From positions 18,120 through 82,119 of the forward strand of contig CAKSQS010000005.1 of NCBI GenBank assembly GCA_934486705.1: a stretch of DNA of 64,000 nt, given 5' to 3'. This DNA is from an uncultured Eubacteriales bacterium (lineage in GTDB: Bacteria; Bacillota; Clostridia; Oscillospirales; Acutalibacteraceae). The notes under the pieces were generated by a model. It worked only from the letters and a program-made list of their open reading frames with translations, was not told the origin of the DNA and made no database searches. Positions 1-64,000 of this stretch are shown here, in pieces; position 1 is the first letter of the stretch; every line of letters begins with the position of its first letter. A program made the position numbers and the translations under genes.

Positions 1-38
1 GGCTGTTGAAAAGATGGGGAAATAAGGAGTAATAACTT

Positions 39-1907
39 TTGGGTATAAAAAAATATGCCGCAGGGGAATATGACGTTGCGGTTATAGGCGGGGGTCACGC
101 AGGAATTGAGGCGGCTCTCGCGGCGGCTCGGCTCGGCTGCAAAGCAATTATGTTTACAATAAGCGTTGACTGGATTGGCAATATGCCCTGTAACCCCTCA
201 ATAGGCGGCACGGCAAAGGGTCACCTTGTAAGGGAGATTGACGCGCTGGGCGGCGAAATGGGCAGGGCGGCGGATAAAAACACGCTGCAAAGCCGTATGC
301 TGAACCGCGGCAAAGGTCCTGCGGTGCATTCTTTGCGCGCGCAAATTGACCGCCGCGCTTACAGCGGTTATATGAAACACACGGTAGAATTACAGGAAAA
401 TCTTGACGTTAAGCAATGCGAGATAACCGATATATATTCAGATAACGGCATATGGCACTGCATAACAAAGTTAGGCGCGGATTTTTCCTGCCGCACGGTA
501 GTGCTTGCAACGGGAACATTTCTTGCGGGCAGGGTATATGTGGGCGAAGTGAACTATCCGTCAGGTCCGGACGGCAATTTTCCCGCTACCGATTTAAGCC
601 TTGCGCTTAAAAAATTGGGTTTGCCGCTGCGCCGCTTTAAAACGGGAACGCCCGCGCGCGTGCTTAAAAGCAGCATAGATTTTTCAAATACAGAGGTGCA
701 AGAGGGCGATGAAACGGTTACGCCATTCAGCTTTTCAACCGATACCCCGCCCGAAAACAGCGTTGTTTGCCATATGGCATACACAAACGATGAAACAAAG
801 CGGGTAATACTTGAAAATATTAACCGCTCGCCGCTGTATGCGGGCGTTATTGAGGGGGTAGGCCCGCGCTACTGCCCGAGCATTGAGGATAAAATCGTTC
901 GCTTTGCGGATAAAAAGCGCCACCAATTTTTCATTGAGCCGTGCGGCGCTGAAACCGAGGAAATGTATTTGCAGGGAATGTCTTCATCATTGCCCGAAGA
1001 GGTGCAGACGGCGTTTTACAAGACTATACCCTGCCTTAAAAACGTTAAAATAATACGCAACGCCTACGCTATTGAGTACGATTGCATAGACCCGCTTGCA
1101 ATGCGCGCAACTCTTGAAATGAAAAATTATCCCGGGCTTTACGGCGCGGGGCAGTTTAACGGCTCTTCGGGGTATGAAGAGGCGGCGGCGCAGGGGCTTG
1201 TTGCGGGAATAAACGCGGCGTTAAAGGTTAAAGGGGAAGAGCCGCTTGTGCTTTCCCGCGCTTCATCTTATATAGGAACGCTGATAGATGACCTTGTAAC
1301 CAAGGGCTGCTCCGACCCCTACCGTATGATGACCTCGCGCAGCGAATACAGGCTGCTTTTGCGGCAGGATAACGCCGACGAGCGCCTTATGCCGATAGGG
1401 CACAAATTGGGACTTGTAGACGACGGCGTATATTCGGCATTTTTAAAGCGCGAAGAGCAAAAAACGGCGGAAATCACGCGCTTAAACACAGTATTTTTAG
1501 CACCCGGCGAAGAAATAAACGCGCTGCTTGAAAATGCGGGCACTGCGCCGCTTACTACGGGCATACGTCTGTCCGAGCTGATAAAGCGCCCGCAGATAAG
1601 CTATGATATGTTAGCCCCGTTTGATAAGGAAAGACCGTCTCTTTCACGCAGCGTGCGTGAAAAGGTTGAGGTGGAAATAAAGTACGAGGGCTACATAGCG
1701 CGGCAAAAGGCGCAGGTAAACGAAATGCTGCGGCTTGAGGGTAAGAAAATTCCCGAAAATATAGATTATAACGACGTTTACGGCTTGAGGCTTGAGGCAA
1801 GAGAAAAGCTTGATAAGGTGCGCCCGACGGATATAGGTCAGGCTTCCCGCATTTCGGGGGTAAGCCCTGCGGACGTTTCGGTGCTGCTTATATATCTTTC
1901 AAAATAA
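39..1907 (+). CDS. mnmG: tRNA uridine 5-carboxymethylaminomethyl modification enzyme MnmG (GidA)
   Basis: 622-aa ORF. N-terminal FAD fold VAVIGGGHAGIEAALAAARLG, conserved GPRYCPSIEDK, and C-terminal GQASRISGVSPADVSVLLIYL typical of GidA/MnmG. Confidence 0.95.
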   Translation: MGIKKYAAGEYDVAVIGGGHAGIEAALAAARLGCKAIMFTISVDWIGNMPCNPSIGGTAKGHLVREIDALGGEMGRAADKNTLQSRMLNRGKGPAVHSLRAQIDRRAYSGYMKHTVELQENLDVKQCEITDIYSDNGIWHCITKLGADFSCRTVVLATGTFLAGRVYVGEVNYPSGPDGNFPATDLSLALKKLGLPLRRFKTGTPARVLKSSIDFSNTEVQEGDETVTPFSFSTDTPPENSVVCHMAYTNDETKRVILENINRSPLYAGVIEGVGPRYCPSIEDKIVRFADKKRHQFFIEPCGAETEEMYLQGMSSSLPEEVQTAFYKTIPCLKNVKIIRNAYAIEYDCIDPLAMRATLEMKNYPGLYGAGQFNGSSGYEEAAAQGLVAGINAALKVKGEEPLVLSRASSYIGTLIDDLVTKGCSDPYRMMTSRSEYRLLLRQDNADERLMPIGHKLGLVDDGVYSAFLKREEQKTAEITRLNTVFLAPGEEINALLENAGTAPLTTGIRLSELIKRPQISYDMLAPFDKERPSLSRSVREKVEVEIKYEGYIARQKAQVNEMLRLEGKKIPENIDYNDVYGLRLEAREKLDKVRPTDIGQASRISGVSPADVSVLLIYLSK

Positions 1908-1920
1908 GGGGTTTTAATTT

Positions 1921-2574
1921 ATGCTGAAAAAGGGTAAACTTTATATAATAGGGGATAGCTACTCAACCTTTGAGGGCTGCATACCCGAGGGCTTTGCCGC
2001 ATGGTATTATTCGGGCGGGACTGACGCTACCGACGTTACCGAAAAAACCGAAACATGGTGGCATATGTTAATAAGCAAAACGGGTATGCCGCTGCTTTTA
2101 AACAACAGCTGGTCGGGCACTACAATATGCAATACCACTTATGACGGCGCGTATTGCCCCGATACCTCGTTTATAGGCAGATTTGATAAGGCGGCGGCGG
2201 AGCTTGCGAAAAATCCGCCCGAGGTGCTCATTATTTTCGGCGGCACAAACGACAGCTGGTCGGGCGCGCCTGTGGGAAAACTGCAGTGGGAAGACTGGAC
2301 AGACGAGGATTTGAAAAAGGTGCTGCCCGCGTTTTGCTATTTGCTTTGCAGGGTGAAAAAAGTGCTGCCGAAAACGCAGACGGCGGTAATAATAAACACC
2401 GAGTTAAACCCTGAAATTGAAAGCGGACTGGCAGCCGCCTGCGAAAAGCAGGGAACGGAATATATTAAGCTTGAAAATATAAGCAAGCAGAACGGTCACC
2501 CCGATAAAGAGGGTATGAAGCAGATATGCAGTCAGGTTTTAAAGCATTTTTATAAAAAGGAAGAATTGATATGA
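1921..2574 (+). CDS. SGNH/GDSL-type hydrolase
   Basis: Block I motif LYIIGDSYS near the N-terminus and block III GGTNDSW. Size (217 aa) fits the family. Confidence 0.6.
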   Translation: MLKKGKLYIIGDSYSTFEGCIPEGFAAWYYSGGTDATDVTEKTETWWHMLISKTGMPLLLNNSWSGTTICNTTYDGAYCPDTSFIGRFDKAAAELAKNPPEVLIIFGGTNDSWSGAPVGKLQWEDWTDEDLKKVLPAFCYLLCRVKKVLPKTQTAVIINTELNPEIESGLAAACEKQGTEYIKLENISKQNGHPDKEGMKQICSQVLKHFYKKEELI

Positions 2575-3425
2575 AGCTTTCGGAAATACATATACGCGAC
2601 CCGTTTATTCTGCCGTTTGAGGGGAAGTATTACCTATTCGGCTCGCCGGGTAAATATGCCTGGCAGGGGGCGGAGGGCTTTTGGTGTCATATATCCGAAG
2701 ACCTAAAAAACTGGTCTGAGCCGATAAAGTGCTTTGATATTCCCGAGGGCTTTTGGGCAACCGATAATTTCTGGGCGCCCGAGGTGCATTATTATAACGG
2801 GCGGTTTTATATGTTTGCATCCTTTATTGCAAAAGGTCATATGCGCGCGGTTCAGGTATTGGCATCCGATAAACCCGAAGGACCTTATGAAATTTGGAGC
2901 TGCCCGCTTACACCCAATGACTGGATGTGCCTTGACGGAACGCTTTATACGGAAAACGGAGTGCCTTATATGATATTCTGCCACGAATGGGCGCAGATCA
3001 CGGACGGCGAAATGTGTATGCTAAGACTTTCGGATGATTTAAAAAATCCTGTAGGACAGCCCAAGGTGCTTTTTAAAGCGTCAGAGCCTGAGTGGGCGTC
3101 TTCGAAAAAACACGGCGGCTTTATTACCGACGGTCCGTTTCTTCATAAATGCGCAGACGGAAGACTGATAATGATATGGTCAAGCTTTGATGAAAACGGC
3201 TATGTTGAGGCGGTGACTTACTCTAAGGACGGCACGGTAAACGGAGAATGGGCACATTGCGAAAAAACAATGTCTGCCGTAAACGGCGGCCACGGAATGA
3301 TATTTAAAAGCTTTGACGGGAAATTGAATTTTGTAATGCATTATCCGAACGAGCCTTACGGCGCGGAGAGAGCTAAAATAACGGAGATTAAAGAAATCTC
3401 TGAAGAGCCGTATCTTTGCGTATAA
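2571..3425 (+). CDS. glycoside hydrolase family 43 protein (xylosidase/arabinofuranosidase-like)
   Basis: IRDPFILPFEGKYYLFGS, WAPEVHYYNGRFYMF and CLDGTLY blocks match the GH43 five-bladed propeller signature. 4-nt overlap with the upstream gene. Confidence 0.75.
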   Translation: MKLSEIHIRDPFILPFEGKYYLFGSPGKYAWQGAEGFWCHISEDLKNWSEPIKCFDIPEGFWATDNFWAPEVHYYNGRFYMFASFIAKGHMRAVQVLASDKPEGPYEIWSCPLTPNDWMCLDGTLYTENGVPYMIFCHEWAQITDGEMCMLRLSDDLKNPVGQPKVLFKASEPEWASSKKHGGFITDGPFLHKCADGRLIMIWSSFDENGYVEAVTYSKDGTVNGEWAHCEKTMSAVNGGHGMIFKSFDGKLNFVMHYPNEPYGAERAKITEIKEISEEPYLCV

Positions 3426-3474
3426 TAATTATTTAAAAATGCACATTATTTATAAGGCATTAAAGGAGTAATAT

Positions 3475-5196
3475 ATGTTAAAGCTTTTGCGCCTTTTAAA
3501 AAATTATGAAAAAGAATGTATATTAGGACCGCTCATTAAGCTGATAGAGGTTATTTTTGAGCTTACCGTGCCGCTTGTCGTTGCGAAAATAATCGATAAC
3601 GGCATAACGGCGGGGGATAAGCCCTATATTTTAAAAATGTGCGGCGTGCTGGCGCTTTTTGCGGTCGGCGGGCTTTTATGCGCAATTGTGGCACAGTATT
3701 TTTCGGCAAAGGCGGCGGTGGGCTTTGCAACCGATATTCGCAGTAAGCTCTTTTCGCATATAGAAAAGCTTTCGTTTTCGCAGCTTGACTCGCTCGGCGC
3801 GTCAACCCTTATAACCAGGCTCACGGGGGATATTAACCAGGTGCAGACGGGTACAAACCTTACTCTGCGCCTTGTTTTGCGTTCGCCGTTTGTGGTTTTC
3901 GGCGCGGTTATAATGGCGTTTACCGTAGATCCCGGCTCGGCGGTGGTATTCACGGTTGCCGTGCCTGTGCTGGCGGCGGTTGTGTTTGCGGTAATGCTTG
4001 TTTGTATTCCGCTTTATAAAAAGGTGCAGCAGCGGTTGGACGGTCTGCTCGGAAAAACGCGCGAAAACCTGCTCGGCACGCGCGTTATAAGGGCTTTTTG
4101 CAAGGAAAATGAGGAAATCTCCGATTTTAACGCTAAAAACGAGCTTTTGAACAATATGCAAATAAAGGTCGGCAAAATATCGGCGATTATGAATCCTGCA
4201 ACCTTTGCGCTGGTAAATTTTGCGGTTATTGCGCTTATATACACGGGCGCTTTGCGCGTGGGCTCGGGCAAAATGAGCAGCGGCGACGTGGTAGCGCAGT
4301 ATAACTATATGTCGCAAATTTTAATTGAGCTTATAAAGCTTGCAAGCCTTATTATCAGCGTTACAAAATCGGTAGCCTGCGGCAACCGTATTCAGGCGGT
4401 GCTGGATATTAAGCCCGAAATGCAATCGGGCACTGTGACTGACGGCGAAAAGCAGGACTGCTCGGTTGAGTTTAAAAACGCTACACTTTCCTACGGCAGC
4501 GGCGAAAGCGCGCTTGACAGTATAAATTTAAAGCTTGAGCGCGGCAAGACCTACGGAATAATAGGGTCAACGGGTTCGGGAAAAACCTCGCTTATAAACC
4601 TTATTTCGAGGTTTTATGATGTGACGGACGGCAGCGTTTTGGTAGACGGGCAGGACGTAAGAGATTACGATATAAACGCTCTGCGCGCAAAAATAGGCGT
4701 TGTGCCGCAGAAAAAGGTGCTTTTTAAGGGCACTGTAAGAGATAATATTTTAATGGGCAACGAAAACGCGACCGACGAGGAAATCTGGCAGGCGCTGACA
4801 GCCGCACAGGCAAAAAATATGATTGAAGAAAAGCAAGGTCGGCTTGATTACGAGCTTGAGCAGGACGGCAGAAATCTATCGGGCGGGCAAAAGCAAAGGC
4901 TTACCATTGCGCGCGCACTTGTGCGCCGCCCCGAAATTTTAATACTTGATGATGCTTCAAGCGCCCTTGACTACGCAACAAGCGCCGCTTTGGATACGGC
5001 GCTGCGATCGCTTGAGTTTAAACCTACCGTAATAACCGTTTCGCAGCGCGTTTCGGCTATCAGGGGAGCCGATATGATAATAGTGCTTGACGAAGGGCAT
5101 ATAGCGGGCACGGGCACTGATAAAGAATTGAGAGAAAATTGCGAGGTATATAGGGAAATATGCGCGTCCCAGCCTGACGGGGAGGAAGAGCAATGA
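3475..5196 (+). CDS. ABC exporter, fused permease/ATPase (half-transporter 1 of a heterodimer)
   Basis: N-terminal 6-TM region, Walker A GSTGSGKTS, signature LSGGQKQR, Walker B ILILDDASSALD. Confidence 0.9.
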   Translation: MLKLLRLLKNYEKECILGPLIKLIEVIFELTVPLVVAKIIDNGITAGDKPYILKMCGVLALFAVGGLLCAIVAQYFSAKAAVGFATDIRSKLFSHIEKLSFSQLDSLGASTLITRLTGDINQVQTGTNLTLRLVLRSPFVVFGAVIMAFTVDPGSAVVFTVAVPVLAAVVFAVMLVCIPLYKKVQQRLDGLLGKTRENLLGTRVIRAFCKENEEISDFNAKNELLNNMQIKVGKISAIMNPATFALVNFAVIALIYTGALRVGSGKMSSGDVVAQYNYMSQILIELIKLASLIISVTKSVACGNRIQAVLDIKPEMQSGTVTDGEKQDCSVEFKNATLSYGSGESALDSINLKLERGKTYGIIGSTGSGKTSLINLISRFYDVTDGSVLVDGQDVRDYDINALRAKIGVVPQKKVLFKGTVRDNILMGNENATDEEIWQALTAAQAKNMIEEKQGRLDYELEQDGRNLSGGQKQRLTIARALVRRPEILILDDASSALDYATSAALDTALRSLEFKPTVITVSQRVSAIRGADMIIVLDEGHIAGTGTDKELRENCEVYREICASQPDGEEEQ

Positions 5197-6926
5197 AAAA
5201 CAGATCTGTTCTAATGCGGGTTGTATCGGATATAGGGCGGTCAAGAGCGCTTATAGCGGTTTCGCTGCTACTTTCTGCCGCAAGCGTGGTGTTTAACCTT
5301 TATATTCCCGTGCTGGCGGGCAACGCGATAGACGGTATGACGGGCGGCAAGGTAGATATGGCAGTAATTACGCCCGCACTTGTGAAAATTTTCATCTGCG
5401 CGGCGGCGGGAGGCATTTTGCAGTGGATAATGAGTATTATTAACAACAAAATTGCTTACGATACCGTTAAAAACATTCGCAGCCGCGCGTTCAGCCATAT
5501 ACAAAGGCTGCCCGTGGCGTATATCGACAGCCACCCCTACGGCGATATTGTAAGCCGCGTTATAGCCGACGCCGAGCAATTTGCCGACGGGCTGATTTTA
5601 GGCTTTTCGCAGCTTTTTATGGGCGTTATAACAATAGCCGTAACGCTGATATTTATGCTGACGATTTCCCCCGTAATAACCCTTATTGTGGTGGTGCTCA
5701 CTCCGATTTCGCTTTTTACCGCGCGGTATATTGCTAAAAGCACCTATGATATGTTTAAAAAGCAGAGCGAGACACGCGGCGAGCAGACCGCGCTTATAAA
5801 CGAAATGATTCAGAACCAAAAAACCGTTCAGGCGTTTTCCTATGAAAAAAGGGCGAACGACAGGTTCGGCGAGGTAAACGAGCGGCTAAGAAAATATTCG
5901 CTGCGCGCGGTGTTCTTTTCATCCCTCACCAACCCCACAACGCGGTTTATAAATAACCTTATTTATGCAGCGGTGGGGCTTTCGGGCGGATTTTTCGCAA
6001 TAAAGGGTATGCTCACGGTAGGCGGATTTGCAAGCTTTTTAGCCTATTCAAACCAGTATACAAAGCCGTTTAACGAAATATCGGGCGTTGTAACCGAGCT
6101 GCAAAACGCCCTTGCCTGCGCCGCACGGCTTTTTGAGCTGATTGATGAAACGCCGGAAATTTCGGACGATGGCAGCGCAGAGCTTGAAAACCCGCGCGGT
6201 GACGTTTCGTTCAATGATGTTGCCTTCTCTTATAATAAAGATAAAAAATTCATAAGCGGCTTTAATTTTTCTGCCCCTGCGGGCAAAAAAATAGCCGTGG
6301 TAGGTCCTACGGGGTGCGGCAAAACCACGCTTATAAATCTGCTTTTAAGGTTTTACGATGTTGACGGCGGCTCAATCACCGTGGACGGAACGGACATAAG
6401 AGACATTACCCGCCGCAGTCTGCGCGAGCATTTCGGAATGGTTTTGCAGGATACCTGGATTAAAAACGGCACGGTGCGGGAAAACATTGCTTTCGGCAAG
6501 GCAGACGCAACCGACGAGGAAATAACAGCCGCGGCAAAGGCGGCGCGCGCGCACGGGTTTATTAAAAGGCTTGAAAAGGGTTACGATACCGTTATTGCGG
6601 ACGACGGACTATCCGAGGGCGAACGCCAGCTTTTGTGCATAGCGCGCGTAATGCTTTTAAAGCCGCCCATGCTCATACTTGACGAGGCGACATCTTCAAT
6701 AGATACCCGCACCGAAATAAAGGTGCAGGACGCTTTCACGCGGCTTTTGGAGGGCAGAACCTCGTTTGTGGTGGCGCACAGGCTTTCAACCATACGCGAT
6801 GCCGACTGCATACTCGTTATGAAGGACGGCAGGGTTTACGAGCAGGGCAAGCATGAGGAGCTGCTCAAAAAGAACGGTTTTTACGCGGAATTATATAACA
6901 GCCAGTTTGCGCATAAAAATATATAG
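5193..6926 (+). CDS. ABC exporter, fused permease/ATPase (half-transporter 2)
   Basis: Walker A GPTGCGKTT, signature LSEGERQL, Walker B LILDEATSSID. 4-nt overlap with the previous ABC gene. Confidence 0.9.
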   Translation: MKNRSVLMRVVSDIGRSRALIAVSLLLSAASVVFNLYIPVLAGNAIDGMTGGKVDMAVITPALVKIFICAAAGGILQWIMSIINNKIAYDTVKNIRSRAFSHIQRLPVAYIDSHPYGDIVSRVIADAEQFADGLILGFSQLFMGVITIAVTLIFMLTISPVITLIVVVLTPISLFTARYIAKSTYDMFKKQSETRGEQTALINEMIQNQKTVQAFSYEKRANDRFGEVNERLRKYSLRAVFFSSLTNPTTRFINNLIYAAVGLSGGFFAIKGMLTVGGFASFLAYSNQYTKPFNEISGVVTELQNALACAARLFELIDETPEISDDGSAELENPRGDVSFNDVAFSYNKDKKFISGFNFSAPAGKKIAVVGPTGCGKTTLINLLLRFYDVDGGSITVDGTDIRDITRRSLREHFGMVLQDTWIKNGTVRENIAFGKADATDEEITAAAKAARAHGFIKRLEKGYDTVIADDGLSEGERQLLCIARVMLLKPPMLILDEATSSIDTRTEIKVQDAFTRLLEGRTSFVVAHRLSTIRDADCILVMKDGRVYEQGKHEELLKKNGFYAELYNSQFAHKNI

Positions 6927-6950
6927 ACAGTGTTTTAAGGGGTTGAGGGA

Positions 6951-7562
6951 ATGAAAAAAACGAGAGTTCTTGTATTAAGTGCTCTTATAGCTTTGCTGCC
7001 TTGCGGCTGTACGACATACTGCTATGACGATACCGTAAGCGATATGAATATTATGTACGGCAGCTACTTTATGTTCTTTTTAAAATACAATCCCGACGGC
7101 GCGGCGGTATCCTATTATACATGGGACGGCGACCCCGAAAAAACCGATATAGTTATTCCCGAAAAATACGGCAGGCAAAAGATAAAATGCCTCGGCGGTT
7201 ATTGGGGCAAAGGTGCGCCTTCGCCGTTTTTTATAGATTGCGATTCTTATCTCGGTATAAAGAGCGATGTGGACGAAGAGGGAGAAAGTATGACCTTCTC
7301 AATGGACGCGTCAATGATCGAGCCGAGCACAAGGGTTATATATACCGATTTCACTATACATTTAAGCAAATATATCGAGAAGATATATGCCCGTGCGGAC
7401 GTGACCGAATATACGGTTGGCGGCGAGAAAATTGCATATTGCCCGCGGGTGAGAATTATTTGCGATGAGGATAACAAGACCTTTTATTCAAAGGATGGGA
7501 AGCTTTATTACCGACAGGATGATACGCTTGTAGACGGTTTCTTCTACGGGGACGAACAGTAA
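6951..7562 (+). CDS. putative lipoprotein, unknown function
   Basis: Signal peptide MKKTRVLVLSALIALLPCGC with a lipobox-like LLPC. No recognisable catalytic motif. Confidence 0.45.
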   Translation: MKKTRVLVLSALIALLPCGCTTYCYDDTVSDMNIMYGSYFMFFLKYNPDGAAVSYYTWDGDPEKTDIVIPEKYGRQKIKCLGGYWGKGAPSPFFIDCDSYLGIKSDVDEEGESMTFSMDASMIEPSTRVIYTDFTIHLSKYIEKIYARADVTEYTVGGEKIAYCPRVRIICDEDNKTFYSKDGKLYYRQDDTLVDGFFYGDEQ

Positions 7563-7596
7563 AAGCAATGTGCTTGCAGGTTCTCTTAATTTTTTC

Positions 7597-7625
7597 TTGA
7601 CAAATAAAGGAGCTTGTGCTAAAAT
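7597..7625 (+). promoter_or_regulatory. sigma-A type promoter of the rplU operon
   Basis: TTGACA (7597-7602), 17-nt spacer, TAAAAT (7620-7625). Confidence 0.55.
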
Positions 7626-7712
7626 GGTAAAGCCGCATATTGTGGGCTTTGTAAGCTGCGCTTTCGCGCACGCCTACCGTAGCGAGACTGGAATTTGGCA
7701 GGTGTAATAAAA
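7626..7712 (+). promoter_or_regulatory. structured 5' leader of rplU (possible L21-type ribosomal leader)
   Basis: ~85-nt untranslated leader containing hairpins AAAGCC/GGCTTT and TGCGC-tttc-GCGCA. Position matches Firmicutes L21 leaders. Family identity was not verified. Confidence 0.3.
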
Positions 7713-8018
7713 ATGTATGCAATTATCGAAACAGGCGGAAAGCAGTACCGTGTTCAGACCGGCGACGTAATTTATGTTGAGAAGCTTAACGCCGCGGCTG
7801 ATGAGGAGATCACCTTTGACAAGGTTGTTGCCGTTTGCAACAAGACATTAAAGGTTGGTAAGCCTTATGTAAAGGACGCTTTCGTTAAGGGTACCGTTCT
7901 TAAAAACGGCAAGGGTAAGAAAATAACCGTATTTACTTACAAGCCGAAGAAGAGCAGCTCCCGCAAGATGGGTCACAGACAGCCCTATACCAAGGTACAG
8001 ATCGGCGAAATAGGCTGA
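7713..8018 (+). CDS. rplU: 50S ribosomal protein L21
   Basis: [14 protein letters not shown]... is the canonical L21 N-terminus. The track ORF starts 18 nt earlier at 7695; the ATG at 7713 is preferred. Confidence 0.95.
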
Positions 8019-8020
8019 TT

Positions 8021-8341
8021 ATGACTAAGGTTAGGTTTTTTGCCGACGAAAATGGGCTTTACGGCTTTGAAATAAAGGGTCACAGTTCAAAAAACTGCGA
8101 TGACGAGCTCGGCAAAATTATTTGCGCGGCGGTTTCCTCCGCGGCGTATATGGCGGCTAATACCGTAACCGAAATAATAGGCGATAAAGCGGCGGCTGAC
8201 GTATCGGACGGCACTATGCGCTTTGAGGTTACAACCCCCTGTGATAAAACCCGCGCGGTTTTAGAGGGGCTGCGGCTGCATTTAGGCGAGCTGTCGGCAG
8301 AGTACGGCAGCAATATCGTAATTATCGGAGGTGCAGATTGA
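8021..8341 (+). CDS. prp: ribosomal-processing cysteine protease Prp
   Basis: 106-aa ORF between rplU and rpmA with a GHS...CAAVSSAAY His/Cys dyad pattern. Confidence 0.85.
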
Positions 8342-8625
8342 TGTTAAAGATAAATATACAGTTATTCGCTCATAAAAAAGGTATGGGTTCTACCAAGAAC
8401 GGTCGTGACAGTGAGTCAAAGCGTCTCGGCGTTAAGCGCGCGGACGGTCAGTTCGTTTTGGCGGGCAACATCCTCGTTCGTCAAAGAGGAACTCACATTC
8501 ACGCCGGCAACAACGTAGGCCGCGGATCGGACGACACTCTGTTCGCTTTGGTGGACGGCAAGGTTAAGTTCGAGCGCGTAGGCAGAGACCGCAAGCAGGT
8601 CAGCATTTACGCTGTTGAGCAGTAA
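8338..8625 (+). CDS. rpmA: 50S ribosomal protein L27 with N-terminal propeptide
   Basis: [23 protein letters not shown] is the conserved L27 mature N-terminus. It is preceded by the Firmicutes-type extension [10 protein letters not shown], which Prp removes. Confidence 0.95.
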
Positions 8626-8633
8626 GAAAAAGC

Positions 8634-8670
8634 AAATCCGGGCGGCGGCTGCTACCCGGGTTTATTTTTT
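8634..8670 (+). terminator. rho-independent terminator after rpmA
   Basis: AAATCCGGG (8634-8642) pairs with CCCGGGTTT (8655-8663), 9 bp with one U-G, followed by ATTTTTT. Confidence 0.7.
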
Positions 8671-8688
8671 AGAAAGGAAAGAAGATTT

Positions 8689-9078
8689 ATGAAGGTTTGT
8701 CATGTTTGCAAAGCCGAGTGCGATGACGCTGCGGAGCTTTGCCCGGTTTGCGGCGCCGACCTTACGGCGGAAATTACCGAGGAAGATGAAAAAGAGGAGA
8801 AAGTAATTAACAATCCGGTGCTTTTGGCAACGCTTGACGATGTTGTGTCGGCTGAAATACTGAAAGACCTGCTTACGGATGCGGGTATTCTTTACAGCAG
8901 CGATTCGGGAGAAGATGGCACAATGAAAGTAACCTTCGGCGGCTCGTTTGTGGCAGATGATATTTATGTTGACGAGCAGGATTTTGACGCGGCAAACGCG
9001 ATTTATGAGGAATTTTTAAATTCCGAGCCGCAGTTTGACGAAGAATTTTTTGAGGACGCGGAGAACGAAAACGAATGA
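8689..9078 (+). CDS. zinc-ribbon plus DUF2007-like small acidic protein
   Basis: N-terminal CHVCKAEC...CPVCG ribbon. The rest resembles the putative signal-transducing (DUF2007) fold (ILKDLLTDAGI). Acidic tail. Confidence 0.45.
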   Translation: MKVCHVCKAECDDAAELCPVCGADLTAEITEEDEKEEKVINNPVLLATLDDVVSAEILKDLLTDAGILYSSDSGEDGTMKVTFGGSFVADDIYVDEQDFDAANAIYEEFLNSEPQFDEEFFEDAENENE

Positions 9079-9374
9079 GCTTTTTTAAGTGGGGAAGAAA
9101 AAAGGAGACAGAGCCGGATGAAAACGAGCCGGTTTTGGCGGCGATAATTAAAAATCCCGTAACCTCGGAAATATTTCAGGACATACTAAAGGAGAACGGC
9201 ATACCGTTTATATGCCGTCAGGACGGCGCGGGCGGCTCTGTTAAGCTGCTTTTGGGCGCGGGAGTTGTGCCGGATAATATTTACGTTGCGGCGAAAAATT
9301 ACGAAACGGCAAGAGGACTTTACGAGGCATACCTGCAAACCGAGGTAGAGCCGGAAGAGGAAATAACAAAGTAA
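9075..9374 (+). CDS. DUF2007-like small protein
   Basis: Paralogous to the C-terminal part of the previous ORF (IFQDILKENGIPF, DNIYV). 4-nt overlap. Confidence 0.4.
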   Translation: MSFFKWGRKKETEPDENEPVLAAIIKNPVTSEIFQDILKENGIPFICRQDGAGGSVKLLLGAGVVPDNIYVAAKNYETARGLYEAYLQTEVEPEEEITK

Positions 9375-9375
9375 T

Positions 9376-10650
9376 ATGTTTGTAGATATAGCAAAAATTC
9401 ATTTAAAAGCGGGCGACGGCGGCGACGGCGCGGTTTCCTTTCACAGGGAAAAGTACGTTGCGGCGGGCGGACCGGACGGCGGCGACGGCGGCAGGGGCGG
9501 AAATATTATTTTCAAGGCGGACAGTAATTTATCTACCCTTGCGGATTTCCGCTATAAGCGCAAATACACGGCGCAATCGGGTGAAAAAGGCGGCGGCGGG
9601 CGCTGCTCGGGCAAAAAAGCGCCCGACCTTATTATAAACGTGCCCGTGGGCACGCTGGTTAAGGATGCGGAAAGCGGCAGAATAATTGCCGATATATCCG
9701 ATTCAGAGCCCGTTATAATAGCCAAGGGCGGCAACGGCGGTTGGGGTAATCAGCACTTTGCCACGCCTACGCGCCAAGTGCCGCGTTTTGCGAAAAAGGG
9801 CAACCCGGGCGAGGAGCTTGACGTAACGCTGGAGCTAAAGCTTTTGGCGGACGTGGGGCTTATTGGCTTTCCGAATGTGGGTAAATCCACCCTTATTTCG
9901 GTGGTGAGCGAGGCAAAGCCGAAAATTGCAAATTATCATTTTACTACCCTTACCCCCGTTTTGGGTGTTGTGCGTATGGGCGAGGGCAGTTCGTTTGTTA
10001 TGGCGGATATTCCCGGGCTTATTGAGGGCGCGGGCGAGGGCGTGGGCTTAGGCCACGAATTTTTGCGCCATGTTGAGCGCTGCCGCCTGCTTTTGCACGT
10101 TATTGACGTATCGGGCAGCGAGGGCAGAGACCCGATTGACGATTTTAATAAAATAAACCGCGAGCTTGCCGTTTTCAGCAGCGAGCTTGAAACCCGCCCG
10201 CAAATAATTGTGGGCAACAAGTGCGATTTGACCGACGAAGAAGAGGTTAGCCGCATATCCGATTATTTTACCGAAAAGGGGTATAAATTCTTCCCCGTAA
10301 TGGCAGCTATAGCCGAGGGTACGGACGAGCTTATAAACTATGTTGCGGCAGAGCTTGCAAAGCTGCCGCCCATAAAGAAATACAAAGCCGAGCCGAAGCC
10401 CCTTGAAGACCTTACGGTTAAGAAAAAGCGCGACTTTACAATACGCGTTTGCGACGGAGTTTACTTTGTTGAAAACTGCGAGTGGATAATGGAAATTATG
10501 AACACTATCGACCCAGAGGACTATGAGTCGCTGCAATATTTCGAGCGCGTTTTGCGTTCAAGCGGAATTATTTCGGCCCTTGAAAACGCGGGAATAAAGC
10601 AGGGCGATACCGTAAGCGTTTACGATATTGAGTTTGAGTTTGTGATGTGA
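9376..10650 (+). CDS. obg: GTPase Obg/CgtA
   Basis: Gly-rich Obg fold (GGDGGDGAVSF, GGPDGGDGGRGG), G1 GFPNVGKST, G4 NKCD, and a C-terminal OCT-type domain. Confidence 0.95.
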   Translation: MFVDIAKIHLKAGDGGDGAVSFHREKYVAAGGPDGGDGGRGGNIIFKADSNLSTLADFRYKRKYTAQSGEKGGGGRCSGKKAPDLIINVPVGTLVKDAESGRIIADISDSEPVIIAKGGNGGWGNQHFATPTRQVPRFAKKGNPGEELDVTLELKLLADVGLIGFPNVGKSTLISVVSEAKPKIANYHFTTLTPVLGVVRMGEGSSFVMADIPGLIEGAGEGVGLGHEFLRHVERCRLLLHVIDVSGSEGRDPIDDFNKINRELAVFSSELETRPQIIVGNKCDLTDEEEVSRISDYFTEKGYKFFPVMAAIAEGTDELINYVAAELAKLPPIKKYKAEPKPLEDLTVKKKRDFTIRVCDGVYFVENCEWIMEIMNTIDPEDYESLQYFERVLRSSGIISALENAGIKQGDTVSVYDIEFEFVM

Positions 10651-11027
10651 TGAAAACGGAAAATCCCAATCTTTTAAGCCCCTCCGTGCTCGCCTTTGTG
10701 GGCGACGCGGTGTACGGGCTGTACGTAAGAACCGCCTTGGCAGAGGTAAACCGCCCGTCGGGCGAGTTACATAGGCTCTCTGTCACAATGGTGAACGCCG
10801 CAGCGCAGGCAAAGGCGTATGCGGTTATTGAGCCGCTGCTTTCCGAAAAGGAAATTTCCGTTTTCAAGCGCGGCAGAAATTTCCACACCTCGTCTACACC
10901 GAAAAATGCCTCGAACGGCGATTATCATATCGCCACAGGGCTGGAGTGTCTTTTCGGGTGGCTTTACCTTTCGGGAAATACCGCCCGCGCTGACGAGCTT
11001 TTCGGAATAATATACGATAAACAATAA
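10647..11027 (+). CDS. mrnC: mini-ribonuclease 3
   Basis: LAFVGDAVYGLYVR and ATGLECLFGWLYLSG match Mini-III (RNase III-like) signatures. 126 aa. Confidence 0.85.
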   Translation: MMKTENPNLLSPSVLAFVGDAVYGLYVRTALAEVNRPSGELHRLSVTMVNAAAQAKAYAVIEPLLSEKEISVFKRGRNFHTSSTPKNASNGDYHIATGLECLFGWLYLSGNTARADELFGIIYDKQ

Positions 11028-11035
11028 CACCCGAG

Positions 11036-11467
11036 GTGAAAGGCTTGGCTTTTCTTACACGTTTGAAAAAGACGTTTTTAAATAAAAAATTTTTGGGCTT
11101 TTGCTCTATCGGTATAATAAATACCTTTAATACCGCGTTTTTCTCATGGCTTGCGCACTTTAAAATTCAGGAAAATATTTCGGCGCATATCGGCTTTTTT
11201 ATATCCCTTACAATAAACTATATTCTTAACAGTCTTATTGTTTTTAAAAGCCGATTGAGCGTGAGAAAATATTTGCGGTTTCTTATTTCCTACATACCGA
11301 ATTTGATTATATATACCCTCGTTTCCTTTATAACCATAAATCTGTGGAAAATGGATCAATTTTGGGCGACCGTATTGGCTACCGCTGCGGGCGGACCGAT
11401 AACCTTTGTTATAATCAAGCTTTACGCGTTCGGCAATAAAATTAAAAAAGAAGACGAAAAAAGCTGA
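11036..11467 (+). CDS. GtrA-family membrane protein
   Basis: 143 aa, four predicted TM helices. FLGFCSIGIINTFNT and the FVIIKLYAFG ending are typical of GtrA-like proteins. Alternative (GTG) start. Confidence 0.6.
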   Translation: MKGLAFLTRLKKTFLNKKFLGFCSIGIINTFNTAFFSWLAHFKIQENISAHIGFFISLTINYILNSLIVFKSRLSVRKYLRFLISYIPNLIIYTLVSFITINLWKMDQFWATVLATAAGGPITFVIIKLYAFGNKIKKEDEKS

Positions 11468-11490
11468 ACTGTAATATGTTCAGCTTTTGT
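11457..11490. terminator. bidirectional terminator between the GtrA-like and AraC genes
   Basis: AAGCTGAAC (11461-11469) pairs with GTTCAGCTT (11478-11486), flanked by an A-run and a T-run. Confidence 0.65.
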
Positions 11491-12319
11491 TATATTCCGT
11501 TGGCGACATTCCGTAGTGCTTTTTAAAGCAGCGTGCAAAATATCCGGGGTCGGAAAAGCCGCAGCGCGATGAAAGCTCCGCAATTTTTATGCCCTTTTCG
11601 TTTCGCAGCGTTTTTTTGGCAAGCTCGAGCCGCAGTATTTGTATATATATCATAGGCGTAAGCCCCGTAACCGCCTTGAACCGCCTGCAAAAATACGCTT
11701 CGTCGTACCCGAAACGGCAGCTTAATTCCTTTGAAGATATATCCTCGCAAAAGTGCTGTTCAATATATTCGGTAACATTATGAAAACGCTCGTCGGAAAT
11801 CGTGCGGATATTTCCGTCCGATAAGCAATGCCTGTAAAGCAGCCCCAAAAGCCGGTAAATTCCGCCCACCACCATAAGTGAAGAGGCGTTTTCGCCCGAG
11901 AGCTGTTCGTCGGCTATCGCCTTTGCTGCGGCAAATACCTCGGGCTCATCGGAAACCGAGCAAAAAGATATTTTTTGCTCGGCTATGGGTACAAGATACT
12001 TTGCGGCGGCATTGGCAGCGTTATAAAACGCCTGTACGTCAAACATAATAGTCCGGTAAGAAACGCCTGCATTGCCCGCAACGCCGCGGTGCGGCTGCCC
12101 CGGCATAAAAACGGCAACCGAGCCCGCTGCGGCGTGCTCCTTTACATCCCCTAAATATATATCAAGCCCGCCGCTTAATATAACGAGAATTTCCATACGC
12201 TCGTGCCAATGCGTGGTAAAGCAAAGCTCTGATGGAAAACGGAATACGGAATCGTGAATTTTAACGGCACTGTCGCCGTATAAAACGGGAGTAAGCTCCT
12301 TTTGTCCGTCTAAGCGCAT
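11480..12319 (-). CDS. AraC-family transcriptional regulator (cupin + HTH)
   Basis: The C-terminal double HTH (FCRRFKAVTGLTPMIYIQILRLELAKKTL...GFSDPGYFARCFKKHYGMSPTEY) is a classic AraC pattern. Start set at the ATG at 12319, preceded by GGGTGA; the ORF extends to 12358. Confidence 0.85.
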   Translation of the reverse strand: MRLDGQKELTPVLYGDSAVKIHDSVFRFPSELCFTTHWHERMEILVILSGGLDIYLGDVKEHAAAGSVAVFMPGQPHRGVAGNAGVSYRTIMFDVQAFYNAANAAAKYLVPIAEQKISFCSVSDEPEVFAAAKAIADEQLSGENASSLMVVGGIYRLLGLLYRHCLSDGNIRTISDERFHNVTEYIEQHFCEDISSKELSCRFGYDEAYFCRRFKAVTGLTPMIYIQILRLELAKKTLRNEKGIKIAELSSRCGFSDPGYFARCFKKHYGMSPTEYNKS

Positions 12320-12433
12320 ATGAATCACCCAAGTCAAAAAAATACAGAAGAAAATCAAAATAATCCTAACCTACGAATTATATTTATGTTAACATAAAGA
12401 CAGAAAAAAATCAATATTCAAGGGGGATTTTTT

Positions 12434-13276
12434 ATGAAAATAGGAACCTGCGTACATTTGAACGACATAAACGAAATGTCAAAAAAGTTTGACGAGCTGC
12501 TTGCAAACGGATTTGACAGCTGCCAGCTTATTTCCTGGAAACCCGAACTTTGGACGGACGAAAACGCCGAAATACTCAAAGGGCTTATAAGCGGTAAAAA
12601 AATAACCGTTTCCGCCTTTTGGTGCGGCTGGGAAGGACCTACCGTGTGGGATTTTTACGACGGTCAGATAACCTTAGGTCTTGTTCCCCCCGAGTACAGG
12701 GCGGGGCGCGTTAAAAATTTGTGCGACGGCGCAGACTTTGCCAAAAAGCTCGGCATTACCGATGTTGTGACCCATATGGGCTTTATACCCGAAAACCCGA
12801 ACGACCCGCAGTTTGCGCCTTTCTGCGTTGCGGTAAGAACTGTTGCGGAGCATTTAAAGCAAAACGGTCAGTACCTTTTGTTTGAAACAGGGCAGGAAAC
12901 GCCGGTTACAATGCTGCGCTGCTTTGAAAAGGTGGGAACGGATAACCTCGGCGTTAATCTTGATACCGCAAACGTAATTCTTTACGGCAGGGCAAACCCG
13001 GTGGACGCGCTTGACGTTTTCGGCAAATACGTCCGCAACCTGCACGCGAAGGACGGCAGATACCCCACAAACGGCCACGACCTGGGCGAAGAAACCCGCA
13101 TAGGCGACGGCAAGGTGGATTTCAACCGCTTGTTTGAAAAGCTGCACGAAATAGGCTATGATTCTTACGTTACAATAGAGCGCGAGATTGAGGGCGAAGA
13201 GCAGAACAAGGATATACTCTACGCCAAAGAGTACCTCGGCAATATTATAAAAAGGGTTTACGGTGGGCTTGAATGA
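12434..13276 (+). CDS. sugar phosphate isomerase/epimerase (xylose isomerase-like TIM barrel)
   Basis: 280 aa with the family pattern ...VTHMG...LLFETGQE...LDTANV...HAKD...YVTIERE. Confidence 0.7.
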   Translation: MKIGTCVHLNDINEMSKKFDELLANGFDSCQLISWKPELWTDENAEILKGLISGKKITVSAFWCGWEGPTVWDFYDGQITLGLVPPEYRAGRVKNLCDGADFAKKLGITDVVTHMGFIPENPNDPQFAPFCVAVRTVAEHLKQNGQYLLFETGQETPVTMLRCFEKVGTDNLGVNLDTANVILYGRANPVDALDVFGKYVRNLHAKDGRYPTNGHDLGEETRIGDGKVDFNRLFEKLHEIGYDSYVTIEREIEGEEQNKDILYAKEYLGNIIKRVYGGLE

Positions 13277-14841
13277 AGGGCTTAATGATAGATTGCTCCA
13301 GAAATGCGGTTATGAACCTTACCGCGCTTAAAAGGTTTGTAAAGGTAACAGCCGCTTTGGGCTATGATACTTTAATGCTTTACACAGAGGATACCTACGA
13401 GGTTGACGGTGAGCCGTACTTCGGGCATCAACGCGGGAGATTTTCAAAAGCCGAGCTTAAAGAGGCGGACGCTTTTTGCCGCGAAAACGGCGTTGAGCTT
13501 ATACCCTGCATACAGACCCTTGCGCACCTTAACGCAATTTTCAAGTGGCAGGGAGTGTACGGCGATATAAACGACACGGCGGATATTCTGTTAGCGGACG
13601 ACGAGAGGACATATAAGCTTATAGATGAAATGTTTGCCACGCTTTCGCAGTGCTTTACCTCGCGCAAAATACATATAGGTATGGACGAGGCGCATATGGT
13701 GGGGCTGGGCAAATACCGCGATAAGCACGGCGATAACGACCGCTTTAATATTATAAACCGCCATCTTCATAAGGTTTGCAGCCTTGCGGATAAGTACGGC
13801 TTTGAGCCGATGATATGGAGCGATATGTACTTCCGCTTAGCGGACAGCGCGGGGGATTATTACAGTACCTCCGATATGGAGAATATTTGCAAAAGAGCCG
13901 ATCTGCCGCAAAATATCACCTTGGTTTACTGGGATTACTACAGCAAGGATTATGAGCATTATCTTAATATGATAGATAAAAACAAGGCGCTTGCAAGACC
14001 TGTTGTATTTGCGGGCGGCGCATGGACCTGGAAAGGCTTTGCGCCCGATAATCGGTTCAGCTTTGATACCACTCTGCCCGCGCTTAAGGCATGCCGCGAA
14101 AAGGGAATAAGCGATGTTTTCATTACAATGTGGGGTGATAACGGCGGCGAATGCTCGCGCTTTGCGGTTTTGCCGGCACTTTGCTACACCGCGGAGCTTT
14201 TAGAGGGCAATGAAAATATGTCTGACGCAAAGGCGCGGCTTAAGGCGCTTACGGGTATGGAATTTGACGATTTTATGCTGCTTGATAAGCTTGATAATCC
14301 TACCGAAAAGCTTGATTACAACGCATCGAAATATCTGCTTTATTCCGACCCGTTTATGGGGGTTTACGACAGTAAAATAACCTGCGGCGTAAACGGTTAC
14401 TACAAAGAGCTTTACAAAAAGCTTTCGGCGGTACAAGCGACGGACGACTACAAGCCGATTTTTGACTCGGCTGCGGCGCTGGCGGACGTACTGTCGGTTA
14501 AAGCCGAGCTTGGCATAAGAACCCGCGCGGCATACCTCGCTGGGGATACCGAAGCACTTAAGAATATAGCCGAAAGCGATTATACCGCCGCCATAGATAA
14601 GCTGCGGGTATTCTGCGCGGCTTTCCGCAGGCTTTGGTTCTTTGAAAACAAGCCCCACGGCTTTGACGTGCAGGATATACGTTTAGGCGGGCTTATAATG
14701 CGGCTTGAAAGCTGCCGCGAAAGAATTTTAAACTATTGCAAGGATAAATCAAACACCATTCCCGAGCTTTCAGAGCCTGTGCTTGAAAACGACAGACCCA
14801 AGCATATTTGGGAATGTATTGCAACAGCTGATATTATTTAA
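13273..14841 (+). CDS. glycoside hydrolase family 20-like (beta-N-acetylhexosaminidase-like)
   Basis: GLMIDCSRN at the start of the TIM barrel and IHIGMDEAHMVG (H-x-G-x-D-E catalytic block). Confidence 0.65.
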   Translation: MKGLMIDCSRNAVMNLTALKRFVKVTAALGYDTLMLYTEDTYEVDGEPYFGHQRGRFSKAELKEADAFCRENGVELIPCIQTLAHLNAIFKWQGVYGDINDTADILLADDERTYKLIDEMFATLSQCFTSRKIHIGMDEAHMVGLGKYRDKHGDNDRFNIINRHLHKVCSLADKYGFEPMIWSDMYFRLADSAGDYYSTSDMENICKRADLPQNITLVYWDYYSKDYEHYLNMIDKNKALARPVVFAGGAWTWKGFAPDNRFSFDTTLPALKACREKGISDVFITMWGDNGGECSRFAVLPALCYTAELLEGNENMSDAKARLKALTGMEFDDFMLLDKLDNPTEKLDYNASKYLLYSDPFMGVYDSKITCGVNGYYKELYKKLSAVQATDDYKPIFDSAAALADVLSVKAELGIRTRAAYLAGDTEALKNIAESDYTAAIDKLRVFCAAFRRLWFFENKPHGFDVQDIRLGGLIMRLESCRERILNYCKDKSNTIPELSEPVLENDRPKHIWECIATADII

Positions 14842-14852
14842 TTAAGGAGACG

Positions 14853-15806
14853 TTGATTATGTTAAAGGTTGCACTTGTAGGCGTTGGCGGAATAAGCGGC
14901 GCGCATATTCCCGCGTGGGAATCTATGCAGGACACAGAGCTTGTGGCGCTTTGCGATATTCGCCCCGAGCAAATGGAAAAGTATACGGATAAACGCCGTT
15001 ATACCGATTTTGACGAAATGCTCGAAAAGGAAGAAATAGATATTCTTGATATTTGTCTTCCCACATATTTGCATGCCGATTTTTCGGTAAAAGCTATGGA
15101 AAAGGGCATAAACGTTATCTGCGAAAAGCCCGTTTCGCTTAAAAAAGAGGATGTTGCGCGCGTTTACGGCGCTGCGAAGAAAAACAACGTTAAGTTTATG
15201 ATAGCGCAGGTGCTGCGTTTCTGGCCCGAATATGAAATAGTTAAAAAATTATACGATGAAAAGACCTACGGTAATTTGCTTTCGGGCTCTATGACCCGCC
15301 TCGGCTGCCGCCCGAAATGGAGCTGGGATAACTGGATGACCGATAAAAACCGCAGCGGTTTAGTACCCTTTGACCTTCATATTCACGATCTTGATTTTAT
15401 GGTATACACCTTCGGTAAGCCTACAAAAACAAATGCGTTTAAATCCACCACCGATACGCAGGACTACCTGAATACCGTTTATGAGTACGACGGATTTTTC
15501 ATAACCACCGAGGCTTCGTGGTATGCGTCGCCCTATCCGTTCAAGGTATCATTCCGTTTCCAGTTTGAGCATGCGGTTGCGGCGTGGGAAAACGGCGAAA
15601 TGAAAATATATGAAGAAAACGGGAAAATATGGTCGCCTATATCGGGCGGCGACGGGCTTGACACAGGCAATATAGGTCTTCCCGCAAGCGACGCATATGC
15701 CAACGAGATACGCTATTTTACCGATTGCGTTGAAAACGGCACTTTCCCCGACAGGGTAAAGCCCGAAGAGCTTGAAAGCGTGCTTGATATTCTGAATACG
15801 CTTTAA
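14853..15806 (+). CDS. Gfo/Idh/MocA-family oxidoreductase
   Basis: N-terminal Rossmann fold VALVGVGGISGAH and the conserved ICEKP motif. Confidence 0.8.
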   Translation: MIMLKVALVGVGGISGAHIPAWESMQDTELVALCDIRPEQMEKYTDKRRYTDFDEMLEKEEIDILDICLPTYLHADFSVKAMEKGINVICEKPVSLKKEDVARVYGAAKKNNVKFMIAQVLRFWPEYEIVKKLYDEKTYGNLLSGSMTRLGCRPKWSWDNWMTDKNRSGLVPFDLHIHDLDFMVYTFGKPTKTNAFKSTTDTQDYLNTVYEYDGFFITTEASWYASPYPFKVSFRFQFEHAVAAWENGEMKIYEENGKIWSPISGGDGLDTGNIGLPASDAYANEIRYFTDCVENGTFPDRVKPEELESVLDILNTL

Positions 15807-15861
15807 AAATTAAGGTTGACAAACCTATAATATGTGGTAGAATATATACAGAACTGAATAT

Positions 15862-15965
15862 TATCCTTATCAAGAGCGGCGGAGGGAACCGGCCCTGTGA
15901 TGCCCGGCAACCTGATTTTAAAATCAAGGTGCCAATTCCGGCGGATTATCCGAAAGATGAGGCTT
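15862..15965 (+). promoter_or_regulatory. SAM-I (S-box) riboswitch aptamer
   Basis: CTTATCAAGAGCGGCGGAGGGAACCGGCCCTGTGATGCCCGGCAACC...GGTGCCAATTCCGGCGG...GAAAGATGAG matches the S-box consensus. It lies directly upstream of metK. Confidence 0.9.
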
Positions 15966-15967
15966 TT

Positions 15968-16001
15968 AAAACCGTCTCGTCCGAGGCGGTTTTAATTTTT
16001 T
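15968..16001 (+). terminator. riboswitch expression-platform terminator
   Basis: ACCGTCTC (15971-15978) pairs with GAGGCGGT (15983-15990), including one U-G, followed by TTTTAATTTTTT. Confidence 0.8.
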
Positions 16002-16019
16002 ATGAAAGAGGAATTTAAA

Positions 16020-17204
16020 ATGGCAAAAATGCTTTTTACATCCGAATCCGTGACCGAGGGACATCCCGATAAGGTCTGCGACGGTATATCCGACGCAATA
16101 CTCGATGAAATTTTAAAGAACGACTCCGACGCGCGCGTTGCCTGCGAGACCTTTTGCACCACCGGCAGCGTGACCGTAATGGGGGAAATAACCACAAGCT
16201 GCTATGTCGATATTCCGCAAATAGCGCGCGATGTGGTTTGCAGAATAGGCTACAACAACCCCTCTGCCGGGTTTGACGGCAATACCTGCGCGGTTATGAC
16301 GGCAATAGACAAGCAGTCCCCCGATATAGCGCTGGGCGTTGACAATTCGCTTGAATACAAGGACGGCGAGGAGGATGAATACAACCTGCGCGGCGCGGGG
16401 GATCAGGGTATGATGTTCGGCTACGCCTGCGACGATACGCCTGAGCTTATGCCGCTGCCGATTTCTTTGGCGCACAAAATGGCAAAAAAGCTGACCGACG
16501 TTCGTAAAAGCGGGGAGCTTGCATATCTCCGCCCCGACGGAAAGACCCAGGTTACCGTTGAATATGACGACGGCAGACCTACGCGCATAGAGGCGGTTGT
16601 CGTTTCCTCGCAGCACAGCGCCGATATTGATCTCTCGGTACTAAGAGCCGATATTCTCGAAAAGGTTATAAAGCCCACCGTGCCGTCGGAGCTGCTTGAT
16701 GAAAACACGAAAATATATATCAACCCCACGGGTCGCTTTGTTGTGGGCGGACCGCAGGGTGATACAGGGCTTACGGGCAGAAAAATTATAGTTGATACCT
16801 ACGGCGGCTTTGCGCGCCACGGCGGCGGAGCGTTTTCGGGCAAGGACCCCACAAAGGTTGACAGAAGCGCCGCCTACGCCGCAAGATATGTCGCGAAGAA
16901 TATTGTTGCCGCAGGCATTGCGAAAAAGTGCGAGGTGCAATTGGCTTACGCCATAGGCGTGGCGCACCCGGTTTCCGTTATGGTGGATACCTTCGGTACA
17001 GGCATATATCCCGATGATAATATAGCCGAGGCGGTTAAAAAGGTATTTGATCTGCGCCCCTCCGCCATAATAGACAAGCTCGACCTTAAAAAGCCCATAT
17101 ACAGCCGCCTTTCGGCATACGGTCATATGGGCAGAGAAGATCTCGGCGTATCGTGGGAAAAGACCGATAAGACCGAGGAGTTGGAAGGTATTCTTCGCGG
17201 CTGA
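16020..17204 (+). CDS. metK: S-adenosylmethionine synthetase
   Basis: [33 protein letters not shown] and [19 protein letters not shown] are invariant MetK blocks. The ATG at 16020 is preceded by AGAGGA; the track ORF starts at 16002. Confidence 0.95.
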
Positions 17205-17280
17205 TAATATACTACTTGTAAAATCGGGGAAAAAGTGGTAAAATAACGATGTATCATTTTTTCTGAAAGGAAAGCACTAA

Positions 17281-18375
17281 ATGAAAAAATACGACTATAT
17301 AATTGCAGGCAGCGGCTTGTTCGGAGCGGTTTTCGCCCACGAGGCGGTAAAAAAAGGTAAAAAGGTTCTTGTGCTTGAACGCCGTGGGCATATAGGCGGA
17401 AATATATATACCGAAAAGGTCGAGGGTATTGACGTGCATAAGTACGGCGCGCATATCTTTCACACATCAAACAAGCGCGTTTGGGATTATGTTACCGACT
17501 TGGTTGAATTTAATAACTTTGTAAATTCTCCCGTTGCAAATTACAAGGGCGAAATGTATAATATGCCATTTAATATGAATACCTTTTCAAAAATGTTCGG
17601 TATATCCACCCCGAAAGAGGCGGCGGAAGTGCTTGATAAGCAGCGGTCCGAGATAAAGGGCGAGCCGAAAAACCTCGAGGAACAGGCTATAAGCCTTGTG
17701 GGACGGGATGTTTACACAAAGCTTATAAAGGGCTACACCGAAAAGCAGTGGGGCAGAGACTGTAGCGAGCTGCCCGCGTTTATAATAAAGCGCCTGCCGG
17801 TAAGGTTCACTTATGATAACAACTATTTTAACGACCGCTACCAGGGCATACCGTGCGGCGGCTATACCGAGCTTATAGAAAAGCTGCTCGAAGGTGCGGA
17901 GGTGCGGCTTAACACCGATTTTCTTGCCGACCGTGAGAATTATCTGCAAATGGCGGATAAGTGCATTTACACAGGTCCTATAGACGAATACTTCGCCTAC
18001 AGTCTCGGCAAGCTTGAATACCGCAGCCTTAAGTTTGAAACAGAGCTTTTGGATGAAGAAAACCACCAGGGCGTGGCGGTTGTAAACTATACCGAGCGCG
18101 AAGTGCCTTACACCAGAGTTATAGAGCATAAGCATTTTAATTTCGGCACACAGCCGAAAACCGTTGTAACGCGCGAATACCCCGCCGATTGGCAGGAGGG
18201 TATGGAGCCGTATTACCCGGTGAATAACGAAAAAAACAATGAGCTTTACAAAAAATACGCCGCTCTTGCCGAAAAAGAAAACGTGCTTTTCGGCGGCAGA
18301 CTTGCGCAATATAAGTACTTTGATATGGACGATACCGTTGAAGAGGCTTTAAGCCTTGCGGACAAGCTGCTGTAA
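17281..18375 (+). CDS. glf: UDP-galactopyranose mutase
   Basis: YDYIIAGSGLFGAVFA FAD fold, GGNIYT, HKYGAHIFHT and FGGRLAQYKYFDMD are typical of Glf. Confidence 0.9.
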   Translation: MKKYDYIIAGSGLFGAVFAHEAVKKGKKVLVLERRGHIGGNIYTEKVEGIDVHKYGAHIFHTSNKRVWDYVTDLVEFNNFVNSPVANYKGEMYNMPFNMNTFSKMFGISTPKEAAEVLDKQRSEIKGEPKNLEEQAISLVGRDVYTKLIKGYTEKQWGRDCSELPAFIIKRLPVRFTYDNNYFNDRYQGIPCGGYTELIEKLLEGAEVRLNTDFLADRENYLQMADKCIYTGPIDEYFAYSLGKLEYRSLKFETELLDEENHQGVAVVNYTEREVPYTRVIEHKHFNFGTQPKTVVTREYPADWQEGMEPYYPVNNEKNNELYKKYAALAEKENVLFGGRLAQYKYFDMDDTVEEALSLADKLL

Positions 18376-18438
18376 TACTTGAAAAAATAAATAAACAGTG
18401 GTATAATCTAACAAAATGCATTTTCGGAGGAAATTAAA

Positions 18439-19497
18439 TTGGCGGATATTAAAGTTAGCGTTATAATGCCGGTGTACGGCGTGGAAGACTATGTAGGCAA
18501 AGCTATAGAAAGTATTCAGGCGCAAACCCTTACCGATTGGGAGTTTTTCTGCGTGGATGACGGAACAAAGGACCGCAGCGGCGAAATTTGCGACGAGTAC
18601 GCCGCGAAAGACCCGCGCATAAAGGTAATACACAAGGAAAACGGCGGAGCGCCGAGCGCGCGCAACGTCGCTATTGATAAGGCTGTCGGTAAATATATGT
18701 ATTTTATGGACTCCGACGACTGGGCAGAGCCCGAAATGCTTGAAAAAATGGTTGCTGCGGCCGAGAAAAACGATTCTCAGCTGGTGGTTTCTGGCTATTA
18801 TATTGACACATATTACAGCGATACCGAAAAATTCACCCAGGAGCAGGTCTGCCCCGACGCGGTTTATAACACTAAGGAGCAGTTCCGCAAAAACGCGTAT
18901 GCGCTTTTTGATAAAAACCTGCTTTACACGCCTTGGAACAAACTTTATTTATCAAGCTATATTCTTGAAAACAAGCTTTATTTTCCGCAGACGTTTTGGG
19001 ATGATTTCCCCTTTAATTTAAGCGTTGTGCGCGAGGTTGAGCGGGTTACCGTTATATCGGACAAGTTCTACCACTTTATACGCAAGCGCGCCGAGAGCGA
19101 GACCGCAAAATACCGCAGCGATATGTACGACAAACGCGAGGAAGAAAACGGCTGGCTTGAGGAGCTTTTCGGCTATTGGGGTATAAATACCCCCGAAACA
19201 AACGAGTTTGTCGCCCGCCGCTATATAGAGCGTATAATCGGTTGCGTTGAAAATGTTACAAACCGCAATTGCCCGCTTTCCGCCAAGGAAAAAAAGGCGG
19301 AAATTAAGCGCATAATTTCAACCGACCGAGTAAAAAAAGCGGTTAAAACCGCAAAACCGAACTCAAAATATATGAAAACAATGCTGCTGCCCATAAAGTG
19401 GAACAACGCGGGGCTTACCTATCTTGAGGGTAAGGTGATCTCCCGTGTTAAATCGGGCGACACAAAAACCTTTGCTAAGCTAAAGGCGGGGAGATAA
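18439..19497 (+). CDS. family 2 glycosyltransferase
   Basis: VSVIMPVYGVEDYVGKAIESIQAQT...FCVDDGTKD...YFMDSDD (DxD). TTG start. Confidence 0.85.
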   Translation: MADIKVSVIMPVYGVEDYVGKAIESIQAQTLTDWEFFCVDDGTKDRSGEICDEYAAKDPRIKVIHKENGGAPSARNVAIDKAVGKYMYFMDSDDWAEPEMLEKMVAAAEKNDSQLVVSGYYIDTYYSDTEKFTQEQVCPDAVYNTKEQFRKNAYALFDKNLLYTPWNKLYLSSYILENKLYFPQTFWDDFPFNLSVVREVERVTVISDKFYHFIRKRAESETAKYRSDMYDKREEENGWLEELFGYWGINTPETNEFVARRYIERIIGCVENVTNRNCPLSAKEKKAEIKRIISTDRVKKAVKTAKPNSKYMKTMLLPIKWNNAGLTYLEGKVISRVKSGDTKTFAKLKAGR

Positions 19498-20559
19498 ATG
19501 AGCAGCGTTAAAATAAGCGTTATAGTGCCGGTTTATAATGTGAGCCGTTATCTTGAAAATTGTGTGAACAGCATCACAAGTCAGAATTTCACCGATTTTG
19601 AAGTGATTTTGGTGGACGACTGCTCGCCCGACAACAGTGGAGAGATTTGCGATAGGTTGGCGGAAAACGATAATAGAATTAAGGTTATACACAAGGAAAA
19701 AAACGGCGGACTCGGCGAAGCGCGTAAAACAGGAATGCAATATGCCTGCGGCGAATGGACCGTATTTGTTGATTCGGACGATTGGATTGAACCGAATGCA
19801 TTTTCACGCCTTATGAATACCGTCGGAGAAGAAACGGATGTTGCAATTTTCGGAATAAATTTCCGTTATGAAAATAAGCGCGGTGAAGAAAATTATGTTC
19901 TTTCGGTAAATCCCGAAAGGACCGTTTGTAAATCGGCATGTGAGATAGGCGGGCTGATTGCCGAATTGGACGATAAGGCTTTGTTCCCGTATATGTGGAA
20001 TAAGTTATACAGAACGGAATTTTTGAAAGTGAGCGGAGTAGAATTCAACTCTATACAAAGTATGGAGGACTTTTTCTTCAACATAGAGCTTATTCCGAAA
20101 GCACGTTGTGCGGAAACGTTTGATTTTCCGCTTTACAATTACCGTAAACCGTTTCATGAAACGTTAGCCTCGGCTTATAATCCCGATTATTTTTTGTTGT
20201 CAAAAAAGCGCTATTCAGCGGAAAAGGAGTGTCTTGAGGCAACAGGTGCGGCTACAGCCGAAAATATGCAGTTGCTTTATAAAATATATATAAAGCATAT
20301 TATTTCATGCGGTATACGCGATTTTTCAAAAAAGGCAAAGCTTACGAACAAACAGCGCAAAAATAATTTGAATTTATATCTCAATGATGAATTAACGAAG
20401 GAAGTATCGGAAAAGTATAATCCTGCATCCTTAAAAATGAAGTTGATCAAAAAAGCTTTTGCGGGAAGACATATTGTCATATCCGGTTATCTTTGCAGAA
20501 CGGTTTCTTTCGTACAGAATAAATTCGGAACGGTGTATAACCGTATGCTGAAAAAATAA
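19498..20559 (+). CDS. family 2 glycosyltransferase
   Basis: ISVIVPVYNVSRYLENCVNSITSQ...ILVDDCSPD...VFVDSDD. Confidence 0.85.
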   Translation: MSSVKISVIVPVYNVSRYLENCVNSITSQNFTDFEVILVDDCSPDNSGEICDRLAENDNRIKVIHKEKNGGLGEARKTGMQYACGEWTVFVDSDDWIEPNAFSRLMNTVGEETDVAIFGINFRYENKRGEENYVLSVNPERTVCKSACEIGGLIAELDDKALFPYMWNKLYRTEFLKVSGVEFNSIQSMEDFFFNIELIPKARCAETFDFPLYNYRKPFHETLASAYNPDYFLLSKKRYSAEKECLEATGAATAENMQLLYKIYIKHIISCGIRDFSKKAKLTNKQRKNNLNLYLNDELTKEVSEKYNPASLKMKLIKKAFAGRHIVISGYLCRTVSFVQNKFGTVYNRMLKK

Positions 20560-20578
20560 GTGAGAGGGACGCGGTTTA

Positions 20579-21673
20579 TTGAAAAAAATTGCTTTTATAG
20601 TTTGGGATTATACCTCAACAGGCGGTATAGAGCGTGTTTTGACCACACTTGCAAATGAGCTTTGCAATTATTATGACGTTTATATAATTTCTCTTACAAA
20701 ATCGGGAAACAGTGTGCCGCATAGAATTGACGAACGGGTAAATAAGGTCTATTTTGCCGTCTCGGAAAACATAAGAGGCAGGGAAGTTATAAAAAAAGGC
20801 GGAAATGGCGTTCGCCGCTATATCAAGGATAACGGCATTGACGCTGTTTTACTTATGGGCTTTCAGGCGTCGATGCCCGCAATTGCAATGCTGAAATTCA
20901 GGTCGAGGGTATCGCTGATCTTTTGCGAGCATGAGGCTCTTATGAGCAGGTGGCACGAGAAAAAGGTGACGTTTGTACGCTTTCTTTCCGCTGTGTTATC
21001 AAAAAAAGTGGTTACATTAACTAAGGCTACGGCAGACGCATACAGGCAAAAATTTCACTTGCCGGAAAAAAAGGTAACCGATATTTATAACGGGATAAAC
21101 AGGACTATTGAGCAAAATGCAGCAACCTATAATCCCGACGAAAAGACGATTCTTTCGCTCGGTCGCATAAGCGAAGAAAAAGGTTATGATATTTTAATAG
21201 ATATTGCGTCACGTATCTTACCGCAAAGACCCGATTGGAAATGGTTGATTTTCGGTGACGGTGAAAATAGAGCCGATTACGAAAATACTGTAAAACAGCG
21301 CGGACTGGACAGCAGGGTTATTTTTATGGGAAATACCGATACTCCCGAAAAGGTTTACGGAAAAGGCGGAATTTATGCGCTTACATCCAGACGTGAGGGC
21401 TTTTCGCTTGTTATTCTCGAGGCAAAGGTAAATCATCTGCCATGTATCAGCTTTGATATTGTAGCCGGTCCCGGGGAAATGATAAGAAACGGGAAAGACG
21501 GTTTTTTAATACAAAATATGAATGTCGACGAATATGCCGAAAAGCTGGGAAAATTGATGGACGACAGGGAGTTGCGCATTAAAATGAGCGAAGCCTCGGG
21601 CGAGAATCTTTCCGAATTTTCGAGTGATGTAATTATAAAAAAGTGGCGTTCGTTATTAGACGGAATGATGTAA
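20579..21673 (+). CDS. GT-B fold glycosyltransferase (GT4-like)
   Basis: The C-terminal TSRREGFSLVILEAKVNHLPCISFD contains the E-x7-E motif of retaining GT4 enzymes. Confidence 0.8.
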   Translation: MKKIAFIVWDYTSTGGIERVLTTLANELCNYYDVYIISLTKSGNSVPHRIDERVNKVYFAVSENIRGREVIKKGGNGVRRYIKDNGIDAVLLMGFQASMPAIAMLKFRSRVSLIFCEHEALMSRWHEKKVTFVRFLSAVLSKKVVTLTKATADAYRQKFHLPEKKVTDIYNGINRTIEQNAATYNPDEKTILSLGRISEEKGYDILIDIASRILPQRPDWKWLIFGDGENRADYENTVKQRGLDSRVIFMGNTDTPEKVYGKGGIYALTSRREGFSLVILEAKVNHLPCISFDIVAGPGEMIRNGKDGFLIQNMNVDEYAEKLGKLMDDRELRIKMSEASGENLSEFSSDVIIKKWRSLLDGMM

Positions 21674-21685
21674 GGAGTTGAAAAA

Positions 21686-22960
21686 GTGCAAACGGGATAT
21701 TGGAAAAAGGGTGAGTTTAAGCTTTGGATACTTCTCCTCTGTGCTTATCACTTTTTTCCGTTTATAACAAACAGGGGCAGCATAGTTATGTATGCATTCG
21801 CTTATCTTGTTCCCTTGGTTTATATGGTGCTTAATTTTGACCTTTTGGCGGAAACGGTAAGCAAAATTGTATATTCGGATATAATGCTCGGCATTGTGCC
21901 TTTAATTTTGCTGTCATTTGCGGCTGCTATAATTCCTATTCTTTACGGAACATACGATTATACATACCTTACCGTTGGAATTATGTCAACGGTGAAAATA
22001 ATGTTCAGAATGTTGTTTTTGATAATGCTGATCAAAAAGAACATTCCGAATGCAGATTGGAGGACATTCTGTAAGTATTTTATATTCTCTTGCTTACTGT
22101 ATATAGGTTCAACGCTTGTGATGATGGGTATACCCTCCGTAAAGAATTTTTTCTATGCTATCGTGAAAGAGGACAGTTATTCAAAAGAGTTGGCTTTGGA
22201 AGCCAGGTATTCCACCCGTTACGGTTGGGCGGGGTTTTCGGCATTTGAATATACGTTTAAATGCCTCCTTGCAATTATATTCAATAATTATTTTATTCAG
22301 AAAAATATAAAACAAAAAGGCGTGATTTGGTCTGTTGCGATTACGGCAATACTGCTCGTAGGAACGCTGTTTTACGGGAGAATAGGCACGTTGGCTGCGC
22401 TGATCGTTTTATTCTTCCTGGCTTTAAGACTTATACTTCGGCGACCGAAGATTTTTATGTGGTGCGTTGTGGGTCTGTTACTTTGCGTTATTGCGCTTTT
22501 TATTTTAAAAAACCGCATCGCGGCAGTCGACGCATGGTTTGATTGGGCTTTCGACCTGATAATCAATTTTGTCAATAATAAATCGCTCCGCACGGATTCT
22601 TCGGATATTCTTTTAAATGATATGCTTTTTATTCCGAAACTGAAAACAATACTTATCGGAGACGGGCGATACACCGAAAACGATTTGTATTATATGGGAA
22701 CAGACGCAGGAATTATGCGACCGCTTTTATTCGGCGGATTGATATTTGCATTTGTGAGGTATCTCAGCCTCTACGGCATTTTGTTATGGCGAATGTTTAA
22801 ATATGAAACAGAGAAATACGAAAAAATAGTTCTTTTTTGGACTTTGGTTATGTGTATTTTATTTGAAATAAAGGGCGAAATAGTATTTTCTTGTCTTCCG
22901 ATTGTGCTGGGCGCAATGATTTTGGGGCATGAGAAAAAGATTTTTGAAATTAGGGAGTAA
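21686..22960 (+). CDS. O-antigen/oligosaccharide-repeat polymerase-like membrane protein (Wzy-like)
   Basis: 424 aa and roughly 10-12 TM helices, located inside the glycan locus. No soluble domain. Confidence 0.5.
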   Translation: MQTGYWKKGEFKLWILLLCAYHFFPFITNRGSIVMYAFAYLVPLVYMVLNFDLLAETVSKIVYSDIMLGIVPLILLSFAAAIIPILYGTYDYTYLTVGIMSTVKIMFRMLFLIMLIKKNIPNADWRTFCKYFIFSCLLYIGSTLVMMGIPSVKNFFYAIVKEDSYSKELALEARYSTRYGWAGFSAFEYTFKCLLAIIFNNYFIQKNIKQKGVIWSVAITAILLVGTLFYGRIGTLAALIVLFFLALRLILRRPKIFMWCVVGLLLCVIALFILKNRIAAVDAWFDWAFDLIINFVNNKSLRTDSSDILLNDMLFIPKLKTILIGDGRYTENDLYYMGTDAGIMRPLLFGGLIFAFVRYLSLYGILLWRMFKYETEKYEKIVLFWTLVMCILFEIKGEIVFSCLPIVLGAMILGHEKKIFEIRE

Positions 22961-22965
22961 TAATT

Positions 22966-24054
22966 ATGGAAAAAAATTTGAATTTGCGCAAACTCTTTTT
23001 AATGTATCTCAGAAATATATGGATAATTATTCTTACGGGCATTATTTTTGCCGGAATTGCATTCATAACGAAAAAGGAAGACAAGAACGCCACAAAAAAG
23101 GTATCCGAAACGGTTACAATGGCGTTTGAGATCCCCAACGGTATGGATGAAGGCACATATTCAAGGCGCACGGTTTATTTCGATAATTTCAGAGGTCTTA
23201 TAGCAGGTAATGCAATAACCGATTCCGATGTTTTTACAAAGAAAGAAAAGGAAATTTTCAAAGATGTAACTACCGAGGAAGATAACGGTACGTTTACCGT
23301 TACCGTATCCGTTCCCGCCGCTATGTCCGATCAGGCATCGCTTGAGCTTATGGCAAAGTATATTTCCGAATCCGAAAAGTGGATGAGGGAAGGCATAGAC
23401 GATCCGACATTCAGGCTCAATGTTTTAAAAAGGGATGTTGAGGATTACCAAACCGGCGGTTTCGTAAAATATGCGGCAATCTTCTTTATAATCGGTTGCT
23501 TTATTGCCGTAATAGTTATGTTCTTTGTGTTTGTTATTGAAACCGTAATACACGACGCGGATGATTTGCAATATTACATCGGGGTTTCTCCTGTTTTTGA
23601 GGTCGGAAAGAAAAATTCTTTTGCAATTGACGAAATAAGCAGATGGCTTATTTCATCGGGTAAAAAAACGGTAATGTTTTTCGGCAACGAATCTGCCGAA
23701 GAAATGAGCGGCAATGTAGAGAAAACGGCAAGCTTGTTGGAAAAATACGGTATAAAAACCGCGGTTTATAAAATTAACAGTGCGGATGATATAATATCGG
23801 GAAAAACAGCGGATAAATTGACCGAGGATAAAAACAATAAAGATATGGTGCTGTTGGAAGTTCCGCCTTTAAGCAAATCGCCTGCCGCATTGCATCTGTC
23901 GCCGCTTTGCGATTTAAAGGTTTTATATGCAGACGCCGACCGTGAAAACGGCGTAAGACTTAAAAAGAAATTGAAGAGTCTGTCGGCATTTAATATTATT
24001 GTTGACGGTGCGGTGCTTAACAGCGGTACTAAAAATAAAATTTTCCGACTGTGA
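22966..24054 (+). CDS. polysaccharide co-polymerase-like protein with a degenerate C-terminal P-loop-like domain
   Basis: Two TM segments (IIILTGIIFAGIAFI; AAIFFIIGCFIAVIVMFFVFVI) bracket an extracytoplasmic segment, as in Wzz/CpsC. The C-terminal ~150 aa sit where a BY-kinase would be, but VMFFGNESAEEMSG replaces Walker A. Confidence 0.35.
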   Translation: MEKNLNLRKLFLMYLRNIWIIILTGIIFAGIAFITKKEDKNATKKVSETVTMAFEIPNGMDEGTYSRRTVYFDNFRGLIAGNAITDSDVFTKKEKEIFKDVTTEEDNGTFTVTVSVPAAMSDQASLELMAKYISESEKWMREGIDDPTFRLNVLKRDVEDYQTGGFVKYAAIFFIIGCFIAVIVMFFVFVIETVIHDADDLQYYIGVSPVFEVGKKNSFAIDEISRWLISSGKKTVMFFGNESAEEMSGNVEKTASLLEKYGIKTAVYKINSADDIISGKTADKLTEDKNNKDMVLLEVPPLSKSPAALHLSPLCDLKVLYADADRENGVRLKKKLKSLSAFNIIVDGAVLNSGTKNKIFRL

Positions 24055-25064
24055 GGAAAGAAATGCTTGTAAGTGTTATAATTCCCGTTTATAATGTGGA
24101 AAAATATATTGAAAAATGCATGAGATCCATACTCGGGCAAACGTTTGATGACTTTGAATTAATAGTCGTTATAGACGGTTCTACCGATGAAAGCGAAAAT
24201 ATAGTTCGGGAATTAAAAAAGGAATATCCGGAGAAAATAAAAATCATAACACAGGAAAAAAAAGGACCGGGAGCGGCAAGAAATGCCGGAATTGCGGCAG
24301 CCGACGGGGATTACCTTTTGTTTGTTGACAGCGATGATTACATTTCTCCGAACCTTATGGCTTCGGCATACGGGAAAGCAGTGGAGACCCAAAGCGATAT
24401 AGTTGCATTTGATGTAATTTATGTTGACGAAAACGGAAAACATTTACGGCGCAAAAGTGCGGTTTATTCGGATAATGAGTCAATTCTGAAAGAACCCGGC
24501 AGATTGCTTATATTACCCTGCCTATGGAACAAGCTTTATAAAAAATCATTGTTTGATAAAAATAATGTGTCAATACCCGAAAATATCTTAATGGGGGAGG
24601 ATTTGGCGGTCAATGCCGAATTGCTTTCTTCCGCTCAAAAAATTACACATCTTGCCGAACCGCTGTATTTTTATGTTCAGCGTTCAGGTTCTATAATGTC
24701 ACTTTCAACCGATGTCGGCAGATTAAAGCGCAATAGGGATATTATTCCGGCTTTTGAAACGATATTTGCTTTCTTCAATAAAACGGGCAGATATGTCGAA
24801 TATAAGGATGAAATTGAATATTTGGCGGTGTATCATATTCTTTTTACTGCAACAATGCGTGTTAACGAGTGCGACCCGAATAATAAATTACAGTCCGAAT
24901 TGGTTGATTACACACTTCAAAAATACCCGTATTTTGAAAAAAATAAGTATTATAAAAGCTTGCTTTCGGGTAAAGACAGAATATCAATATGGTTTTTAAG
25001 GCATAAGCTTTTCCACACACTTCACACTATTTTAAGATTTAACCGCAAGCTTCAAGGCAGGTGA
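24051..25064 (+). CDS. family 2 glycosyltransferase
   Basis: VSVIIPVYNVEKYIEKCMRSILGQT...VVIDGSTDES...LFVDSDD. Confidence 0.85.
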   Translation: MRKEMLVSVIIPVYNVEKYIEKCMRSILGQTFDDFELIVVIDGSTDESENIVRELKKEYPEKIKIITQEKKGPGAARNAGIAAADGDYLLFVDSDDYISPNLMASAYGKAVETQSDIVAFDVIYVDENGKHLRRKSAVYSDNESILKEPGRLLILPCLWNKLYKKSLFDKNNVSIPENILMGEDLAVNAELLSSAQKITHLAEPLYFYVQRSGSIMSLSTDVGRLKRNRDIIPAFETIFAFFNKTGRYVEYKDEIEYLAVYHILFTATMRVNECDPNNKLQSELVDYTLQKYPYFEKNKYYKSLLSGKDRISIWFLRHKLFHTLHTILRFNRKLQGR

Positions 25065-25071
25065 CCGATTT

Positions 25072-26586
25072 ATGAATTTCAAGAAAGGCGTATACAATAT
25101 TGTTTTCGGAATAATCGGTCAAGTGCTTACGGTTCTGTTTGCAATAATAGTCCCGAAAGTAATTATAATCGGTTATGGCTCGTCGGTTAACGGACTGCTT
25201 TCAACCATAAATCAGTTATTCGTATACCTTTCGCTGTTTGAGGCGGGAGTCGGAACCGCAACGCTTCAGGCGCTTTATAAACCGCTGACCGAAAATAACC
25301 GAGGAAAGATCAACTCGGTTCTTGCGGCGACGCATAAATATTATATCCGTACAAGTAAGCTGTATTTTGCGGCGCTCGTTTTGTTTTCCGCGCTTTATCC
25401 GTGCATAATAAAACGCGGGAGCATAAGCTACCTTATGGCGGCGCTGCTGATATTTTTCGGCGGACTCGGCAATGTGGTTAATTTTATGTTTCAGGGGAAA
25501 TATAAAATTTTGCTGCAGGCCGAAGGAAAGTCTTATGTGGTAACAAACATAACCACAATAATATCGGTTTTAATAAACTTAAGCAAAATTATTCTGATCA
25601 AAAGCGGATTTGACGTTCTGATGGTTCAGATAGTCTTTTTCGTTTTCAATGTTTTGCAGATGGTACTTTTTGAAGTATATATCCGATTAAAATATAAATG
25701 GATAGACCTGACCGTTTCCCCCGATGAAGAAGCGATAAGTCAAAAAAATTCGGTATTGGTGCATCAGGTATCTACCCTTATTTTTTCCAATACCGATATG
25801 ATAATCCTTTCGATTATAAACGGTCTCAAAGCAGTCAGCCTTTATACGGTTTATAATTATATATATACTACCGTACTGAATCTTTTTTCCACCATAAACA
25901 ACGGTCTTGTTTTTTACCTCGGACAGACATATCATTCCGACAGAAAAAGATTCATTCAAATATATCGACTTTATGAATTTGATATAATGACGGTCGGATA
26001 TTATATGTTTACGGTAATAGGAATTTTAACCCTGCCGTTTATGAAACTTTATACCTCGGGTATGACAGACTATAATTATATCAATGTGTGGCTGCCGCCG
26101 CTTTTTGTATCGGTACAGTTTTTAAGCATTGCAAGATTTGCGGCAAATAATCTTGTAAATATTGCGGGTCATTTTAAAAAAACGCAGAACCGCGCCATAT
26201 TGGAAACGGCGATAAATATTGTGTTGTCGATTGCCTTTGCTTTTAAATTCGGAATATACGGTATACTGTTCGGAACAATAGCGGCATTGCTTTACAGGAC
26301 AAACGATTTTTTGATCTATTCCAACAGGGTGATTCTCAATGAGTCTTCTTGGCCGTCGTACCGTGTATGGATTACAAACACTGCGGTGGCAGCGGCTTGT
26401 TTTGCGTACTTTTATAATCATATAGATCTATGCCGATCTTATTATCAGCTTGTTGTTACGGGAATTATATATTCGTTAATAATTTTACTCATATTTATTG
26501 CAGGCAACCTTATTCTTAACTTCAATATGATGAAAGCAAATCTGTTGCTTATAAAAAACCGTGTTGTAAAGCTGAAAAACCGTTAA
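25072..26586 (+). CDS. MOP-superfamily polysaccharide flippase (Wzx-like)
   Basis: 504 aa with about 12-14 TM helices, the last gene of the glycan locus. Confidence 0.65.
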   Translation: MNFKKGVYNIVFGIIGQVLTVLFAIIVPKVIIIGYGSSVNGLLSTINQLFVYLSLFEAGVGTATLQALYKPLTENNRGKINSVLAATHKYYIRTSKLYFAALVLFSALYPCIIKRGSISYLMAALLIFFGGLGNVVNFMFQGKYKILLQAEGKSYVVTNITTIISVLINLSKIILIKSGFDVLMVQIVFFVFNVLQMVLFEVYIRLKYKWIDLTVSPDEEAISQKNSVLVHQVSTLIFSNTDMIILSIINGLKAVSLYTVYNYIYTTVLNLFSTINNGLVFYLGQTYHSDRKRFIQIYRLYEFDIMTVGYYMFTVIGILTLPFMKLYTSGMTDYNYINVWLPPLFVSVQFLSIARFAANNLVNIAGHFKKTQNRAILETAINIVLSIAFAFKFGIYGILFGTIAALLYRTNDFLIYSNRVILNESSWPSYRVWITNTAVAAACFAYFYNHIDLCRSYYQLVVTGIIYSLIILLIFIAGNLILNFNMMKANLLLIKNRVVKLKNR

Positions 26587-26602
26587 AAGGAGATGAATTA
26601 TT

Positions 26603-28117
26603 ATGGCGGATTATCTTAAAAAGCGCCCCATGCTTTTATGCGCGATTGTTTCAGCTGCGCTGTGCATAGCGGGCTTTTACTCGCAATCCGCCGTATTTTT
26701 CTGCGGCATAGTCCTAATAATTCTGTTCTTTTCAGCCCTTTATTTCCGTCGTCCCGCCGAAATAATTGTTACTCTCATACTGGCTGTTACGGCAGTCAGT
26801 ATTCTTTTGACATCTATTAACGCGGCGGAGCTGTCGAAGCTTAACGGCGACACCGTAAAGGGTGAATTTACGGTTGTGAGTGAGCCTGAAAATCACGGAA
26901 CGTACACAAGCGAGGTTTTAGAGGTATGCAAATGCGGACAGCTTAAAAAAGGTACGCGCATACTTTGCAGCTGCTACGGCGAGAGCGCGCCCGAATACGG
27001 TAACCGCATAGAGGCAAACGCGTCTCTTTCAACCTTTAAAAACGGTACGCAGAAAAGAGCATATTACTCCGAGGGAATATTCTTGCGCGGCAGCCTTAAA
27101 AACGTTAAGGTAGAATACGGAAACGACGACCCCGTGCTGCATATAATAGGAAACATACGCAAGTATATTAAAAATACGCTGTTTTCAAATATGGGGTACG
27201 ACGAGGCTGCTACCGTTGCGGCAATTACAATAGGCGATCGCTCCTACTTTTCCGATGAATTTTACGCAAATATAAAAAATGCGGGCGTCAGCCACGTTAT
27301 GGTGGTTTCGGGTATGCACCTGTCGGTTATTGTGGGTCTTACCGCATTCTTTATTAAAAAACATTTTTACAATAAATATTTAAGGGCGCTTGTTATGTTT
27401 GCAACCGTGCTTTTTATGGCGGCGGTATGCGGCTTTACAAAATCAATTCTTCGCGCGGGCTTTTGCTCGCTCTTTGTTGCCGCAAGCATTCTGTCCGAGC
27501 GGGATAACACCGCCGAAAACTCCTTAGGCGGTGCGGCGGCGCTGTTGTTTGTAATTTCGCCGTTTACTGTTTTCAGCGTTTCCTTTCAGCTTTCATTCCT
27601 TTCCACCCTCGGCATTGTTTCGGTGGCTATGCCGTGCCTTGACTTTATCAAGGAAAGAAAGCTTTTAAAAACGGGAGCGGCATATGCTTTTGCTTCAGCA
27701 ATATTTGTAACCCTTTCCGCCACGCTTTTCACACTGCCGGTCTCTATTTACACCTTCGGCTATATTTCAAACGTTTCGGTATTTACCAATTTACTTATAG
27801 ACGCGGTATCGGGCATAGCCCTGCAAATTTCTGCAGTGGGTCTGCTTTTAAGCCTTTGTTTCCCGCATATATCAAGGCTTTTGTTTATTGCCGCCGAGTT
27901 CGCTGCCGACTACATTAACCGTGTTATAAATCTATTCGGTTCTCTTCCGTTTGCCACTTCCGATATGGGAACAGGGGAGTTTTACGCGTCGGTCTTTCTT
28001 GTGGCTGCGGTAATAGCCGCACTGCTCGCCTTTAAAAAGCATCTTTACAGGCTAAGGCTTAATGAAATTTACCGAAAGATTGCAAGCGAAGGGGGCAGAA
28101 AATTAAAATGGCTGTGA
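26603..28117 (+). CDS. comEC: ComEC/Rec2-family membrane protein (no metallo-beta-lactamase domain)
   Basis: N-terminal OB/DUF4131-like segment and a competence domain with GVSHVMVVSGMHLSVI. The ORF ends after the membrane domain at 504 aa. Confidence 0.75.
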   Translation: MADYLKKRPMLLCAIVSAALCIAGFYSQSAVFFCGIVLIILFFSALYFRRPAEIIVTLILAVTAVSILLTSINAAELSKLNGDTVKGEFTVVSEPENHGTYTSEVLEVCKCGQLKKGTRILCSCYGESAPEYGNRIEANASLSTFKNGTQKRAYYSEGIFLRGSLKNVKVEYGNDDPVLHIIGNIRKYIKNTLFSNMGYDEAATVAAITIGDRSYFSDEFYANIKNAGVSHVMVVSGMHLSVIVGLTAFFIKKHFYNKYLRALVMFATVLFMAAVCGFTKSILRAGFCSLFVAASILSERDNTAENSLGGAAALLFVISPFTVFSVSFQLSFLSTLGIVSVAMPCLDFIKERKLLKTGAAYAFASAIFVTLSATLFTLPVSIYTFGYISNVSVFTNLLIDAVSGIALQISAVGLLLSLCFPHISRLLFIAAEFAADYINRVINLFGSLPFATSDMGTGEFYASVFLVAAVIAALLAFKKHLYRLRLNEIYRKIASEGGRKLKWL

Positions 28118-29166
28118 TATATGAGGATGCGCTTAAAGGTCAGATTAAAAGCGGTGTTTTATCGCTGGTTTACATAATACTTGGCGAAGACGACTTTTTA
28201 AAGCGTATGTATGTTGATAAAATAACAGCGCTTGTAGCGGATAAGGACGATATTTTTAATTACAGCCGTTTCGGTGCGGACTGTAATTTGCAGGATGTAT
28301 ACGACTTTTTGGAGCAGCTGCCCGTAATGTCGGATAAAAAGTGCGCGGTGCTTTGCGATTACGATATTGAGCACTGCGGTGTAAATGACTTTGAAAAGCT
28401 TTTAAGCCTTGTTACAAACCCGACCGACGACGCGGTTTTTGTTATATGGTTCGATTCGCTGTTTCCCGACCCGAAAAAAAGCGCGCGGCTTAAAAAGCTT
28501 ATTTCCAAAGCCGAAAAGGGCGGCGGGTGCGCGGTGCTGCTTAATCACCGCAGAGTGCCCGAGCTTGTTAAAATGCTGACCGACGGCGCGCAAAAGCGGG
28601 GCTGTACCTTTGAGCCTGCCGCAGCAAAATATCTTGTGGAAACGGCGGGAGAAGACATTTCTACATTGCAAAATGAGCTTAATAAGCTCTGCTTTTATCT
28701 GCCCGGCGGCACTATTACTCGGCAGGATGTGGATTTAGTTTCGGTAAAAACGGTGGAGGCGTCGGTTTACAATCTTTCAAAACACATATTTTCGCGAAAT
28801 GCGGGCGAGGCGCTGAAAACTCTTGACGAGCTTTTCTTTATGCGGCTTGAGCCTATGATTATATTATACACTGTGTCATCGGCTTATGTTGATTTATACC
28901 GCGTTTTCGTTTGCCGCAAAAAGGGAATGAAAAACCCCGAAATCGCGGCGGAGTTCGGCTATAAGGGGCGCGAATTTGTAATTGACCGCGCCGCGCAGAA
29001 CCTTTCAAAATTCGATTTTAAAAGGCTTTCCTTAAGCTTTGAGGCGCTGCTCTCGGCAGATAAACAGCTGAAATCCTTCGGGGCTGACCCGCGCACCGTG
29101 CTTGAACAGTTGACTGTGCGGCTTATATACATTATTGCAAAGGGTGAAAGCGTTGATAAAGCTTGA
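28108..29166 (+). CDS. holA: DNA polymerase III subunit delta
   Basis: LVYIILGEDDFLK N-terminus, 352 aa, and the classic position downstream of comEC. Confidence 0.8.
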   Translation: MAVIYEDALKGQIKSGVLSLVYIILGEDDFLKRMYVDKITALVADKDDIFNYSRFGADCNLQDVYDFLEQLPVMSDKKCAVLCDYDIEHCGVNDFEKLLSLVTNPTDDAVFVIWFDSLFPDPKKSARLKKLISKAEKGGGCAVLLNHRRVPELVKMLTDGAQKRGCTFEPAAAKYLVETAGEDISTLQNELNKLCFYLPGGTITRQDVDLVSVKTVEASVYNLSKHIFSRNAGEALKTLDELFFMRLEPMIILYTVSSAYVDLYRVFVCRKKGMKNPEIAAEFGYKGREFVIDRAAQNLSKFDFKRLSLSFEALLSADKQLKSFGADPRTVLEQLTVRLIYIIAKGESVDKA

Positions 29167-29752
29167 CCGACCCGTAATTGTTGAGGGAAAGTACGATAAA
29201 ATAACCCTTGAAAATGTTATTGACGCGCTTATAATTCCGACAGACGGCTTTGGGATTTTTAAAAACCCCGAAAAAACGGCGCTTATACGGGCGGCGTCGC
29301 GGGGAAAAGGCGTTATTGTTATGACCGACTCCGACAGCGCGGGGGCGGTTATTCGTGCCTACCTAAAAAAAATTCTCGGCGACGCCGAGATTATAAACGT
29401 CTATGTTCCCGAGCTTAAGGGCAAGGAACGGCGAAAGACGAAATATTCAAAAGAGGGGCTTTTGGGCGTTGAGGGAATGTCGCCCGAAATTATAGCCGCG
29501 GCACTTGAAAAAAACGGCGCTTTAGTTGAGTGCGCACCCGAAAAACGGCGGATAACCAAGAACGATATGTTTGCGGCGGGGCTTTCGGGCAGAGCGGACA
29601 GCACCGCCGCCAGACGTGAATTTTTAAGCTTTTTAGAGTTGCCGCAGAGCCTTTCATCCTCTGCAATGCTTGATGTTTTAAACAATATGATGACATATGA
29701 AGAGTTTTTGAAAAAGGCAAGGCTGTGGCAGGAAAGCAGGCGCAAGGGTTGA
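29135..29752 (+). CDS. Toprim-domain protein (RNase M5-like / DUF4093-type)
   Basis: PVIVEGKYDKITL and VIVMTDSDSAGAVIR are the Toprim E and DxD motifs. The ORF overlaps the holA end, so the true start may be slightly downstream. Confidence 0.6.
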   Translation: MQRVKALIKLDRPVIVEGKYDKITLENVIDALIIPTDGFGIFKNPEKTALIRAASRGKGVIVMTDSDSAGAVIRAYLKKILGDAEIINVYVPELKGKERRKTKYSKEGLLGVEGMSPEIIAAALEKNGALVECAPEKRRITKNDMFAAGLSGRADSTAARREFLSFLELPQSLSSSAMLDVLNNMMTYEEFLKKARLWQESRRKG

Positions 29753-29756
29753 TAAT

Positions 29757-30137
29757 TCAATCCTTTGCCGTAAATATCATAACAAGCGGCAGCGCGCAGG
29801 GAAAGATCGGTGCGAAAAAGAGTAAAAATGTTTCTAACCCAAACGGGAATAAAAGGAAAAATGCAAACGAAAATATTACAAAAGCAAGCGGACCTACGGC
29901 TGCGAGAAAGGCGACCGCAAACAGTGCGACGGCAGTAATTCTGTTCAGTTTATTCGCGCACAAAAGCGCACCGAGAGCGGCATAAATACCCGCCGATACG
30001 ATACCTTGCGGTATCCACAGCATTGCGAAATTCGGCCCCGGATCTTTTATAATGCATGATAAAAAGTAAATTCCCGAAGCCAAAAACGCAATTGAGAATA
30101 AAAACGAAAGGCAAATAGGAAAAATTCGCTTTTTCAT
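29757..30137 (-). CDS. small integral membrane protein, unknown function
   Basis: 126 aa with four hydrophobic helices and no motif. Confidence 0.4.
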   Translation of the reverse strand: MKKRIFPICLSFLFSIAFLASGIYFLSCIIKDPGPNFAMLWIPQGIVSAGIYAALGALLCANKLNRITAVALFAVAFLAAVGPLAFVIFSFAFFLLFPFGLETFLLFFAPIFPCALPLVMIFTAKD

Positions 30138-30152
30138 AGATAATACCTCGCT

Positions 30153-31073
30153 TTATTTTTCTATAAACTCCAAAATATCATTCATAACGTCCTGCCTGCA
30201 AATATCGTTGTGTATTTCGTGGCGGCAGTTTTCATAAAGCTTTATATTAACATCTTCCATACCTGCGGCTTTAAGCCTTTTATAAACCGTTTTAACTCCC
30301 TTGCCGTAATTTCCCACGGGGTCGTGCGTGCCGGAAATTAAGAGTACAGGGAGATTTTTGCGCATATTTTTAAACCAAGCGCCGCGGTTGCTGAGCTGAT
30401 TCAGCTTTACAAGGTCGTGCATGGCGGACACTGTGAATTTAAAGGTGCAGTATTCATCCGCCGCATATTTTTCGATAACCTCGCGGTCGGATGTTACCCA
30501 ATCGTACTCGCTTTCCCCCTCAAAGCGCTTGTTATACGCGCCGAAAGCGATATTGTTTATAAGCTTAGAGCGGTGCTTTTGCCCGAAAAACAGCTGCATT
30601 ATGTCGGTCAGCAGCAGCCCGAAGGGCGCTGCGGCGTTAGGTCCGCCCGTTCCGCAGATTATGAATTTTTCAATCCCGTCGCCGTAATTTTCGGCGACTA
30701 TACGGGAAATAAACGAGCCCATTGAGTGCCCCATAAGGTAAAGCGGTTTATCGGGGAACATTTTTCTCACTGCGTCTTCAAAGGCTTTAACGTCGTTCAC
30801 AAGGTATTTCCAGCCGTTGCGGTGGGCTATAAAGCCGAGTTCATCCTTATTTTTCGCCGTTTCGCCGTGACCTAAATTATCATAGCCGCAGCAAACATAG
30901 CCCTTTTCAGCCAAAAATGCGAAAATATGGTCGTAGCGCGCTATATATTCGCACATACCGTGAACAATATGGAAAATGCCCTTAATTTCGCCCTCGGGTA
31001 TATAAATTCTGCCTTTAAGCGTGTGAATATTATCAGTGCCCGGCACTTCTATTGCTTTAAGCTCGTATTGCAT
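30153..31073 (-). CDS. alpha/beta hydrolase (lysophospholipase/monoacylglycerol lipase-like)
   Basis: Nucleophile elbow GHSMGS, oxyanion HGMCEY, and a C-terminal HEIHND catalytic His region. Confidence 0.85.
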   Translation of the reverse strand: MQYELKAIEVPGTDNIHTLKGRIYIPEGEIKGIFHIVHGMCEYIARYDHIFAFLAEKGYVCCGYDNLGHGETAKNKDELGFIAHRNGWKYLVNDVKAFEDAVRKMFPDKPLYLMGHSMGSFISRIVAENYGDGIEKFIICGTGGPNAAAPFGLLLTDIMQLFFGQKHRSKLINNIAFGAYNKRFEGESEYDWVTSDREVIEKYAADEYCTFKFTVSAMHDLVKLNQLSNRGAWFKNMRKNLPVLLISGTHDPVGNYGKGVKTVYKRLKAAGMEDVNIKLYENCRHEIHNDICRQDVMNDILEFIEK

Positions 31074-31085
31074 AGATATTCCTCC

Positions 31086-32564
31086 TCAAAAGGCTTTGGT
31101 GCTGCGCACGGCGCGTTTCCAGCCGTCCGTCAGTGCTTCGCGGTGTTTTGCCGTAATTGCGGGTTTAAACTCGGTCTGATTATCGGGCAGGCGAAGTATC
31201 TCGCTTTTATTCTTCCAAAAGCCCACGGCAAGCCCCGCAAGATAAGCCGCCCCTGCGGCGGTAGCCTCGGTCTGCGCGGGTCTTATAACCCCTACATCCG
31301 AAATATCCGCCTGAAACTGCATTAAAAAGTTATTTGCGGCGGCTCCGCCGTCCGCTCTTATGTGATTGATAGGCAGCCCCGTGTCCGCTTTAAGCGCGGT
31401 TATAAGGTCGTTAGTCTGGTAGGCTATAGCCTCAAGGCAAGCCCTTATTATGTGGTTTTTGCCGCTGCCGCGCGTAAGCCCGCAAATTGTGCCGCGGGCG
31501 TACATATCCCAGTAAGGCGCGCCCAACCCCGCAAAGGCGGGAACAATGTAGACCCCTGCGGAATCGGGAACGGAAAGCGCCGCTTTTTCGCTTTCGGCAG
31601 CTGATGCTATAAGCCCCAATTCATCGCGCAGCCACTGAATGACCGCGCCGCCCACAAACACGCTGCCCTCAAGCGCGTAGCATATATTATCGCCCGCGTC
31701 GGCGGCAATGGTGGTTATAAGCCCGTTTTTGCTTTCATAAGCGGTAGTTCCTGTATTCATAAGCAAAAAGCAGCCCGTGCCGTAGGTGTTTTTAATATCG
31801 CCCTCGCAAAAGCATTTCTGCCCGAAAAGCGCCGCCTGCTGGTCACCCGCAATGCCCGAAACGGGTATTTCCGCGCCCAAAATGTTTACATTGCCGTAAA
31901 TTTCGCTGCTTGAGCGCACCTCGGGCAGCATACATTCGGGAATTTGCAGTATTTCAAGTATTCTTTTATCCCAGTTGAGCGCGTGTATATCGTAAAGCAT
32001 TGTTCTTGCGGCGTTTGTGCGGTCGGTAACGTGAATTTTGCCGCCTGAAAGCTTCCATATAAGCCAGGTATCAACCGTGCCGAAAAGCAGTTCGCCGTTT
32101 TCGGCTCTGTCGCGTGCAGAGGGCACATTATCAAGTATCCATTTAATTTTGGTGGCGCTGAAATATGCGTCAATGCGCAGCCCCGTTGTTTTGCGTATAT
32201 ATTCCTCTAAGCCGTCGGCGCGTAATTTATCGCACATTTCGGAGGTGCGGCGGCATTGCCACACTATCGCGTTATAAATCGGCTCGCCCGTATTTTTATC
32301 CCATATAATCGTGGTCTCGCGCTGATTTGTAACCCCCACTGCGGCAATTTCCTCGGCAGAGGCGCCTATTGCCGTTATAGCCTCGGTAACGGCGGCGTAC
32401 TGAACCGAGAATATTTCCACGGGGTCGTGCTCCACAAAGCCCGGCTGCGGGTATATTTGTTTAAATTCCCTTTGTGCTACCGATACGACGCCCGCGCCCT
32501 TATCAAAAAGCACGGCGCGGGCGCTCGTTGTACCCTCGTCAAGCGTTAAAATATACTTTTTCAT
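31086..32564 (-). CDS. glpK: glycerol kinase
   Basis: [46 protein letters not shown] and [18 protein letters not shown] are invariant GlpK blocks. Confidence 0.95.
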
Positions 32565-33700
32565 ATCGCACCGTTTTTTACTATTATTCGCGGAACGCGC
32601 GGGGATATGCCGCAGATTATTTCATAATTTATTGTGCCGCACATATCCGCAAGCTCCTCAACGGGTAATTCCTTGCCGAATAAAATTACCTCGTCGCCCT
32701 GCTTTACGTCCTCAATATCCGTCACGTCAACCGACATCTGGTCCATACATATCCTGCCGATTATGGGGGCTTTTTTGCCCTTTATTAAAACATAGCCTTT
32801 ATTTGAGAGCAGCCGCGGGTAGCCGTCGGCATAGCCTGCGGTTACTGTGGCGGTTTTCATTTCCTTTTCGGCGGTAAAGGTTCTGCCGTAGCTTACGGTA
32901 TCGCCCTTTTTAACGGTTTTAACCATTGAAACAACCGATTTCACCGTCATTGCGGGTATAAAATCTTCTTTCAGCTTTAAGCCGGAAGATGGGGTAAGCC
33001 CGTAAAGAATTATACCCGGGCGGCACATATCAAGGTGCTTATCGGTATCAAGGCAGAAAGCCGCCGAATTGCAGCAGTGGCAAATTTTCGGGGTAAGCCC
33101 CGCCATTATAAAGCGCTCTTTTGCCGCAATAAAGCGCGAATACTGCGCGGCGGTAAAGCCGTCCTCCTCTTTGGGGGTGCGGTCGGAAACGGCAAAATGC
33201 GTGAAAATTCCGCCGAAATCAAAGCCCGGCAGCCGCGCGGCGTCAATTGCGTCCTCAATCCCCGCAAGGGAGCTATCGCGGCAATCAAACCCTATGCGGC
33301 TCATACCCGTATCAAGCTTTATGTGTATTTTAATTCTTACCTTATCCGCCGTAGCTTTCTGTGAAAGAGCAGCGGCGTATTCGGGGGAGTAAACGCTTTG
33401 GGTTATATCGTTGATATAAAGCTGCGAAGCCATACTTACGGGCGTATAGCCCAAAATCAAAATAGGCTTGGTTATACCGCAGCCGCGCAGCGTTACCGCC
33501 TCTTCTATATTTGAAACGGCGAAAGCGTCAGCCCCCTCTGTTTCAAGCAGGGGAGCGACGTTGCGCGCGGAGTGACCGTAGGCATCCGCCTTTACAACCG
33601 CCATTATTTTAGCGCCCGCTGCCTCTTTTTTAATAATACCGAAATTATGTACAAGGGCGTCAACATCAATTTCCGCCCAGGTTCTGTGAAGAAATTCCAC
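32561..33700 (-). CDS. alr: alanine racemase
   Basis: PLP-lysine motif [20 protein letters not shown], and a C-terminal [11 protein letters not shown]...[14 protein letters not shown]. Confidence 0.95.
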
Positions 33701-33713
33701 TTTTATTTCCGCC

Positions 33714-34127
33714 TTATTTTTTAATAATATTATTGCCCAACTGTTTTTTTACCTTGCCCGCAAACGGAATACACACAAGGCTTAAAAGCACCCAAAGGCA
33801 GGAATAGGGCATACAAATCTGCCCGCCTATGTTCATTGGCATTTTGCTGTAATCCCAAACGTTCTTCTTTAAAATTATATTAAATACAACGCCGAAAATG
33901 AACTCAATACCCGTAACGAAGGTGCTGCCTACAAGTCCTTTTATCAAAAGTCCCGCTTTTTTGAGCTTTTCGCTTATTGTGCCGAAGAACACAAAGCAAA
34001 TTCCACCCGCCCCTAACATTGACCAGTGCGTGTAGCCGCGCCACATAACCTCAATAAGCCCGTAGCCCACAGCGCCTATTGAAAAAAGCATAAATCTTAT
34101 TTTTCGCTGTTTCATTTTATCACCCAT
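33714..34127 (-). CDS. small membrane protein (putative ABC-transporter type IV / DUF1113-like)
   Basis: 137 aa, four TM helices. YGLIEVMWRGYTHWSM resembles that family as I recall it. Confidence 0.4.
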   Translation of the reverse strand: MGDKMKQRKIRFMLFSIGAVGYGLIEVMWRGYTHWSMLGAGGICFVFFGTISEKLKKAGLLIKGLVGSTFVTGIEFIFGVVFNIILKKNVWDYSKMPMNIGGQICMPYSCLWVLLSLVCIPFAGKVKKQLGNNIIKK

Positions 34128-34182
34128 AGTTATTATGGGTGATAATTCTTTCGGCTATTCAGCCAAAGCCGTGCAGTAAAAA

Positions 34183-34905
34183 TTACCGCCTGTTTCTCTT
34201 GGTAAGTGCCAAAAGGCGTATAAGCTGCGTAAGCGATACAAGCAGCGCCGCAACATAGGTCATAGCCGCGGCGGAAAGCACCTTGCGAACCGCTTTTTTC
34301 TCGTCTTCCTTTATAAGCCCCGAGGAATCAAGCGTCACAAGCGCGCGGTGAGATGCGTTGAACTCAATAGGCAGCGTTAAAAGCTGAAAAAGCAGCGCCG
34401 CGCAGAAGAAAATAACGCCTAATTTTACAAGAAAATAAAAATTGAAAATAAGCCCGATTATAAGCAGCGGCATGGAAAGCTGCGAGCCTAAATTACATAC
34501 CGGCAGTATTACCGAGCGCACCTTTATGGGCACATAGCCCTTTGCGTACTGAACGGCGTGCCCCGCCTCGTGCGCGGCAACGCCCACGGCGGAAAGGTTG
34601 TTTGCGCCGTAAACCGAATCGGAAAGGCGTATAACGTTAGTCCTCGGGTCGTAGTGGTCGGTAAGATTGCCCGAAACGCGCTCTATTTTAACATTGTATA
34701 CTCCGTTTGCCTCAAGCACCCGACGCGCAGCGTCTGCTCCTGTAAGCGGTGAATGGTGCGCACTGTATTTTGAAAAAGCGGTCTTGACCCTTATCTGCGA
34801 CCAGAGCATTATTATAATAGCCGGCACTACAAGATAAATGTAAAGCGAGTCTATACCGTAGTAATAAAAATCACTCATAAAAATATCAACTCCGAAAAAA
34901 ATCAA
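34183..34905 (-). CDS. membrane zinc metallopeptidase (Zn_peptidase_2-like)
   Basis: HEAGHAVQ zinc motif between the TM helices. The start is ambiguous (TTG at 34905 or ATG at 34878). Confidence 0.75.
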   Translation of the reverse strand: MIFFGVDIFMSDFYYYGIDSLYIYLVVPAIIIMLWSQIRVKTAFSKYSAHHSPLTGADAARRVLEANGVYNVKIERVSGNLTDHYDPRTNVIRLSDSVYGANNLSAVGVAAHEAGHAVQYAKGYVPIKVRSVILPVCNLGSQLSMPLLIIGLIFNFYFLVKLGVIFFCAALLFQLLTLPIEFNASHRALVTLDSSGLIKEDEKKAVRKVLSAAAMTYVAALLVSLTQLIRLLALTKRNRR

Positions 34906-36005
34906 ACATTAAAGCGGAAGAGAACAATGTCTCCGTCCTTCATAACATATTCCTTGCCCTCGCTCCTTACAAGTCCCTTTTCCTTCGCAACCGTCATATT
35001 GCCGCCGCATTCGTTTATAAATTCGTCAAAGCCTATTACCTCGGCGCGAATAAAGCCGCGCTCAAAGTCGGAGTGGATTTTGCCCGCCGCCTGCGGCGCT
35101 TTTGTGCCCTGCTTAATAGTCCAGGCGCGCACCTCGGGCTTGCCTGCCGTAAGGTAAGAAATAAGCCCTAAAAGGTGGTAGCACTTTTGAATCATACGGT
35201 CAAGCCCCGAGCGCTCAAGCCCCAATTCCTCAAGGAACATAACCTTTTCTTCATCCGAAAGCCCCGAAATTTCAGCCTCCAGCGCTGCGCATATCGGCAG
35301 AATTTCCGCCTTTTCGCGCTCGGCAATTTCCTTTACCGCATTGTAGTTTTTGTTTGACTCTATGCCCGAGGTAAAGTCCTCCTCGCTCATATTGCAGGCG
35401 TAAATTACGGGCTTTGCCGAAAGCAGCGCCGTGGTATCAAGCACGTTTTGCTCGGTTTCATCGTTAATTTCAACCGAGCGGGCGGGAAGCCCGTTTTCAA
35501 GGTGGGCTATAAGCCTTTTTAAGAAATCAACCTCGCCCTGAAGCGATTTATCTCCCTTAAGCGCCTTTGCGGTTTTATCAAGGCGGCGCTGCGCCATTTC
35601 AATATCCGAAAAAATCAGCTCTAAGTTTATTGTTTCAATATCGCGCGCGGGGTCAACCGAGCCCTCAACGTGAATAATGTCGTCGCTTTCAAAGCAGCGC
35701 ACAACGTGAACTATCGCGTCCACCTCGCGTATGTTGGAAAGAAACTTATTGCCGAGCCCCTCGCCCTTTGAAGCGCCCTTTACAAGCCCCGCAATATCCA
35801 CAAATTCAATAACCGCGGGGGTGAACTTGTCCGGGTTATATATCTCCGCTAATTTTTCGAGCCGCTCGTCCGGCACGCTCACCATTCCTACATTCGGCTC
35901 TATTGTGCAAAAGGGGTAATTCGCCGATTGCGCCCCCGCGTTTGTTATTGCGTTGAAAAGGGTCGATTTGCCTACGTTCGGCAGCCCTACCATTCCTAAT
36001 TTCAT
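34902..36005 (-). CDS. ychF: redox-regulated ATPase YchF
   Basis: [19 protein letters not shown], a TGS domain, and C-terminal [14 protein letters not shown]...[18 protein letters not shown]. Confidence 0.95.
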
Positions 36006-36030
36006 TTATTCCCATATCTCCTTATTTTAT
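35988..36030. repeat. attL core (43-bp direct repeat)
   Basis: TACCATTCCTAATTTCATTTATTCCCATATCTCCTTATTTTAT, identical to 45456-45498. It covers the ychF RBS and codons 1-6. Confidence 0.9.
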
Positions 36031-36059
36031 TAGTGTTCGGGGCGTTTTTATTTGCCCGA

Positions 36060-37262
36060 CTACACCATTTCTACACCATTTTGCAGAAATGAATAGCTTT
36101 CAAATTGATGAACGGCGTTTACAAAAGAATCCTCGGTCACATGCACATATCTGTCCATAGTCATTTGAAGACTTGAATGCCCCAAAAGCCTCTGTAAAAC
36201 CTTCGGCTGCATACCGCTTTCTATCGCCCGTGTTGCGTATGTATGGCGTAAAGCGTGCATACAAAAGCGCTTAATGCCTGCTTCGTCGCACAATTTGTAT
36301 AGATGTGTGTCATATGAGCTGTTTTTTGCAGGTTCGCCCGTTCTCCAATTTATAAATACAAGGTCTTTCATTTCAAGAAAAGATTTCGCCCCGGTATGCC
36401 TGTCAATAAACTCCAATGTCTGCGAAAGCGTTTCGGATGTCTTGCGAGTTTTTGCGGTCTTGTAAATATCCTTTAGAATTTCGTAAGCTTTATCGGTTAA
36501 CGGAATAGTGCGGTAGCTTTGCGGTGTTTTCGGCGGTCCTGCTCTCCAACAGCCTTGACCGTGCCTGTATTCTAAAGTTTTATTAACGGTTAAAGTACGC
36601 TTTTTCCAATTGATAGCATCCCATGTCAGACCGATCAATTCGCCCGTGCGAAGTCCCGTTTCGAGAATAAGCGAATATTGCGCATAATTGTGTGAGCGTT
36701 TTGCGGCTTCTAAAAATTTATGCTGTTCGCTTATTGTAAGATATTTAATATCGTTTACTTCCCGTACAGGTTTGGTGTACCTTACGCCGTTCATAGGGTG
36801 CTTTTCAATTATATCGTTCATCAATGCGGATTTAAGCATAGTTCCCATACAAATATAAGTTTGCCTTATTGTCGAGCCTGCGTAATCGCTGTCCATTTTG
36901 TTTAATACCAATTTGCAGTGCATAGGCTTAACATCTGATAAAAGCATTTTGCCGATAACGGACTGTATATTGAATTTATACCGTTCACGGTAATTCCTTA
37001 CGGTATTTGGGGCTAAATCACCCACAATATTATTTATCCAATATTCAAACCATTCATCAACGGTCATACTTGACGGGGCAAAAATATTGCCGTGCTTATC
37101 TGCATATTTTGAGTCCTCTAACCAGTTGCGAGCTTCCGGAAGAAGCGAAAAACATTTTTCGTGTCTTTTACCTGTTCTGTCAACAAATCTTGCGGTATAT
37201 AATCCGTCCTTTCTTTGGCAAATACCTTTTCCTATTTCTTTTCCTTTAAGGTTTTTACCCAT
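36060..37262 (-). CDS. int: tyrosine-type site-specific integrase
   Basis: ETGLRTGEL (Arg I), HALRHTYAT (H-x-x-R), GHSSLQMTMDRYVH (catalytic Tyr). The ATG at 37262 is preceded by AAAGGAG; the ORF extends to 37304. Confidence 0.92.
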   Translation of the reverse strand: MGKNLKGKEIGKGICQRKDGLYTARFVDRTGKRHEKCFSLLPEARNWLEDSKYADKHGNIFAPSSMTVDEWFEYWINNIVGDLAPNTVRNYRERYKFNIQSVIGKMLLSDVKPMHCKLVLNKMDSDYAGSTIRQTYICMGTMLKSALMNDIIEKHPMNGVRYTKPVREVNDIKYLTISEQHKFLEAAKRSHNYAQYSLILETGLRTGELIGLTWDAINWKKRTLTVNKTLEYRHGQGCWRAGPPKTPQSYRTIPLTDKAYEILKDIYKTAKTRKTSETLSQTLEFIDRHTGAKSFLEMKDLVFINWRTGEPAKNSSYDTHLYKLCDEAGIKRFCMHALRHTYATRAIESGMQPKVLQRLLGHSSLQMTMDRYVHVTEDSFVNAVHQFESYSFLQNGVEMV

Positions 37263-37370
37263 TTTAAAACTCCTTTCTCCAAACGAGAAAAAGAGCCAAT
37301 GCAACTATTATATTATAATGCATCAGCCCTGTTTTTTCAATATAAAACATATAAAATTAATATGACCGTA

Positions 37371-37577
37371 TTAAATTGTTAATTTATTGCTGATGAATTG
37401 CTCAAATTCCTTGCGTTTAACAAGCTTTTTTGTTCCTACATATAACACGAACGGACAATTCGGACTCCGCAGCATACGGTCAATGCGGTTAATACCTATA
37501 TTGCTGTATTCTGCGGCTTCTTTTACTGTCATTGTAAGCTTTATATTAAGCGGTATACCTACATTGCTTTGTTGCAT
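37371..37577 (-). CDS. xis: excisionase-family DNA-binding protein
   Basis: 68 aa. LTMTVKEAAEYSNIGINRIDRML is an HTH_17/Xis(Tn916)-like helix-turn-helix. Located immediately upstream of int. Confidence 0.75.
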   Translation of the reverse strand: MQQSNVGIPLNIKLTMTVKEAAEYSNIGINRIDRMLRSPNCPFVLYVGTKKLVKRKEFEQFISNKLTI

Positions 37578-37596
37578 TCAAACACACTCCTTTCCG

Positions 37597-38913
37597 TCAA
37601 TCTTCAAAATAATAAGCCTGGAAAACCGTACCGTCATATAAGATAAATCTGCCTGCGGTATCTTTGGGTATTTGTTCTGCCGCGGCGGTACTGTCGAGTA
37701 TAATCTGTGACAGTATGTTATCGGCTCTGCCGCAAATGCGGCAATCAATATTGTTTCGTATCTGCCCCGAAAGAACGGCGGCGTCAGGTCTTTGCGTTGC
37801 AAGTATCAGATGAATACCGAAAGCCCGCCCCTGTCGGGCTATTACAGATAGCTTACTTTCTATTAAACTTACCCGCTCTTTCTGTTCTTTTGTAAGTCCG
37901 GTTTTATCGAGTACCTCGGCAATTTCATCACAGGCAAATATACAGCGCTTCAGTTCTTTTCCTGTTTGTCGGCAGTATTCGTCTATGTTTCGGCAATTAC
38001 TTTCACGCAATAAGACTTTTCGCCGCTGCAATTCATCAGCAAGCCCGGTCAGCAGCGTTATAAGCTCGTTTTCATCAAAACACATTTTGCAGTTCTCCTG
38101 CCAGGCGGAGGGAAAATCCACTCCGCCCTTAAAATCCGCTATGCTGACCGACATATTTTTCTTTAATGCCTGCATAAGCAATAGCTTTAGCAGAACGCTT
38201 TTACCGCTGCCTGTCGAGCCGCCGAGTAAAATGTGCGGTATTTTTTTCAGATCCACCGTGACCGTTCCCAAAAGGCTTTTACCGAGCACGAGCACGGAAT
38301 TACTGCCTGCAAGATAATTGTCGTTCCACACCATACGCTTTAAAAGGGAATTATCCGCCTGAACCGCATAAAGCATAATTTCCTGTTTATCGCTGCCCTC
38401 TTTCAGATTTACTATATTCAAATTGAGCGCCGCCTCTATTTTTTGCCGTTTGTCTTCCCATTCTTTAAGCGGTATACCTACGCCGTAAAACCGATATACG
38501 GTTACCGAATTGTCTTTTTCGTCCGTTTCCTTTGAAATAAGCATAGGTATTTCTCCGGCGCTGTTTGTAAACCCGATTCGTTTTAACCCGTTTGAAACGG
38601 TTTCGCTGCCGGCAGGAGTGCCGAGCAGTATAAGCACGGCAGGTGCGACGGCAATAATCATTAGGGGAAAGAAAAGCTTTAGCAAAGCGATAAATACAGG
38701 GGAGATAAAGTCCGTCTTTTCAATATCAAAGTAACTTTTGCAGAAAATCCAAAATATTATAACAGCGGCATAAACCGCCAAAATAATATATCTCCCCGAT
38801 TTATTTTCTCTTACAAAATCATATCCGTTTTTAATACGAAGTAATAAATACCGCTTTTGCGTCTGCCTTTTCAGTCGTTCCTTATCATTATCAGTCATAG
38901 AAACCCTCCTCAC
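37597..38913 (-). CDS. FtsK/SpoIIIE-family DNA translocase (coupling-protein-like)
   Basis: N-terminal TM helices, Walker A GGSTGSGKSVLL, Walker B CIFACDEIAE, and ATQRPD. 4-nt overlap with rep. Confidence 0.85.
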   Translation of the reverse strand: MRRVSMTDNDKERLKRQTQKRYLLLRIKNGYDFVRENKSGRYIILAVYAAVIIFWIFCKSYFDIEKTDFISPVFIALLKLFFPLMIIAVAPAVLILLGTPAGSETVSNGLKRIGFTNSAGEIPMLISKETDEKDNSVTVYRFYGVGIPLKEWEDKRQKIEAALNLNIVNLKEGSDKQEIMLYAVQADNSLLKRMVWNDNYLAGSNSVLVLGKSLLGTVTVDLKKIPHILLGGSTGSGKSVLLKLLLMQALKKNMSVSIADFKGGVDFPSAWQENCKMCFDENELITLLTGLADELQRRKVLLRESNCRNIDEYCRQTGKELKRCIFACDEIAEVLDKTGLTKEQKERVSLIESKLSVIARQGRAFGIHLILATQRPDAAVLSGQIRNNIDCRICGRADNILSQIILDSTAAAEQIPKDTAGRFILYDGTVFQAYYFED

Positions 38914-39851
38914 TTGAAATAAATTTCTTCTGTCTGCCCGCCGGCTTTATAAAAGAAAACGCGGTGAATACGGCGTATAAACGCTTTCCATGTTTCGGGG
39001 TGATTGTGCCTGACATCAATATACTGTTCGTTTAAGGGCAGGTTAGAGGTTATATACACCTTTGTATAACACGCGGTGCGGTCGGAATACCGTGCCGGTA
39101 GTGTAAGCGGATATATGTCAAGATAATTAAGCATTGTTTCTATCGGTATTTGAGAATTAAATTCTTCAAAAACCAATATATCCTGCCCGTGGTACGAATC
39201 AAATCGCACACCGTTTTTGCCGTTGTAATCGGTAATTCTGCATATTTCGCTTGCAGGGTGCTTTTTATATATGCCGCTTGTTTTTCCCGTGCCAGACGCT
39301 CCGAACAGATATGTAACGGTAAGCTCTCTGTTTTCGGAACGGTAGCGCTCCGAAAGATATGCCTCGCGCAAAATATCTATATCCTTTAGTTTAAAGGCAA
39401 AAGAGGGCGTTTCGTCTATTATTTCTGTCGTTGATAAACCGTCCTTTACATTGCAAAGCAGCTTATACATTTTCGGTTCGCGCTCCTCACATTCATTCGG
39501 TATATTTCCGAATTCGTAAAAGCTGTCCTTGTGTGAGGTTTCACTCTTTTTATCGTCCGCCCATTTGCCCTCCTTGCGTATATAGTCGCGGTTTTCCTTT
39601 GCGCTGCCGAATGCCTTTTCTATGTGTGCGGTGGGAAAACGGTTTTTAACTGTTGAAAAGCGAATAGGGGATTTAGAGTAAATGAAAATATGGGTATGAA
39701 ATGTTCCTGTTGTTGCCGTTTCGTCCGCCATACAGTAATAATCCGGACAAAACAGATTTAAAATTTTGCGAATACCGTCACGGTCAAGCCCGCAGTCCTG
39801 CGGATTATTGATTGTAAGCGTCCATTTGCGCGATTGCGGATTAGAAGCCAT
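38910..39851 (-). CDS. rep: HUH-endonuclease / SF3-helicase replication-relaxase protein (CRESS-virus-type Rep)
   Basis: Motif I WTLTINNP, motif II HTHIFIY, motif III YIRKEG, Walker A GASGTGKTS, Walker B ILVFEEF, motif C YITSN. Confidence 0.8.
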   Translation of the reverse strand: MASNPQSRKWTLTINNPQDCGLDRDGIRKILNLFCPDYYCMADETATTGTFHTHIFIYSKSPIRFSTVKNRFPTAHIEKAFGSAKENRDYIRKEGKWADDKKSETSHKDSFYEFGNIPNECEEREPKMYKLLCNVKDGLSTTEIIDETPSFAFKLKDIDILREAYLSERYRSENRELTVTYLFGASGTGKTSGIYKKHPASEICRITDYNGKNGVRFDSYHGQDILVFEEFNSQIPIETMLNYLDIYPLTLPARYSDRTACYTKVYITSNLPLNEQYIDVRHNHPETWKAFIRRIHRVFFYKAGGQTEEIYFK

Positions 39852-39870
39852 ATGAAATTCCTCCTTTCAT

Positions 39871-39920
39871 TGCTACTGCTACTCATGCTTCCATAAGGGT
39901 AATACTTGCCCTTATGGAAG
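39871..39920 (-). other. putative Rep origin (nick-site stem-loop plus iterons)
   Basis: A perfect 12-bp stem (39888-39899 with 39909-39920) with a 9-nt loop. On the rep strand the loop plus the first stem base reads AAGTATTAC. The tandem hexamer TGCTACTGCTAC lies at 39871-39882. Confidence 0.6.
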
Positions 39921-40005
39921 TGCGGCGCTGCGCTGCCGCCGGGGAATATTTTTACTAAGGCAAAAATATTCTGTTTCCCTGTCGGCATTACAGCGCCGCA
40001 CAGCA

Positions 40006-40326
40006 TTATGGCTTTTTATTAACCAATGAAATACCTGTAGCCTTTGCGCTGATTTGTGTTTTTCCCTGGCTTTCGTATGCCGACACTTCAAGTCCGCTGA
40101 ATTCAACCTCCGCATAACCGTCCGGCTTTTCCATAAGCTGTTTCCCGTCAATTTTCACGCCGAGCTTTTCAAGGCTTAAATCCGGTAAAGCGACAATATA
40201 TCGGTATCCGGTAACGGTTTCCGTGCGGTGTCCGTCCTTATACTCATATGTCGGGACAATATCCACCAACAGCTTTTTTGCGCCGAGAGACGCAGGATCA
40301 ATTTTCAAATCACGAATGTTTAACAT
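40006..40326 (-). CDS. small conserved-element protein (Tn916 ORF22/23, DUF961-like by size and position)
   Basis: 106 aa, good RBS (AAAGGAGAAAC), first gene of the rep-ftsK operon. The family assignment is tentative. Confidence 0.4.
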   Translation of the reverse strand: MLNIRDLKIDPASLGAKKLLVDIVPTYEYKDGHRTETVTGYRYIVALPDLSLEKLGVKIDGKQLMEKPDGYAEVEFSGLEVSAYESQGKTQISAKATGISLVNKKP

Positions 40327-40425
40327 TTTTTGTTTCTCCTTTTTAATTTTATTCAGGTTTGGCGCGCACCCTTAACCTGATTGCATTGTATCAGATTTAG
40401 CAGGTGTGTTTTGCTTCCCCGGCGA

Positions 40426-40460
40426 AACAAAAAAAGACCGCCCTGCAAAAAGCAGGACGG
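40426..40460 (-). terminator. rho-independent terminator after the HTH regulator gene
   Basis: The minus strand reads CCGTCCTGC-ttttt-GCAGGGCGG followed by TCTTTTTTTG. The one non-Watson-Crick pair is G-U only on the minus strand. Confidence 0.7.
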
Positions 40461-40470
40461 CATACAAATT

Positions 40471-40851
40471 TTACTCGTCTATGGGGCTTCCCAACAGAGG
40501 CAATCCCTCGTCATAAAGGAAGCTGTTTGCTTGATCGATGTTCATTTTCTCGGCTATTATTTTATCCCAGCATTTTAAATAGGGGAATGCGAGACTGAAC
40601 AATTCTTTTGTTTCTTTTGAATCTAACCCTAAAGCCACACAAACGCTCATAACAATGCGGTCTGTAGGCTGATATGTACTGCCTTTATCGTTGCTGTTAC
40701 GGCATATACGGCTTACGGTAGCTCTTGTTAACATACTCTTTCTGATTAAATCAGCTTGTGTCATTTTTTTGATCTTCAGATACTTTTTAACGGAGTCTGA
40801 AAAACTGTTTACTTCTTTGTTGTAGTTGTTGTTTTGCGGGTTAATTGTCAA
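40471..40851 (-). CDS. XRE-family helix-turn-helix regulator
   Basis: KKMTQADLIRKSMLTRATVSRICRN is an HTH_XRE pattern. TTG start. Confidence 0.65.
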   Translation of the reverse strand: MTINPQNNNYNKEVNSFSDSVKKYLKIKKMTQADLIRKSMLTRATVSRICRNSNDKGSTYQPTDRIVMSVCVALGLDSKETKELFSLAFPYLKCWDKIIAEKMNIDQANSFLYDEGLPLLGSPIDE

Positions 40852-40859
40852 TAAGACAA

Positions 40860-41500
40860 CCCCGATTTTCGGTTAACCGATTATTCTGCACTCGGAGGCG
40901 GAGACAAGTTTAAAATATGCCCAAATGCTATGGATACAGAAATACAGTGTATTAACCATGGCACCACCTCCTTCTTAAAAAGGGTGAAAAGTTTATAGGT
41001 TGACTTTCCGCCTCCGGGAGCAAAAACAACAAGTTCTCTCTTGGTAGTGAAAAGAGTACAACAATAATGCTGTACTCTTCCACCTTTTTCTCTTATGGAC
41101 TCACGTATGAGTTTTAACCGTCAGGGCAGACTGCCCCTATACACGGGTTGTAAATGGTCATTTGATATTGCCGTCAGTCCCGATCACGCTAAAGCATGTC
41201 CGACAGCAAGACAGGCGGGGTTTTCCTTGTTCTGCGGGTTGTGCGGAACGATGGATTTCGCCTGGGCCTGTCTCGGCTACTTTCCATTACTAGGCACTAA
41301 AAAACATAAACGGACTCATTACTCAAACCAAAATCATTGCGGACACGCCGCATTATTTCACATCAAACCTTGCACCCTTAGCCTATAACTCCCGAAGTTC
41401 GCACTTTGTCCGTCCTAAAGGCGTCGGGTAGGTCGAAAGCGGTGAGCAAAAAGTGTGGTTCACAGTCTTTTCATTTGCGGTACTAACCCACCGCAAGCAA
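40860..41500 (+). ncRNA. candidate structured non-coding RNA, unclassified
   Basis: A >1.1 kb gap has no credible ORF. Many helices are present, and two of them contain G-U pairs only if transcribed from the plus strand (40891-40902 with 41007-41018; 41229-41235 with 41243-41249). Strand and ends are uncertain. Confidence 0.3.
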
Positions 41501-41740
41501 GAAACTGTGCAAATTTTACCAATTTCATTCTAACTCTGTTTAACAGTAATGTCAAGCATAAATTTTGAAAAAACTTGTTTACTAAGAATTAAATGGATTT
41601 AGGAGAAATGTAGTGATATAAATCAAGTATAAAGTGCAATTCATTTTGTGCTTTTGAAAGCGAAACGCATAAAAATGACTTTGTTGTTCTGCCGAAATTA
41701 ACAAATATCTGTTCCGAGGTGCTTCTTAGGGCTAAAACAC

Positions 41741-41768
41741 TTTACATTTTTCCTTATTATGGTATAAT
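41741..41768 (+). promoter_or_regulatory. sigma-A type promoter for the cargo genes
   Basis: TTTACA (41741-41746), 16-nt spacer, extended -10 TGGTATAAT (41760-41768). Confidence 0.5.
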
Positions 41769-41982
41769 AAACTCATGATTTATTTTTTGAAAAACAGGTT
41801 TCGATTTATATACAACATAATGCCTATCGTGTTATAATTATAATCGGTGATGGGGTTGTGCTGATATGCTGTTTTTAAGAATCCCAGTTAAAAAGTGATG
41901 AATTTTAACAGGTATTTGTCGATTTGAGAATAAGAGTACTATTTATTATTTTGCAACATAATGGCATTAGTAAAAATAAAAA

Positions 41983-44145
41983 ATGAGGGGAAAAAGCGCA
42001 ATGGATTTTAAGGAAAATATTGATGAAAATTTAAATTGGGAAAAAGTTAATAAAAAAGATGCTCATTTCTCAAAAAATATAACAGATAAATCCGTTTTAA
42101 ATTTTTCCTGTACAGAATGTTCATGGTGTAAATCTAAGCTGATTAAGACACAAAACAAAAACGAATATGAGATGTTTAAAAAATTAATCAAAACTGAAAT
42201 TTTAAACATTCCTTTTGATTTTGCTGCCAAAAGCGAAGAAGCTGCATTTAATAAATTCAAAAAAATGGGATTTCCAATATATAAAAATGAATTACACCTT
42301 CCATTGAGATGTAATTACAGTTATGAAAAACTGTTTGCTCCAAAAAACAATTATAGAATTAAAGGTTCATATCATTTTGAAATAAGCACACAATCAATTG
42401 ATTATTATCCATACTTTAAGGTATGCCCTTGCTGTGGAAATGATGTTTATTCAGCAAATGAAGAGATTGAGAAACTTGAGAAAATGGAATATGATAAACT
42501 AATAACCAAATATAAATCGAAAGCTGAAAAATTCAATTCCAAAATTGATTTATCTAAATTTGATATTTGTGGCTATTTAGGGACTTTAGTTGAATTATAT
42601 AAGGAATCATATATTCTTGAAAAACAAATTAAGAGTTTAATTATTGAAAAACATTCCTGTCGAAAAGAAAGCCTCATAGTTAAGACGGCATATATTAATG
42701 CTAACAGAGATAAGAATATTTCTTGTCAATACATTGCTGCCGAGAAAAAGTTAAATGAGCTTCAAGCTGAAAAGGCAAATGGGATTTTATTATCTTCAAT
42801 TGAAAAAAATGCTGCTTGGGAAACATTTCTAGCTAATGACGATGAATGGAATATTTTGACAGTCAAAACGCCGATTGAGCCAGTTAAACCCGAAGAACCA
42901 ACTGCTCCTGAAAAACCAATAAAAGTACAGCCTGCCCCTATAAATTTTGATATGACGCGATTAATCGAGCCTACAGAACCTAATTATTTGCAAGGTAATT
43001 TTTTTAATAAGAGGAGGATTACAAAACAAAACACAGAATTAAAACTCAATTATGAGAGGGCAATAGAAGATTATAAAACTTCATGTCAAGAATATGAAAA
43101 AGCATTAGCTGAATACAAAAAGTTATGTAATGATGCTGATAGGAATTATCGGGTTTCATTAGAAAAATACAATCAAGATCAGATTACTTATACAAATAAT
43201 TATAATGAATTTCTTAACAAAACAAATTTATACTTGATTGAAAAAGCAAAGTATGAGGAGGAAATGAACAATTACAATACAAAATTAAAGAAAATTGAAA
43301 TTCTATCACAGCGCATAGACGATAAAAAGAAAGAAATCTATGAAAAGGCATTACAGAATAAAATCAAACGGATATCTAATGAAGAGGCTGAATTGATTAA
43401 AATTTTAAATGATTTTGATGCAGAATTAAGGGCAAAACTTGAAAAAGAAACATCAGAATTGCCGAAAAAAATTGCTAACGATACTATGGTGAAGTTTTTA
43501 GATGTTGAGACGGCAAATTTGATAAAAGATTTGTTTGAAATTTATGCCGCTATCGATGAATTAAAATCACTTAATGTAATATATCCAAAATACACTGAAT
43601 TTTCTACATTGTGTACCTTGTATGAATATTTTTTGTCGGGGCGAACAAATGAACTTGCTGGACCTCAGGGCGCTTACAATTTATATGAAAGTGAAAAAAG
43701 AGCAGATAATATCATTAATAAATTAGATATAATCAATTACAAATTGGATGACATTTTAAATGAATTAAATGAAGTAAAAAACAACCAAGTTCTTTTATAC
43801 TCAACAATGAAAGAGATAAAAAAGGGAGTGGATAAGCTTAATAGTAATATTTCAAATATGGTTGTTGAAATGGAAGAAATTGGGGATGATTTAATATCTC
43901 ATAAAGATTCTGTAAATTTAAATAGTGATTCGGTTTCTTCAAAATCGAAGCTGCCAACTTCGATAACTTCGCTTTCCTCATATTTGGCGTTGTCATCTTT
44001 TATGGATTCACAAAGGCAATCATTTAATTCTACTGTTAAACAGGCCAGTGTAATAAAAAGAGGAATAGCAGGTGGATTGATAGCCGGACCTGCAGGTGCT
44101 ATTGTTGGTGCACTGAGTGCAGTTGACAAAAATAGAAGAAATTAA
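41983..44145 (+). CDS. large coiled-coil protein with an N-terminal Cys-cluster domain and a C-terminal glycine-zipper membrane helix; unknown function
   Basis: 720-aa ORF in a very AT-rich stretch. It contains CTECSWC...CPCCG, a Pro-rich linker PIEPVKPEEPTAPEKPIKVQPAP, long Lys/Glu/Asn-rich helical regions, and C-terminal GIAGGLIAGPAGAIVGALSAV. The start may be the ATG at 42001 (MDFKE). Confidence 0.7.
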   Translation: MRGKSAMDFKENIDENLNWEKVNKKDAHFSKNITDKSVLNFSCTECSWCKSKLIKTQNKNEYEMFKKLIKTEILNIPFDFAAKSEEAAFNKFKKMGFPIYKNELHLPLRCNYSYEKLFAPKNNYRIKGSYHFEISTQSIDYYPYFKVCPCCGNDVYSANEEIEKLEKMEYDKLITKYKSKAEKFNSKIDLSKFDICGYLGTLVELYKESYILEKQIKSLIIEKHSCRKESLIVKTAYINANRDKNISCQYIAAEKKLNELQAEKANGILLSSIEKNAAWETFLANDDEWNILTVKTPIEPVKPEEPTAPEKPIKVQPAPINFDMTRLIEPTEPNYLQGNFFNKRRITKQNTELKLNYERAIEDYKTSCQEYEKALAEYKKLCNDADRNYRVSLEKYNQDQITYTNNYNEFLNKTNLYLIEKAKYEEEMNNYNTKLKKIEILSQRIDDKKKEIYEKALQNKIKRISNEEAELIKILNDFDAELRAKLEKETSELPKKIANDTMVKFLDVETANLIKDLFEIYAAIDELKSLNVIYPKYTEFSTLCTLYEYFLSGRTNELAGPQGAYNLYESEKRADNIINKLDIINYKLDDILNELNEVKNNQVLLYSTMKEIKKGVDKLNSNISNMVVEMEEIGDDLISHKDSVNLNSDSVSSKSKLPTSITSLSSYLALSSFMDSQRQSFNSTVKQASVIKRGIAGGLIAGPAGAIVGALSAVDKNRRN

Positions 44146-44178
44146 ATAATAAAACTTAAGTGTAGAGGAAGAGAAAAA

Positions 44179-44826
44179 ATGTATCCAATAAATAATATTC
44201 AGGGAATATATAAACAGGAAAGCGAATTAGAAGGTAATCATGTAATAATTTTACTTCTTGTAAAGCCATCTGATACAGGTGCAGATGATTATATAAAAAA
44301 GTTCAATTATTTACACTATCGTTCTAAACGGTACTGCTCGATATATTTGCTTGGATACTCACAGGATTTTCAAGGAAAATACATAGATGCCATTTCTGTA
44401 CAAGGTATAGACCATCAAAAATGGCAATATAGCGATCAATGTTTTTCTGACGCATGCGATGAATTACAAAACCGCTTGTCAAACTGGCACTATTCCGGTG
44501 AGCCAGAAATGATTATTTTGCAGAATAGTTCGAATTCGGATTCAAAGAAATGTTTGAATTTTACAAATTATAATTACATAGATATCAACTATGGTATTGA
44601 AAAACAATACATCGATAGCTTCCCGCGCTTTATGGAAAGACTAATTCAGTCTTGTAAAAATGAAGTCACAGCGGTTGAAGCAATTACTTCAGCCAATAGA
44701 AAGCGCATAAGTCCAAGAAAAGTTATGGAATATGCGATAGAAGAATGCCCTCGCTTACCGCGCCCTGTCAGAAGTATTCTTAAAGACAAATTGTTTTATA
44801 AATCATGTAAAAACAAAGTGGCATAA
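44179..44826 (+). CDS. hypothetical protein, partner of the 720-aa cargo protein
   Basis: 215-aa ORF 33 nt downstream with RBS GAGGAAGAG and the same AT-rich composition. No motif recognised. Confidence 0.65.
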   Translation: MYPINNIQGIYKQESELEGNHVIILLLVKPSDTGADDYIKKFNYLHYRSKRYCSIYLLGYSQDFQGKYIDAISVQGIDHQKWQYSDQCFSDACDELQNRLSNWHYSGEPEMIILQNSSNSDSKKCLNFTNYNYIDINYGIEKQYIDSFPRFMERLIQSCKNEVTAVEAITSANRKRISPRKVMEYAIEECPRLPRPVRSILKDKLFYKSCKNKVA

Positions 44827-45206
44827 TTTGACTTATAATTTGCAATCAAGCAGTAATGCTTGAAATAAAAACTAAGGAGGAACCTTTATGAAAGTGTTAT
44901 CATTAGTAATCTTGGTGACTCTCTTGGTGTTGTAGTGTGCGAAAGCCATTACAAAAATCAAGGGAGTCCCGACCCCTGGTTGGGTAGAGATATTGATAAG
45001 CATCCTCGCCGTAGTAAAATATGGCTTGAAGTTGCTGTCCTTGACTCTCTCTCAATTTTAAGGGTAGGTCTGAACGGCCTAGGGGCACTGCTTTTCAGCG
45101 GTGTCCTAAATTAATGCATTATGAATCTAATATAGCGATGTGGCAAAAAATAATTTTGCCAAGAGCACAAGCGGTAGGGTAGCATTTGCAATTAAATAAA
45201 CTATTT

Positions 45207-45250
45207 AAAAAGCGAGAATTTACTAAAAGTTGTAGATTCTCGCTTTTTAT
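45207..45250. terminator. bidirectional rho-independent terminator after the cargo
   Basis: AAAAGCGAGAAT pairs with ATTCTCGCTTTT (45207-45219 with 45236-45248), A-run before and T-run after. Confidence 0.7.
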
Positions 45251-45455
45251 TACTGATTCAATAAATATTGCTGCATAGGCTCTTTTTTCGTTTTTAAGAT
45301 AAACCTTACTTCACCATTTACTACACCATTTTGGTGTGGACTTGCATAGAGAAATATAAAGATGTATTAAAGTGATTTTTTTAAAACCCGCGGTACTATC
45401 GGGTTTTATGAGATTTTAAGGAGTTATAGGGACATATGAAACGCGGTTCGGCAAT
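45243..45455. mobile_element. relic of a related element end (degenerate att-flank plus integrase 3' end fragment)
   Basis: 45310-45333 (TCACCATTTACTACACCATTTTGG) matches the integrase stop region at 36060-36084. CGTTTTTA and CTTTTTATTACTGATTC resemble the attL-proximal flank. Confidence 0.4.
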
Positions 45456-45498
45456 TACCATTCCTAATTTCATTTATTCCCATATCTCCTTATTTTAT
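45456..45498. repeat. attR core (43-bp direct repeat)
   Basis: Identical to 35988-36030. Confidence 0.9.
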
Positions 45499-45680
45499 AA
45501 GTATTTGATTATTGTAATATATACAGCTTTTCTGAAAATACGAAAAGAGCTGATACGACTTTTATATTATAGCGCATCAGCTCTTCTTTTTCAATATAAA
45601 TAAGTTTAATTTGTTTTTGCGGCGGGGAATAAATAAAAAAACGGGCGAATGCGGAACGGGTTCTGATTTTTTGAGGTATT
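45499..45680. mobile_element. relic of a second related element (int-xis intergenic homolog, integrase deleted)
   Basis: 45541-45610 (CGAAAAGAGCTGATACGACTTTTATATTATAGCGCATCAGCTCTTCTTTTTCAATATAAA) aligns with 37283-37345 between int and xis. Confidence 0.4.
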
Positions 45681-45681
45681 T

Positions 45682-45882
45682 TTAATAAGTATTTTGCTTA
45701 TCTTCAGTTTCAAGTTTTTGAAGGGTTTTCTTTTTAGCCTTTTCTAACAAATTATAGGGGATATTAGGAATTATACATTCAGAGCACTTTCCAAACTCAT
45801 CAACTGAAATCGTATCAAGTGTACATTTTCTGCTTTTTTGGTATATACAGTATTCATTTTCACATATCATTCTAATTACCAT
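45682..45882 (-). CDS. small Cys-rich protein, unknown function
   Basis: 66 aa. CENEYCIYQKSRKC...GKCSECI gives two Cys pairs, followed by a Lys-rich tail. Confidence 0.45.
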   Translation of the reverse strand: MVIRMICENEYCIYQKSRKCTLDTISVDEFGKCSECIIPNIPYNLLEKAKKKTLQKLETEDKQNTY

Positions 45883-45975
45883 AATTTATTATACAGTATC
45901 ATTATTAAAAATGCAACCAAAAAAGGTTATATAAATATAACCGAAAATAAGCATAATATTATTGAGGGTGATATT

Positions 45976-46158
45976 ATGTTTAAGGTGGATAATGAACTGA
46001 AAAGTGCAAATATTCCGCGTACGGTGCGGTTTACCGAGCCGCTTTTTGAAAAGCTTAATAAAACGGCGGCGGAAAACGGCATTTCATTCAATTTGTTGGT
46101 TTTGCAGTGCTGTAAATATGCGCTTGACGATATGCGGGAAAATGATACGCAAAAATAA
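45976..46158 (+). CDS. ribbon-helix-helix (CopG/Arc-like) small DNA-binding protein
   Basis: 60 aa. IPRTVRFTEPLFEKLNKTAAENGISFNLLVLQCCKYAL shows a beta-strand/helix/helix pattern. The ATG at 45976 is preceded by GAGGGTG; the track ORF begins at 45838. Confidence 0.5.
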   Translation: MFKVDNELKSANIPRTVRFTEPLFEKLNKTAAENGISFNLLVLQCCKYALDDMRENDTQK

Positions 46159-46172
46159 TTTTTGATATAAAC

Positions 46173-46208
46173 AAAAGCCGAATGACGGACATATCGCACT
46201 CGGCTTTT
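46173..46208. terminator. bidirectional terminator (end of the minus-strand RiPP block and of the RHH gene)
   Basis: AAAAGCCGA (46173-46181) pairs with TCGGCTTTT (46200-46208). Confidence 0.65.
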
Positions 46209-46230
46209 ATTATATTTAATGCGTGGCTGC

Positions 46231-47637
46231 TTAAAGGGCAATATCCTCGGCGGGGGTGGTGTTTATAAAATCGGGCAGAGTGTTTTTAACGCGCTCATAA
46301 TACCCCTGCTCCCAAAAAAGACATTTTGCGGGGTCAATGCCCAATTTATTGTTTGTAAGCGCCAAAGCGATAGCGCGGCAGCCGCCGAGACAGTGCTCAA
46401 AGTATTTGCATTTCCCGCATTTATCGTTCTTTTCGCGGAGCGTGCCGACCGTCAGGCAGACTTCATCTAAATATTTGCCGCCGCAGAGCAGCTCGCGCAG
46501 CGGCTCTTTTTTTAGATTGCCCGGAATATCGTTATGCTGCTCATAATAGCCCGATTGCTGGTGGCAGGGGAAAACGTTTCCGTTTGCCGCTACGGCTATC
46601 ATTCCGCGGTTTCCGCGGCACACGGGCAGGCTGTCGCGGTATTCGCCGCTGCATGCGCCCACCGCCGCAAGGGAGTAATGCCGTGTTACGGGGTACAGCG
46701 TGCCGAACTGCCACACGGTAAGTACCATTTTGTGTTTTCCCGCGGCATAAGCTTTCCAAAGCTTTAAGGCTTCTTCGTAATATTCATTAAGCGATAATGC
46801 GGCGTTGCCCGCGTTCTGCACCCAGCGCGGCGCCTCTGTTGTGCGTATTATGCGCATTTCGGAAACACCCATACTGTCAAGTAACTCGGCGGTTTTAAGC
46901 ATTGTGTCAAGGTTTTTTCGGTTCACGTTCGTTTGCACCTTAACGGGAAAACCGTTTTCTATGCAAAGCTTTATTGCATTAAGCGCGTTTTCCTCAGCGC
47001 CTTCGCGGTTGCGCATCCAGTCGTGAAAGCCCAGCCCGTCAAAGGAAATTTTCATAAGCGGAACGCAGCCGATTTTTTTAAGCCTTTCAAGAGCGGCGGC
47101 GGTTATGTAATAGCCGTTTGTGTTAATTTCCTCAACAAACATATTACGTTTATAAATCCCCTCAATAATATCAAAGAAATTTTTGTGCAGCATAGGCTCG
47201 CCGCCGGTTATTGTAAAGGCGTTTATTCCGCAGTCATACGCCTCGTCAAGCAGCTTTTCCGCCTCTTCTGCCGTCCACTCGCTTTGCAGCGGCGCATTAT
47301 CCGCCGCGTTAAAGCAGTGAAGACAGTTGTAATTGCACTTGCCGGTTATCATCCAGTTCATAGCGGGAAAATAGCGGTTATCGCAAAGCCGCGGTCTGCT
47401 CCACGGTTCTGTCTCCTCGCCATCTTCCGCTATGCGTATAAAGCCGTTTGCAAGAAATTTTTCGGCAAGCGGGCTGTCCGCAGCGCTCGGTAATTCTGTT
47501 TTTCCGTCGCAAGCGGATAAAAAGTCAAATTCTTCGCCCTTAAGCCCGCACGCGTTGCGCTCGCCCTTTATGTAATAGGCAAAGGGTACAAGCCGCCATG
47601 AGCGCAGGGCAATATTCGGATTTAATACATAATGCAT
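46231..47637 (-). CDS. radical SAM/SPASM-domain peptide maturase
   Basis: CX3CX2C motif GKCNYNCLHCF, GGEPML, and C-terminal auxiliary-cluster Cys (CSGEY...CRGN...FPCH...CGKCKYFEHCLGGCRA). Confidence 0.9.
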   Translation of the reverse strand: MHYVLNPNIALRSWRLVPFAYYIKGERNACGLKGEEFDFLSACDGKTELPSAADSPLAEKFLANGFIRIAEDGEETEPWSRPRLCDNRYFPAMNWMITGKCNYNCLHCFNAADNAPLQSEWTAEEAEKLLDEAYDCGINAFTITGGEPMLHKNFFDIIEGIYKRNMFVEEINTNGYYITAAALERLKKIGCVPLMKISFDGLGFHDWMRNREGAEENALNAIKLCIENGFPVKVQTNVNRKNLDTMLKTAELLDSMGVSEMRIIRTTEAPRWVQNAGNAALSLNEYYEEALKLWKAYAAGKHKMVLTVWQFGTLYPVTRHYSLAAVGACSGEYRDSLPVCRGNRGMIAVAANGNVFPCHQQSGYYEQHNDIPGNLKKEPLRELLCGGKYLDEVCLTVGTLREKNDKCGKCKYFEHCLGGCRAIALALTNNKLGIDPAKCLFWEQGYYERVKNTLPDFINTTPAEDIAL

Positions 47638-47651
47638 AGCTGTAACCTTAC

Positions 47652-47675
47652 AGGCCGCCGAAAAAACGGCAGCCT
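47652..47675 (-). promoter_or_regulatory. stem-loop between the last precursor gene and the maturase gene
   Basis: The minus strand reads AGGCUGCCG-UUUUUU-CGGCGGCCU, 9 bp with one U-G that pairs only on the minus strand. No U-tract follows. Confidence 0.5.
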
Positions 47676-47705
47676 GCTTTCCTTTATGAGTATTGGGCGA
47701 TAGGC

Positions 47706-48086
47706 TTACTTTTTACTGTTTTCATAGTTCTCACAGTACATTATTGCACCTACCGATTTAGAATAATAGCAGCTCGGGCAATAGGAGTTGCGCAGGCAGG
47801 TTTCGTCCCTGTTGCCGTTTTTATGGTCGCGCCCGCACTGAGTACATTCAAATTTATCGCAGGAGTGGCGCGAGGTAACTATAAGCTTGCCCTCTATATT
47901 GTAGCATCCGCCGCCCGATACGTTATCAAGCTCTTCATCGGAAAGCTCGCCCGCCTTCGGGTGCAAAAGCTCAAAATATGCCTTTGCGCCGTCGAGTGTC
48001 ATTTCTTCGCCGTTTTCTTTTGCAAGACACAGCAATTCTTCAGGAGTTTTTGCAGCTTTCGCTTTTGAAATAAGTTCACTGTTCAT
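47706..48086 (-). CDS. Nif11-type leader / Cys-rich core precursor peptide 1 (most divergent core)
   Basis: The leader MNSELISKAKAAKTPEELLCLAKENGEEM...ELSDEELDNVSGGG is followed by a core with 8 Cys. Confidence 0.85.
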   Translation of the reverse strand: MNSELISKAKAAKTPEELLCLAKENGEEMTLDGAKAYFELLHPKAGELSDEELDNVSGGGCYNIEGKLIVTSRHSCDKFECTQCGRDHKNGNRDETCLRNSYCPSCYYSKSVGAIMYCENYENSKK

Positions 48087-48088
48087 TT

Positions 48089-48502
48089 TTATAATTTCCT
48101 CCCGTATTCGGTATTGGGGTTATTGCAAAGCCACAGGCCTCTTTCATACGAGCAATACTTGCAGTATTCGCACCAGGTTACATTTCCGCAATTTCTGCAT
48201 ACCCGGCGGTACGGGAAAACCGAGGTTTCAACCGTATCCTTTGCGCAGCCGTTTTTGCACTGCCAATCCCAGCAGCGGAATCGCGTGGTAACAACAAGTC
48301 TGCCGCTGTTGTAGCAGTTGCCGCCCGATACATTGTCAAGCTCTTCGTCTGCAATTTCGCCCGTCTTCGGGTGCAAAAGCTCAAAATATGCCTTTGCGCT
48401 CTCTTCGGTCATTTCTTCGCCGTTAGTCTTTGCCATTTCAAGTAATTCTTCGGGGGTTTCAGCCGTTTTCGCCTTGGCAATCAGTTCTTTGTTTATTTCC
48501 AT
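48089..48502 (-). CDS. Nif11-type leader / Cys-rich core precursor peptide 2
   Basis: The leader ends DEELDNVSGG. The core has 10 Cys and ends CEYCKYCSYERGLWLCNNP. Confidence 0.85.
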   Translation of the reverse strand: MEINKELIAKAKTAETPEELLEMAKTNGEEMTEESAKAYFELLHPKTGEIADEELDNVSGGNCYNSGRLVVTTRFRCWDWQCKNGCAKDTVETSVFPYRRVCRNCGNVTWCEYCKYCSYERGLWLCNNPNTEYGRKL

Positions 48503-48521
48503 TTTAATGCACTCCGTTCGT

Positions 48522-48917
48522 CTAATTTTTTCGGTGATTGCTTTTGTTGCAAAGCCACAATCCTTTTTCGTATGTGCAGTATTTGCAGTTGTTACATACT
48601 GTCAAGCGGCCGCATTTGCATATCCCGACACTGACTGCATTTTTATTGATTTGAGTGCCGCATTTTTTACACTCAAAACCCGTACAGCCGTGACCGACGG
48701 TCACAATTTCTCTGCCGTCATCTGCATGACATCCGCCGCCCGAAACGTTTTCAAGCTCTTCATCGGCAATTTTGCCGGTCTTCGGGTGCAAAAGTTCAAA
48801 ATATGCTTTTGCGCTCTCCTCGGTCATTTCCTCGCCGTTTTCCTTTGCAAGACATAGCAGCTCTTCGGGGGTTTTTGCTTTCTTTGCTTTTGATATAAGC
48901 TCTTTGTTCATTTCCAT
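48522..48917 (-). CDS. Nif11-type leader / Cys-rich core precursor peptide 3
   Basis: MEMNKELISKAKKAKTPEELL...ENVSGGG, then core CHADDGREIVTV...CNNCKYCTYEKGLWLCN. Start set at the ATG at 48917, preceded by AAGGGTGA; the ORF extends to 48926. Confidence 0.85.
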   Translation of the reverse strand: MEMNKELISKAKKAKTPEELLCLAKENGEEMTEESAKAYFELLHPKTGKIADEELENVSGGGCHADDGREIVTVGHGCTGFECKKCGTQINKNAVSVGICKCGRLTVCNNCKYCTYEKGLWLCNKSNHRKN

Positions 48918-48935
48918 AATTATCACCCTTTTATA

Positions 48936-49328
48936 TTATTTTTTCATTCTGGCGGGGTTGTTGCAGAGCCACAGACCCTTTTCATATGTGCAGTAGTGGC
49001 AGGTGTTGCAAAACGCGCCGATTCCGCATGTATTGCAGTATACCATCGCACCGTATATATCGCATTGCGAGCCATCGGTTTTGCAGCGCCATTCGTCGCA
49101 GTAATTCATTACGGAAACAACAAGTCTGTCGCCCTTGTAACATCCGCCGCCCGCTACATTGTCAAGCTCTTCGTCTGCAATTTCGCCCGTCTTCGGGTGT
49201 AAAAGCTCAAAATATGCCTTTGCGCTCTCCTCGGTTATTTCTTCGCCGTTTTCTTTTGCAAGACATAGCAGTTCTTCGGGAGTTTTTGCCTGTTTCGCCT
49301 TTGCTATAAGTTCGTTATTCAGTTGCAT
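48936..49328 (-). CDS. Nif11-type leader / Cys-rich core precursor peptide 4
   Basis: The true start is MQLNNELIAKAK at 49328. The track ORF (to 49502) runs in-frame into the 3' end of the next gene. The core is CYKGDRLVVS...CNTCHYCTYEKGLWLCNNP. Confidence 0.85.
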   Translation of the reverse strand: MQLNNELIAKAKQAKTPEELLCLAKENGEEITEESAKAYFELLHPKTGEIADEELDNVAGGGCYKGDRLVVSVMNYCDEWRCKTDGSQCDIYGAMVYCNTCGIGAFCNTCHYCTYEKGLWLCNNPARMKK

Positions 49329-49347
49329 ATCAATGCGCTCCGTTCGT

Positions 49348-49743
49348 CTAATTTTTTCGGTGATTTTCTTTGTTGCAAAGCCACAGTCCTTTTTCGTATG
49401 TGCAGTATTTGCAGTTATTACATACTGCCATGCAGCCGCATTTGCATAACACAATACCGACCGAATTGATAATATTTTTGCAGCCGCATTTTTTACACTC
49501 AAAACCCGTACAACCGTGACCGACGGTCACAATTTCTCTGCCGTCGTCTGTATGACATCCGCCGCCCGATACATTGTTAAGCTCGTCATCGGTAATTTTG
49601 CCTGTTTTCGGGTGTAATAGCTCAAAATAAGCCTTTGCGCTCTCCTCGGTCATTTCTTCGCCGTTTTCCTTTGCAAGACATAGCAGCTCTTCGGGAGTTT
49701 TTGCAAGCTTAGCCTTTTCAAGTATTTCATTTGTGTTTTTCAT
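49348..49743 (-). CDS. Nif11-type leader / Cys-rich core precursor peptide 5
   Basis: The leader ends DDELNNVSGGG. The core has 12 Cys: CHTDDGREIVTV...CNNCKYCTYEKGLWLCN. Confidence 0.85.
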   Translation of the reverse strand: MKNTNEILEKAKLAKTPEELLCLAKENGEEMTEESAKAYFELLHPKTGKITDDELNNVSGGGCHTDDGREIVTVGHGCTGFECKKCGCKNIINSVGIVLCKCGCMAVCNNCKYCTYEKGLWLCNKENHRKN

Positions 49744-49754
49744 AATTTAACTCC

Positions 49755-50138
49755 TTAACGCCCAAAATTGCAAAGCCACAGACCTTTTTCATAAGAGCAA
49801 TGCTGACAGTTTGTGCAGTTGGCTAATCTGCCGCACTCCTTGCAGCAAGCACTTTTTACGGCGTTTACTATGCACTTACCGCCGCATTTACTGCAGGCAT
49901 AATTATTGCATATGCAAAATACCGAAACGATTTTTCTTCCGTCGTTTTTGTTGCACCCGCCCGCTACATTGTCAAGCTCATCATCGGCAATCTCGCCTGT
50001 TTTCGGGTGTAAAAGCTCAAAATATGCCTTTGCACTGTCAAGGGTAATTTCCTCATCGTTTTCCTTGGCAAGACATAGCAGTTCCTCGGGGGTTTTTGCA
50101 TTTTTTGCTTTCGCAAGCAGTTCTTTGTTTATTTCCAT
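49755..50138 (-). CDS. Nif11-type leader / Cys-rich core precursor peptide 6
   Basis: MEINKELLAKAK...DDELDNVAGG. The core has 13 Cys and ends CTNCQHCSYEKGLWLCNFGR. The ORF extends to 50147. Confidence 0.85.
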   Translation of the reverse strand: MEINKELLAKAKNAKTPEELLCLAKENDEEITLDSAKAYFELLHPKTGEIADDELDNVAGGCNKNDGRKIVSVFCICNNYACSKCGGKCIVNAVKSACCKECGRLANCTNCQHCSYEKGLWLCNFGR

Positions 50139-50156
50139 AATTATCACCCTATTATA

Positions 50157-50534
50157 TTATTTTTTCATATTAGCGGGATTGCTGCAAAGCCACAGACCCT
50201 TTTCATATGTGCAGTAACGGCAGGAGTGGCAAAATGCAGCAACTCCGCATTTACGGCAGTATAAAAAATCATTTCCTTTTGAACCGTCATTTTTGCAGCA
50301 CCATTCATCGCAGAAATGCATTGCGGAAACAACAAGCTTGTCGCCCTTGTAGCAGCCGCCGCCCGATACATTATCAAGCTCTTCGTCGGCAATCTCGCCT
50401 GTCTGCGGGTGCAAGAGCTCAAAATATGCCTTTGCGCTCTCCTCGGTTATTTCCTCGCCGTTTTCCTTTGCTAAACATAGCAGCTCTTCGGGGGTTTTTG
50501 CTTTCTTTGCTTTTACAAGAAGTTCTTTGTTCAT
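50157..50534 (-). CDS. Nif11-type leader / Cys-rich core precursor peptide 7
   Basis: Start MNKELLVKAK at 50534, preceded by GGAGAG; the ORF extends to 50555. The core is CYKGDKLVVS...CHSCRYCTYEKGLWLCSNP. Confidence 0.85.
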   Translation of the reverse strand: MNKELLVKAKKAKTPEELLCLAKENGEEITEESAKAYFELLHPQTGEIADEELDNVSGGGCYKGDKLVVSAMHFCDEWCCKNDGSKGNDFLYCRKCGVAAFCHSCRYCTYEKGLWLCSNPANMKK

Positions 50535-50561
50535 TTTAAAACTCTCCGTTCGCATTATTTT

Positions 50562-50939
50562 TTATTTGTTGCAAAGCCACAGTCCTTTTTCATAGGTGCA
50601 ATATTTGCAATGGTTGCAAATCGCTGTTTTACCACATTCTTTACATACCGGAAACGTAGATGTATCTAAATAACGGCCGCCGCACTTTTTGCATACAAAA
50701 CCTCCGCAGGTGTGACATACCGTTACAATTTCTCTGCCGTCATTTGCGTGGCAGCCGCCGCCCGATACATTGTCAAGCTCGTTATCGGCAATTTCGCCCG
50801 TCTGCGGGTGCAAAAACTCAAAATATGCCTTTGCGCTCTCCTCGGTCATTTCCTCGCCGTTTTCCTTTGCAAGACATAGCAGCTCCTCAGGTGTCTTTGT
50901 GTTCTTTGCTTTTGCAAGCAGCTCCTTGTTCATTTCCAT
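50562..50939 (-). CDS. Nif11-type leader / Cys-rich core precursor peptide 8
   Basis: MEMNKELLAKAKNTKTPEELL...NELDNVSGGG. The core is CHANDGREIVTV...CNHCKYCTYEKGLWLCNK. Confidence 0.85.
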   Translation of the reverse strand: MEMNKELLAKAKNTKTPEELLCLAKENGEEMTEESAKAYFEFLHPQTGEIADNELDNVSGGGCHANDGREIVTVCHTCGGFVCKKCGGRYLDTSTFPVCKECGKTAICNHCKYCTYEKGLWLCNK

Positions 50940-50952
50940 TTTAAAAATCCTC

Positions 50953-51429
50953 CTAAAAATATTTTTTAAGCTCTGTAAGAGCTTTATTATGTAACAGCTT
51001 TGTGTGGGAATAGGAAATTCCTATAGCCTCCGCTATGCTTTTAAGGGGTAAGCCGTTATAATAATGTAAAATTACGATATTTCGCGAGCGCTCGTCTATG
51101 CTTTCGAGCGCGGCGGCTAAAGCTTCAAGCGTTTCGTTTTTAAAAATTGAGGTGTCCGCGTTTTCCGCCGTCAGGTTTTCGTTAAGCTCGGCGGTATTCT
51201 TTCTTGTTCGGTAGTAGTCAATTACCGTGTTCCGCGCCACTGTGTATATCCAAGTGGAAATTGACGCTTTGGTTTCGTCAAAGCTTTCTATACTTTTAAA
51301 AACTTTTAGAAAAACCTCGCCTGTAAGGTCTTCGGCATCGTGCGGGTTTTGCACCTTTTTCAGCATATACCGCATTACTTTTTCCTTATACTCGGTATAA
51401 ACCTTATCCCTTAATAGAAATACGTTCAT
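50953..51429 (-). CDS. ECF-type sigma-70 family RNA polymerase sigma factor
   Basis: 158 aa. Region 2 (DAEDLTGEVFLKVF...STWIYTVARNTVIDYYR) and region 4 HTH (LPLKSIAEAIGISYSHTKLLHNKAL). Confidence 0.85.
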   Translation of the reverse strand: MNVFLLRDKVYTEYKEKVMRYMLKKVQNPHDAEDLTGEVFLKVFKSIESFDETKASISTWIYTVARNTVIDYYRTRKNTAELNENLTAENADTSIFKNETLEALAAALESIDERSRNIVILHYYNGLPLKSIAEAIGISYSHTKLLHNKALTELKKYF

Positions 51430-51629
51430 AACGGCTTTTCCTCGCTGTTCGGCTTTTTACCGTTATCTATTTCGCCCGCCGCGTTTACAAAATCAAGCTC
51501 ATCGTCCGATAACTCTCTGCTGTAAATCTGCGATTTATCAATAAGCTTTTTAAGCCGCGGGTTTTCCTCAATTTCCTGATAATCGAAAAGGGCGGTCAGT
51601 AATTGCTGAAAATTATTGCTTTTCTCCAC
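51426..51629 (-). CDS. small acidic protein with a leader-peptide-like C-terminal motif (possible anti-sigma/regulatory peptide)
   Basis: 67 aa. Its stop overlaps the sigma factor start (ATGA). RELSDDELDFVNAAGE resembles the precursor leader end EIADEELDNVSGGG, but no Cys-rich core follows. Confidence 0.5.
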   Translation of the reverse strand: MEKSNNFQQLLTALFDYQEIEENPRLKKLIDKSQIYSRELSDDELDFVNAAGEIDNGKKPNSEEKPL

Positions 51630-51717
51630 GGTTACCCTCTCTTTCCGTTTTGTTTTTCCCTTTCACTTATTTATACGAACGAATTTGCAAAAGGGCTTAT
51701 TTTTTTAAAAATATTTT

Positions 51718-53901
51718 TTATGTATCGAGCCGCTGCCGTGCCACAAGCTCTGCAAATACGCCGTTTTTGGCTATCAGCTCGTCGTATGTTCCGTCCTCTG
51801 TAATTTTTCCGCCGTCCAGCACCAAAATGCGGTCGCACTGCTTTATGGTGGAAAGCCTGTGGGCTATTACTATTCTTGTGCATTTAAGGGAATCAAGTGA
51901 TTCCGAAACCTTTTTCTGCGTAAGGTTATCAAGCGCGCTTGTAGCTTCGTCAAGCATTAAAATTTTAGGCTTGGGCGCTATTGCGCGGGCTATCATAAGC
52001 CGCTGCCGCTGCCCGCCCGAAATGCCGCCAGAGCCCTCGGAAATTATCGTGTTCATTCCCATTGGCATACGGCGTATATCCTCGGCTATTCCCGCTTTCT
52101 CGGCGGCGTCCCACGCGTCGCTTTGCGTAAGCCACGGGGCGGATATTACTATATTGGAATAAATATCCCCCGAGAAAAGCTTGCCGTTTTGCATTACTAC
52201 GCCTATTCTGTGCCTGAGGGATTTAAGGTCTATTCGCTCAATATCCCTGCCGTCATAGTAAACGGCGCCCTTTTGCGGCTTTTCAAAGCCTAAAAGAAGG
52301 CGCATAAGCGTTGATTTTCCGCAGCCTGTTTTGCCCACTATGGCAACATACTGTCCGGGGCGAATTTTAAGGGACATATTATCAAGTATAAGCGGCATAT
52401 TTTCATTGTACCTGAAAGAAACGTTGGTAAGCTCTATTCCGCCCGAAAGCCTTGTTATAACCTCTTTGCCCTCGGAAATCTCGGGCACGGTGTTAAAAAA
52501 CGGCTGCACCGTTTCCAAAATCGGCTTTATCTGCGCTACGGTAAGCGCCATTCCCGCAAGGGACATAAAAGCGCCCGAAACCATACCGTAGGCTGTGCCG
52601 AACGCATAATAATCTGCCACCGAAACGCCCGATTTTACCGCCGCCGCATACATAACTATATTACCTATAAGCGAAATGGCAAGGCTTATAACCGAATTAA
52701 GCTTAATAAATGCGGGCGGGTTGTATGTAAGCTTTGCGTTTTGCGCATAAAGGTTGCCCCAGCGGGCAAAGGCTCTTTTTTCTGCGCCCGCAAGCTTTAT
52801 TTTCTGTATGCCGCTTATAAGCGCATAGCTCATTCCGCTTTCCTTTGCCGAAAGCTCCATTTGCTTTTTTGAAATACGCATTTGCGCAAACGAGGAAATA
52901 AGCGAGAAAGCGACCGTTACCAAAATGACAGCTATTGCAGGCACTACAAGCAGGGGAGCATATATAAATATCTGCGAAATGTAGATAAGCGAAAAAACCG
53001 AGGTAAGCCCCGTTGTAAGCACGGCGGAAACCAGCATATTGCAAAGCGATGATATATGCGCCGCGCGGCTTGACAAATCGCCCGAGCCATACCCCTTAAA
53101 AAAGTCCGCCGGCAGGCTCATTATTCGCATCATTGCCGCCGCCTGCACCGAAACGCTCATTTTGGTATTTATTCTTGCGGTTATCATTTCCTTGGTGGCG
53201 GAAATAAGTAAAGAGCTTACAGATACCGAAACCGTGAACACCGCAATTGATAAAAGCAGCCTTACACTGCCCGACGGCAAAACCGCCGCAAACAAAATAT
53301 TGTTAAGCTTAGGCGAGAGCATACCTATTAAAGAGAGCGCTAAAGTTGCAAGGGCAATAAGCGCAAAATCGGCGGGGGAGAGCGTTTCCGCAATATATTT
53401 TGCAACCGAGCCGAGCCCAATTTTTTTAAGCGGAAAGGGCTTGTAAAAGGCTATAGCCTCGCTATCGAAAAGGCGCTGATTTTTGCGGTTTATTTTAATT
53501 TTTTTGCCGCTGTCCGGGTCAATATAGCAGTAGCCCGAAAACCCCGCGGGAATAAGTGCGACCACCCTGCCGCTTTCCTTCATAACGCCGAGCATTGCGC
53601 CCACCGCGTCGCGATACCAGCCCTTTTCAAGCCTTACCGTGCGGCGCATTATGCCGTAGGGGCGCATTAAATATTCAAGCTGCTCGTTTGTGTCCTTTAT
53701 ATTGTCGGGCACTTCGCGGCTTTTTACGTGGTAATATTTTAAAATTTCGTCAATCGCGCTTTTCGCCGCCGCGCTGCCGTCTGAAAGGCTGCCTGTTACC
53801 TTTGAGCCTAAAACGGCAGCCGCCATATTTACAAATGAATCGGCAAAAACATCGTCGTCGTTTTGCTTTCGCTGCCTTATCTGTTCGTCAAACCAACCCA
53901 T
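51718..53901 (-). CDS. bacteriocin-type ABC exporter, ATP-binding/permease, N-terminal domain without peptidase Cys (NHLM-system-like)
   Basis: 727 aa. Walker A GKTGCGKST, signature ISGGQRQR, Walker B ILMLDEATS. The ~150-aa N-terminal domain lacks a C39 catalytic Cys motif. Confidence 0.85.
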   Translation of the reverse strand: MGWFDEQIRQRKQNDDDVFADSFVNMAAAVLGSKVTGSLSDGSAAAKSAIDEILKYYHVKSREVPDNIKDTNEQLEYLMRPYGIMRRTVRLEKGWYRDAVGAMLGVMKESGRVVALIPAGFSGYCYIDPDSGKKIKINRKNQRLFDSEAIAFYKPFPLKKIGLGSVAKYIAETLSPADFALIALATLALSLIGMLSPKLNNILFAAVLPSGSVRLLLSIAVFTVSVSVSSLLISATKEMITARINTKMSVSVQAAAMMRIMSLPADFFKGYGSGDLSSRAAHISSLCNMLVSAVLTTGLTSVFSLIYISQIFIYAPLLVVPAIAVILVTVAFSLISSFAQMRISKKQMELSAKESGMSYALISGIQKIKLAGAEKRAFARWGNLYAQNAKLTYNPPAFIKLNSVISLAISLIGNIVMYAAAVKSGVSVADYYAFGTAYGMVSGAFMSLAGMALTVAQIKPILETVQPFFNTVPEISEGKEVITRLSGGIELTNVSFRYNENMPLILDNMSLKIRPGQYVAIVGKTGCGKSTLMRLLLGFEKPQKGAVYYDGRDIERIDLKSLRHRIGVVMQNGKLFSGDIYSNIVISAPWLTQSDAWDAAEKAGIAEDIRRMPMGMNTIISEGSGGISGGQRQRLMIARAIAPKPKILMLDEATSALDNLTQKKVSESLDSLKCTRIVIAHRLSTIKQCDRILVLDGGKITEDGTYDELIAKNGVFAELVARQRLDT

Positions 53902-53916
53902 TAAGTCTTTCCCCCT

Positions 53917-56106
53917 TTACTCGTTAGTTACAAGCTCGGCATACATTCCGCCCTTTTTCATAAGCTCGTCGTGCGTGCCGCGTTCGGCAACCCTGCCGTT
54001 ATCCATTACTATTATTTCGTCGCAATCCCGTATAGTCGAGAGCCTGTGCGCCACAACTATGCAGGTTATGCCGCGATCCTTAATGGAGTTTACAACGTTG
54101 TACTCGGTTTTAGCGTCAAGCGCGCTTGTGGCTTCGTCCAAAATTATAATCGTGGGGTCTTGCGCCAACACGCGCGCTATTTCCATTCGCTGCCGCTGCC
54201 CGCCCGAAAAGTCCTTGCCGCCCTCGGTCATTTTGTACTGATAACCGCCCTCGCGCTGCATAATATCCTCGTGCAGCTGTGCGTCGCGCGCCGCCATTAT
54301 CATTTCAAAATCCTCTATCGAGTTATCCCACATTTTAATGTTGTTGGCTATTGTATCTTCAAACAAAATTATATCCTGGTCCACTACCGCCAGCGAGCCT
54401 GTAAAAACGCTGCGGTCAATTTCGGATATTTTTTTGCCGTCGAAAAGTATTTCGCCGCTCCAAGGTTTATAAAGCCCCGAAATCAGCTTTGAAAGGGTGG
54501 ATTTTCCGCAGCCCGATGGCCCTACAAATGCCACGCGGCTGCCGGTTTTAAGCGACAAATTAAAGTTTTCTATAAGCGGCTCTGCAAGGCGGGAATAGCC
54601 GAACGTGACGTTTTTCATTTCAATATTGCCCGAAAGCTTATCGTACTCGCAGTTATCGCTTACGGGAGCATCCTCGGGAACGTCGGTGGGGTAGCGCATT
54701 ACGTCCTCTATGCGCTCCATTTCGGTGCGCATTTCCTGCAAGCTTTGCCCTGCCGAAATCAGCGACGTTGCGGGGGAAACAAACGAGCCTAAAAAGCCCT
54801 GAAACGCCATTATCATACCAACGGTAAACCTGCCCTGCATTGCAAGGTACACGCCCACCATTAAAACCGCCGTATTGCAAACCGAGCTTACAAGCGCAGG
54901 CAGCTGACCGAGCAGCTGATTAAGCTTTTGAAATTTTACCTGCTGCGTATTGGCACTTGCCTGATAGCCCGCCCATTTTTCAAAAAATCCGTTTTCTGCG
55001 CCGCTTGCCTTAATTGTTTCAATCATTTCTATTCCGGCAACGGTAGCGCCCGCAAGCTTACCTGAGTCGCGCATTTGCACGCGGGTAATATTTATCCGCT
55101 TTTTTGAAATAATGTTTGAGAAAATAAGGTTTATAAGCACCGATAAAATGCCTATAACGGTTAAAAGCAGGCTGTACCTTATCATTACAACAAGGTAAAA
55201 CACCATCATTACCGCGTTTAGTGCGAGCGGCGCAAAGGTATTTACAAGGCTGCCCGCTATGCTCGCGTTTGCTGACTGCCGCCCCTGAATATCACCCGCC
55301 ATACGCTGCGAGAAGAATTCCATAGGCATACGCAGCACTTTCCACATAAAGGTTGTGCTGCCCACCATGGCAAGCTTTCCGTTAATTTTAAGGGAATAAA
55401 CGGCGTTTATCCACCCCACAACAAGCTGCAAAACGCTAAGGAGCGATAAGCCTATAATAAACGGTATAAACCACTCGGGGTTTTTGCCCGTCAGCAATCT
55501 GTCAACAAAAACGCGCGAAAATGCGGGGCTTATAACCCCCGTTATGGCAGATATAAGCGCGGTAATTGCCGCAAAGGCAACCGCACTGCCCGCACCCTTA
55601 AGCCGCTTTTTGGCATATGCCAAAACAGATGGCGGCTTGCCGCCGGGGGTAAAGATTTCGGTCGGCTCAAACAAAAGGCAAATGCCTGTAAACGAATCGT
55701 CAAAGGTTTTCAGAGATACGGCGTATTTTCCCTTTGCGGGGTCGTTTAAAATCGCCTTGTTGCCGCGAAAGCCGTCCAACACCACAAAATGGTTGAAATT
55801 CCAGTGAATAATGCAGGGAAATTTTCCGTCGCGTCTTAAGTCGTTCGGCTCATACCTGTAACCCTTGGCGGCAAGCCCGTAGCTGCGGGCGGCTTTTAAA
55901 ATATTGCGCGCGTTAGAGCCGTCACGCGATACGCCGCAGTCAAAGCGCACCTGTTCAAGCGGCAACCATTTGCCGTAGTAGGCAAGCACCATTGCAAGGC
56001 TTGCCGCGCCGCATTCAAGCGCCTCCATCTGCATTATTACGGGCACGTCGGCAGCACCGTGCATTACGGGCTTTTTAAGTTTTTTAGTCTCTTTTATCTT
56101 TTCCAT
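53917..56106 (-). CDS. bacteriocin-type ABC exporter with an N-terminal C39 peptidase domain
   Basis: C39 motifs QMEALECGAASLAMVLAYYG (Cys) and NHFVVLDG (His). Walker A GPSGCGKST, signature FSGGQRQR, Walker B IIILDEATS. Confidence 0.9.
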   Translation of the reverse strand: MEKIKETKKLKKPVMHGAADVPVIMQMEALECGAASLAMVLAYYGKWLPLEQVRFDCGVSRDGSNARNILKAARSYGLAAKGYRYEPNDLRRDGKFPCIIHWNFNHFVVLDGFRGNKAILNDPAKGKYAVSLKTFDDSFTGICLLFEPTEIFTPGGKPPSVLAYAKKRLKGAGSAVAFAAITALISAITGVISPAFSRVFVDRLLTGKNPEWFIPFIIGLSLLSVLQLVVGWINAVYSLKINGKLAMVGSTTFMWKVLRMPMEFFSQRMAGDIQGRQSANASIAGSLVNTFAPLALNAVMMVFYLVVMIRYSLLLTVIGILSVLINLIFSNIISKKRINITRVQMRDSGKLAGATVAGIEMIETIKASGAENGFFEKWAGYQASANTQQVKFQKLNQLLGQLPALVSSVCNTAVLMVGVYLAMQGRFTVGMIMAFQGFLGSFVSPATSLISAGQSLQEMRTEMERIEDVMRYPTDVPEDAPVSDNCEYDKLSGNIEMKNVTFGYSRLAEPLIENFNLSLKTGSRVAFVGPSGCGKSTLSKLISGLYKPWSGEILFDGKKISEIDRSVFTGSLAVVDQDIILFEDTIANNIKMWDNSIEDFEMIMAARDAQLHEDIMQREGGYQYKMTEGGKDFSGGQRQRMEIARVLAQDPTIIILDEATSALDAKTEYNVVNSIKDRGITCIVVAHRLSTIRDCDEIIVMDNGRVAERGTHDELMKKGGMYAELVTNE

Positions 56107-56116
56107 ATAAGCTTCC

Positions 56117-56590
56117 TCAGTTAAGAATAAAGGAGATAGGGGAGACGCGCTCCTTAATTACCGTCGCCTTATATGTGCCGTCGGGCAATCCCGCCGCGCT
56201 TGCGCGAACCTCATACACCGCGTCGGTCGCGTCTATTCCCGCAAGGCTTAAAATACTGCCGTCCTTTTCCTTATCGAGCCGTATGGGAGCGGCCGCAATA
56301 TCGGTTACGGGGTATTCCTGCTCATTTACCGAGATAAACGCATTATCGGTAAAGCCCGATATATCCGATTCTTTTACATAACATACAATTTCGCCGTTTT
56401 CGGCTGCGCCTGCGGTTTGAACCGATGAATCAAGCTGCCCGAACACGCCCCAAACGCACGCGCCCGCAAGCAGAATTACAACCGCCGCCAGCACCGTCCA
56501 TACGCCGGGGTTTGATACCCTTATGTAATCGTTAAGCTGCTCGGGCGAGGTGACCCTTTCCATACTTTTCTTTCTGAACAAATCGCTCAT
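56117..56590 (-). CDS. short HlyD-family-like membrane protein (N-terminal anchor module only)
   Basis: LFRKKSMERVTSPEQLNDYIRVSNPGVWTVLAAVVILLAG is the typical HlyD/bacteriocin secretion adaptor N-terminus. The ORF is only 157 aa. Confidence 0.55.
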   Translation of the reverse strand: MSDLFRKKSMERVTSPEQLNDYIRVSNPGVWTVLAAVVILLAGACVWGVFGQLDSSVQTAGAAENGEIVCYVKESDISGFTDNAFISVNEQEYPVTDIAAAPIRLDKEKDGSILSLAGIDATDAVYEVRASAAGLPDGTYKATVIKERVSPISFILN

Positions 56591-56606
56591 TTTTTTTTTG
56601 CTCTCC

Positions 56607-58646
56607 TTACAGGTATTTTATTACGGACAGTATGTTTTTTCCGTCTTTACGCTCGTATTTTACTTCGTCCATTGTCTTTTTAACAATGTAAATTCCAAGC
56701 CCGCCTATTTCGCGCTCGTCAGCCGAAAGAGTTACGTCGGGGTCGGGCTTTTCAAGCGGGTTGTAGGGCGCTCCGCTATCGGTAAAGGTGAGTGTGACAG
56801 CCTTCGGGCTATCGCTCTTTTCGAGTCTTATTTCTGCGTTGCCCTCTCCGTTTTCATAGGCGTAGTGCGCTATGTTTGAAAAAATTTCATCCGCCGCTAT
56901 ATCTATTTGCTTTTGAGCTTTCATATCGCAGCCGAGACTTTCAAGCTCCGCATTTATAAACTCGGTAATTTTATCAATGCTTTCTGCTGCGGCAGATACG
57001 GTTATAACGCAACCGTTCCCCATTTTTGCCTTGTATTCAAGGCAGAGCATTGTTATATCGTCAAACTGCGGCGCGCCAGATACAAATTTGTCAATATCGG
57101 TCTTAACTGCGCCCAGTATCTCGGCGGGAGCGGTATTTTTAACGCTGTTAAGCGCGGTTTTAAGTCTATCCATACCGTAAAGCTCGTTTTCGGAGTTTGT
57201 AGCTTCGGTAACGCCGTCGGTGTACTGAAAAATTTTATCGCCCGCACTGAGCGTAATGCTGCCCGCGCGGTATTTCATATTTTCCATACCCGCAAGCACA
57301 AAGCCCGGGCGTATTTTGTAAGGCTCAAATTCGCTGCCCGCCCTTAAAATAAACGGCATTTCGTGCCCTGCGTTTACAAAATTAAATTCACCTGTGGCAA
57401 GGTCGAGCACGCCCTCAAACGCGGTTATGAAAAGTCCCTCGCTGTTTGATTCGCAAAGCATATTGTTTACTTCGGTGAAAACCTCGCCCAAGTCTTTCCC
57501 GGGAACGGTGTGGTCGTTAATAAGGGTTTTGCCTATAACCATAAACAGCGCAGCGGGAACGCCCTTGCCCGAAACATCCGCCATTACAATTGCCAAATGG
57601 CGTTCGTCCACCATAAAGAAATCGTAAAAATCGCCGCCGACCTCCTTTGCGGGGTCCATTGTGGCGTAAATATCAAATTCGCGCCTTTCGGGGAACGCGG
57701 GGAAAATGCAGGGCAGCATTGAGGCCTGAATATTCTTTGCAATATCAAGCTCCGCGCCTATTCTTTCCTTTTCGGCGGTGACTTTTGAAAGGTTGGCAAT
57801 GTAGCCTTCAAGCTTTTCAAGCATATAGTTAAAGGAGTTGCCCAATTGCTCTATTTCGTCGCCTGTTTTAAGTGAGATACGCTGATTTTCAAATACACCC
57901 GTTTCGGTAATATTCTTTGTAAATGCGGCAAGCTTGCCTATAGGCTTTGTAACCACCCTGCCCACAAAGAATATATAGGCTAAAATGGTAAGACCTATAA
58001 CCGCAAAGGCTATTAAAAGCATATTTATAAGGAAAGAGTTAAGGTGCGCCCGCACCTCGCTCATATCCAGTATATACTGTATTTCGGCAATCGCTTTGCC
58101 GTTTTCATCGGTTATAACCGATATTCCCGTGTAGTTATAGCCGTAGCTGTTATCGGTTACAATCGGCTTTTCAAGCCCCTTGTTTTGCGAGTACATTTTC
58201 CATATTGTTATGTATTTTTCCATATCCCGCGGGTCGTCGGGGTTAGCCGCCTCGGCATACGGCACGACGCTGCCGTATGCCAACCGGTTTTCGGGGCTGT
58301 CGCCCATTTCCTCAACCATTGCGTCAATGTAAAAATGAACGCTGTCTTCATCCGGCACAACAAGCGAAAGAAATGTAACGTTTCCGTCCTTTTTAAGCTT
58401 GTTGAAGAGCGCGGCTGTTTTTTTGTAGGTATCGGTTTTATCGCCGCCGCTTGCTATAATTGTTTTAACGTCCTCGGCGGGCAGCATTGCGGCAATGGCG
58501 TTGCTGTTGGTCATAACCCGCTCGGCATACATATTTTCAAGGTATGATTTTGAGGTGGCGTAGCTGAAAAGCGATACCGCAACCGTCATAACAAGACCTA
58601 TTACGCCGAGCGAAATAATAAATTTAGGTAAAAGCCTTATTTTCAT
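56607..58646 (-). CDS. membrane sensor: extracytoplasmic domain-HAMP-PP2C(SpoIIE) phosphatase fused to an RsbW/SpoIIAB-like HATPase domain
   Basis: Two TM helices flank a ~170-aa outer domain, followed by a HAMP-like linker. PP2C motif VMADVSGKGVPAALFM. C-terminal N-box ADEIFSNIAHYA, G1 FTDSGAPYNP, G2 IGGLGIYIVKK. Confidence 0.8.
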   Translation of the reverse strand: MKIRLLPKFIISLGVIGLVMTVAVSLFSYATSKSYLENMYAERVMTNSNAIAAMLPAEDVKTIIASGGDKTDTYKKTAALFNKLKKDGNVTFLSLVVPDEDSVHFYIDAMVEEMGDSPENRLAYGSVVPYAEAANPDDPRDMEKYITIWKMYSQNKGLEKPIVTDNSYGYNYTGISVITDENGKAIAEIQYILDMSEVRAHLNSFLINMLLIAFAVIGLTILAYIFFVGRVVTKPIGKLAAFTKNITETGVFENQRISLKTGDEIEQLGNSFNYMLEKLEGYIANLSKVTAEKERIGAELDIAKNIQASMLPCIFPAFPERREFDIYATMDPAKEVGGDFYDFFMVDERHLAIVMADVSGKGVPAALFMVIGKTLINDHTVPGKDLGEVFTEVNNMLCESNSEGLFITAFEGVLDLATGEFNFVNAGHEMPFILRAGSEFEPYKIRPGFVLAGMENMKYRAGSITLSAGDKIFQYTDGVTEATNSENELYGMDRLKTALNSVKNTAPAEILGAVKTDIDKFVSGAPQFDDITMLCLEYKAKMGNGCVITVSAAAESIDKITEFINAELESLGCDMKAQKQIDIAADEIFSNIAHYAYENGEGNAEIRLEKSDSPKAVTLTFTDSGAPYNPLEKPDPDVTLSADEREIGGLGIYIVKKTMDEVKYERKDGKNILSVIKYL

Positions 58647-59248
58647 ACCCTTAGTTCCTTTCCTGTTTTTTTAAAGTATATTTCCGCCCCGCAGCGGCAG
58701 CGCCCGCCGCATATGGGGCAAATAAGCTGCTTTTCATCGTACCATACATTTTCGGCGGACGATAAAAAGCTAAAGCCACAGCTTTTAAGCGCGGGGGCTA
58801 AAAACGCGCCGCCCTCCGCTTTCCAACAGACCGTAAACACCGCGCCCGCTCCCGCTTTTTGCAGGCGGTCTGCGGCAAATTTTATAAGCCGCGCCGCAAT
58901 GCCGAGCCCACGAAAATCCTCTCTTATTCCTACCGATTGTATCTGCCCGATACAGTCGCCGCTGTCGCTCGCTTCGAGCAGAATTTTTTCATCAAGCTTT
59001 GCATATTTTACAAGGCTTTTAGTATCGGTCAATTTATAATAAATATATCCTGCCGTTTCTCCGTTTTCGGTTTTTAAAAGCCAAAAAAACTGCTTTTTAT
59101 TTTCTACAGTGATACCGAGGTCTTTTTCGGAATACAGATTTTTACCCACGCATATATCGCAAAGCGCCTTTGCCGTGCTTATTTCGTTGAGCCGCAGTGG
59201 GCTTAAATAAAATACCGCTCCGTTTTCCGCAGCTATTCTGTTTTCCAT
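58643..59248 (-). CDS. GNAT-family N-acetyltransferase with a C-terminal Cys cluster
   Basis: Motif A QIQSVGIREDFRGLGIAARLIKFA. C-terminal CPICGGRCRCG. 4-nt overlap with the downstream phosphatase gene. Confidence 0.75.
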   Translation of the reverse strand: MENRIAAENGAVFYLSPLRLNEISTAKALCDICVGKNLYSEKDLGITVENKKQFFWLLKTENGETAGYIYYKLTDTKSLVKYAKLDEKILLEASDSGDCIGQIQSVGIREDFRGLGIAARLIKFAADRLQKAGAGAVFTVCWKAEGGAFLAPALKSCGFSFLSSAENVWYDEKQLICPICGGRCRCGAEIYFKKTGKELRV

Positions 59249-59254
59249 TTATAA

Positions 59255-60091
59255 TCACGGCTTTCTTTTGCAGGCTGCAATTTTAAGACCCATTTTAATT
59301 TCGGTTTTATTATCGGTAATAACGTGGTGCAGTTTTTCGTAATTTTCCCGCAGCCAATCGGAAAAAGCAATAAATTCGGCGTTTTCGGGGTCTTCTTCAA
59401 GTAAAAGCTCAACATCATCGGGAAGATAGGAAAAAAACGTTGTAAATATATCTTCCTTTTTCTCTTTATCGTCGGCTTTTGCCGATATATATTCGCAAAG
59501 CGTTTCGGTATCCGAATATCCGCATTTGCTCAAAATGTCGGGCAGTGTTTTACCCGTTTCGCGGTTTCCCGCATATTTATCTTTTTTAAGAATTTCCAAA
59601 GCGCCGCGTAACAGCTCTGCGCCGCAGGGGGATATATCCGATATTCCGTCGTTCCCCTCGGTCACAATAAGCAAACCGTCGGGCTTTAAAAGGCTTTTAA
59701 GCCTTACAAGCAGCGCTTCGGGGTTGCGCAAATGCATAAGCACAAATGATATGTAAATTATATCAAATTGCTGTATATTAAAATCTTCGGCAAACGCGGG
59801 CGACTCAATATCCGCTTTGTAAAAGGAAAATTTCTGTGAGCCGTAAGCTTTATTGGCTTTTTCTATAAGTTCTGCGTTACAGTCTACGCCTATTACCCGC
59901 GAAAACATATCGTGTGAAAAAAGCCCGAACGCCTTAGCACCGTTATTGCAGCCTATATCAAGCACCGAAAGCCCGCTTTTGCCTGAAAAAAGTCTTAAAA
60001 TCAGCGGCTTTTCAAGCTCTGAAAACAGTCGGTTTTGCACTTCAAGCCTTTTTATTTCCTTTTCATTGCCGAATATGTTCTTACCCTGCAC
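59255..60091 (-). CDS. class I SAM-dependent methyltransferase
   Basis: Motif I VLDIGCNNG, and post-I/II blocks (VIGVDCN; DIIYISFVLMHL). Confidence 0.8.
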   Translation of the reverse strand: MQGKNIFGNEKEIKRLEVQNRLFSELEKPLILRLFSGKSGLSVLDIGCNNGAKAFGLFSHDMFSRVIGVDCNAELIEKANKAYGSQKFSFYKADIESPAFAEDFNIQQFDIIYISFVLMHLRNPEALLVRLKSLLKPDGLLIVTEGNDGISDISPCGAELLRGALEILKKDKYAGNRETGKTLPDILSKCGYSDTETLCEYISAKADDKEKKEDIFTTFFSYLPDDVELLLEEDPENAEFIAFSDWLRENYEKLHHVITDNKTEIKMGLKIAACKRKP

Positions 60092-60102
60092 TGCCTTACT
60101 CC

Positions 60103-61839
60103 TTATAATACCGTATATAAATAGTTGAATATCATTTTACGCTGATAATCGCAATATTTAGTTTTAGCCTTTATAAGCCTTAAAACTCCGCTGTCTATTT
60201 CGTCGCCGTCCGATTCAAAGGGGTTATAGCGCGATACGTTATCCCGTATGCGGAGAATACAGTCCCCGTTCTTTTCCATAAGCTTTATTGAAATATAATA
60301 TGTTTTGCCGCCGCCCGACAGCGCGAATTTAATTATATTAAGCAGCATTTCCTCGCAAATAAAGTTGATGAAAAATGCGTGCTGAGGCGCTATATCCCAT
60401 TCGCCGCAAATCCTTTCAAGGTCGGCGGATATTGAAAAAGCGCTTTCGGTTTTTATGGCATAAACGCTTTCAAAGCATCTGCCCTTTGCGCCGAATTTAT
60501 CCGTTACATACTTTTTCGCCGCGGCGGTGTATGAAAATATAAGTATTACAGCCGTGCAAAGCGCCTCGGTTACAGCATATGTAAGCGCAAGCCCCGTAAT
60601 TCCGCTTTTGGGTATAAGCACCGCGCCGAGCGAGAGCATAAGCAAGCAATTGCGCATTACCGATATCGCACCCGCAAAGCCCGCCCTGCCGAGGGACTGC
60701 CAGTAGGCGGTAAGCACCGTGTTTATTCCCGTAAAAACAACGCTTATTGCAAAAATGCGCAAAGCCGCAGCCGCCGCGGTATTCCTTATTCCGAAAAAGC
60801 CGACAAGCGTATTCGGAAACGCCGCAAATAAAAGTGAAATTGCCGCGCCCGCAATTAAAGCTGTTAAAACCGCACGCCTTCTTACGGCGAAAATACCCTT
60901 TATATCCGCTTCCCCCGCCGTAAATGCCGTTACGGTGGAAAGCGCGCCCGATATTCCCTCAAATATTCCGCCGGGAACAGTGCCTACGGTATAAAGCACG
61001 CCGTATATTGCAACATACAAAGCGCCGTTTGATACACCGAAACGCAAAAGCAAGGTGTTAAAAACAAGCATTACCACTGCGCCGAAAAAGCCCGATGAGC
61101 CTACCCCGAAGCCGTTTGAAACAAAATCCTTAATATCCGATTTTCGCGGCAGGGCTATATGTAATTTTAAAAGACTGCTTTTTTTGAAAAAGTGGGCAAG
61201 CAAAACCAAAACGCCCAAAGCCTCGGCTATGCAAAGCGAGGCGGAGGCGCCCATAATTCCGAGCCTTAACACCTGCATAAAAATAATATCAAGGGTTATA
61301 TTTACAAAAATAACCGTGCCCGAGGCTATTGCGGCAAGTATGGGGTCACTGTCAGACCGAACGGACGCCGACAATATGTGATACATAATAAACGCCGGCG
61401 CGGAGTACATTACTACCGTGAGGTAGCGGTCGGCTTGCGGGTAAAGCTCCTTTGTAACGCCTAAAAATGTAAAAAACGCGTCCTTAAACAAAAGGGGCAG
61501 CAGCGCCGCCGCGCTTAATATAAGCCCAAGACCGAGCACCGCCGAAAAAGCGCGGTTTGCCGCCTTAATATCAGCCGTGCCGAGTAAGCGCGCTATTCCC
61601 ACATTCGCGCCTATGCCCACCGTCATACCGATAAGGGCATAGAAGAGAAACACGGGGGTTGAAATATTCGCTACGGCAAGCCCGCTGTTGCCTGTGAGAT
61701 TGCCCACAAGCAGCGCGTCAACTATGGTACATACCATAACCGAAAGTGATGAGCAAATACCCCATATAAGAAAATGTCCGAATGCCCCGACGGCGAAATC
61801 CGCCCCCGCCGCTTTGCGGGATAGGCGCTCTTTTTTCAT
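60103..61839 (-). CDS. MATE-family efflux transporter fused to a degenerate anti-sigma-kinase-like (HATPase_c_2-like) C-terminal domain
   Basis: About 12 TM helices in the first ~440 aa. The C-terminal ~130 aa (FICEEMLLNIIKFA...IRDNVSRYNPFE...IDSGVLRLIKAKT) align with the HATPase tail of the 56607-58646 protein but lack the G1/G2 glycines. Confidence 0.65.
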   Translation of the reverse strand: MKKERLSRKAAGADFAVGAFGHFLIWGICSSLSVMVCTIVDALLVGNLTGNSGLAVANISTPVFLFYALIGMTVGIGANVGIARLLGTADIKAANRAFSAVLGLGLILSAAALLPLLFKDAFFTFLGVTKELYPQADRYLTVVMYSAPAFIMYHILSASVRSDSDPILAAIASGTVIFVNITLDIIFMQVLRLGIMGASASLCIAEALGVLVLLAHFFKKSSLLKLHIALPRKSDIKDFVSNGFGVGSSGFFGAVVMLVFNTLLLRFGVSNGALYVAIYGVLYTVGTVPGGIFEGISGALSTVTAFTAGEADIKGIFAVRRRAVLTALIAGAAISLLFAAFPNTLVGFFGIRNTAAAAALRIFAISVVFTGINTVLTAYWQSLGRAGFAGAISVMRNCLLMLSLGAVLIPKSGITGLALTYAVTEALCTAVILIFSYTAAAKKYVTDKFGAKGRCFESVYAIKTESAFSISADLERICGEWDIAPQHAFFINFICEEMLLNIIKFALSGGGKTYYISIKLMEKNGDCILRIRDNVSRYNPFESDGDEIDSGVLRLIKAKTKYCDYQRKMIFNYLYTVL

Positions 61840-62138
61840 TCTACCGTCAGAACATCGGAAAATCCGGTTATCTCAAAAATATCCGATATTGTATCGTTTA
61901 CGTTCTTTATTATCATTTGCCCCTGCCTGTTCATAACCTTTTGCGCGGCAAGCAACACGCGCAAGCCCGCCGATGATATATATTCAACGCCCGCAAAGTT
62001 CATAATAAGTGAGCTTACGCCGCCTATTTCCTGTTTAAGCTCCTTTTCAAGCATAGGGGCGGTTGTAGTGTCAAGCCTGCCCTCAAGCGTTAAAACAAGC
62101 TCAGAGCCGTTTTTCTCTTTGTTAACTGTCATTTCCAT
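61836..62138 (-). CDS. STAS-domain anti-sigma-factor antagonist (SpoIIAA/RsbV-like)
   Basis: 100 aa. LEGRLDTTTAP...YISSAGLRVLL contains the conserved phosphorylatable Ser context. 4-nt overlap with the MATE fusion gene. Confidence 0.85.
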   Translation of the reverse strand: MEMTVNKEKNGSELVLTLEGRLDTTTAPMLEKELKQEIGGVSSLIMNFAGVEYISSAGLRVLLAAQKVMNRQGQMIIKNVNDTISDIFEITGFSDVLTVE

Positions 62139-62201
62139 TCTCCGTTTGCAAAGAAATTTTCATATGCTGCGCGGTAAAGTTGGCACGCATATTATATTAT
62201 C

Positions 62202-62230
62202 ATTATATCGCATAACAAAAAATAAATCAA
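62202..62230 (-). promoter_or_regulatory. sigma-A type promoter upstream of the STAS gene (head of the 16-kb minus-strand block)
   Basis: The minus strand reads TTGATT (62230-62225), a 17-nt spacer, then TATAAT (62207-62202). Confidence 0.55.
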
Positions 62231-62355
62231 TATAATTATTATAAAGGCGCGGTCATTTTTGAAAAATTTACAAATAAAATAATCACCGCAGGCGGTTGTA
62301 TTCCGCAAGCGGCGACTTTTTCGTATCTTATTACATATTTCGAAGAAACAGGGGG

Positions 62356-62904
62356 CTATATTTTCCCGCTGTCCTTTAAAAGCTTCAGCTTTAAAACCGC
62401 CGCCTGCGTTTTCGCGTCGGTAATCTCACCGGCGAGTATCATTTCAACCGCCTTTTCAAGCGGTATTTTTTCCACGCTTAAAAATTCATCGTCATCGGGG
62501 TGCTGCTCGCCGTATTTAAGCCCTGCTGCGGCAAACATCCAGATTATTTCCCCGCAATACCCGGGAGATGGGTAAAGCTTACCTAACGGTATAAATTTTT
62601 CAGCCTCTGCGCCCGTTTCCTCTTTAAGCTCGCGCTTTCCGCAGGCAAGGGGGTCTTCATCGGCACTGTCCCGCTTTCCCGCGGGAATTTCGGTTACAAT
62701 TTCCATATACGGGTAGCGGAATTGTTTTACAAAAAGCACCTCGTTATTATCGGTCAGCGCCGCCACGCAAACGCCGCCGTTATGCTCTATTACCTCGCGT
62801 GTGGCGGTTTTGCCGTTCGGCAGTAGTGCTACATCGCGGCGCAGCTTTATAATTTTGCCCTTGTAAATGTATTCGCCCGAAATTTGTTTTTCCTCTAAAT
62901 TCAT
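62356..62904 (-). CDS. NUDIX hydrolase (ADP-ribose pyrophosphatase-like)
   Basis: Nudix box PAGKRDSADEDPLACGKRELKEETGA. The ATG at 62904 is preceded by GAAGGAG; the ORF extends to 62958. Confidence 0.85.
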   Translation of the reverse strand: MNLEEKQISGEYIYKGKIIKLRRDVALLPNGKTATREVIEHNGGVCVAALTDNNEVLFVKQFRYPYMEIVTEIPAGKRDSADEDPLACGKRELKEETGAEAEKFIPLGKLYPSPGYCGEIIWMFAAAGLKYGEQHPDDDEFLSVEKIPLEKAVEMILAGEITDAKTQAAVLKLKLLKDSGKI

Positions 62905-62950
62905 TAAATAAAGCTCCTTCAAATATATATGTTTATGGGAGAGTGGTATT

Positions 62951-63853
62951 ATGAGCAAGCTTGTAAAGCCTGCGGTTTATGATTATTTCGCGCGCAGAAA
63001 GGTAACAGAAAGCCTTTGCGCGGAGTACGAATTTATAAAACGAAGTATTATCGGCCGCAGCTGCGGCGGCAGGGATATACCCGCGCTTAAAATCGGCTCG
63101 GCTGCGGAGTACAGCCTTATTGCCGCGGCCTTTCACGGCAGCGAGCATATAACCGCGGTTGTTCTGCTTATGTTTATTGAAGAACTGGCGGCAGCAATAA
63201 AAAGCGGCGGTTACTTATGCGGCTTAAACGCCGCGCGCGCATTAAGGGATAGGGGAGTAATATTTATTCCCTGCGTTAATCCCGACGGCTGCGAAATAAG
63301 CATTAACGGTATAAACGCCTGCGGGGAGCTCGGAAGTACCGTAAGGCGGCTGTGCCTTGGGGATTTTGAGCATTGGAACGCAAATTTGCGCGGGGTTGAT
63401 ATAAACCACAATTTTAACGCCGACTGGAAAAACCTGAAAAATAAGGAGATAAAAGCAGGGATATTGGGTCCTGCACCTACCCGTTTCGGGGGCTACAGAC
63501 CCGAAAGTGAGCCTGAAACGCTGGCGCTTACAGAGCTTTGCCGCACGGTAAATATACGCCAGGCGGCGGCGCTGCACTCACAGGGTGAGGTGATATATTG
63601 GAACTACGGCGAAACAGTGCCGCCCCGCTCAAAAAAGATGGCGGAAATAATGGCTACCTCATCTGGCTACGCGCTTGATGTGCCCACGGGTATTGCCGAC
63701 GGCGGCGGGTTTAAGGATTGGTTTATAACCGAATTTTGCCGCCCCGGGTTTACAATTGAATTAGGGCTCGGCAAAAACCCGCTGCCCGCGGCGGACGCCG
63801 AGAGAATATACGAACGGGTTAAAGAAATGCTTATGCTGTTTATTATGATGTGA
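62951..63853 (+). CDS. M14-family zinc carboxypeptidase (gamma-D-glutamyl-diamino acid peptidase-like)
   Basis: Zn ligand motif HGSEHIT, NPDG, and a later HSQGEVIYW block. Confidence 0.75.
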   Translation: MSKLVKPAVYDYFARRKVTESLCAEYEFIKRSIIGRSCGGRDIPALKIGSAAEYSLIAAAFHGSEHITAVVLLMFIEELAAAIKSGGYLCGLNAARALRDRGVIFIPCVNPDGCEISINGINACGELGSTVRRLCLGDFEHWNANLRGVDINHNFNADWKNLKNKEIKAGILGPAPTRFGGYRPESEPETLALTELCRTVNIRQAAALHSQGEVIYWNYGETVPPRSKKMAEIMATSSGYALDVPTGIADGGGFKDWFITEFCRPGFTIELGLGKNPLPAADAERIYERVKEMLMLFIMM

Positions 63854-63914
63854 AAATATGCTGTCGCTGATATGCGACAGCATATTTGAGCGTGTCGAAA
63901 AAGTCGACACGCTC
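63854..63914 (+). terminator. two tandem hairpins after the M14 peptidase gene
   Basis: AAATATGCTGTCGC-tgatat-GCGACAGCATATTT (63854-63887), then GAGCGTGTCGA-aaaag-TCGACACGCTC (63888-63914). The T-tract is weak. Confidence 0.5.
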
Positions 63915-64000
63915 TTGGACGGGAATGCCGCTCGCAAAAATCGGAGATTTTTGACTGCGCTCTATCCCCGCCAATACCACCCCAGTGCCCTTGAAAAACC

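Follow-up and report, generated by a model that had tools for sequence, protein, structure and literature searches.

A circovirus-type candidate nick-site hairpin with adjoining iterons upstream of the Rep gene of an integrated pCRESS2-class mobile element

The genome of an uncultured Eubacteriales bacterium contains a mobile element of about 9.5 kb inserted at the 5′ end of the gene ychF. The element is located at about 36038-45505 of the analysed window, a DNA stretch of 64,000 nucleotides (GCA_934486705.1 CAKSQS010000005.1:18120-82119). Upstream of its rep gene is a conserved and covarying hairpin, and sequence comparisons support its interpretation as a circovirus-type candidate nick site with adjoining iterons. 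The locus is probably the origin-plus-initiator cassette of an integrated pCRESS2-class mobile element, working as proposed below. Elements of this type (pCRESS2 integrated plasmids or IMEs) are already known and common, and the one described here is a further member.

Borders and gene content of the element

The element is flanked by a 50-bp direct repeat (family D2 of the direct-repeat search), the two copies of which, attL (35988-36037) and attR (45456-45505), are identical at 48 of 50 positions. The window contains the 26-nt core of the repeat in exactly two copies (0.00 expected). attL holds the first 18 nt of ychF together with its ribosome-binding site; the ychF product matches TIGR00092 with E = 1e-148. 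Next to attL are, on the minus strand, genes for a tyrosine integrase (36060-37304; Pfam Phage_integrase, E = 6e-30, and Phage_int_SAM_3), whose true start is likely the ATG at 37262, and for a Tn916-type excisionase (37371-37577; Pfam Tn916-Xis, E = 7e-32). They are followed by genes for an FtsK/SpoIIIE-family ATPase, Rep, and a small protein, orf106. A Cro/CI-type helix-turn-helix regulator is encoded at 40471-40851 on the minus strand; its Pfam matches to HTH_26 and HTH_3 are weak, both under the curated cut-offs, and it also matches a PHROG of transcriptional repressors. A terminator-like site is positioned after the regulator gene, at 40461-40437.

The part of the element at 41983-44826 (plus strand) is variable cargo of low GC content, delimited by base composition and by comparison with relatives. 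It contains two ORFs of 720 and 215 aa, for which Pfam, PADLOC, and NCBIfam gave no match at the level of a family; the C-terminal ~35 residues of the larger product weakly match two PHROGs without known function. The cargo has a GC content of 0.28-0.35, lower than that of the element backbone (36000-41000; 0.39-0.44) and of most of the chromosomal flanks (0.45-0.53). Up to about 41570, the backbone is common to the near-identical elements L002-L004 and L084, which carry other cargo. One of them, the 9352-nt Logan contig L084, was considered as a possible excised circle, with both ends inside the att core and a 17-nt overlap. However, the ends are explained equally well if the assembly broke at the 43-nt identical repeat, and L084 is thus uninformative on circularity.

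Searches of Pfam and PHROGs identified neither a capsid-like gene nor genes for a Zot/pI ATPase and coat-like proteins in the element. Because it is 9.5 kb long, integrated in the chromosome, and lacks a capsid-like gene, the element is not a virus.

Rep is a CRESS-type HUH endonuclease with a putative SF3 helicase domain

The rep gene (38910-39851, minus strand) encodes a 313-aa initiator of the pCRESS2 group and is preceded by the ribosome-binding site AAGGAGG at 39860-39866 on the same strand, identified by direct reading of the sequence. All coordinates and strings given for the locus in an earlier note were found by direct check to be present on the minus strand. That note described Rep as a protein of the type found in CRESS-DNA viruses, and the database searches agree with it. 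Pfam Viral_Rep (PF02407) matches residues 8-94 with 44.7 bits (cut-off 26, E = 1.7e-11), and Rep does not group with ordinary plasmid initiators, as Rep_1, Rep_2, and Rep_trans of Pfam all gave no match. The match to Pfam RNA_helicase (SF3), 18.5 bits, is under the curated cut-off of 21.5. The best matches in the PDB are Reps of circoviruses, geminiviruses, and nanoviruses. A profile built from Rep and 12 homologues (alignment A1) has as its top match the full-length PCV2 Rep (7LAR; E = 4e-15), with both domains covered, and residues 176-303 align to the helicase domain of 7LAR with 27.9 bits (i-E = 1e-5).

Read from the translation, the endonuclease motifs are WTLTINNP (residues 10-17), HTHIFIY (52-58), and YIRKEG (90-95). 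The alignment to 7LAR pairs WTLTINNP, HTHIF, and YIRKEG with FTLNN, HLQGF, and YCSKEG of PCV2. Motifs I, II (HUH), and III are invariant or almost so among 13 homologues, and Tyr90 in YIRKEG is the predicted catalytic residue. The helicase motifs, found at 184-192 (GASGTGKTS), 225-231 (ILVFEEF), and 267-270 (ITSN), are likewise conserved among homologues as Walker A GASGTGKT, Walker B VFEEF, and motif C ITSN. The ssDNA-bridging motif ARCHIEKAKG of PCV2 aligns to TAHIEKAFG of the element Rep. Taken from sequence, these matches support the assignment of Rep to the HUH + SF3 proteins of CRESS viruses and pCRESS elements.

Within this group, Rep is placed in pCRESS2 by a best-hit BLASTP test, in which it is 39-60% identical to six published pCRESS2 Reps (several at 52-60%), 30-31% identical to two pCRESS3 Reps, and 27% identical to two pCRESS1 Reps. 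The published characteristics of pCRESS2 are a Walker B Glu replacing Asp, an Asn in motif C, and the absence of YLxH from motif III (Kazlauskas 2019, PMC6668415, Supplementary Note 1 and section 8). The element Rep has the Glu-Glu pair in Walker B (VFEEF), the Asn in motif C (ITSN), and a motif III without YLxH.

A conserved hairpin presents the circovirus nonanucleotide upstream of rep

The candidate nick site is a hairpin with a 12-bp stem and a 9-nt loop at 39888-39920 on the minus strand, recognized by folding, a covariance model, and covariation. Its arms, CTTCCATAAGGG (39920-39909) and CCCTTATGGAAG (39899-39888), form 12 perfect base pairs and enclose the loop CAAGTATTA. The distance from the end of the hairpin to the rep ATG is 36 nt. 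On the minus strand, the loop and the first base of the stem together read AAGTATTAC (39907-39899), and the nick is predicted between T39901 and A39900, the T7 and A8 of the nonanucleotide. The cognate nonanucleotides of PCV2 and FBNYV are AAGTATT*AC and TAGTATT*AC, respectively (PMC7826260). The nonanucleotide of the element is identical to that of PCV2, the experimentally cut circovirus site, and most related loci carry TAGTATTAC, the nanovirus cognate. Thus, the stem-loop holding the loop nonanucleotide NAGTATTAC, upstream of rep and on the same strand, has the form of a circovirus-type origin, as the earlier note had recognized.

The 101-nt hairpin region has a folding energy of -20.2 kcal/mol (z = -4.07), which none of 200 shuffled sequences equalled. 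The octamer AGTATTAC alone is weak evidence, because it is present in six copies in the window, against 1.28 expected. In contrast, the covariance model of hairpin and loop, scanned against both strands of 910 kb from 81 sources (the window and 80 related loci), gave 81 matches, exactly one in the window and one in each of the 80 loci, so that the hairpin is conserved throughout. All the sites are just upstream of rep on the same strand, at distances of 24-50 nt in the 80 loci, and 76 of these loci retain the octamer AGTATTAC. Loci with another loop show no clear matching change in the DNA-bridging motif of Rep.

Stem pairs were counted on an alignment fitted to the model, because a MAFFT alignment of the origin, which was discarded, misplaced indels in the 3′ arm. 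On the fitted alignment, which biases counts toward structure, compensatory changes occur in 10 of the 12 stem pairs, far above shuffled and slid controls, and the covariation score is 0.545, against 0.133 for shuffled alignments, with none of 500 shuffles reaching the observed value.

The hairpin could instead be a chance palindrome, a transcription terminator, or an operator, without nicking function. It is located between two genes, and the window contains five further chance copies of AGTATTAC. However, the stem is not followed by a T-run, the loop sequence is retained while the stem covaries, each element of the 80 loci has exactly one site, and the sequence is that of the experimentally cut circovirus site. 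This explanation is disfavoured to the point of being almost negligible.

Iteron-like repeats and a long hairpin adjoin the candidate nick site

The space between the hairpin and rep contains the tandem repeat GTAGCA-GTAGCA (GTAGCAGTAGCA; 39871-39882, minus strand), a candidate binding site of Rep. The repeat had been singled out in the earlier note as lying where circoviral iterons sit, and comparison of the loci bears this out: the repeat is conserved and its copies covary. An exact tandem repeat within 36 nt 3′ of the hairpin is present in 66 of the 81 loci, compared to 3.0% of random 36-nt windows. The copies change jointly from locus to locus, with TGTCGCA x2, TGTGTCA x2, TGTATCG x2, and ATCGCA x3 as examples. 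Rep-binding repeats adjoining the stem-loop are a further characteristic of circovirus-type origins, and the repeats seen here, conserved and covarying, are putative iterons of this kind. In PCV, hexamers are likewise repeated in tandem between hairpin and rep, on the rep strand. The element resembles PCV2 and FBNYV in this layout, and in the nonanucleotide being part of a stem-loop, but it differs from them in the iteron sequence and in an additional long hairpin 5′ of the nick hairpin.

This long hairpin, imperfect and ~81 nt in length, was identified by folding at 39921-40001 (minus strand), where it abuts the 5′ side of the nick hairpin. The 179-nt origin region has a folding energy of -48.3 kcal/mol (z = -9.04). 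Each of 50 non-redundant loci has a comparable long hairpin (median z = -6.25), the sequence of which varies from locus to locus. The long hairpin may serve as a single-strand origin or as an accessory site. The succession of long hairpin, nick hairpin, and iterons was not found described in the literature searched, and searches of the literature on pCRESS or IME elements for the nonanucleotide or AGTATTAC gave nothing relevant. The origin layout is also common to plasmid p4M, inoviruses, and more distant IMG/VR loci.

Genes adjoining the cassette

The ATPase gene (37597-38898, minus strand) encodes 433 aa from its ATG. The product matches Pfam FtsK_SpoIIIE with 54.7 bits, TrwB_AAD_bind weakly, and an FtsK/SpoIIIE-like PHROG with E = 2e-54; its NCBIfam matches, to FtsK, EssC, TraD, and TraB, are weak and all sub-threshold. 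Two N-terminal hydrophobic stretches were identified by eye in the translation, at residues ~42-58 and 70-98 if counted from the GTG at 38913 that opens the 438-aa ORF. An FtsK/SpoIIIE ATPase domain combined with N-terminal transmembrane segments, here predicted by eye, is characteristic of TcpA-type proteins, and the ATPase is a candidate TcpA-like coupling protein, putatively anchored in the membrane. A homologue is encoded downstream of rep in 76 of the 76 loci that extend far enough in this direction. The order orf106-ori-rep-ftsK is constant, and int and xis are swapped among loci.

It is also conceivable that the element transfers autonomously as double-stranded DNA, with the FtsK-like protein forming a TraB-like pore and Rep only amplifying the circle beforehand. 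Actinomycete AICEs such as pSAM2 have the gene set rep-ftsK-xis-int, which matches that of the element, the pCRESS3 relatives are actinobacterial, and the ATPase weakly matches the plasmid TraB family of NCBIfam. However, this match, 18.8 bits, is far under the 800-bit cut-off, the 433-aa protein lacks a recognizable C-terminal DNA-recognition domain, and TraB-type transfer is not known outside mycelial actinomycetes. AICE-like transfer is very improbable.

The conserved small protein orf106 (40006-40326, minus strand), identified by locus comparison, is encoded upstream of the origin, in 74 of 74 loci at most 400 nt upstream of rep and with the orientation of rep. The protein, which belongs to no Pfam family, has 380 homologues. 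The AF2 model is all-beta, of low confidence (pLDDT 57), and its Foldseek matches are weak (E ~0.08) and mostly to SSB, PriB, or RPA. This hints that orf106 may be an OB-fold ssDNA-binding protein. An SSB gene is among the characters of the pCRESS1-3/5/8 family, and orf106, conserved beside the origin, might be its counterpart here. Comparison with the inovirus 'RstB-like' protein revealed no similarity (hhalign probability 0.3%).

No T4SS or mating-pore genes were detected among the ORFs of the element or the larger flanking ORFs scanned, and the window shows no helper conjugative element. The scanned ORFs on the left (1-33 kb) are housekeeping genes rather than a T4SS. The region on the right (46-62 kb) contains, instead of a helper ICE or prophage, a radical-SAM/SPASM gene, two ABC transporters (a C39 peptidase domain is part of one of them), a sigma factor, and a protein with a SpoIIE domain. 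The element has the features by which IMEs are recognized: Int, Xis, att repeats, Rep as a relaxase candidate, an FtsK-like protein, and no T4SS found. The att repeats and Pfam matches also confirm the earlier description of an integrative element with an FtsK-like ATPase.

Comparison with related elements

Integration of the pCRESS1-3, -5, and -8 elements is site-specific, and FtsK-like ATPases are common to them (Kazlauskas, Varsani, Koonin, Krupovic 2019, PMC6668415, Supplementary Note 1). The tyrosine integrase, att direct repeats, and FtsK-like ATPase of the element described here are those of the pCRESS1-3/5/8 family. Its closest counterparts are pCRESS2 integrated plasmids such as RumCAG-E1, CloVir-E1, and RosInu-E1, which have the same HUH + SF3 Rep architecture and likewise a tyrosine integrase, att direct repeats, an FtsK-like ATPase, and a Clostridia host. 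Their listed targets are tRNA genes, rpsI, and others, whereas the 5′ end of ychF is a new site, and their cargo differs from that of the element, which is unassigned in function. A nonanucleotide is nowhere mentioned in Kazlauskas 2019 and its supplements (PMC6668415), and the origin composed of hairpin, iterons, and long hairpin is a detail added to the description of pCRESS2.

IMEs with a PF02407 'relaxase' and a TcpA coupling protein have also been described (Coluzzi 2017, PMC5357655; Guedon 2017, PMC5704250). Such elements, for example IME_SiniSF1_ebfC, have the same set of int/xis, PF02407 Rep-like protein, and FtsK-related coupling protein, and no T4SS. IME_SiniSF1_ebfC is the pCRESS1 element StrIni-E1 in the YbaB/ebfC gene; pCRESS1 Reps are just 27% identical to that of the element. 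No oriT is defined for this IME class in the two papers (PMC5357655, PMC5704250). The earlier note considered the combination uncommon for a Firmicutes IME. This view fails, because Kazlauskas 2019 and Coluzzi 2017 describe Rep together with FtsK/TcpA and an integrase, and because the combination is widespread, with 3893 proteins homologous to Rep and 354 loci in species-representative genomes.

Plasmid p4M of Bifidobacterium pseudocatenulatum (pCRESS3) resembles the element in that an FtsK gene adjoins repA, and ~30 nt upstream of repA it has a hairpin with the loop TAGTGTTAC, followed by GTACCA x2. In contrast to the element, p4M is a free 4.5-kb plasmid of an actinobacterial host without an annotated integrase; its Rep is 31% identical to that of the element, and its nonanucleotide differs by one base. 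PCV2 Rep is similar to the element Rep in fold and DNA-bridging motif, according to the alignment to 7LAR, but the element is a 9.5-kb double-stranded, chromosomally integrated bacterial replicon without a capsid gene, unlike PCV2 and FBNYV. The rolling-circle initiator MobT of Tn916 and ICEBs1 is both relaxase and replication initiator, and is encoded beside an FtsK-like coupling protein and a Tn916-type Xis. However, MobT belongs to the unrelated Rep_trans family rather than to Viral_Rep + SF3, and Tn916 and ICEBs1 encode their own T4SS.

Reps 44-45% identical to that of the element are encoded by six Inoviridae genomes from rodent faeces, 'bajarodino virus' (PQ006165, PQ006124, and others), which are classed as filamentous phages. 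In both of the genomes that were examined, rep is preceded by a hairpin with CTAGTATTAC and thus with the nanovirus-type TAGTATTAC. The element could accordingly be a degenerate or satellite filamentous prophage, the cassette of which makes ssDNA for inovirus-like particles. The 'bajarodino virus' genomes are annotated with Zot and RstB-like genes and with no FtsK-like or integrase gene; the element, in contrast, lacks Zot/pI ATPase and coat-like genes and has an FtsK-like gene instead, as do all 76 loci in which the region downstream of rep is visible. A filamentous prophage is thus a very improbable reading.

Proposed mechanism of the cassette

The host would be a gut bacterium of Oscillospirales/Ruminococcaceae type (Clostridia), carrying the element at the 5′ end of ychF. 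Int and Xis would excise the element as a double-stranded circle via the 50-bp att repeat. Rep would then bind the tandem GTAGCA iterons beside the hairpin, which would be extruded or melted. The HUH domain, with the HTH metal site and Tyr90 of YIRKEG, would cut AAGTATT/AC in the loop and remain on the 5′ end, and the free 3′-OH would prime rolling-circle synthesis, with unwinding of the duplex by the SF3 helicase domain. The displaced single strand could be converted to a duplex again, maintaining the excised circle, with the long upstream hairpin as the candidate single-strand origin. Alternatively, the membrane-anchored FtsK-like ATPase could pass the strand to a mating pore that a co-resident conjugative element provides. 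Rep would finally re-cut and re-join at the regenerated hairpin, closing the circle. We think that the displaced strand takes both fates, conversion to duplex and hand-over to the mating pore. The literature searched contains no experiment in support of nicking, replication, or transfer for any pCRESS2 element. Almost no free plasmids carry this Rep, so that autonomous replication may be brief or absent.

Two narrower readings allow only one of these fates. In the first, the element is an integrated rolling-circle plasmid, in which Rep and the hairpin copy the excised circle and the FtsK-like ATPase serves segregation or resolution rather than transfer. Kazlauskas et al. (PMC6668415) speak of integrated plasmids and a DNA segregation ATPase, the rep-ftsK pair recurs in p4M, a free plasmid, and the long hairpin upstream of the nick site occupies the usual place of a single-strand origin in rolling-circle plasmids. 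On the other hand, p4M is the only free plasmid with this Rep type among 72,556 PLSDB records. Furthermore, the ATPase, with its predicted N-terminal membrane segments, is coupling-protein-like, and rep is linked to an FtsK/TcpA gene at 76 of 76 loci; it is because of the constancy of this linkage that the Guedon group classes these proteins as relaxases (PMC5357655, PMC5704250). Replication alone is unlikely, although it retains some weight.

According to the second, somewhat less likely reading, Rep serves as a dedicated non-canonical relaxase, with the hairpin as oriT, and there is no autonomous replication beyond transfer-linked synthesis. [quoted passage not shown] In addition, Rep retains a predicted SF3 helicase domain, typical of replicative initiators, and the MobT relaxases of Tn916 and ICEBs1 serve both functions. 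The preferred reading remains that of a cassette serving both replication and transfer.

Implications for pCRESS2 elements and CRESS-DNA viruses

The element itself adds little, because its family and the link to ssDNA viruses have already been published; the bearing on the plasmid-to-virus link noted earlier is real, but it is an established thesis. What is added here is the cis side of the system: essentially all bacterial pCRESS2 loci examined conserve the cut site defined experimentally for circoviruses and nanoviruses, together with a stem that covaries and iterons that come in pairs. This provides a precise substrate, an oligonucleotide with CAAGTATTACC, for nicking, replication, and relaxase tests of these Reps.

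The conservation of the origin supports the idea of a joint passage of origin and Rep from plasmids to viruses. It is possible, although we regard it as somewhat less than an even chance, that the cassette of nAGTATT/AC hairpin, iterons, and HUH-SF3 Rep was inherited as one unit, a generator of ssDNA for three export routes. In the IMEs of Clostridia, it would act as oriT and relaxase, feeding the mating pore of a helper via the TcpA-like ATPase; in Gram-positive inoviruses it would supply filamentous virions, and in eukaryotic CRESS-DNA viruses icosahedral capsids. If so, a circovirus-type Rep would function as a genuine conjugative relaxase, and the nonanucleotide origin of the viruses would be older than the viruses themselves.

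Putative origin hairpin upstream of rep

The nick hairpin of the element is formed by the minus strand and ends 36 nt before the ATG of rep. Its 5′ arm, CTTCCATAAGGG (39920–39909), pairs perfectly with the 3′ arm, CCCTTATGGAAG (39899–39888), and the loop between the two arms is CAAGTATTA. The loop and the first base of the stem provide the nonanucleotide AAGTATTAC (39907–39899), and an oligonucleotide with the predicted cut site AAGTATT/AC reads GGGCAAGTATTACCC. A check of the sequence confirmed the Rep motifs, stem, nonanucleotide, and tandem hexamer of the earlier note, all on the minus strand and at the positions given there. The octamer of the nonanucleotide alone is unremarkable, with six copies in the window versus 1.28 expected. 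The nick hairpin is not explained by chance, because the fold of its region is better than those of all 200 shuffled sequences (z = −4.07), and a covariance model of the hairpin and loop has this hairpin as its single site across the 64-kb window.

The search for Rep homologues yielded 3893 proteins at E ≤ 1e-5; 354 related loci belong to species-representative genomes, and 80 of these were fetched for comparison. When the 300 nt preceding rep are scanned for perfect hairpins, the best one in about 74 of the 80 is positioned 28–50 nt before the start codon and has nAGTATTAC at the junction of the loop and the 3′ stem. The hairpin is conserved in homologous elements, as the earlier reading of an origin presupposed: the covariance model identifies exactly one site in each of the 80 loci. 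In an alignment that was fitted to the hairpin model, and is therefore biased towards the structure, 91.6% of the stem cells are paired (70.0% in shuffles) and 10 of 12 stem pairs have changes on both sides; the raw stem list, used without any model, gives the same pattern. The same alignment contains 156 compensatory cells versus 36.4 expected, and none of 500 shuffles reached the observed value. Its covariation score is 0.545, compared to 0.133 after shuffling and no more than 0.144 after sliding of the partner. Stems of varied sequence retain perfect complements, for example CTTCCATAAGGG, CTACCATAAGAGGT, GCTCGCATAGGT, GCTCCCCAGGGGT, and GTCCCACGG, and 76 of the 80 loci have the octamer AGTATTAC in the loop.

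The tandem hexamer GTAGCA ×2, GTAGCAGTAGCA (39882–39871, minus strand), is an exact repeat and a candidate pair of Rep-binding iterons. Directly 3′ of the stem, an exact tandem repeat with a unit of 5–8 nt occurs in 66 of 81 loci; among 36-nt windows drawn at random from these loci, only 3.0% contain one. The commonest unit is GTAGCA or TGTAGCA, and variant units are changed in both copies (TGTCGCA ×2, TGTGTCA ×2, TGTATCG ×2, and GGTAGCG ×2). Such paired variation would be expected of putative binding sites that determine the specificity of Rep, and together with the conservation of the repeat it supports the iteron assignment of the earlier note. Three loci with the loop AAGCATTG or ACCATTG contain ATCGCA ×3. 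The loops of the minority loci L035, L059, and L064 (and L060) are AAGCATTG, ACCATTG, or GAGTACTAC, and their iterons are ATCGCA ×3 or TGTATCG ×2, which suggests switches of Rep/origin specificity. The DNA-bridging motif of Rep in the minority loci has no obvious change that matches the switch.

Rep belongs to the pCRESS2 group

The rep gene (38910–39851, minus strand) encodes a 313-residue protein with the motifs WTLTINNP, HTHIFIY, YIRKEG, GASGTGKTS, ILVFEEF, and ITSN. The Pfam model Viral_Rep (PF02407) matches it with 44.7 bits (cut-off 26), and the SF3 RNA_helicase model with 18.5 bits, below the cut-off of 21.5. As the earlier note had proposed, the protein differs from ordinary plasmid initiators in having no match to Rep_1, Rep_2, or Rep_trans in Pfam. 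A PDB search with a profile of 13 homologues returned the full-length Rep of porcine circovirus 2 (7LAR, E = 4e-15) as the top match, with separate alignments to its nuclease and helicase domains, followed by other Rep structures from circoviruses, geminiviruses, and nanoviruses. In the alignment with 7LAR, YIRKEG is opposite the catalytic-tyrosine motif YCSKEG of PCV2, and TAHIEKAFG is opposite ARCHIEKAKG, the ssDNA-bridging motif through which the PCV2 protein contacts its nonanucleotide (PMC7826260). RFP[TI]AHIEKA is retained in 59 of 78 related loci.

The protein was compared with reference Reps that Kazlauskas et al. 2019 (PMC6668415) provide in Dataset 2. Its full-length identity to four pCRESS2 Reps is 52–60%, and two others of the group are 39–46% identical. 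For pCRESS3, with plasmid p4M among the sequences, the identity is 30–31%, and for pCRESS1 it is 27%. The hallmarks of pCRESS2 described in the same study are all found: Walker B has Glu-Glu, motif C has Asn, and YLxH is absent. Because of these identities and hallmarks, the protein is assigned by sequence to the pCRESS2 Reps.

Similar origin hairpins and rep in a plasmid and in filamentous phages

The sole match in PLSDB is the Bifidobacterium plasmid p4M (NC_003527.1, L081), the Rep of which is 31% identical. The plasmid is of the pCRESS3 type and has the same origin layout as the element, with a nonanucleotide differing in one base: the hairpin GTGGGCGG-CATAGTGTTAC-CCGCCCAC, followed by GTACCAGTACCA, is located about 30 nt upstream of repA (2730–2775), and an FtsK gene adjoins repA immediately upstream. 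In the phage collection INPHARED, six complete circular genomes of Inoviridae from rodent faeces encode a pCRESS2-like HUH and SF3 Rep with 44–45% identity. Zot and RstB-like genes are present in the two examined (L082, PQ006165.1; L083, PQ006124.1), and upstream of rep both contain a hairpin with CTAGTATTAC, of the TAGTATTAC type. Filamentous phages apparently use the same ori-rep cassette, because a pCRESS2-like Rep and a TAGTATTAC hairpin upstream of its gene occur together in the two genomes examined. TAGTATTAC hairpins are also present in IMG/VR loci with Rep identities of only 34–47%; one of these, L095, has a tandem repeat of its own, TGTTACA ×2, after the hairpin.

Conserved core of the elements

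The nick hairpin is bordered at its 5′ end by a long imperfect hairpin of about 81 nt (39921–40001, minus strand), which begins 5 nt past the stop codon of orf106. The 179-nt origin region folds with −48.3 kcal/mol (z = −9.04), and a comparable long hairpin, the sequence of which varies by locus, is found in all 50 non-redundant loci (median z = −6.25). The long hairpin contains no T-run and is therefore not terminator-like. If synthesis starts at the nick, this is the last stretch to be displaced, which is where rolling-circle plasmids have their single-strand origin. Because of this position, the long hairpin may be a single-strand origin by analogy. Alternatively, it may be a site for an accessory protein.

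The orf106 gene (40006–40326, minus strand) encodes 106 residues and has 380 homologues and no Pfam family. It precedes rep and the origin in 74 of 74 loci, and rep is followed by an FtsK-like gene in 76 of 76. Homologues of the Xis and Int of the element are less constant: 33 of 73 loci have the former and 39 of 65 the latter. Thus, orf106-ori-rep-ftsK is the conserved core, and the recombination module is exchangeable. The predicted structure of the orf106 product is all-beta and of low confidence, and its weak Foldseek matches, mostly OB-fold ssDNA-binding proteins (SSB, PriB), give a hint that it might be such a protein.

Borders, cargo, and surroundings of the element

A 50-bp direct repeat (attL, 35988–36037; attR, 45456–45505; 48 of 50 positions identical) encloses about 9.5 kb; the window contains exactly two copies of its 26-nt core versus 0 expected. 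The repeat covers the ribosome-binding site and first 18 nt of ychF (TIGR00092, E = 1e-148); therefore, the element is inserted at the 5′ end of this gene. On the minus strand are the genes of a tyrosine integrase and a Tn916-type excisionase, of an FtsK/SpoIIIE ATPase that has two hydrophobic segments near its N-terminus, and of Rep, followed by the origin region, orf106, and the gene of an HTH regulator. The exact 17-nt direct repeat TTAAGCGGTATACCTAC, located in xis (37546–37562) and in the FtsK-like gene (38465–38481), is by our estimate longer than expected by chance for 13.5 kb.

The cargo (41983–44826, plus strand, GC about 0.28–0.35) consists of two ORFs of 720 and 215 residues, which have no family-level match in Pfam, NCBIfam, or PADLOC. 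The 720-residue protein has a weak match in PHROGs, restricted to its C-terminus. It contains many charged, heptad-like segments and a glycine-rich hydrophobic C-terminus. Near-identical elements are present in four uncultured Ruminococcaceae/Eubacteriales genomes, with the ychF site in common. Three loci that reach far enough upstream (L002–L004) share the sequence to about 41570, beyond which the cargo differs, and a metagenomic contig likewise combines the shared backbone with different cargo. In sister elements, the cargo at this position is unrelated.

A scan of the ORFs of the element and of the larger flanking ORFs revealed no T4SS genes. The left flank contains housekeeping genes. A low-GC stretch from 45506 to about 46200 has two small ORFs. 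In the right flank, the stretch 46231–56106 (minus strand) contains genes of a radical-SAM/SPASM enzyme, a sigma-70 family factor, and two ABC transporters, of which one includes a C39 peptidase domain, as well as about seven ORFs of roughly 125–190 residues; judged by its genes, it looks like a cluster for the maturation and export of a peptide (RiPP or bacteriocin). A 58-nt repeat with 83% identity is located in the integrase promoter region (37289–37346) and 38 nt outside attR (45543–45600). It could be a remnant of an earlier tandem related element or an arm-type recombinase site.

Relation to described elements and putative mechanism

The earlier note considered the combination of this Rep with an FtsK-like translocase uncommon. 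It is instead the published norm, because such elements have been described repeatedly. Kazlauskas et al. 2019 (PMC6668415) defined pCRESS1–9 and reported that, outside pCRESS7 and pCRESS9, 97.5% of the Reps are chromosomal, mostly in site-specifically integrated elements, and that FtsK-like ATPases and SSB proteins are common to pCRESS1–3, -5, and -8 elements. IMEs with a PF02407 protein as putative relaxase, always linked to a TcpA coupling protein, were described independently (Coluzzi 2017, PMC5357655; Guedon 2017, PMC5704250). The locus adds one more case to this class. The word "nonanucleotide" is absent from the text and supplements of Kazlauskas et al. 2019 (PMC6668415). The conserved origin anatomy may be a previously undescribed detail, although a literature search is unable to prove it, because no publication tying AGTATTAC or the nonanucleotide to pCRESS or IME elements was found in the literature searched.

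In the best supported scheme, Int and Xis would first excise the element, after which Rep would bind the iterons and its Tyr90 would cut AAGTATT/AC in the extruded loop. Rep would remain on the 5′ end and use its SF3 helicase to drive rolling-circle synthesis. The strand displaced in the process would be made duplex again or handed by the membrane-anchored FtsK-like ATPase to the mating pore of a helper. The MobT relaxases of Tn916 and ICEBs1 suggest, by analogy, that Rep may serve both replication and transfer. The literature searched contained no demonstration of any enzymatic step for pCRESS2 Reps. It is conceivable, if somewhat less probable than the contrary, that the circovirus-type cassette works as an oriT and relaxase, and would thus be an ssDNA engine shared by IMEs, inoviruses, and CRESS viruses.

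What the first reader, a model, noticed from the sequence alone, without database searches (positions are those of the whole stretch)
41741..44826. Very AT-rich two-gene cargo module of unknown function: candidate novel membrane-acting (defence/abortive-infection-like) system
This stretch is visibly far more AT-rich than the rest of the element and the host flanks. That judgement is by eye and was not computed.

It has its own extended -10 promoter (TTTACA-16-TGGTATAAT, 41741-41768) and its own terminator (45207-45250).

**Gene 1 (720 aa)** has:
- an N-terminal domain with CTECSWC ... CPCCG (ribbon-like);
- a Pro-rich linker;
- several hundred residues of Lys/Glu/Asn-rich predicted coiled coil;
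- a Ser-rich segment;
- a single C-terminal glycine-zipper helix, GIAGGLIAGPAGAIVGALSAV, followed by KNRRN. This is a tail-anchor of a type often seen in pore-forming or membrane-disrupting effectors.

**Gene 2 (215 aa)** follows after 33 nt and has no motif I can recognise.

Accessory cargo at the distal end of IMEs and ICEs is a typical location for anti-phage or exclusion systems. I recognise no described defence family with this architecture, so this may be the undescribed system in the window. The functional assignment is inference only.
Basis: inference. Interest (0 to 1): 0.7.

Follow-up and report, generated by a model that had tools for sequence, protein, structure and literature searches.

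The report
Mobile-element cargo: two unlinked orphan genes
The AT-rich gene pair is real and rides on a small integrated mobile element, but the two genes are not a conserved team. The second belongs to an unnamed protein family that keeps turning up inside bacterial anti-virus gene clusters; the first is a membrane-anchored protein from a large unnamed family carried by mobile elements.

Summary
**Observation: confirmed.**
- Both ORFs, the low GC (0.29 and 0.34, against 0.42 for the element backbone and 0.46–0.47 for the host), the promoter-like site, the terminator hairpin and the gene 1 motifs are all present.
- The stretch is the cargo arm of a 9.5-kb integrase/Xis/FtsK/Rep element. It is bounded by about 60-bp direct repeats at the 5' end of ychF.

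**Interpretation as a dedicated two-gene system: not supported.**
- The pair occurs only in near-identical copies of this one element.
- 0 of 89 loci with gene 1 relatives carry a gene 2 relative. 0 of 54 loci with gene 2 relatives carry a gene 1 relative.

**Gene 2**
- It is a soluble protein with a thioredoxin-like fold and no CxxC motif. Its family has at least 253 clusters and no Pfam, PADLOC or NCBIfam model.
- It moves as its own cassette of about 0.95 kb.
- It is repeatedly nested in type I R-M operons or sits beside TIR, Shedu, AbiH, AbiJ, KAP, GmrSD and SIR2 genes. That makes it a credible new defence-associated candidate by guilt-by-embedding.

**Gene 1**
- It is a tail-anchored zinc-ribbon/coiled-coil protein. 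Its superfamily is very large and undescribed (1,921 cluster representatives at E ≤ 1e-10).
- Relatives are mostly linked to mobile elements, with no clear defence enrichment.

No function has been shown for either gene.

The parts
35976..36038 (.). attL: left copy of the direct repeat bounding the element, overlapping the 5' end of ychF
   Evidence: About 60-bp repeat, 43 bp exact (35988-36030 = 45456-45498). The same junction is seen in L067.
36060..37304 (-). Tyrosine integrase of the element (called as 400 aa in other copies)
   Evidence: Pfam Phage_integrase 6e-30 and Phage_int_SAM_3; gene calls.
37371..37577 (-). Excisionase-like 68-aa ORF
   Evidence: ORF. The same gene in L067-L070 is tagged Tn916-Xis (weak).
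37597..38913 (-). FtsK/SpoIIIE-type ATPase (putative coupling/translocation protein)
   Evidence: Pfam FtsK_SpoIIIE 1.3e-14.
38910..39851 (-). Rep protein (Viral_Rep-type HUH domain plus helicase-like P-loop)
   Evidence: Pfam Viral_Rep 1.7e-11.
40471..40851 (-). HTH (Cro/C1-type) regulator of the element
   Evidence: Pfam HTH_26/HTH_3.
41741..41768 (+). Promoter-like site with extended -10 (TTTACA-16-TGgTATAAT) upstream of gene 1
   Evidence: 11/12 matches with TG. Not statistically distinctive in this AT-rich DNA.
42001..44145 (+). Gene 1: tail-anchored zinc-ribbon/coiled-coil protein. 714 aa from ATG 42001, or 720 aa from the alternative upstream ATG at 41983.
42118..42435 (+). Gene 1 N-terminal α/β domain held by a split 4-Cys site (C46, C49 ... 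C148, C151 in 720-aa numbering)
   Evidence: These four Cys are invariant in the family alignment A2. The CxxCG...CPxC consensus also holds across the superfamily. AF2 pLDDT is 60-80.
42868..42987 (+). Gene 1 Pro-rich linker ending in the conserved EPxY...FNKK(K/R) motif
   Evidence: P330, P333, F341, N342 and N350 are nearly invariant across 125 superfamily members.
43480..43902 (+). Gene 1 conserved superfamily domain (…IYPKY…YEYFxSGR…GPxGAYNLYESE…KLD…IKNNQ)
   Evidence: This is the best-scoring stretch for most of the 2,906 hits (1,921 at E ≤ 1e-10) in the exhaustive profile search. No Pfam model covers it.
44062..44124 (+). Gene 1 C-terminal glycine-zipper helix GIAGGLIAGPAGAIVGALSAV (putative tail anchor), flanked by VIKR and DKNRRN
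   Evidence: It is the only hydrophobic segment (KD 1.67). phrog_17658 matches it at 5.6e-5. Homologues carry a faint PF27000 PH_gly_zipper tag.
44179..44826 (+). Gene 2: soluble 215-aa protein with a CxxC-less thioredoxin-like fold and a helical C-terminal part
44160..45115 (+). Portable 'gene 2 cassette': gene 2 plus about 290 nt of conserved 3' sequence. It is shared at 76-78% nt identity with otherwise unrelated loci, and nothing of gene 1 is shared.
   Evidence: blastn boundaries against L001 and L071; alignment A7.
44888..44935 (+). 15-codon hydrophobic mini-ORF (MKVLSLVILVTLLVL) with an AAGGAGG RBS
   Evidence: It is conserved with substitutions in L001 (MKMLSLAVSVTLLGL) and L071 (MKVLSLVILATLLVL). 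It is absent near distant gene 2 homologues.
44959..44978 (+). Core of a nearly invariant non-coding block in the cassette's 3' region
   Evidence: It matches exactly in all 16 loci of the three context types and nowhere else in the window or the other loci. There is no Rfam family.
45083..45107 (+). Hairpin closing the conserved cassette (GGGGCACTGC-loop-GCGGTGTCC)
   Evidence: Compensatory changes in L001 and L071 keep the stem. With only three sequences, this is weak support.
45206..45249 (+). Intrinsic terminator of the cargo transcription unit
   Evidence: 18-bp stem, ΔG -24 kcal/mol, z = -8.2, then a U-run.
45445..45506 (.). attR: right copy of the direct repeat. It carries a duplicate of the ychF 5' end.

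Best explanation
**What the stretch is.** The stretch is the cargo arm of a 9.5-kb integrative mobilizable element (int-xis-ftsK-rep-HTH) inserted at the 5' end of ychF. It carries two unrelated genes that were acquired independently. They are probably co-transcribed here, from the 41.74-kb promoter to the 45.2-kb terminator, but they are not a conserved functional pair.

**Gene 2.**
- It is a self-contained, horizontally mobile cassette of about 0.95 kb.
- It encodes a soluble thioredoxin-fold protein that has lost the CxxC redox site.
- Its family lives in defence loci. Members are nested between hsdS and hsdR of type I R-M operons, or abut TIR, Shedu, AbiH, AbiJ, KAP-NTPase, GmrSD and SIR2 genes.
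- I therefore read it as a stand-alone anti-phage/anti-MGE defence gene or a defence-accessory gene.
- Inferred, not shown: it uses the former thioredoxin active-site pocket to bind a ligand or protein rather than to do redox chemistry. That pocket would be conserved K29-P30-x-D32 next to the W103-x-Y-S-G-E-P loop.

**Gene 1.**
- It belongs to a very large, undescribed Bacillota family of zinc-ribbon/coiled-coil proteins.
- In this subfamily the protein is tethered to the cytoplasmic face of the membrane by a C-terminal glycine-zipper helix.
- Relatives are typically carried by integrative elements.
- Its role is unknown. My best guess is a membrane-associated function that benefits the element, such as exclusion or abortive infection, acting independently of gene 2.
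For: **Shown: the element.**
- att repeats.
- Backbone domains.
- The same element at 97.8% nt identity over 9.7 kb, at the same site, in other samples. This includes contigs of about 9.47 kb.

**Shown: no conserved pairing.**
- Gene 1 homologues P0104, P0105 and P0106 (37-49% identity) have other neighbours.
- 0 of 89 gene 1-superfamily loci hold a gene 2 relative, and 0 of 54 gene 2 loci hold a superfamily member.

**Shown: gene 2 is its own unit.**
- Nucleotide homology to L001 and L071 runs from 44160 to 45115 or 44985 and excludes gene 1.
- Gene 2 homologues are lower in GC than their flanks in 25 of 35 loci, with a median difference of -0.074.
- The family has at least 253 clusters, all about 210-230 aa, with no domain fusions.

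**Shown: gene 2 is associated with defence loci.**
- It is embedded between hsdS and hsdR in L035, L036, L048, L049 and L057, and adjacent to hsd genes in L018 and L060. HsdR identity is confirmed at 1e-38, and MTase_I and Specificity_I are confirmed by PADLOC.
- Immediate neighbours are GmrSD_N+HNH, ResIII+RE_endonuc, KAP_NTPase, AbiJ_NTD4, AbiH, TIR_2, SIR2_2 and SLFN_AlbA_2, SduA_C and TIR_2 proteins.
- By my tally, 13 clear and 4 arguable cases among 47 species-level loci have a defence gene within ±2 genes.
- Internal contrast: ±2-gene neighbours of gene 2 relatives hit 363 PADLOC models in 128 proteins. Neighbours of gene 1-superfamily members hit 27 in 116.

**Shown: the fold of gene 2.**
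- AF2 pLDDT 88.5 and pTM 0.88.
- The best PDB and viral matches are thioredoxins, but only at E about 0.06-0.1.
- There is no CxxC.

**Precedent from the literature.**
- Genes embedded in type I R-M operons have been validated as defences. TgvAB is one example (PMC11411939).
- 'Guilt-by-embedding' is described in bioRxiv 10.1101/2024.01.29.577857. That paper also reports a validated defence protein, HEC-07, with a CxxC-less thioredoxin-like domain.

**Shown: gene 1.**
- 2,906 cluster representatives share its C-terminal domain.
- Neighbours are enriched for integrases, recombinases and HTH regulators.
- Relatives are almost absent from viral contigs, sequenced phages and plasmids.
Against: - No function was tested. 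The defence role of gene 2 rests on genomic association only.
- I did not compute a proper genome-wide background. The '13-17 of 47' figure is a hand tally from ORFs I called myself.
- Some gene 2 homologues sit beside ABC exporters with two-component systems, or beside housekeeping genes (L012, L013, L023, L030, L033).
- In the clade closest to the window copy, gene 2 always follows a DUF6273/TIR protein. It could therefore be an accessory of that operon rather than an autonomous gene.
- In every copy of this element the pair is fixed, 33 nt apart, with no terminator between. A functional link that is specific to this element cannot be excluded.
- The gene 1 structure model is only moderate (pLDDT 63.6, with the C-terminal third below 50).
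- Gene 1's membrane insertion is inferred from one borderline-hydrophobic helix.
Confidence: 0.6

Rival explanations
1. Gene 2 is a conserved sensor or regulator that pairs with interchangeable membrane-tethered zinc-ribbon effectors: TIR NADases in most genomes, and the glycine-zipper protein here. On that view the window pair is a genuine two-component abortive-infection system, with gene 1 as a membrane-disrupting effector.
For: - The pair is fixed, 33 nt apart and under one promoter and terminator in all copies of the element.
- The closest gene 2 relatives sit next to ZnR-TPR-TIR-TM proteins. These share gene 1's overall layout: N-terminal zinc ribbon, helical region, single TM.
- One gene 1-superfamily member is embedded among such TIR proteins in L147.
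- The glycine-zipper tail matches phage protein families.
Against: - There is no co-occurrence beyond this one element lineage: 0 of 89 and 0 of 54 loci. Gene 1's own homologues at 37-49% identity lack gene 2.
- Profile-profile comparison finds no homology between gene 1 or its superfamily and the TIR partners (probability below 5%).
- The shared cassette boundary excludes gene 1.
- Many gene 2 homologues have no membrane zinc-ribbon neighbour at all, for example those inside hsd operons.
- Neighbours of the gene 1 superfamily show little defence signal.
Confidence: 0.12
2. Gene 2 is not a defence effector itself. It is an accessory (regulator, chaperone or immunity-like factor) of toxic effector proteins, primarily the Band_7/TIR-DUF6273 operons where its closest relatives live. 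The copy on this element is an orphan passenger captured together with its 3' region.
For: - All four contexts in the 72-79% identity clade, and two in the roughly 60% clade, place gene 2 directly beside TIR and/or DUF6273 proteins.
- It is small and soluble, has no recognisable catalytic motif and has a protein-binding type of fold.
- It is never fused to an effector domain.
Against: - More distant members sit beside a wide range of unrelated, self-sufficient systems: type I and III R-M, Shedu, AbiH, AbiJ, KAP and SIR2. That is hard to reconcile with a dedicated partner.
- In the window and in several loci no TIR or DUF6273 gene is nearby.
Confidence: 0.18
3. Neither gene is immune-related. 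Gene 1 serves the element's own biology at the membrane, for example transfer, entry exclusion or segregation scaffolding. Gene 2 is a generic hitch-hiking gene whose presence in variable islands simply reflects where mobile cassettes accumulate.
For: - Gene 1-superfamily neighbours are mainly integrases, recombinases and regulators.
- Gene 2 homologues are compositionally foreign. Some lie next to transposases or recombinases (L015; Pseudoalteromonas island) or non-defence genes (L012, L013, L030).
Against: - Operonic embedding between hsdS and hsdR in at least 5 species is a specific pattern that has predicted real defences before.
- The PADLOC contrast of 363 against 27 models argues against a generic 'variable island' effect, because gene 1 relatives also live in variable regions.
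Confidence: 0.1

Closest known systems
Defence candidates found by 'guilt-by-embedding' in type I R-M, BREX, DISARM and Hma loci (Payne et al. 2024, bioRxiv 10.1101/2024.01.29.577857), with TgvAB (PMC11411939) and PrrC as validated examples
   Same: Gene 2 homologues are nested, tightly spaced and co-oriented between hsdS and hsdR. They often sit alongside other embedded genes such as AbiJ or a KAP NTPase. They also occur outside R-M operons, as many embedded systems do.
   Different: - Gene 2 matches none of the PADLOC v2.0.0 models, including the PDC candidate models.
- It has no nuclease, NTPase or other effector domain.
- No phenotype is known.
Thioredoxin-fold superfamily, including the CxxC-less thioredoxin-like domain of the validated defence protein HEC-07
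   Same: The N-terminal part of gene 2, about 130 residues, has thioredoxins as its best structural matches. It lacks the CxxC motif, like the HEC-07 domain.
   Different: - The matches are weak: E about 0.06-0.1, TM about 0.5 on the target and about 0.3 on the query.
- There is no sequence similarity to any solved structure.
- Gene 2 has an extra helical C-terminal half.
- It is a stand-alone protein, whereas HEC-07 fuses the domain to an AdoMetDC-like domain and a RelE-like RNase.
Glycine-zipper membrane proteins (Pfam PF27000 PH_gly_zipper; phrog_17658 and phrog_20110)
   Same: The last roughly 35 residues of gene 1 match these families (faint PF27000 tags). They carry repeated small-xxx-small spacing.
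   Different: - Only the terminal helix matches.
- The 680-residue cytoplasmic part (zinc-ribbon domain, coiled coil, YEYxxSGR/GAYNLYESE domain) is unrelated to those families.
- Most superfamily members have a different, non-zipper C-terminus.
Membrane-tethered ZnR-TPR-TIR-TM-DUF6273 proteins of gut Clostridia. These are the usual neighbours of gene 2's closest relatives, and some are diversified by a DGR.
   Same: Gene 1 has a similar overall layout: N-terminal zinc ribbon, long helical region, single membrane helix. It also occupies the same position, immediately upstream of gene 2.
   Different: - There is no detectable homology (hhalign probability below 5%).
- Gene 1 has no TIR domain and no extracellular domain.
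- Its membrane helix is at the extreme C-terminus.
Small integrative mobilizable elements of Bacillota with tyrosine integrase, Xis, an FtsK-like ATPase and a Rep protein.
   Same: The element has int, xis, ftsK-like, rep and HTH genes, about 60-bp att repeats, site-specific insertion at a conserved gene end and a cargo arm distal to int.
   Different: - The cargo consists of two families with no annotation.
- No relaxase or oriT was identified here, and I did not look for them further.

Membership tests
Conserved two-gene system (gene 1 + gene 2) | The two genes co-occur as neighbours across independent lineages | tested here: not met
   The pair is found only in roughly 98%-identical copies of one element. 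0 of 89 and 0 of 54 loci co-occur. Gene 1 homologues P0104-P0106 lack gene 2.
Conserved two-gene system (gene 1 + gene 2) | The two genes are inherited or transferred as one unit | tested here: not met
   Nucleotide homology to other loci starts at 44160, which is 19 nt before the gene 2 start, and excludes gene 1.
Known anti-phage defence systems (PADLOC-DB v2.0.0, including PDC candidates) | A significant match to a system's protein model | tested here: not met
   Gene 2 has no hit at E ≤ 1. Gene 1 has only PbeC at E = 0.025, in the coiled-coil region. Newer DefenseFinder models were not available.
Defence-island / embedded defence candidate (gene 2) | Recurrent location inside or next to known defence systems in unrelated genomes | tested here: met
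   - Embedded between hsdS and hsdR in 5 species-level loci and adjacent to hsd genes in 2 more.
- Next to TIR, Shedu, GmrSD, type III R-M, AbiH, AbiJ, KAP, SIR2 and Schlafen-like genes.
- No genome-wide background was computed.
Defence-island / embedded defence candidate (gene 2) | Experimental protection against phage or mobile DNA | not testable with these tools
   This needs cloning and challenge assays.
Thioredoxin family | Thioredoxin fold (β-α-β ... β-β-α core) | tested here: inconclusive
   The AF2 model is confident. The top Foldseek hits are all thioredoxins, but at E 0.06-1 with partial coverage.
Thioredoxin family | CxxC redox motif at the N-terminus of helix 1 | tested here: not met
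   The family alignment has K-P-S/x-D at that position. The only conserved Cys is C53, in strand 2.
Glycine-zipper membrane proteins (PF27000 / phrog_17658) | A terminal helix with repeated GxxxG-like spacing that matches the family profile | tested here: met
   phrog_17658 matches residues 682-717 at E = 5.6e-5. The small-xxx-small ladder is seen. The PF27000 tag is only faint and only on homologues, and that model is not in the local Pfam copy.
Glycine-zipper membrane proteins (PF27000 / phrog_17658) | Membrane insertion and pore or disruption activity | not testable with these tools
   Only one borderline hydropathy peak supports insertion (KD 1.67). The AF2 confidence of this region is below 50.
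Integrative mobilizable element | A site-specific recombinase, flanking direct repeats, and replication/translocation genes, with the same unit found at the same site elsewhere | tested here: met
Type I toxin-antitoxin (for the mini-ORF at 44888-44935) | A small hydrophobic peptide gene with an overlapping or convergent antisense RNA | tested here: inconclusive
   - The mini-ORF and its RBS are conserved in three contexts.
- Minus-strand promoter-like and terminator-like sites exist.
- The putative antisense fold is not better than shuffles (z = -1.5), and 15 aa is very short for such a toxin.
- There are no expression data.

The most novel reading that the evidence does not exclude
The gene 2 family may be a new anti-phage/anti-MGE immune component that works by a non-redox thioredoxin-fold mechanism.
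- It could act as a single-gene system. In the window's clade it would come with the conserved 15-residue hydrophobic peptide and the structured 3' RNA.
- Or it could be a universal adaptor that plugs into diverse effectors, including DGR-diversified transmembrane TIR receptors and, on this element, the glycine-zipper protein.
Probability: 0.2. Interest if true: 0.7.

Novelty: new variant of a known kind. Interest (0 to 1): 0.42.

Why it matters
**If gene 2 is a working defence gene.**
- It would add a compact immune component with no nuclease or NTPase domain to the repertoire of gut Bacillota. Defence in these organisms is poorly charted, and phage-bacterium dynamics there matter for microbiome ecology.
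- It would give another positive case for prediction by guilt-by-embedding.
- Its link to transmembrane TIR proteins whose extracellular domain is hypermutated by a DGR points to a receptor-like sensing system that is worth studying in its own right.

**Gene 1.** It flags a very large protein family, about 2,000-2,900 clusters at 50% identity, that no domain database describes.

**The negative result.** Adjacency on one mobile element is not evidence of a system.

Tried and rejected
**Family and structure searches that gave nothing useful**
- Pfam, NCBIfam, PADLOC and PHROGs scans of both proteins: no meaningful hit except the glycine-zipper tail.
- Sequence-profile searches of the PDB with A1, A2 and A4: only coiled-coil noise, plus a non-significant 'integron cassette protein' hit at E = 0.13.
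- Foldseek of the gene 1 model: generic coiled coils only.

**Searches of sequence collections**
- Rfam on 40.8-46.3 kb: nothing. No tRNA at the insertion site.
- megablast and tblastn against plasmid and phage collections: nothing, except one distant gene 2 relative in a Pseudoalteromonas island.
- Viral-contig scans: 4 loci for the gene 1 superfamily, 0 for gene 2 and 0 for the element's Rep.
- A search for copies of the element with alternative cargo, using an exact Rep look-up: all copies carry the same cargo.
- Source names for gene 1-superfamily members: none.

**Hypotheses rejected or left unsupported**
- Gene 1 is homologous to the ZnR-TPR-TIR partners of gene 2: rejected by hhalign.
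- Gene 2 is a PIN-like nuclease. This was prompted by one JGI label, 'predicted nucleic-acid-binding protein'. It is not supported by fold search or motifs.
- Gene 2 is a DGR accessory gene. It follows the RT in only one context type and is present in the sister locus without a DGR.
- An antisense RNA acts on the mini-ORF: fold not significant.

Full report

Yes.
- Gene 1 (41983-44145, +) and gene 2 (44179-44826, +) are intact ORFs 33 nt apart.
GC is 0.28-0.35 across 42-45 kb against about 0.45-0.50 elsewhere. Gene 1 is 0.294, gene 2 is 0.336, the element backbone is 0.417 and the host flanks are 0.461 and 0.470.
- The extended -10 promoter-like site at 41741-41768 is found with 11 of 12 matches plus TG. 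Such sites are frequent in this AT-rich DNA, however (36 found against 25.3 ± 5.3 in shuffles), and another good one lies at 44123-44150 just before gene 2.
- The terminator is a strong 18-bp hairpin at 45206-45249 (ΔG -24 kcal/mol, z = -8.2) followed by a U-run.

There are two corrections.
- The start of gene 1 is probably the ATG at 42001, giving 714 aa. It has a GAGGGG RBS, and it agrees with gene calls in other copies and with the homologues' N-termini.
- Only four cysteines are invariant in the family: C46, C49, C148 and C151. This suggests a single zinc site clamping an α/β domain of about 100 residues.

**2. What is the surrounding element?**

- Upstream on the minus strand lie a tyrosine integrase, a 68-aa Xis-like ORF, an FtsK/SpoIIIE ATPase, a Viral_Rep-type Rep and an HTH regulator.
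- A direct repeat of about 60 bp (43 bp exact) at 35976-36038 and 45445-45506 bounds a 9.5-kb unit inserted at the 5' end of ychF.
- The same unit, 97.8% identical over 9.7 kb, sits at ychF in another metagenome with a different right flank. It is also recovered as contigs of about 9.47 kb in independent samples.
The AT-rich DNA beyond 45.5 kb is host sequence.

**3. Are the two genes a system?**

- Every copy with an identical Rep carries the same cargo, so those copies are one lineage and count as one observation.
- The three more distant gene 1 homologues (37-49% identity) have other neighbours: an HTH_3 protein, an unrelated 206-aa ORF, or opposite-strand genes at the edge of another FtsK/HTH-bearing element.
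- Gene 2 has at least 253 homologous clusters. In 54 loci carrying a relative there is no gene 1-superfamily member. In 89 loci carrying a gene 1-superfamily member there is no gene 2 relative.
- Nucleotide homology between the window and loci carrying 77%-identical gene 2 proteins begins at 44160, 19 nt before the gene 2 start. It runs about 290 nt past the stop and excludes gene 1.

Gene 2 therefore travels as its own cassette of about 0.95 kb.

**4. Gene 2**

*Family and fold.*
- No Pfam, NCBIfam, PADLOC or PHROG model matches, and no solved structure is related by sequence.
- The AF2 model is confident (pLDDT 88.5, pTM 0.88).
- The N-terminal part, about 130 residues, resembles thioredoxins, but only weakly (E about 0.06-0.1). 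A helical C-terminal half follows.
- The CxxC position is occupied by a conserved K-P-x-D. Other near-invariant residues (W103, Y105, S106, G107, E110) lie in the loop that corresponds to the thioredoxin cis-Pro loop.
- That these two loops form one pocket is my inference from thioredoxin topology. I did not measure it on coordinates.
- The protein is soluble. The family is uniformly 210-230 aa, with no domain fusions.

*Genomic context.*
- Among species-level genome loci, which are mostly gut or rumen Clostridia, gene 2 relatives are nested between hsdS and hsdR in five loci (L035, L036, L048, L049, L057). They are adjacent to hsd genes in two more (L018, L060).
- In those operons gene 2 is co-oriented with gaps of a few to tens of nucleotides. 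It often sits next to another embedded gene, such as AbiJ or a KAP NTPase.
- Other immediate neighbours are GmrSD+HNH with a type III R-M, AbiH, SIR2_2, TIR_2, Schlafen/AlbA_2, AAA_21, PLD-like and DUF4238 proteins, and a Shedu SduA_C nuclease.
- By my tally, 13 clear and 4 arguable cases among 47 loci have a defence gene within two genes.
- I did not compute a genome-wide background. As an internal contrast, ±2-gene neighbours of gene 2 relatives hit 363 PADLOC models in 128 proteins. Neighbours of gene 1-superfamily members hit 27 in 116.
- Gene 2 homologues are also lower in GC than their flanks in 25 of 35 loci, and the family is absent from viral contigs, phages and plasmids.

*Precedent.*
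- Genes embedded in type I R-M operons have repeatedly proved to be defences. TgvAB is one example (PMC11411939). The 'guilt-by-embedding' screen of Payne et al. is another.
- The candidate models from that screen are in the PADLOC database that gene 2 failed to match. The family therefore looks like a new candidate.
- That paper also reports a validated defence protein, HEC-07, with a CxxC-less thioredoxin-like domain. This is a resemblance only.

**5. The closest clade of gene 2**

- All four contexts at 72-79% identity, and two at about 60%, place gene 2 directly beside proteins with this layout: N-terminal zinc ribbon, TPR-like helices, TIR domain, one TM helix and an extracellular domain, often DUF6273. 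In one context the neighbour has only a DUF6273 hit.
- These usually lie in an operon that starts with a Band_7_1 (SPFH) protein.
- In L073 the DUF6273 end is a true DGR target.
Profile-profile comparison finds no homology between gene 1 or its superfamily and these TIR proteins (probability below 5%). The diversity of neighbours in more distant members also argues against a dedicated partner. I keep it as a minority rival.

**6. Gene 1**

- The word-index search was swamped by low-complexity sequence and found only four relatives.
- An exhaustive profile search then found 2,906 cluster representatives (1,921 at E ≤ 1e-10). Most are 500-700 aa long.
- They share an N-terminal CxxCG...CPxC ribbon, a Pro-rich 'EPxY..GLFNKKK' segment, a coiled coil and a conserved 'YEYxxSGR...GPxGAYNLYESE...KLD...IKNNQ' domain.
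- No Pfam model covers this domain, no source names any member and no solved structure is related.
- The glycine-zipper tail is specific to the small subfamily that includes gene 1. Other members end in a different helix, or carry N-terminal TM helices instead (L148). The conserved domain is therefore probably a cytoplasmic, membrane-proximal module.
- Neighbours are mainly integrases, recombinases and HTH/WYL regulators, with occasional prophage-like or TIR/DUF6273 contexts. The PADLOC signal is low.
- The AF2 model is moderate (pLDDT 63.6), and Foldseek returns only coiled coils.
- I cannot assign a function. Membrane tethering by the C-terminal helix is inferred from one borderline hydropathy peak and a match to phage glycine-zipper families. 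Pore formation is speculation.

**7. Verdict**

- The 'cargo of an IME', 'no known family' and 'defence-like' elements of the interpretation are partly right. The 'two-gene system with a membrane effector' is not supported.
- The most defensible statement is that the element carries two independent orphan genes. Gene 2 is a credible, previously unlisted defence-associated candidate. Gene 1 is a member of a large uncharacterised family borne by mobile elements.
- Nothing here demonstrates function. The decisive experiments are simple cloning and challenge assays with each gene alone and with both together.

Noticed in passing
L073:3597-8648 (also L071, L001-L004, L011, L170-L172; outside the window): A recurrent operon in gut Clostridia runs: Band_7_1 (SPFH) protein, a TM protein of about 232 aa, a ZnR-TPR-TIR-TM-DUF6273 protein, then a gene 2 homologue. 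In L073 the DUF6273 3' end is a true DGR target. VR is at 5928-6052 and TR at 6634-6758, between bAvd and the RT, and 17 of the 20 mismatches fall on TR adenines. This is a transmembrane protein with a cytoplasmic TIR domain and a hypermutated extracellular domain, a Toll-like-receptor-like layout.
   Followed up: partly
window 44888-45107: The conserved 3' part of the gene 2 cassette holds three things. One is a 15-codon hydrophobic mini-ORF (MKVLSLVILVTLLVL) with a strong RBS. Another is a nearly invariant non-coding block (core 44959-44978) that is more conserved than the coding sequence. The third is a closing hairpin (45083-45107) with compensatory changes. Minus-strand promoter-like (45146-45118) and terminator-like (44978-44959) sites give a layout like a type I toxin-antitoxin, but the antisense fold is not significant. 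There is no Rfam match.
   Followed up: partly
window 35976-36038 and 45445-45506: These are the att repeats of the 9.5-kb element at the 5' end of ychF. Independent samples yield contigs of about 9,475 bp that match the element's length, which could be the excised circular form or an assembly break at the repeats.
   Followed up: partly
window 41095-41500: A GC-richer non-coding stretch of about 400 nt lies between the element's HTH gene and the gene 1 promoter. It contains only a mechanical 97-aa ORF. It has no Rfam match, and it could be an oriT/ori or regulatory region of the element.
   Followed up: no
window 46231-51429 (- strand): The host flank has a radical-SAM/SPASM enzyme (46231-47637). 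It is followed by a run of about nine ORFs of 125-190 aa (47706-51429), the first of which is Cys-rich with a GGG motif. This looks like a RiPP maturase with an array of precursor-like genes.
   Followed up: no
L147:732-11178 and L148:3509-6902: A gene 1-superfamily member is embedded among three ZnR-TIR/DUF6273 paralogues in L147. A short member with N-terminal TM helices sits next to a tandem-DUF6273 surface protein in L148. These are the only indirect links between the gene 1 superfamily and the usual neighbourhood of gene 2.
   Followed up: partly
L159:8872-9591 (Pseudoalteromonas sp. Bsw20308 pPBSW1): This is a distant gene 2 relative in a gammaproteobacterium: 31% identity over the thioredoxin-like domain, 239 aa, annotated hypothetical. 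It lies in an island with a tyrosine recombinase, IS91 and other transposases, and DUF2971 and DUF3658 proteins. The family therefore reaches beyond Bacillota.
   Followed up: no

Follow-up and report, generated by a model that had tools for sequence, protein, structure and literature searches.

What does a cell make from a minus-strand cassette that combines, within a 64-kb window (the whole stretch of DNA analysed), eight tandem Cys-rich precursor genes, one radical SAM (rSAM) enzyme, a cleave-and-export pump and its own sigma factor? The reading preferred here, to which we give an even chance, is a self-contained, sigma-factor-controlled system of the RiPP type, whose product family would be secreted, modified mini-proteins of gut Clostridia. 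The cassette recurs in many gut Clostridia; the comparison set consisted of 80 related loci from their genomes, anchored on the rSAM enzyme. Precursors with the shared leader adjoin the enzyme in 69 of these loci, with 1-11 precursors each, and most of the remaining 11 offer hardly any upstream sequence or none at all. The genes that recur in related loci are limited to the rSAM enzyme, the precursors, two ABC genes, a short HlyD-like gene, the sigma factor, a 67-aa gene and partner-switching genes. Neither a specific name nor a curated enzyme model was found for the cassette, nor was a paper on it found in the searchable literature. A preliminary description of this DNA had proposed a RiPP-type architecture with a single maturase serving many cores. 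Both points hold, the first through the Nif11-like leader, double-glycine site, rSAM/SPASM maturase and NHLM-type export, and the second also in the related loci with up to 11 precursors.

The eight paralogs occupy 47706-50939 on the minus strand, with intergenic gaps of 2-27 nt, and all of their ORFs were confirmed. That these tandem genes are real, as first described, is agreed by the ORFs, by a leader profile search of the 64-kb window (exactly eight matches) and by an independent gene caller, whose predictions on identical metagenome contigs comprise these eight products. Taking the likely true starts, the genes are precursor 1 (47706..48086, 126 aa, 8 core Cys), precursor 2 (48089..48502, 137 aa, 10), precursor 3 (48522..48917, 131 aa, 10), precursor 4 (48936..49328, 130 aa, 10), precursor 5 (49348..49743, 131 aa, 12), precursor 6 (49755..50138, 127 aa, 13), precursor 7 (50157..50534, 125 aa, 10) and precursor 8 (50562..50939, 125 aa, 11). 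Precursor 1 has a divergent C-terminus lacking YEKGLWLC, and an ortholog-like core is found in related locus L002. Precursor 4 had been listed as a 188-aa ORF with a TTG start, which runs into gene 5; the MQLNNE start is the one supported by both alignment and gene caller.

The leaders are Nif11-like, 59-61 aa long and end in NV[SA]GG, with a perfect, canonical double-glycine consensus (L-12 S-11 E-8 L-7 V-4 G-2 G-1). They are strongly similar, although calling them almost invariant was an overstatement, as identity between pairs averages 81% (73-90%). Their assignment to the Nif11 type is supported across the family, where 86 of 88 members match the Nif11-leader model TIGR03798 at E <= 0.01, but the eight leaders themselves score 18.6-28.4 bits, all below the curated cut-off of 32.3.

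Upstream, all of the genes named in the preliminary description (ECF sigma factor, peptidase-less ABC protein, C39 ABC protein and HlyD-like protein) are present on the minus strand. NHLM-type export is upheld by both ABC proteins, which exceed curated equivalog cut-offs. ABC2 (51718..53901, 727 aa) scores 738.5 bits with TIGR03797 (cut-off 709.4) and has no Pfam match to Peptidase_C39. ABC1 (53917..56106, 729 aa) scores 952.9 bits with TIGR03796 (cut-off 853.3) and carries an N-terminal C39 peptidase domain (residues 21-150, E = 4.9e-34) with intact motifs, ECGAAS at residue 31 and NHFVVL at 105. The HlyD-like membrane protein (56117..56590, 157 aa, one predicted TM helix) covers only positions 1-51 of the 421 in TIGR03794, at 34.4 bits against a cut-off of 156.2. 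It is kept at about the same length in 34-35 loci and is therefore not a pseudogene fragment; the supposed HlyD stub is a conserved short protein instead of a remnant. Going by family membership, the C39 domain of ABC1 would cut after the GG and ABC1, ABC2 and the short HlyD-like protein would export the product. The precursors could also be intracellular metal-binding proteins, never cleaved or exported, beside an unrelated exporter. Their zinc-finger-like Cys spacing is consistent with this, and zinc-finger proteins are the only PDB matches, all insignificant. Nevertheless, the double-glycine consensus is perfect, the exporter genes are linked in about 40 loci whose gene order varies, and the core domain is nearly confined to proteins with such a leader (84 clusters out of 1.84 billion representatives), making this explanation very improbable.

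The leader and exporter recall the N11P/NHLM systems including prochlorosins, which have a long structured leader, a Gly-Gly site and big paralogous precursor families (Haft, Basu and Mitchell 2010, PMC2887384). Likenesses are the structured Gly-Gly leader, the use of one enzyme for variable cores and the exporter pair of TIGR03796 and TIGR03797. However, the maturase here is of the rSAM/SPASM type where theirs is LanM or a cyclodehydratase (radical SAM is not mentioned in PMC2887384), the leader, at about 60 aa, is shorter and misses the curated cut-off, the HlyD partner has shrunk to 157 aa, and the cores are foldable domains of 64-76 aa whereas theirs are short low-complexity peptides.

The eight cores contain 8-13 Cys each, as initially counted. 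They are not hypervariable, as had been claimed, but share a scaffold of nine conserved Cys (seven invariant, two at least 90% conserved), with variation mostly confined to one loop and a mean identity of 44% (range 22-79%). In an AF2 model of precursor 3 the leader is helical and the core has a pLDDT of 81-93, and the core is predicted to be an independently folding domain. CxxC/CxxCG pairs, distributed over the full length of the core, account for most Cys of the window cores. Across loci the same leader precedes very different cores, including Cys-rich ones with CxxC pairs, Cys-poor ones of ~70 aa and 15-aa peptides. The sole feature common to the whole family is a Cys 1-4 residues past the GG, suggesting that the many other Cys are structural and that not all are rSAM crosslink donors. 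The other conserved Cys, including the CxxCG pairs, may build the fold through zinc or disulfides, a reading drawn from CxxCG spacing and sub-threshold zinc-ribbon hints.

These cores bear directly on the model first put forward, in which the maturase installs many sacti- or ranthipeptide-like thioethers over most of the 8-13 Cys, so that the 60-75-aa products would be heavily stapled, like those of Clo7bot/SCIFF. The sheer number of Cys favours it, as does the best sequence and fold match of the enzyme, the sactisynthase SkfB, and the PapB and ruminococcin C maturases make several thioethers processively (PMC9413430, PMC8188230). It is nonetheless unlikely: orthologous enzymes 56-73% identical to this one adjoin precursors with 1-3-Cys cores that always include the junction Cys, the paired window Cys extend over a confidently predicted fold, and no Clo7bot-type, SCIFF or other rSAM-target peptide model matches any of the eight precursors or the 88 family members. 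The last result also leaves unsupported the suggested link to Clo7bot, whose Cys-rich peptides and CcpM maturase were reportedly described by Haft and Basu in 2011; what is shared is the arrangement of tandem Cys-rich peptide genes adjoining an rSAM/SPASM enzyme in Clostridia.

The maturase (46231..47637, minus strand, 468 aa) lies downstream of the precursors as originally proposed, with an RRE-like N-terminal domain, a radical SAM domain (Pfam, 78.1 bits) and a SPASM domain (25.7 bits; cut-off 21.5). Its CX3CX2C motif, CNYNCLHC, comprises C101, C105 and C108, and eight Cys of the SPASM region are invariant in 14 of 14 orthologs. In the AF2 model (pLDDT 81.8) the N-terminal domain is beta-beta-beta-alpha-beta-alpha-beta, and the best Foldseek matches are the leader-binding RiPP maturases SkfB (1.2e-16) and SuiB (6.4e-15). 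The enzyme reached no (equivalog) cut-off in an NCBIfam search, and the CcpM model was absent from its best 25 matches. In sequence and fold it is about equally distant from SPASM enzymes that form thioethers, C-C links, Lys-Trp links and formylglycine. The eight invariant Cys suggest that both auxiliary clusters could be fully ligated, as in anSME, which has two such clusters, and unlike the open-site arrangement of CteB; this and the equal distances count against the reading preferred here. An 11-bp GC-rich hairpin (47650..47677, minus strand; -23.7 kcal/mol, z = -2.2) separates the maturase gene from the final precursor gene; it was not found conserved at the same position in related loci and so carries little weight.

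Where would such an enzyme act? A Cys lies within four residues of the GG in 198 of 207 distinct cores, against a shuffled expectation of 74.9 +/- 6.6, and it is retained in every one of the 19 cores that have at most three Cys, nine of which have no other Cys. An Asp follows within seven residues in 129 of the 198 cores (shuffled 64.4 +/- 6.1, about two-fold enrichment), both statistics being inflated by relatedness among the sequences. The commonest Asp offset is +4, and D or E occupies Cys+4 in seven of the eight window cores. The single RRE-rSAM-SPASM enzyme would bind the common leader and modify the Cys 1-4 residues past the GG, most likely producing a thioether to a nearby Asp/Glu in the manner of a PapB-style C-X3-D staple, while the remaining conserved Cys would build the fold through zinc or disulfides. 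PapB joins Cys to Asp/Glu within CX3D/E motifs and accepts spacings from 0 to 6 residues (PMC9413430). Against such a staple, D, E and N are all missing near the junction Cys in 19 of the 198 cores, and in cores starting with CGGG the Cys is followed just by a flexible linker.

Action at the leader-core junction with another chemistry, such as anSME-like oxidation of the Cys to formylglycine, epimerisation or the crosslinking of neighbouring residues through a C-C or C-O bond, appears doubtful. In its favour, the CGGG cores lack a nearby acidic acceptor, anSME, PqqE and SuiB come close behind SkfB in fold and profile searches, and the eight invariant SPASM-region Cys allow two fully ligated clusters, as in anSME. 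Against this, Asp is enriched right after the junction Cys and the maturase approaches no family cut-off of these enzymes. Alternatively, the Cys could be an attachment handle that, after cleavage, dimerises or is conjugated to a lipid, the cell wall or some other molecule and in this way displays or anchors a variety of small domains. Its spacing is more constant to the GG than to the downstream DG turn, and is thus fixed relative to the cleavage site and not to the fold, and many cores resemble mature lipoproteins in running from Cys through a Gly/Ser-rich linker to a folded domain. However, no transferase recurs in the cassette, in the window cores the Cys directly precedes a conserved structured segment, and we know of no SPASM enzyme that conjugates Cys to lipid or cell wall, all of which render a handle distinctly improbable.

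The proposed thioether staple has several partial precedents. PapB/freyrasin and the ranthipeptides (SCIFF/CteB) share the RRE-rSAM-SPASM maturase and a Cys donor near an acidic residue (C-X3-D/E), and SCIFF precursors have a Cys directly past a GG. Here, by contrast, each precursor probably has a single conserved site, not six, the cores exceed theirs three- to fourfold in length, export is by the NHLM ABC pair and kinship is not seen at model level (TIGR04103, 76.6 against a cut-off of 725; no SCIFF match). SkfB forms one thioether, with a Cys close to the core start as donor, but the similarity to it is remote (52.8-56.6 bits, and 18% identity when aligned by Foldseek), and SkfA is a 26-aa cyclic peptide from a single gene with other export and processing. 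QhpD is a SPASM enzyme that makes Cys-to-Asp/Glu thioethers in QhpC, the quinohemoprotein amine dehydrogenase gamma subunit; QhpC is likewise a small (about 80 aa) Cys-containing protein with a leader and a dedicated ABC exporter, but it is a periplasmic enzyme subunit of Proteobacteria, encoded by a single substrate gene in another neighbourhood and without a double-glycine/Nif11 leader.

The cassette also appears to carry its own regulation. The ECF-type sigma-70 factor (50953..51429, minus strand, 158 aa) scores 110.7 bits with TIGR02937 (cut-off 42.9), has both Sigma70_r2 and Sigma70_r4, and lies within the cassette in 28 of 80 loci. Two neighbouring elements had been overlooked, a leader-mimic gene and a conserved promoter-like motif. 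The former (51426..51629, minus strand) encodes a 67-aa protein that combines a double-glycine-type motif, LSDDELDFVNAAG, with a hydrophilic tail. Its stop codon and the start of the sigma gene overlap over 4 nt, and in all 26 loci with the gene the sigma factor is alongside. Only the 16-aa cleavage motif aligns with the precursor leaders in hhalign (probability 63%, E 6.8e-5), and no Pfam or NCBIfam model matches the protein. The motif, TAAGCC-N16-CGTATAA (51671..51699, minus strand), lies 41 nt upstream of the 67-aa gene as a single match in the window. In 1.0 Mb of related loci 22 sites were found against 4.2 +/- 2.0 expected, the majority directly preceding the 67-aa gene or the first precursor, and the motif resembles ECF '-10 CGT' promoters. 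From this putative CGTA-type promoter a single transcript could run through the 67-aa gene, the sigma gene, all eight precursor genes and the rSAM gene. It may be speculated that the 67-aa protein is an anti-sigma factor or a decoy substrate that the exporter removes through the same cleavage motif, in which case expression would be coupled to export. Immediately upstream of the short HlyD-like gene, a fusion of a HAMP-SpoIIE phosphatase with an RsbW-like kinase domain (56607..58646, minus strand; Pfam SpoIIE, HATPase_c_2 and HAMP), a candidate of uncertain membership, is possibly a partner-switching regulator of the cassette, which its gene adjoins in 13-14 loci.

The eight precursor genes are consecutive minus-strand ORFs (47706-50939), encoding 125-137 aa each and spaced by 2-27 nt once four over-extended ORF starts have been trimmed. 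The same eight products were obtained by an independent gene caller on identical human-gut metagenome contigs, and a profile built from them found exactly eight matches in the 64-kb window, so that the tandem array of the preliminary description is borne out. Each precursor comprises a leader of 59-61 aa, with NV[SA]GG at its C-terminal end, and a core of 64-76 aa in which 8-13 residues are Cys. Mean pairwise identity falls from 81% in the leaders (range 73-90%) to 44% in the cores (range 22-79%), a drop that comes after the motif ELxDxELDNV[SA]GG. When set against the double-glycine (C39/PCAT) consensus (L-12, S-11, E-8, L-7, V/I-4, G-2, G-1), all eight leaders carry E-L at -8/-7, V at -4 and G-G at -2/-1, with L or I at -12; position -11 is S in precursor 1 (47706-48086) only and A or T elsewhere. 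The logo has been described by Haft et al. 2010 (PMC2887384). The leaders had been read as Nif11-type, and the corresponding model, TIGR03798, does match them (E 1.4e-6 to 1.7e-3), but all eight fall below its cut-off (18.6-28.4 bits against 32.3). Since the window scores are sub-threshold though 86 of 88 family members match the model at E <= 0.01 (best E 1.4e-9), the leaders are, on sequence grounds, Nif11-like, that is, related to the TIGR03798 family and not members by the curated rule. A Cys in the second leader helix (about residue 22, ELLCLAKENG) occurs in seven of the eight window leaders and is not conserved in the wider family.

The two ABC proteins both pass the cut-offs of their equivalog models: ABC1 (53917-56106), with an intact C39 domain, scores 952.9 bits for TIGR03796 (cut-off 853.3), and ABC2 (51718-53901), without a peptidase, 738.5 bits for TIGR03797 (cut-off 709.4). 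The earlier assignment to an NHLM export system therefore stands for this pair. The short HlyD-like protein (56117-56590) aligns to TIGR03794 over positions 1-51 of 421 only, and its 34.4 bits fall well below the cut-off of 156.2. Because this short form is conserved in 34-35 related loci, the gene encodes, as judged from its recurrence, a real short protein. This export triad and the Nif11-derived leader were defined in PMC2887384, where radical SAM partners are unmentioned. From their family membership, the ABC1/ABC2 pair would be expected to cut after GG and to export the product.

The enzyme (46231-47637, minus strand, 468 aa) carries CX3CX2C at C101/105/108 and eight invariant Cys in the SPASM region (C340, 358, 394, 407, 410, 416, 420 and 439), and with Pfam scores of 78.1 for Radical_SAM and 25.7 for SPASM (cut-off 21.5) its description as a radical SAM/SPASM enzyme was correct. 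In the AF2 model (pLDDT 81.8) a confident N-terminal beta/alpha domain precedes the barrel; residues 1-90, a candidate RiPP recognition element (RRE) for leader binding, have pLDDT values of about 80-96. The top Foldseek matches were the RRE-bearing SkfB and SuiB, in near full-length alignments, followed by PqqE, TigE and anSME. SkfB and SuiB are leader-binding RiPP maturases, and SkfB, the closest relative, is a sactisynthase. The enzyme reaches no NCBIfam cut-off; its best match is AhbD (123 bits against 500), and peptide-maturase models score 65-95 bits. A resemblance to Clo7bot-type sets had also been suggested. This was not upheld, as no Clo7bot match was found in the eight window and 88 family precursors, and CcpM was absent among the best 25 enzyme matches, none of which reaches its cut-off. 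Membership of Clo7bot/SCIFF was rejected, neither model matching these sequences at E <= 0.01, and the other target-peptide models likewise gave no match in the precursors or their 88 relatives.

The precursors have at least 346 relatives at cluster level, and for the enzyme over 1,500 were found at E <= 1e-20. Around enzyme orthologs that are 56-73% identical, 80 loci were retrieved (one genome per species), and these are the retrieved part of a set with ~340 further candidate stretches outside it. They derive mostly from Oscillospiraceae, Lachnospiraceae and other gut Clostridia, almost all as MAGs, plus a small number of cultured isolates, Sporofaciens musculi among them; some bins bear other taxon labels, perhaps through mis-binning. 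Between one and 11 leader-bearing precursors lie beside the enzyme in 69 of the 80 loci, and most of the remaining 11 extend hardly or not at all on the upstream side. The recurring genes are limited to those for the enzyme, the precursors, the two ABC proteins, the short HlyD-like protein, a sigma factor and a 67-aa protein, together with partner-switching genes; neither a gene for immunity nor one for a second tailoring enzyme recurs across the related loci. One product of the window cluster was found on 269 contigs, and the handful of names given in the sources is generic ('radical SAM protein' or 'hypothetical protein'). An overall RiPP-type cassette anatomy is highly probable, and the cassette is of a known kind, combining RiPP precursors bearing a Nif11-like leader with a SPASM maturase and NHLM export.

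The related loci contain 207 distinct cores of widely different sequence. These include the Cys-rich type of the window, other Cys-rich types with CPxC...CxxC, cores of ~70 aa with one to three Cys, and peptides of 15-20 aa, and even within a single array the same leader precedes very different cores (loci L007, L008, L010, L013, L005 and L015). Such arrays hold, for example, Cys-poor ~70-aa cores starting CGGG (one of them with a sub-threshold Tudor match at E 0.006), single-Cys peptides of 15-20 aa (GCHSDNGYLNTHQIF) and a number of further Cys-rich types. The sole feature common to them is a Cys within four residues after GG, present in 198 of the 207 cores against 74.9 +/- 6.6 in shuffled sequences, at core position 2 in 149 of them, and kept in all 19 cores that have three or fewer Cys. 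Moreover, an Asp lies within seven residues after this junction Cys in 129 of the 198 cores, against 64.4 +/- 6.1 when shuffled, most commonly at +4, and D or E stands at Cys+4 in seven of the eight window cores. Relatedness among the sequences inflates both enrichments, but the pattern persists across unrelated core types. There is perhaps an even chance that the junction Cys is the target of the maturase. The leader would dock on the N-terminal domain of the enzyme and place this Cys in the active site, and a constant spacing between leader and Cys would account for the tolerance of a single enzyme towards unrelated cores. PapB has been shown to form Cys-Asp/Glu thioethers on CX3D/E motifs and to tolerate spacings of 0-6 residues (PMC9413430). 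A thioether from the junction Cys to a nearby Asp or Glu is the leading candidate for the chemistry here; its Cys-Asp form is proposed only tentatively. Circumstantial support for a thioether of the sactipeptide (S-to-C-alpha) or ranthipeptide (S-to-C-beta/gamma) kind comes from the junction Cys and the Asp enrichment.

The other Cys of the window cores appear to serve a different end. The cores had been called hypervariable, which they are not, as the wider family of this core type shares a nine-Cys scaffold (seven invariant and two at least 90% conserved) and a nearly fixed C-terminal motif, YEKGLWLCN, and most variation is confined to one loop between the CKKCG and CxxCG elements. AF2 gives the core a confident beta-rich fold (pLDDT 81-93), and this fold, together with a nine-Cys scaffold containing CxxCG pairs, suggests that the other Cys are structural and may bind zinc or form disulfides. 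A Foldseek search of the precursor model against the PDB returned nothing below E = 0.4, the core profile gave only insignificant zinc-finger matches to PDB sequences (E >= 0.14), and Pfam offered only zinc-ribbon and Tudor hints on the cores, all sub-threshold. Among 1.84 billion representatives, the window core type was found almost always behind such a leader (84 clusters), and in nearly all of these the core begins around residue 60-67. The sole long protein matching the core profile, P0282 (1093 aa), has five partial matches (CxxCxxC...C); as these are restricted to the C-terminal half of the core, this is possibly an unrelated protein with Cys repeats. There is no support for positive selection acting on the cores, dN/dS being 0.41 for the core and 0.15 for the leader with dS saturated. 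Precursor 1 deviates from the other window cores, retaining the N-terminal GCYxxEGKLIVT module and the first Cys pairs and lacking the YEKGLWLCN end; a core like it is found in the related locus L002, as the sole precursor beside the enzyme.

An ECF sigma factor gene (50953-51429, minus strand) is overlapped at its start, by 4 nt, by the gene for the 67-aa protein (51426-51629, minus strand). Sigma factor genes occur in 28 of the related loci and the 67-aa gene in 26, always together with the sigma factor. The 67-aa family conserves LFDYQ.F...RL..LI...LSDDEL..V[NS]AAGE, after which comes a hydrophilic tail that varies in sequence and has no Cys. In a profile comparison the 16-aa segment LSDDEL..V.AAG alone aligns to the leaders, at their double-glycine end (probability 63%, E 6.8e-5). 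Speculatively, the 67-aa protein could be an anti-sigma factor or a decoy that is removed by the exporter. A promoter-like motif, T[TA]AGC[CT]-N13-19-CGTATAA, has one site in the window (51671-51699), 41 nt upstream of the 67-aa gene. In 1.0 Mb of related loci it occurs 22 times, where 4.2 +/- 2.0 occurrences would be expected; the sites mostly precede the 67-aa gene, or the first precursor where the sigma factor is downstream of the enzyme. Its CGTA element resembles ECF -10 boxes. A scan for sigma-70 promoters and terminators was uninformative, as counts were near those of shuffled sequence. In the gap between the last precursor and the rSAM start lies an 11-bp GC-rich hairpin without a T-tract (47650-47677, minus strand; -23.7 kcal/mol, z = -2.2). 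It was rejected as a conserved attenuator, not being conserved at this position in related loci, in many of which the gap is only 20-30 nt.

The interpretation offered in the preliminary description is partly supported. Judged by the searchable literature and the curated libraries, the variant is uncharacterised: a description of the precursor/maturase family was not found in searchable full-text literature, and curated models gave only the sub-threshold leader match on the precursors. It stands out by its foldable mini-protein cores, by a junction Cys that is universal, by an HlyD partner of reduced size and by the pairing of a sigma factor with a leader mimic. A broader reading, which we regard as unlikely, is that of a general pathway for junction-cysteine tagging and secretion, not a classical peptide-antibiotic cluster. 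The radical SAM enzyme, guided by the leader, would place a single modification on the Cys that lies at constant spacing from the cleavage site, irrespective of the core behind it. In this way gut Clostridia could process and secrete a shifting set of small domains unrelated to one another (Cys-rich cores with CxxC pairs, ~70-aa cores poor in Cys, and peptides of 15 aa). A leader-mimicking anti-sigma protein, itself removed by the same exporter, would gate expression. The pair of leader mimic and sigma factor would be a new coupling of transcription to export. If the junction-Cys model is true, it would explain the ability of a single enzyme to serve as many as 11 unrelated cores, would provide a portable leader-plus-GC tag with which arbitrary mini-proteins could be stapled or functionalised, and would raise the question of the role of abundant secreted Cys-rich proteins in the gut.

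Directly downstream of the rSAM gene lies an integrative mobilizable element (36060-46200), with genes for an integrase (36060-37304), a Tn916-type Xis, FtsK/SpoIIIE (37597-38913), a rolling-circle Rep (38910-39851) and an HTH protein (40471-40851). The cargo, low in GC (28-33%), comprises genes for proteins of 720 aa (41983-44145) and 215 aa (44179-44826), for which no family match was found. In the spacer that separates this element from the rSAM gene is a Cys-rich 66-aa ORF (45682-45882, minus strand) with a sub-threshold DUF1540 match (E 0.003) and no counterpart in related loci. On the other side, the cassette borders on a gene block (58643-62159) for a MATE transporter, a SAM-dependent methyltransferase, GNAT and SpoIIE/RsbW-like proteins, which in the window also includes a STAS gene (61839-62159). 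The same block is present in two distant related loci, L028 (4823-9661) and L052 (9379-13218), giving three arrangements overall; in L028 it sits between the rSAM and ABC genes. Its methyltransferase and GNAT could be lineage-specific tailoring enzymes.
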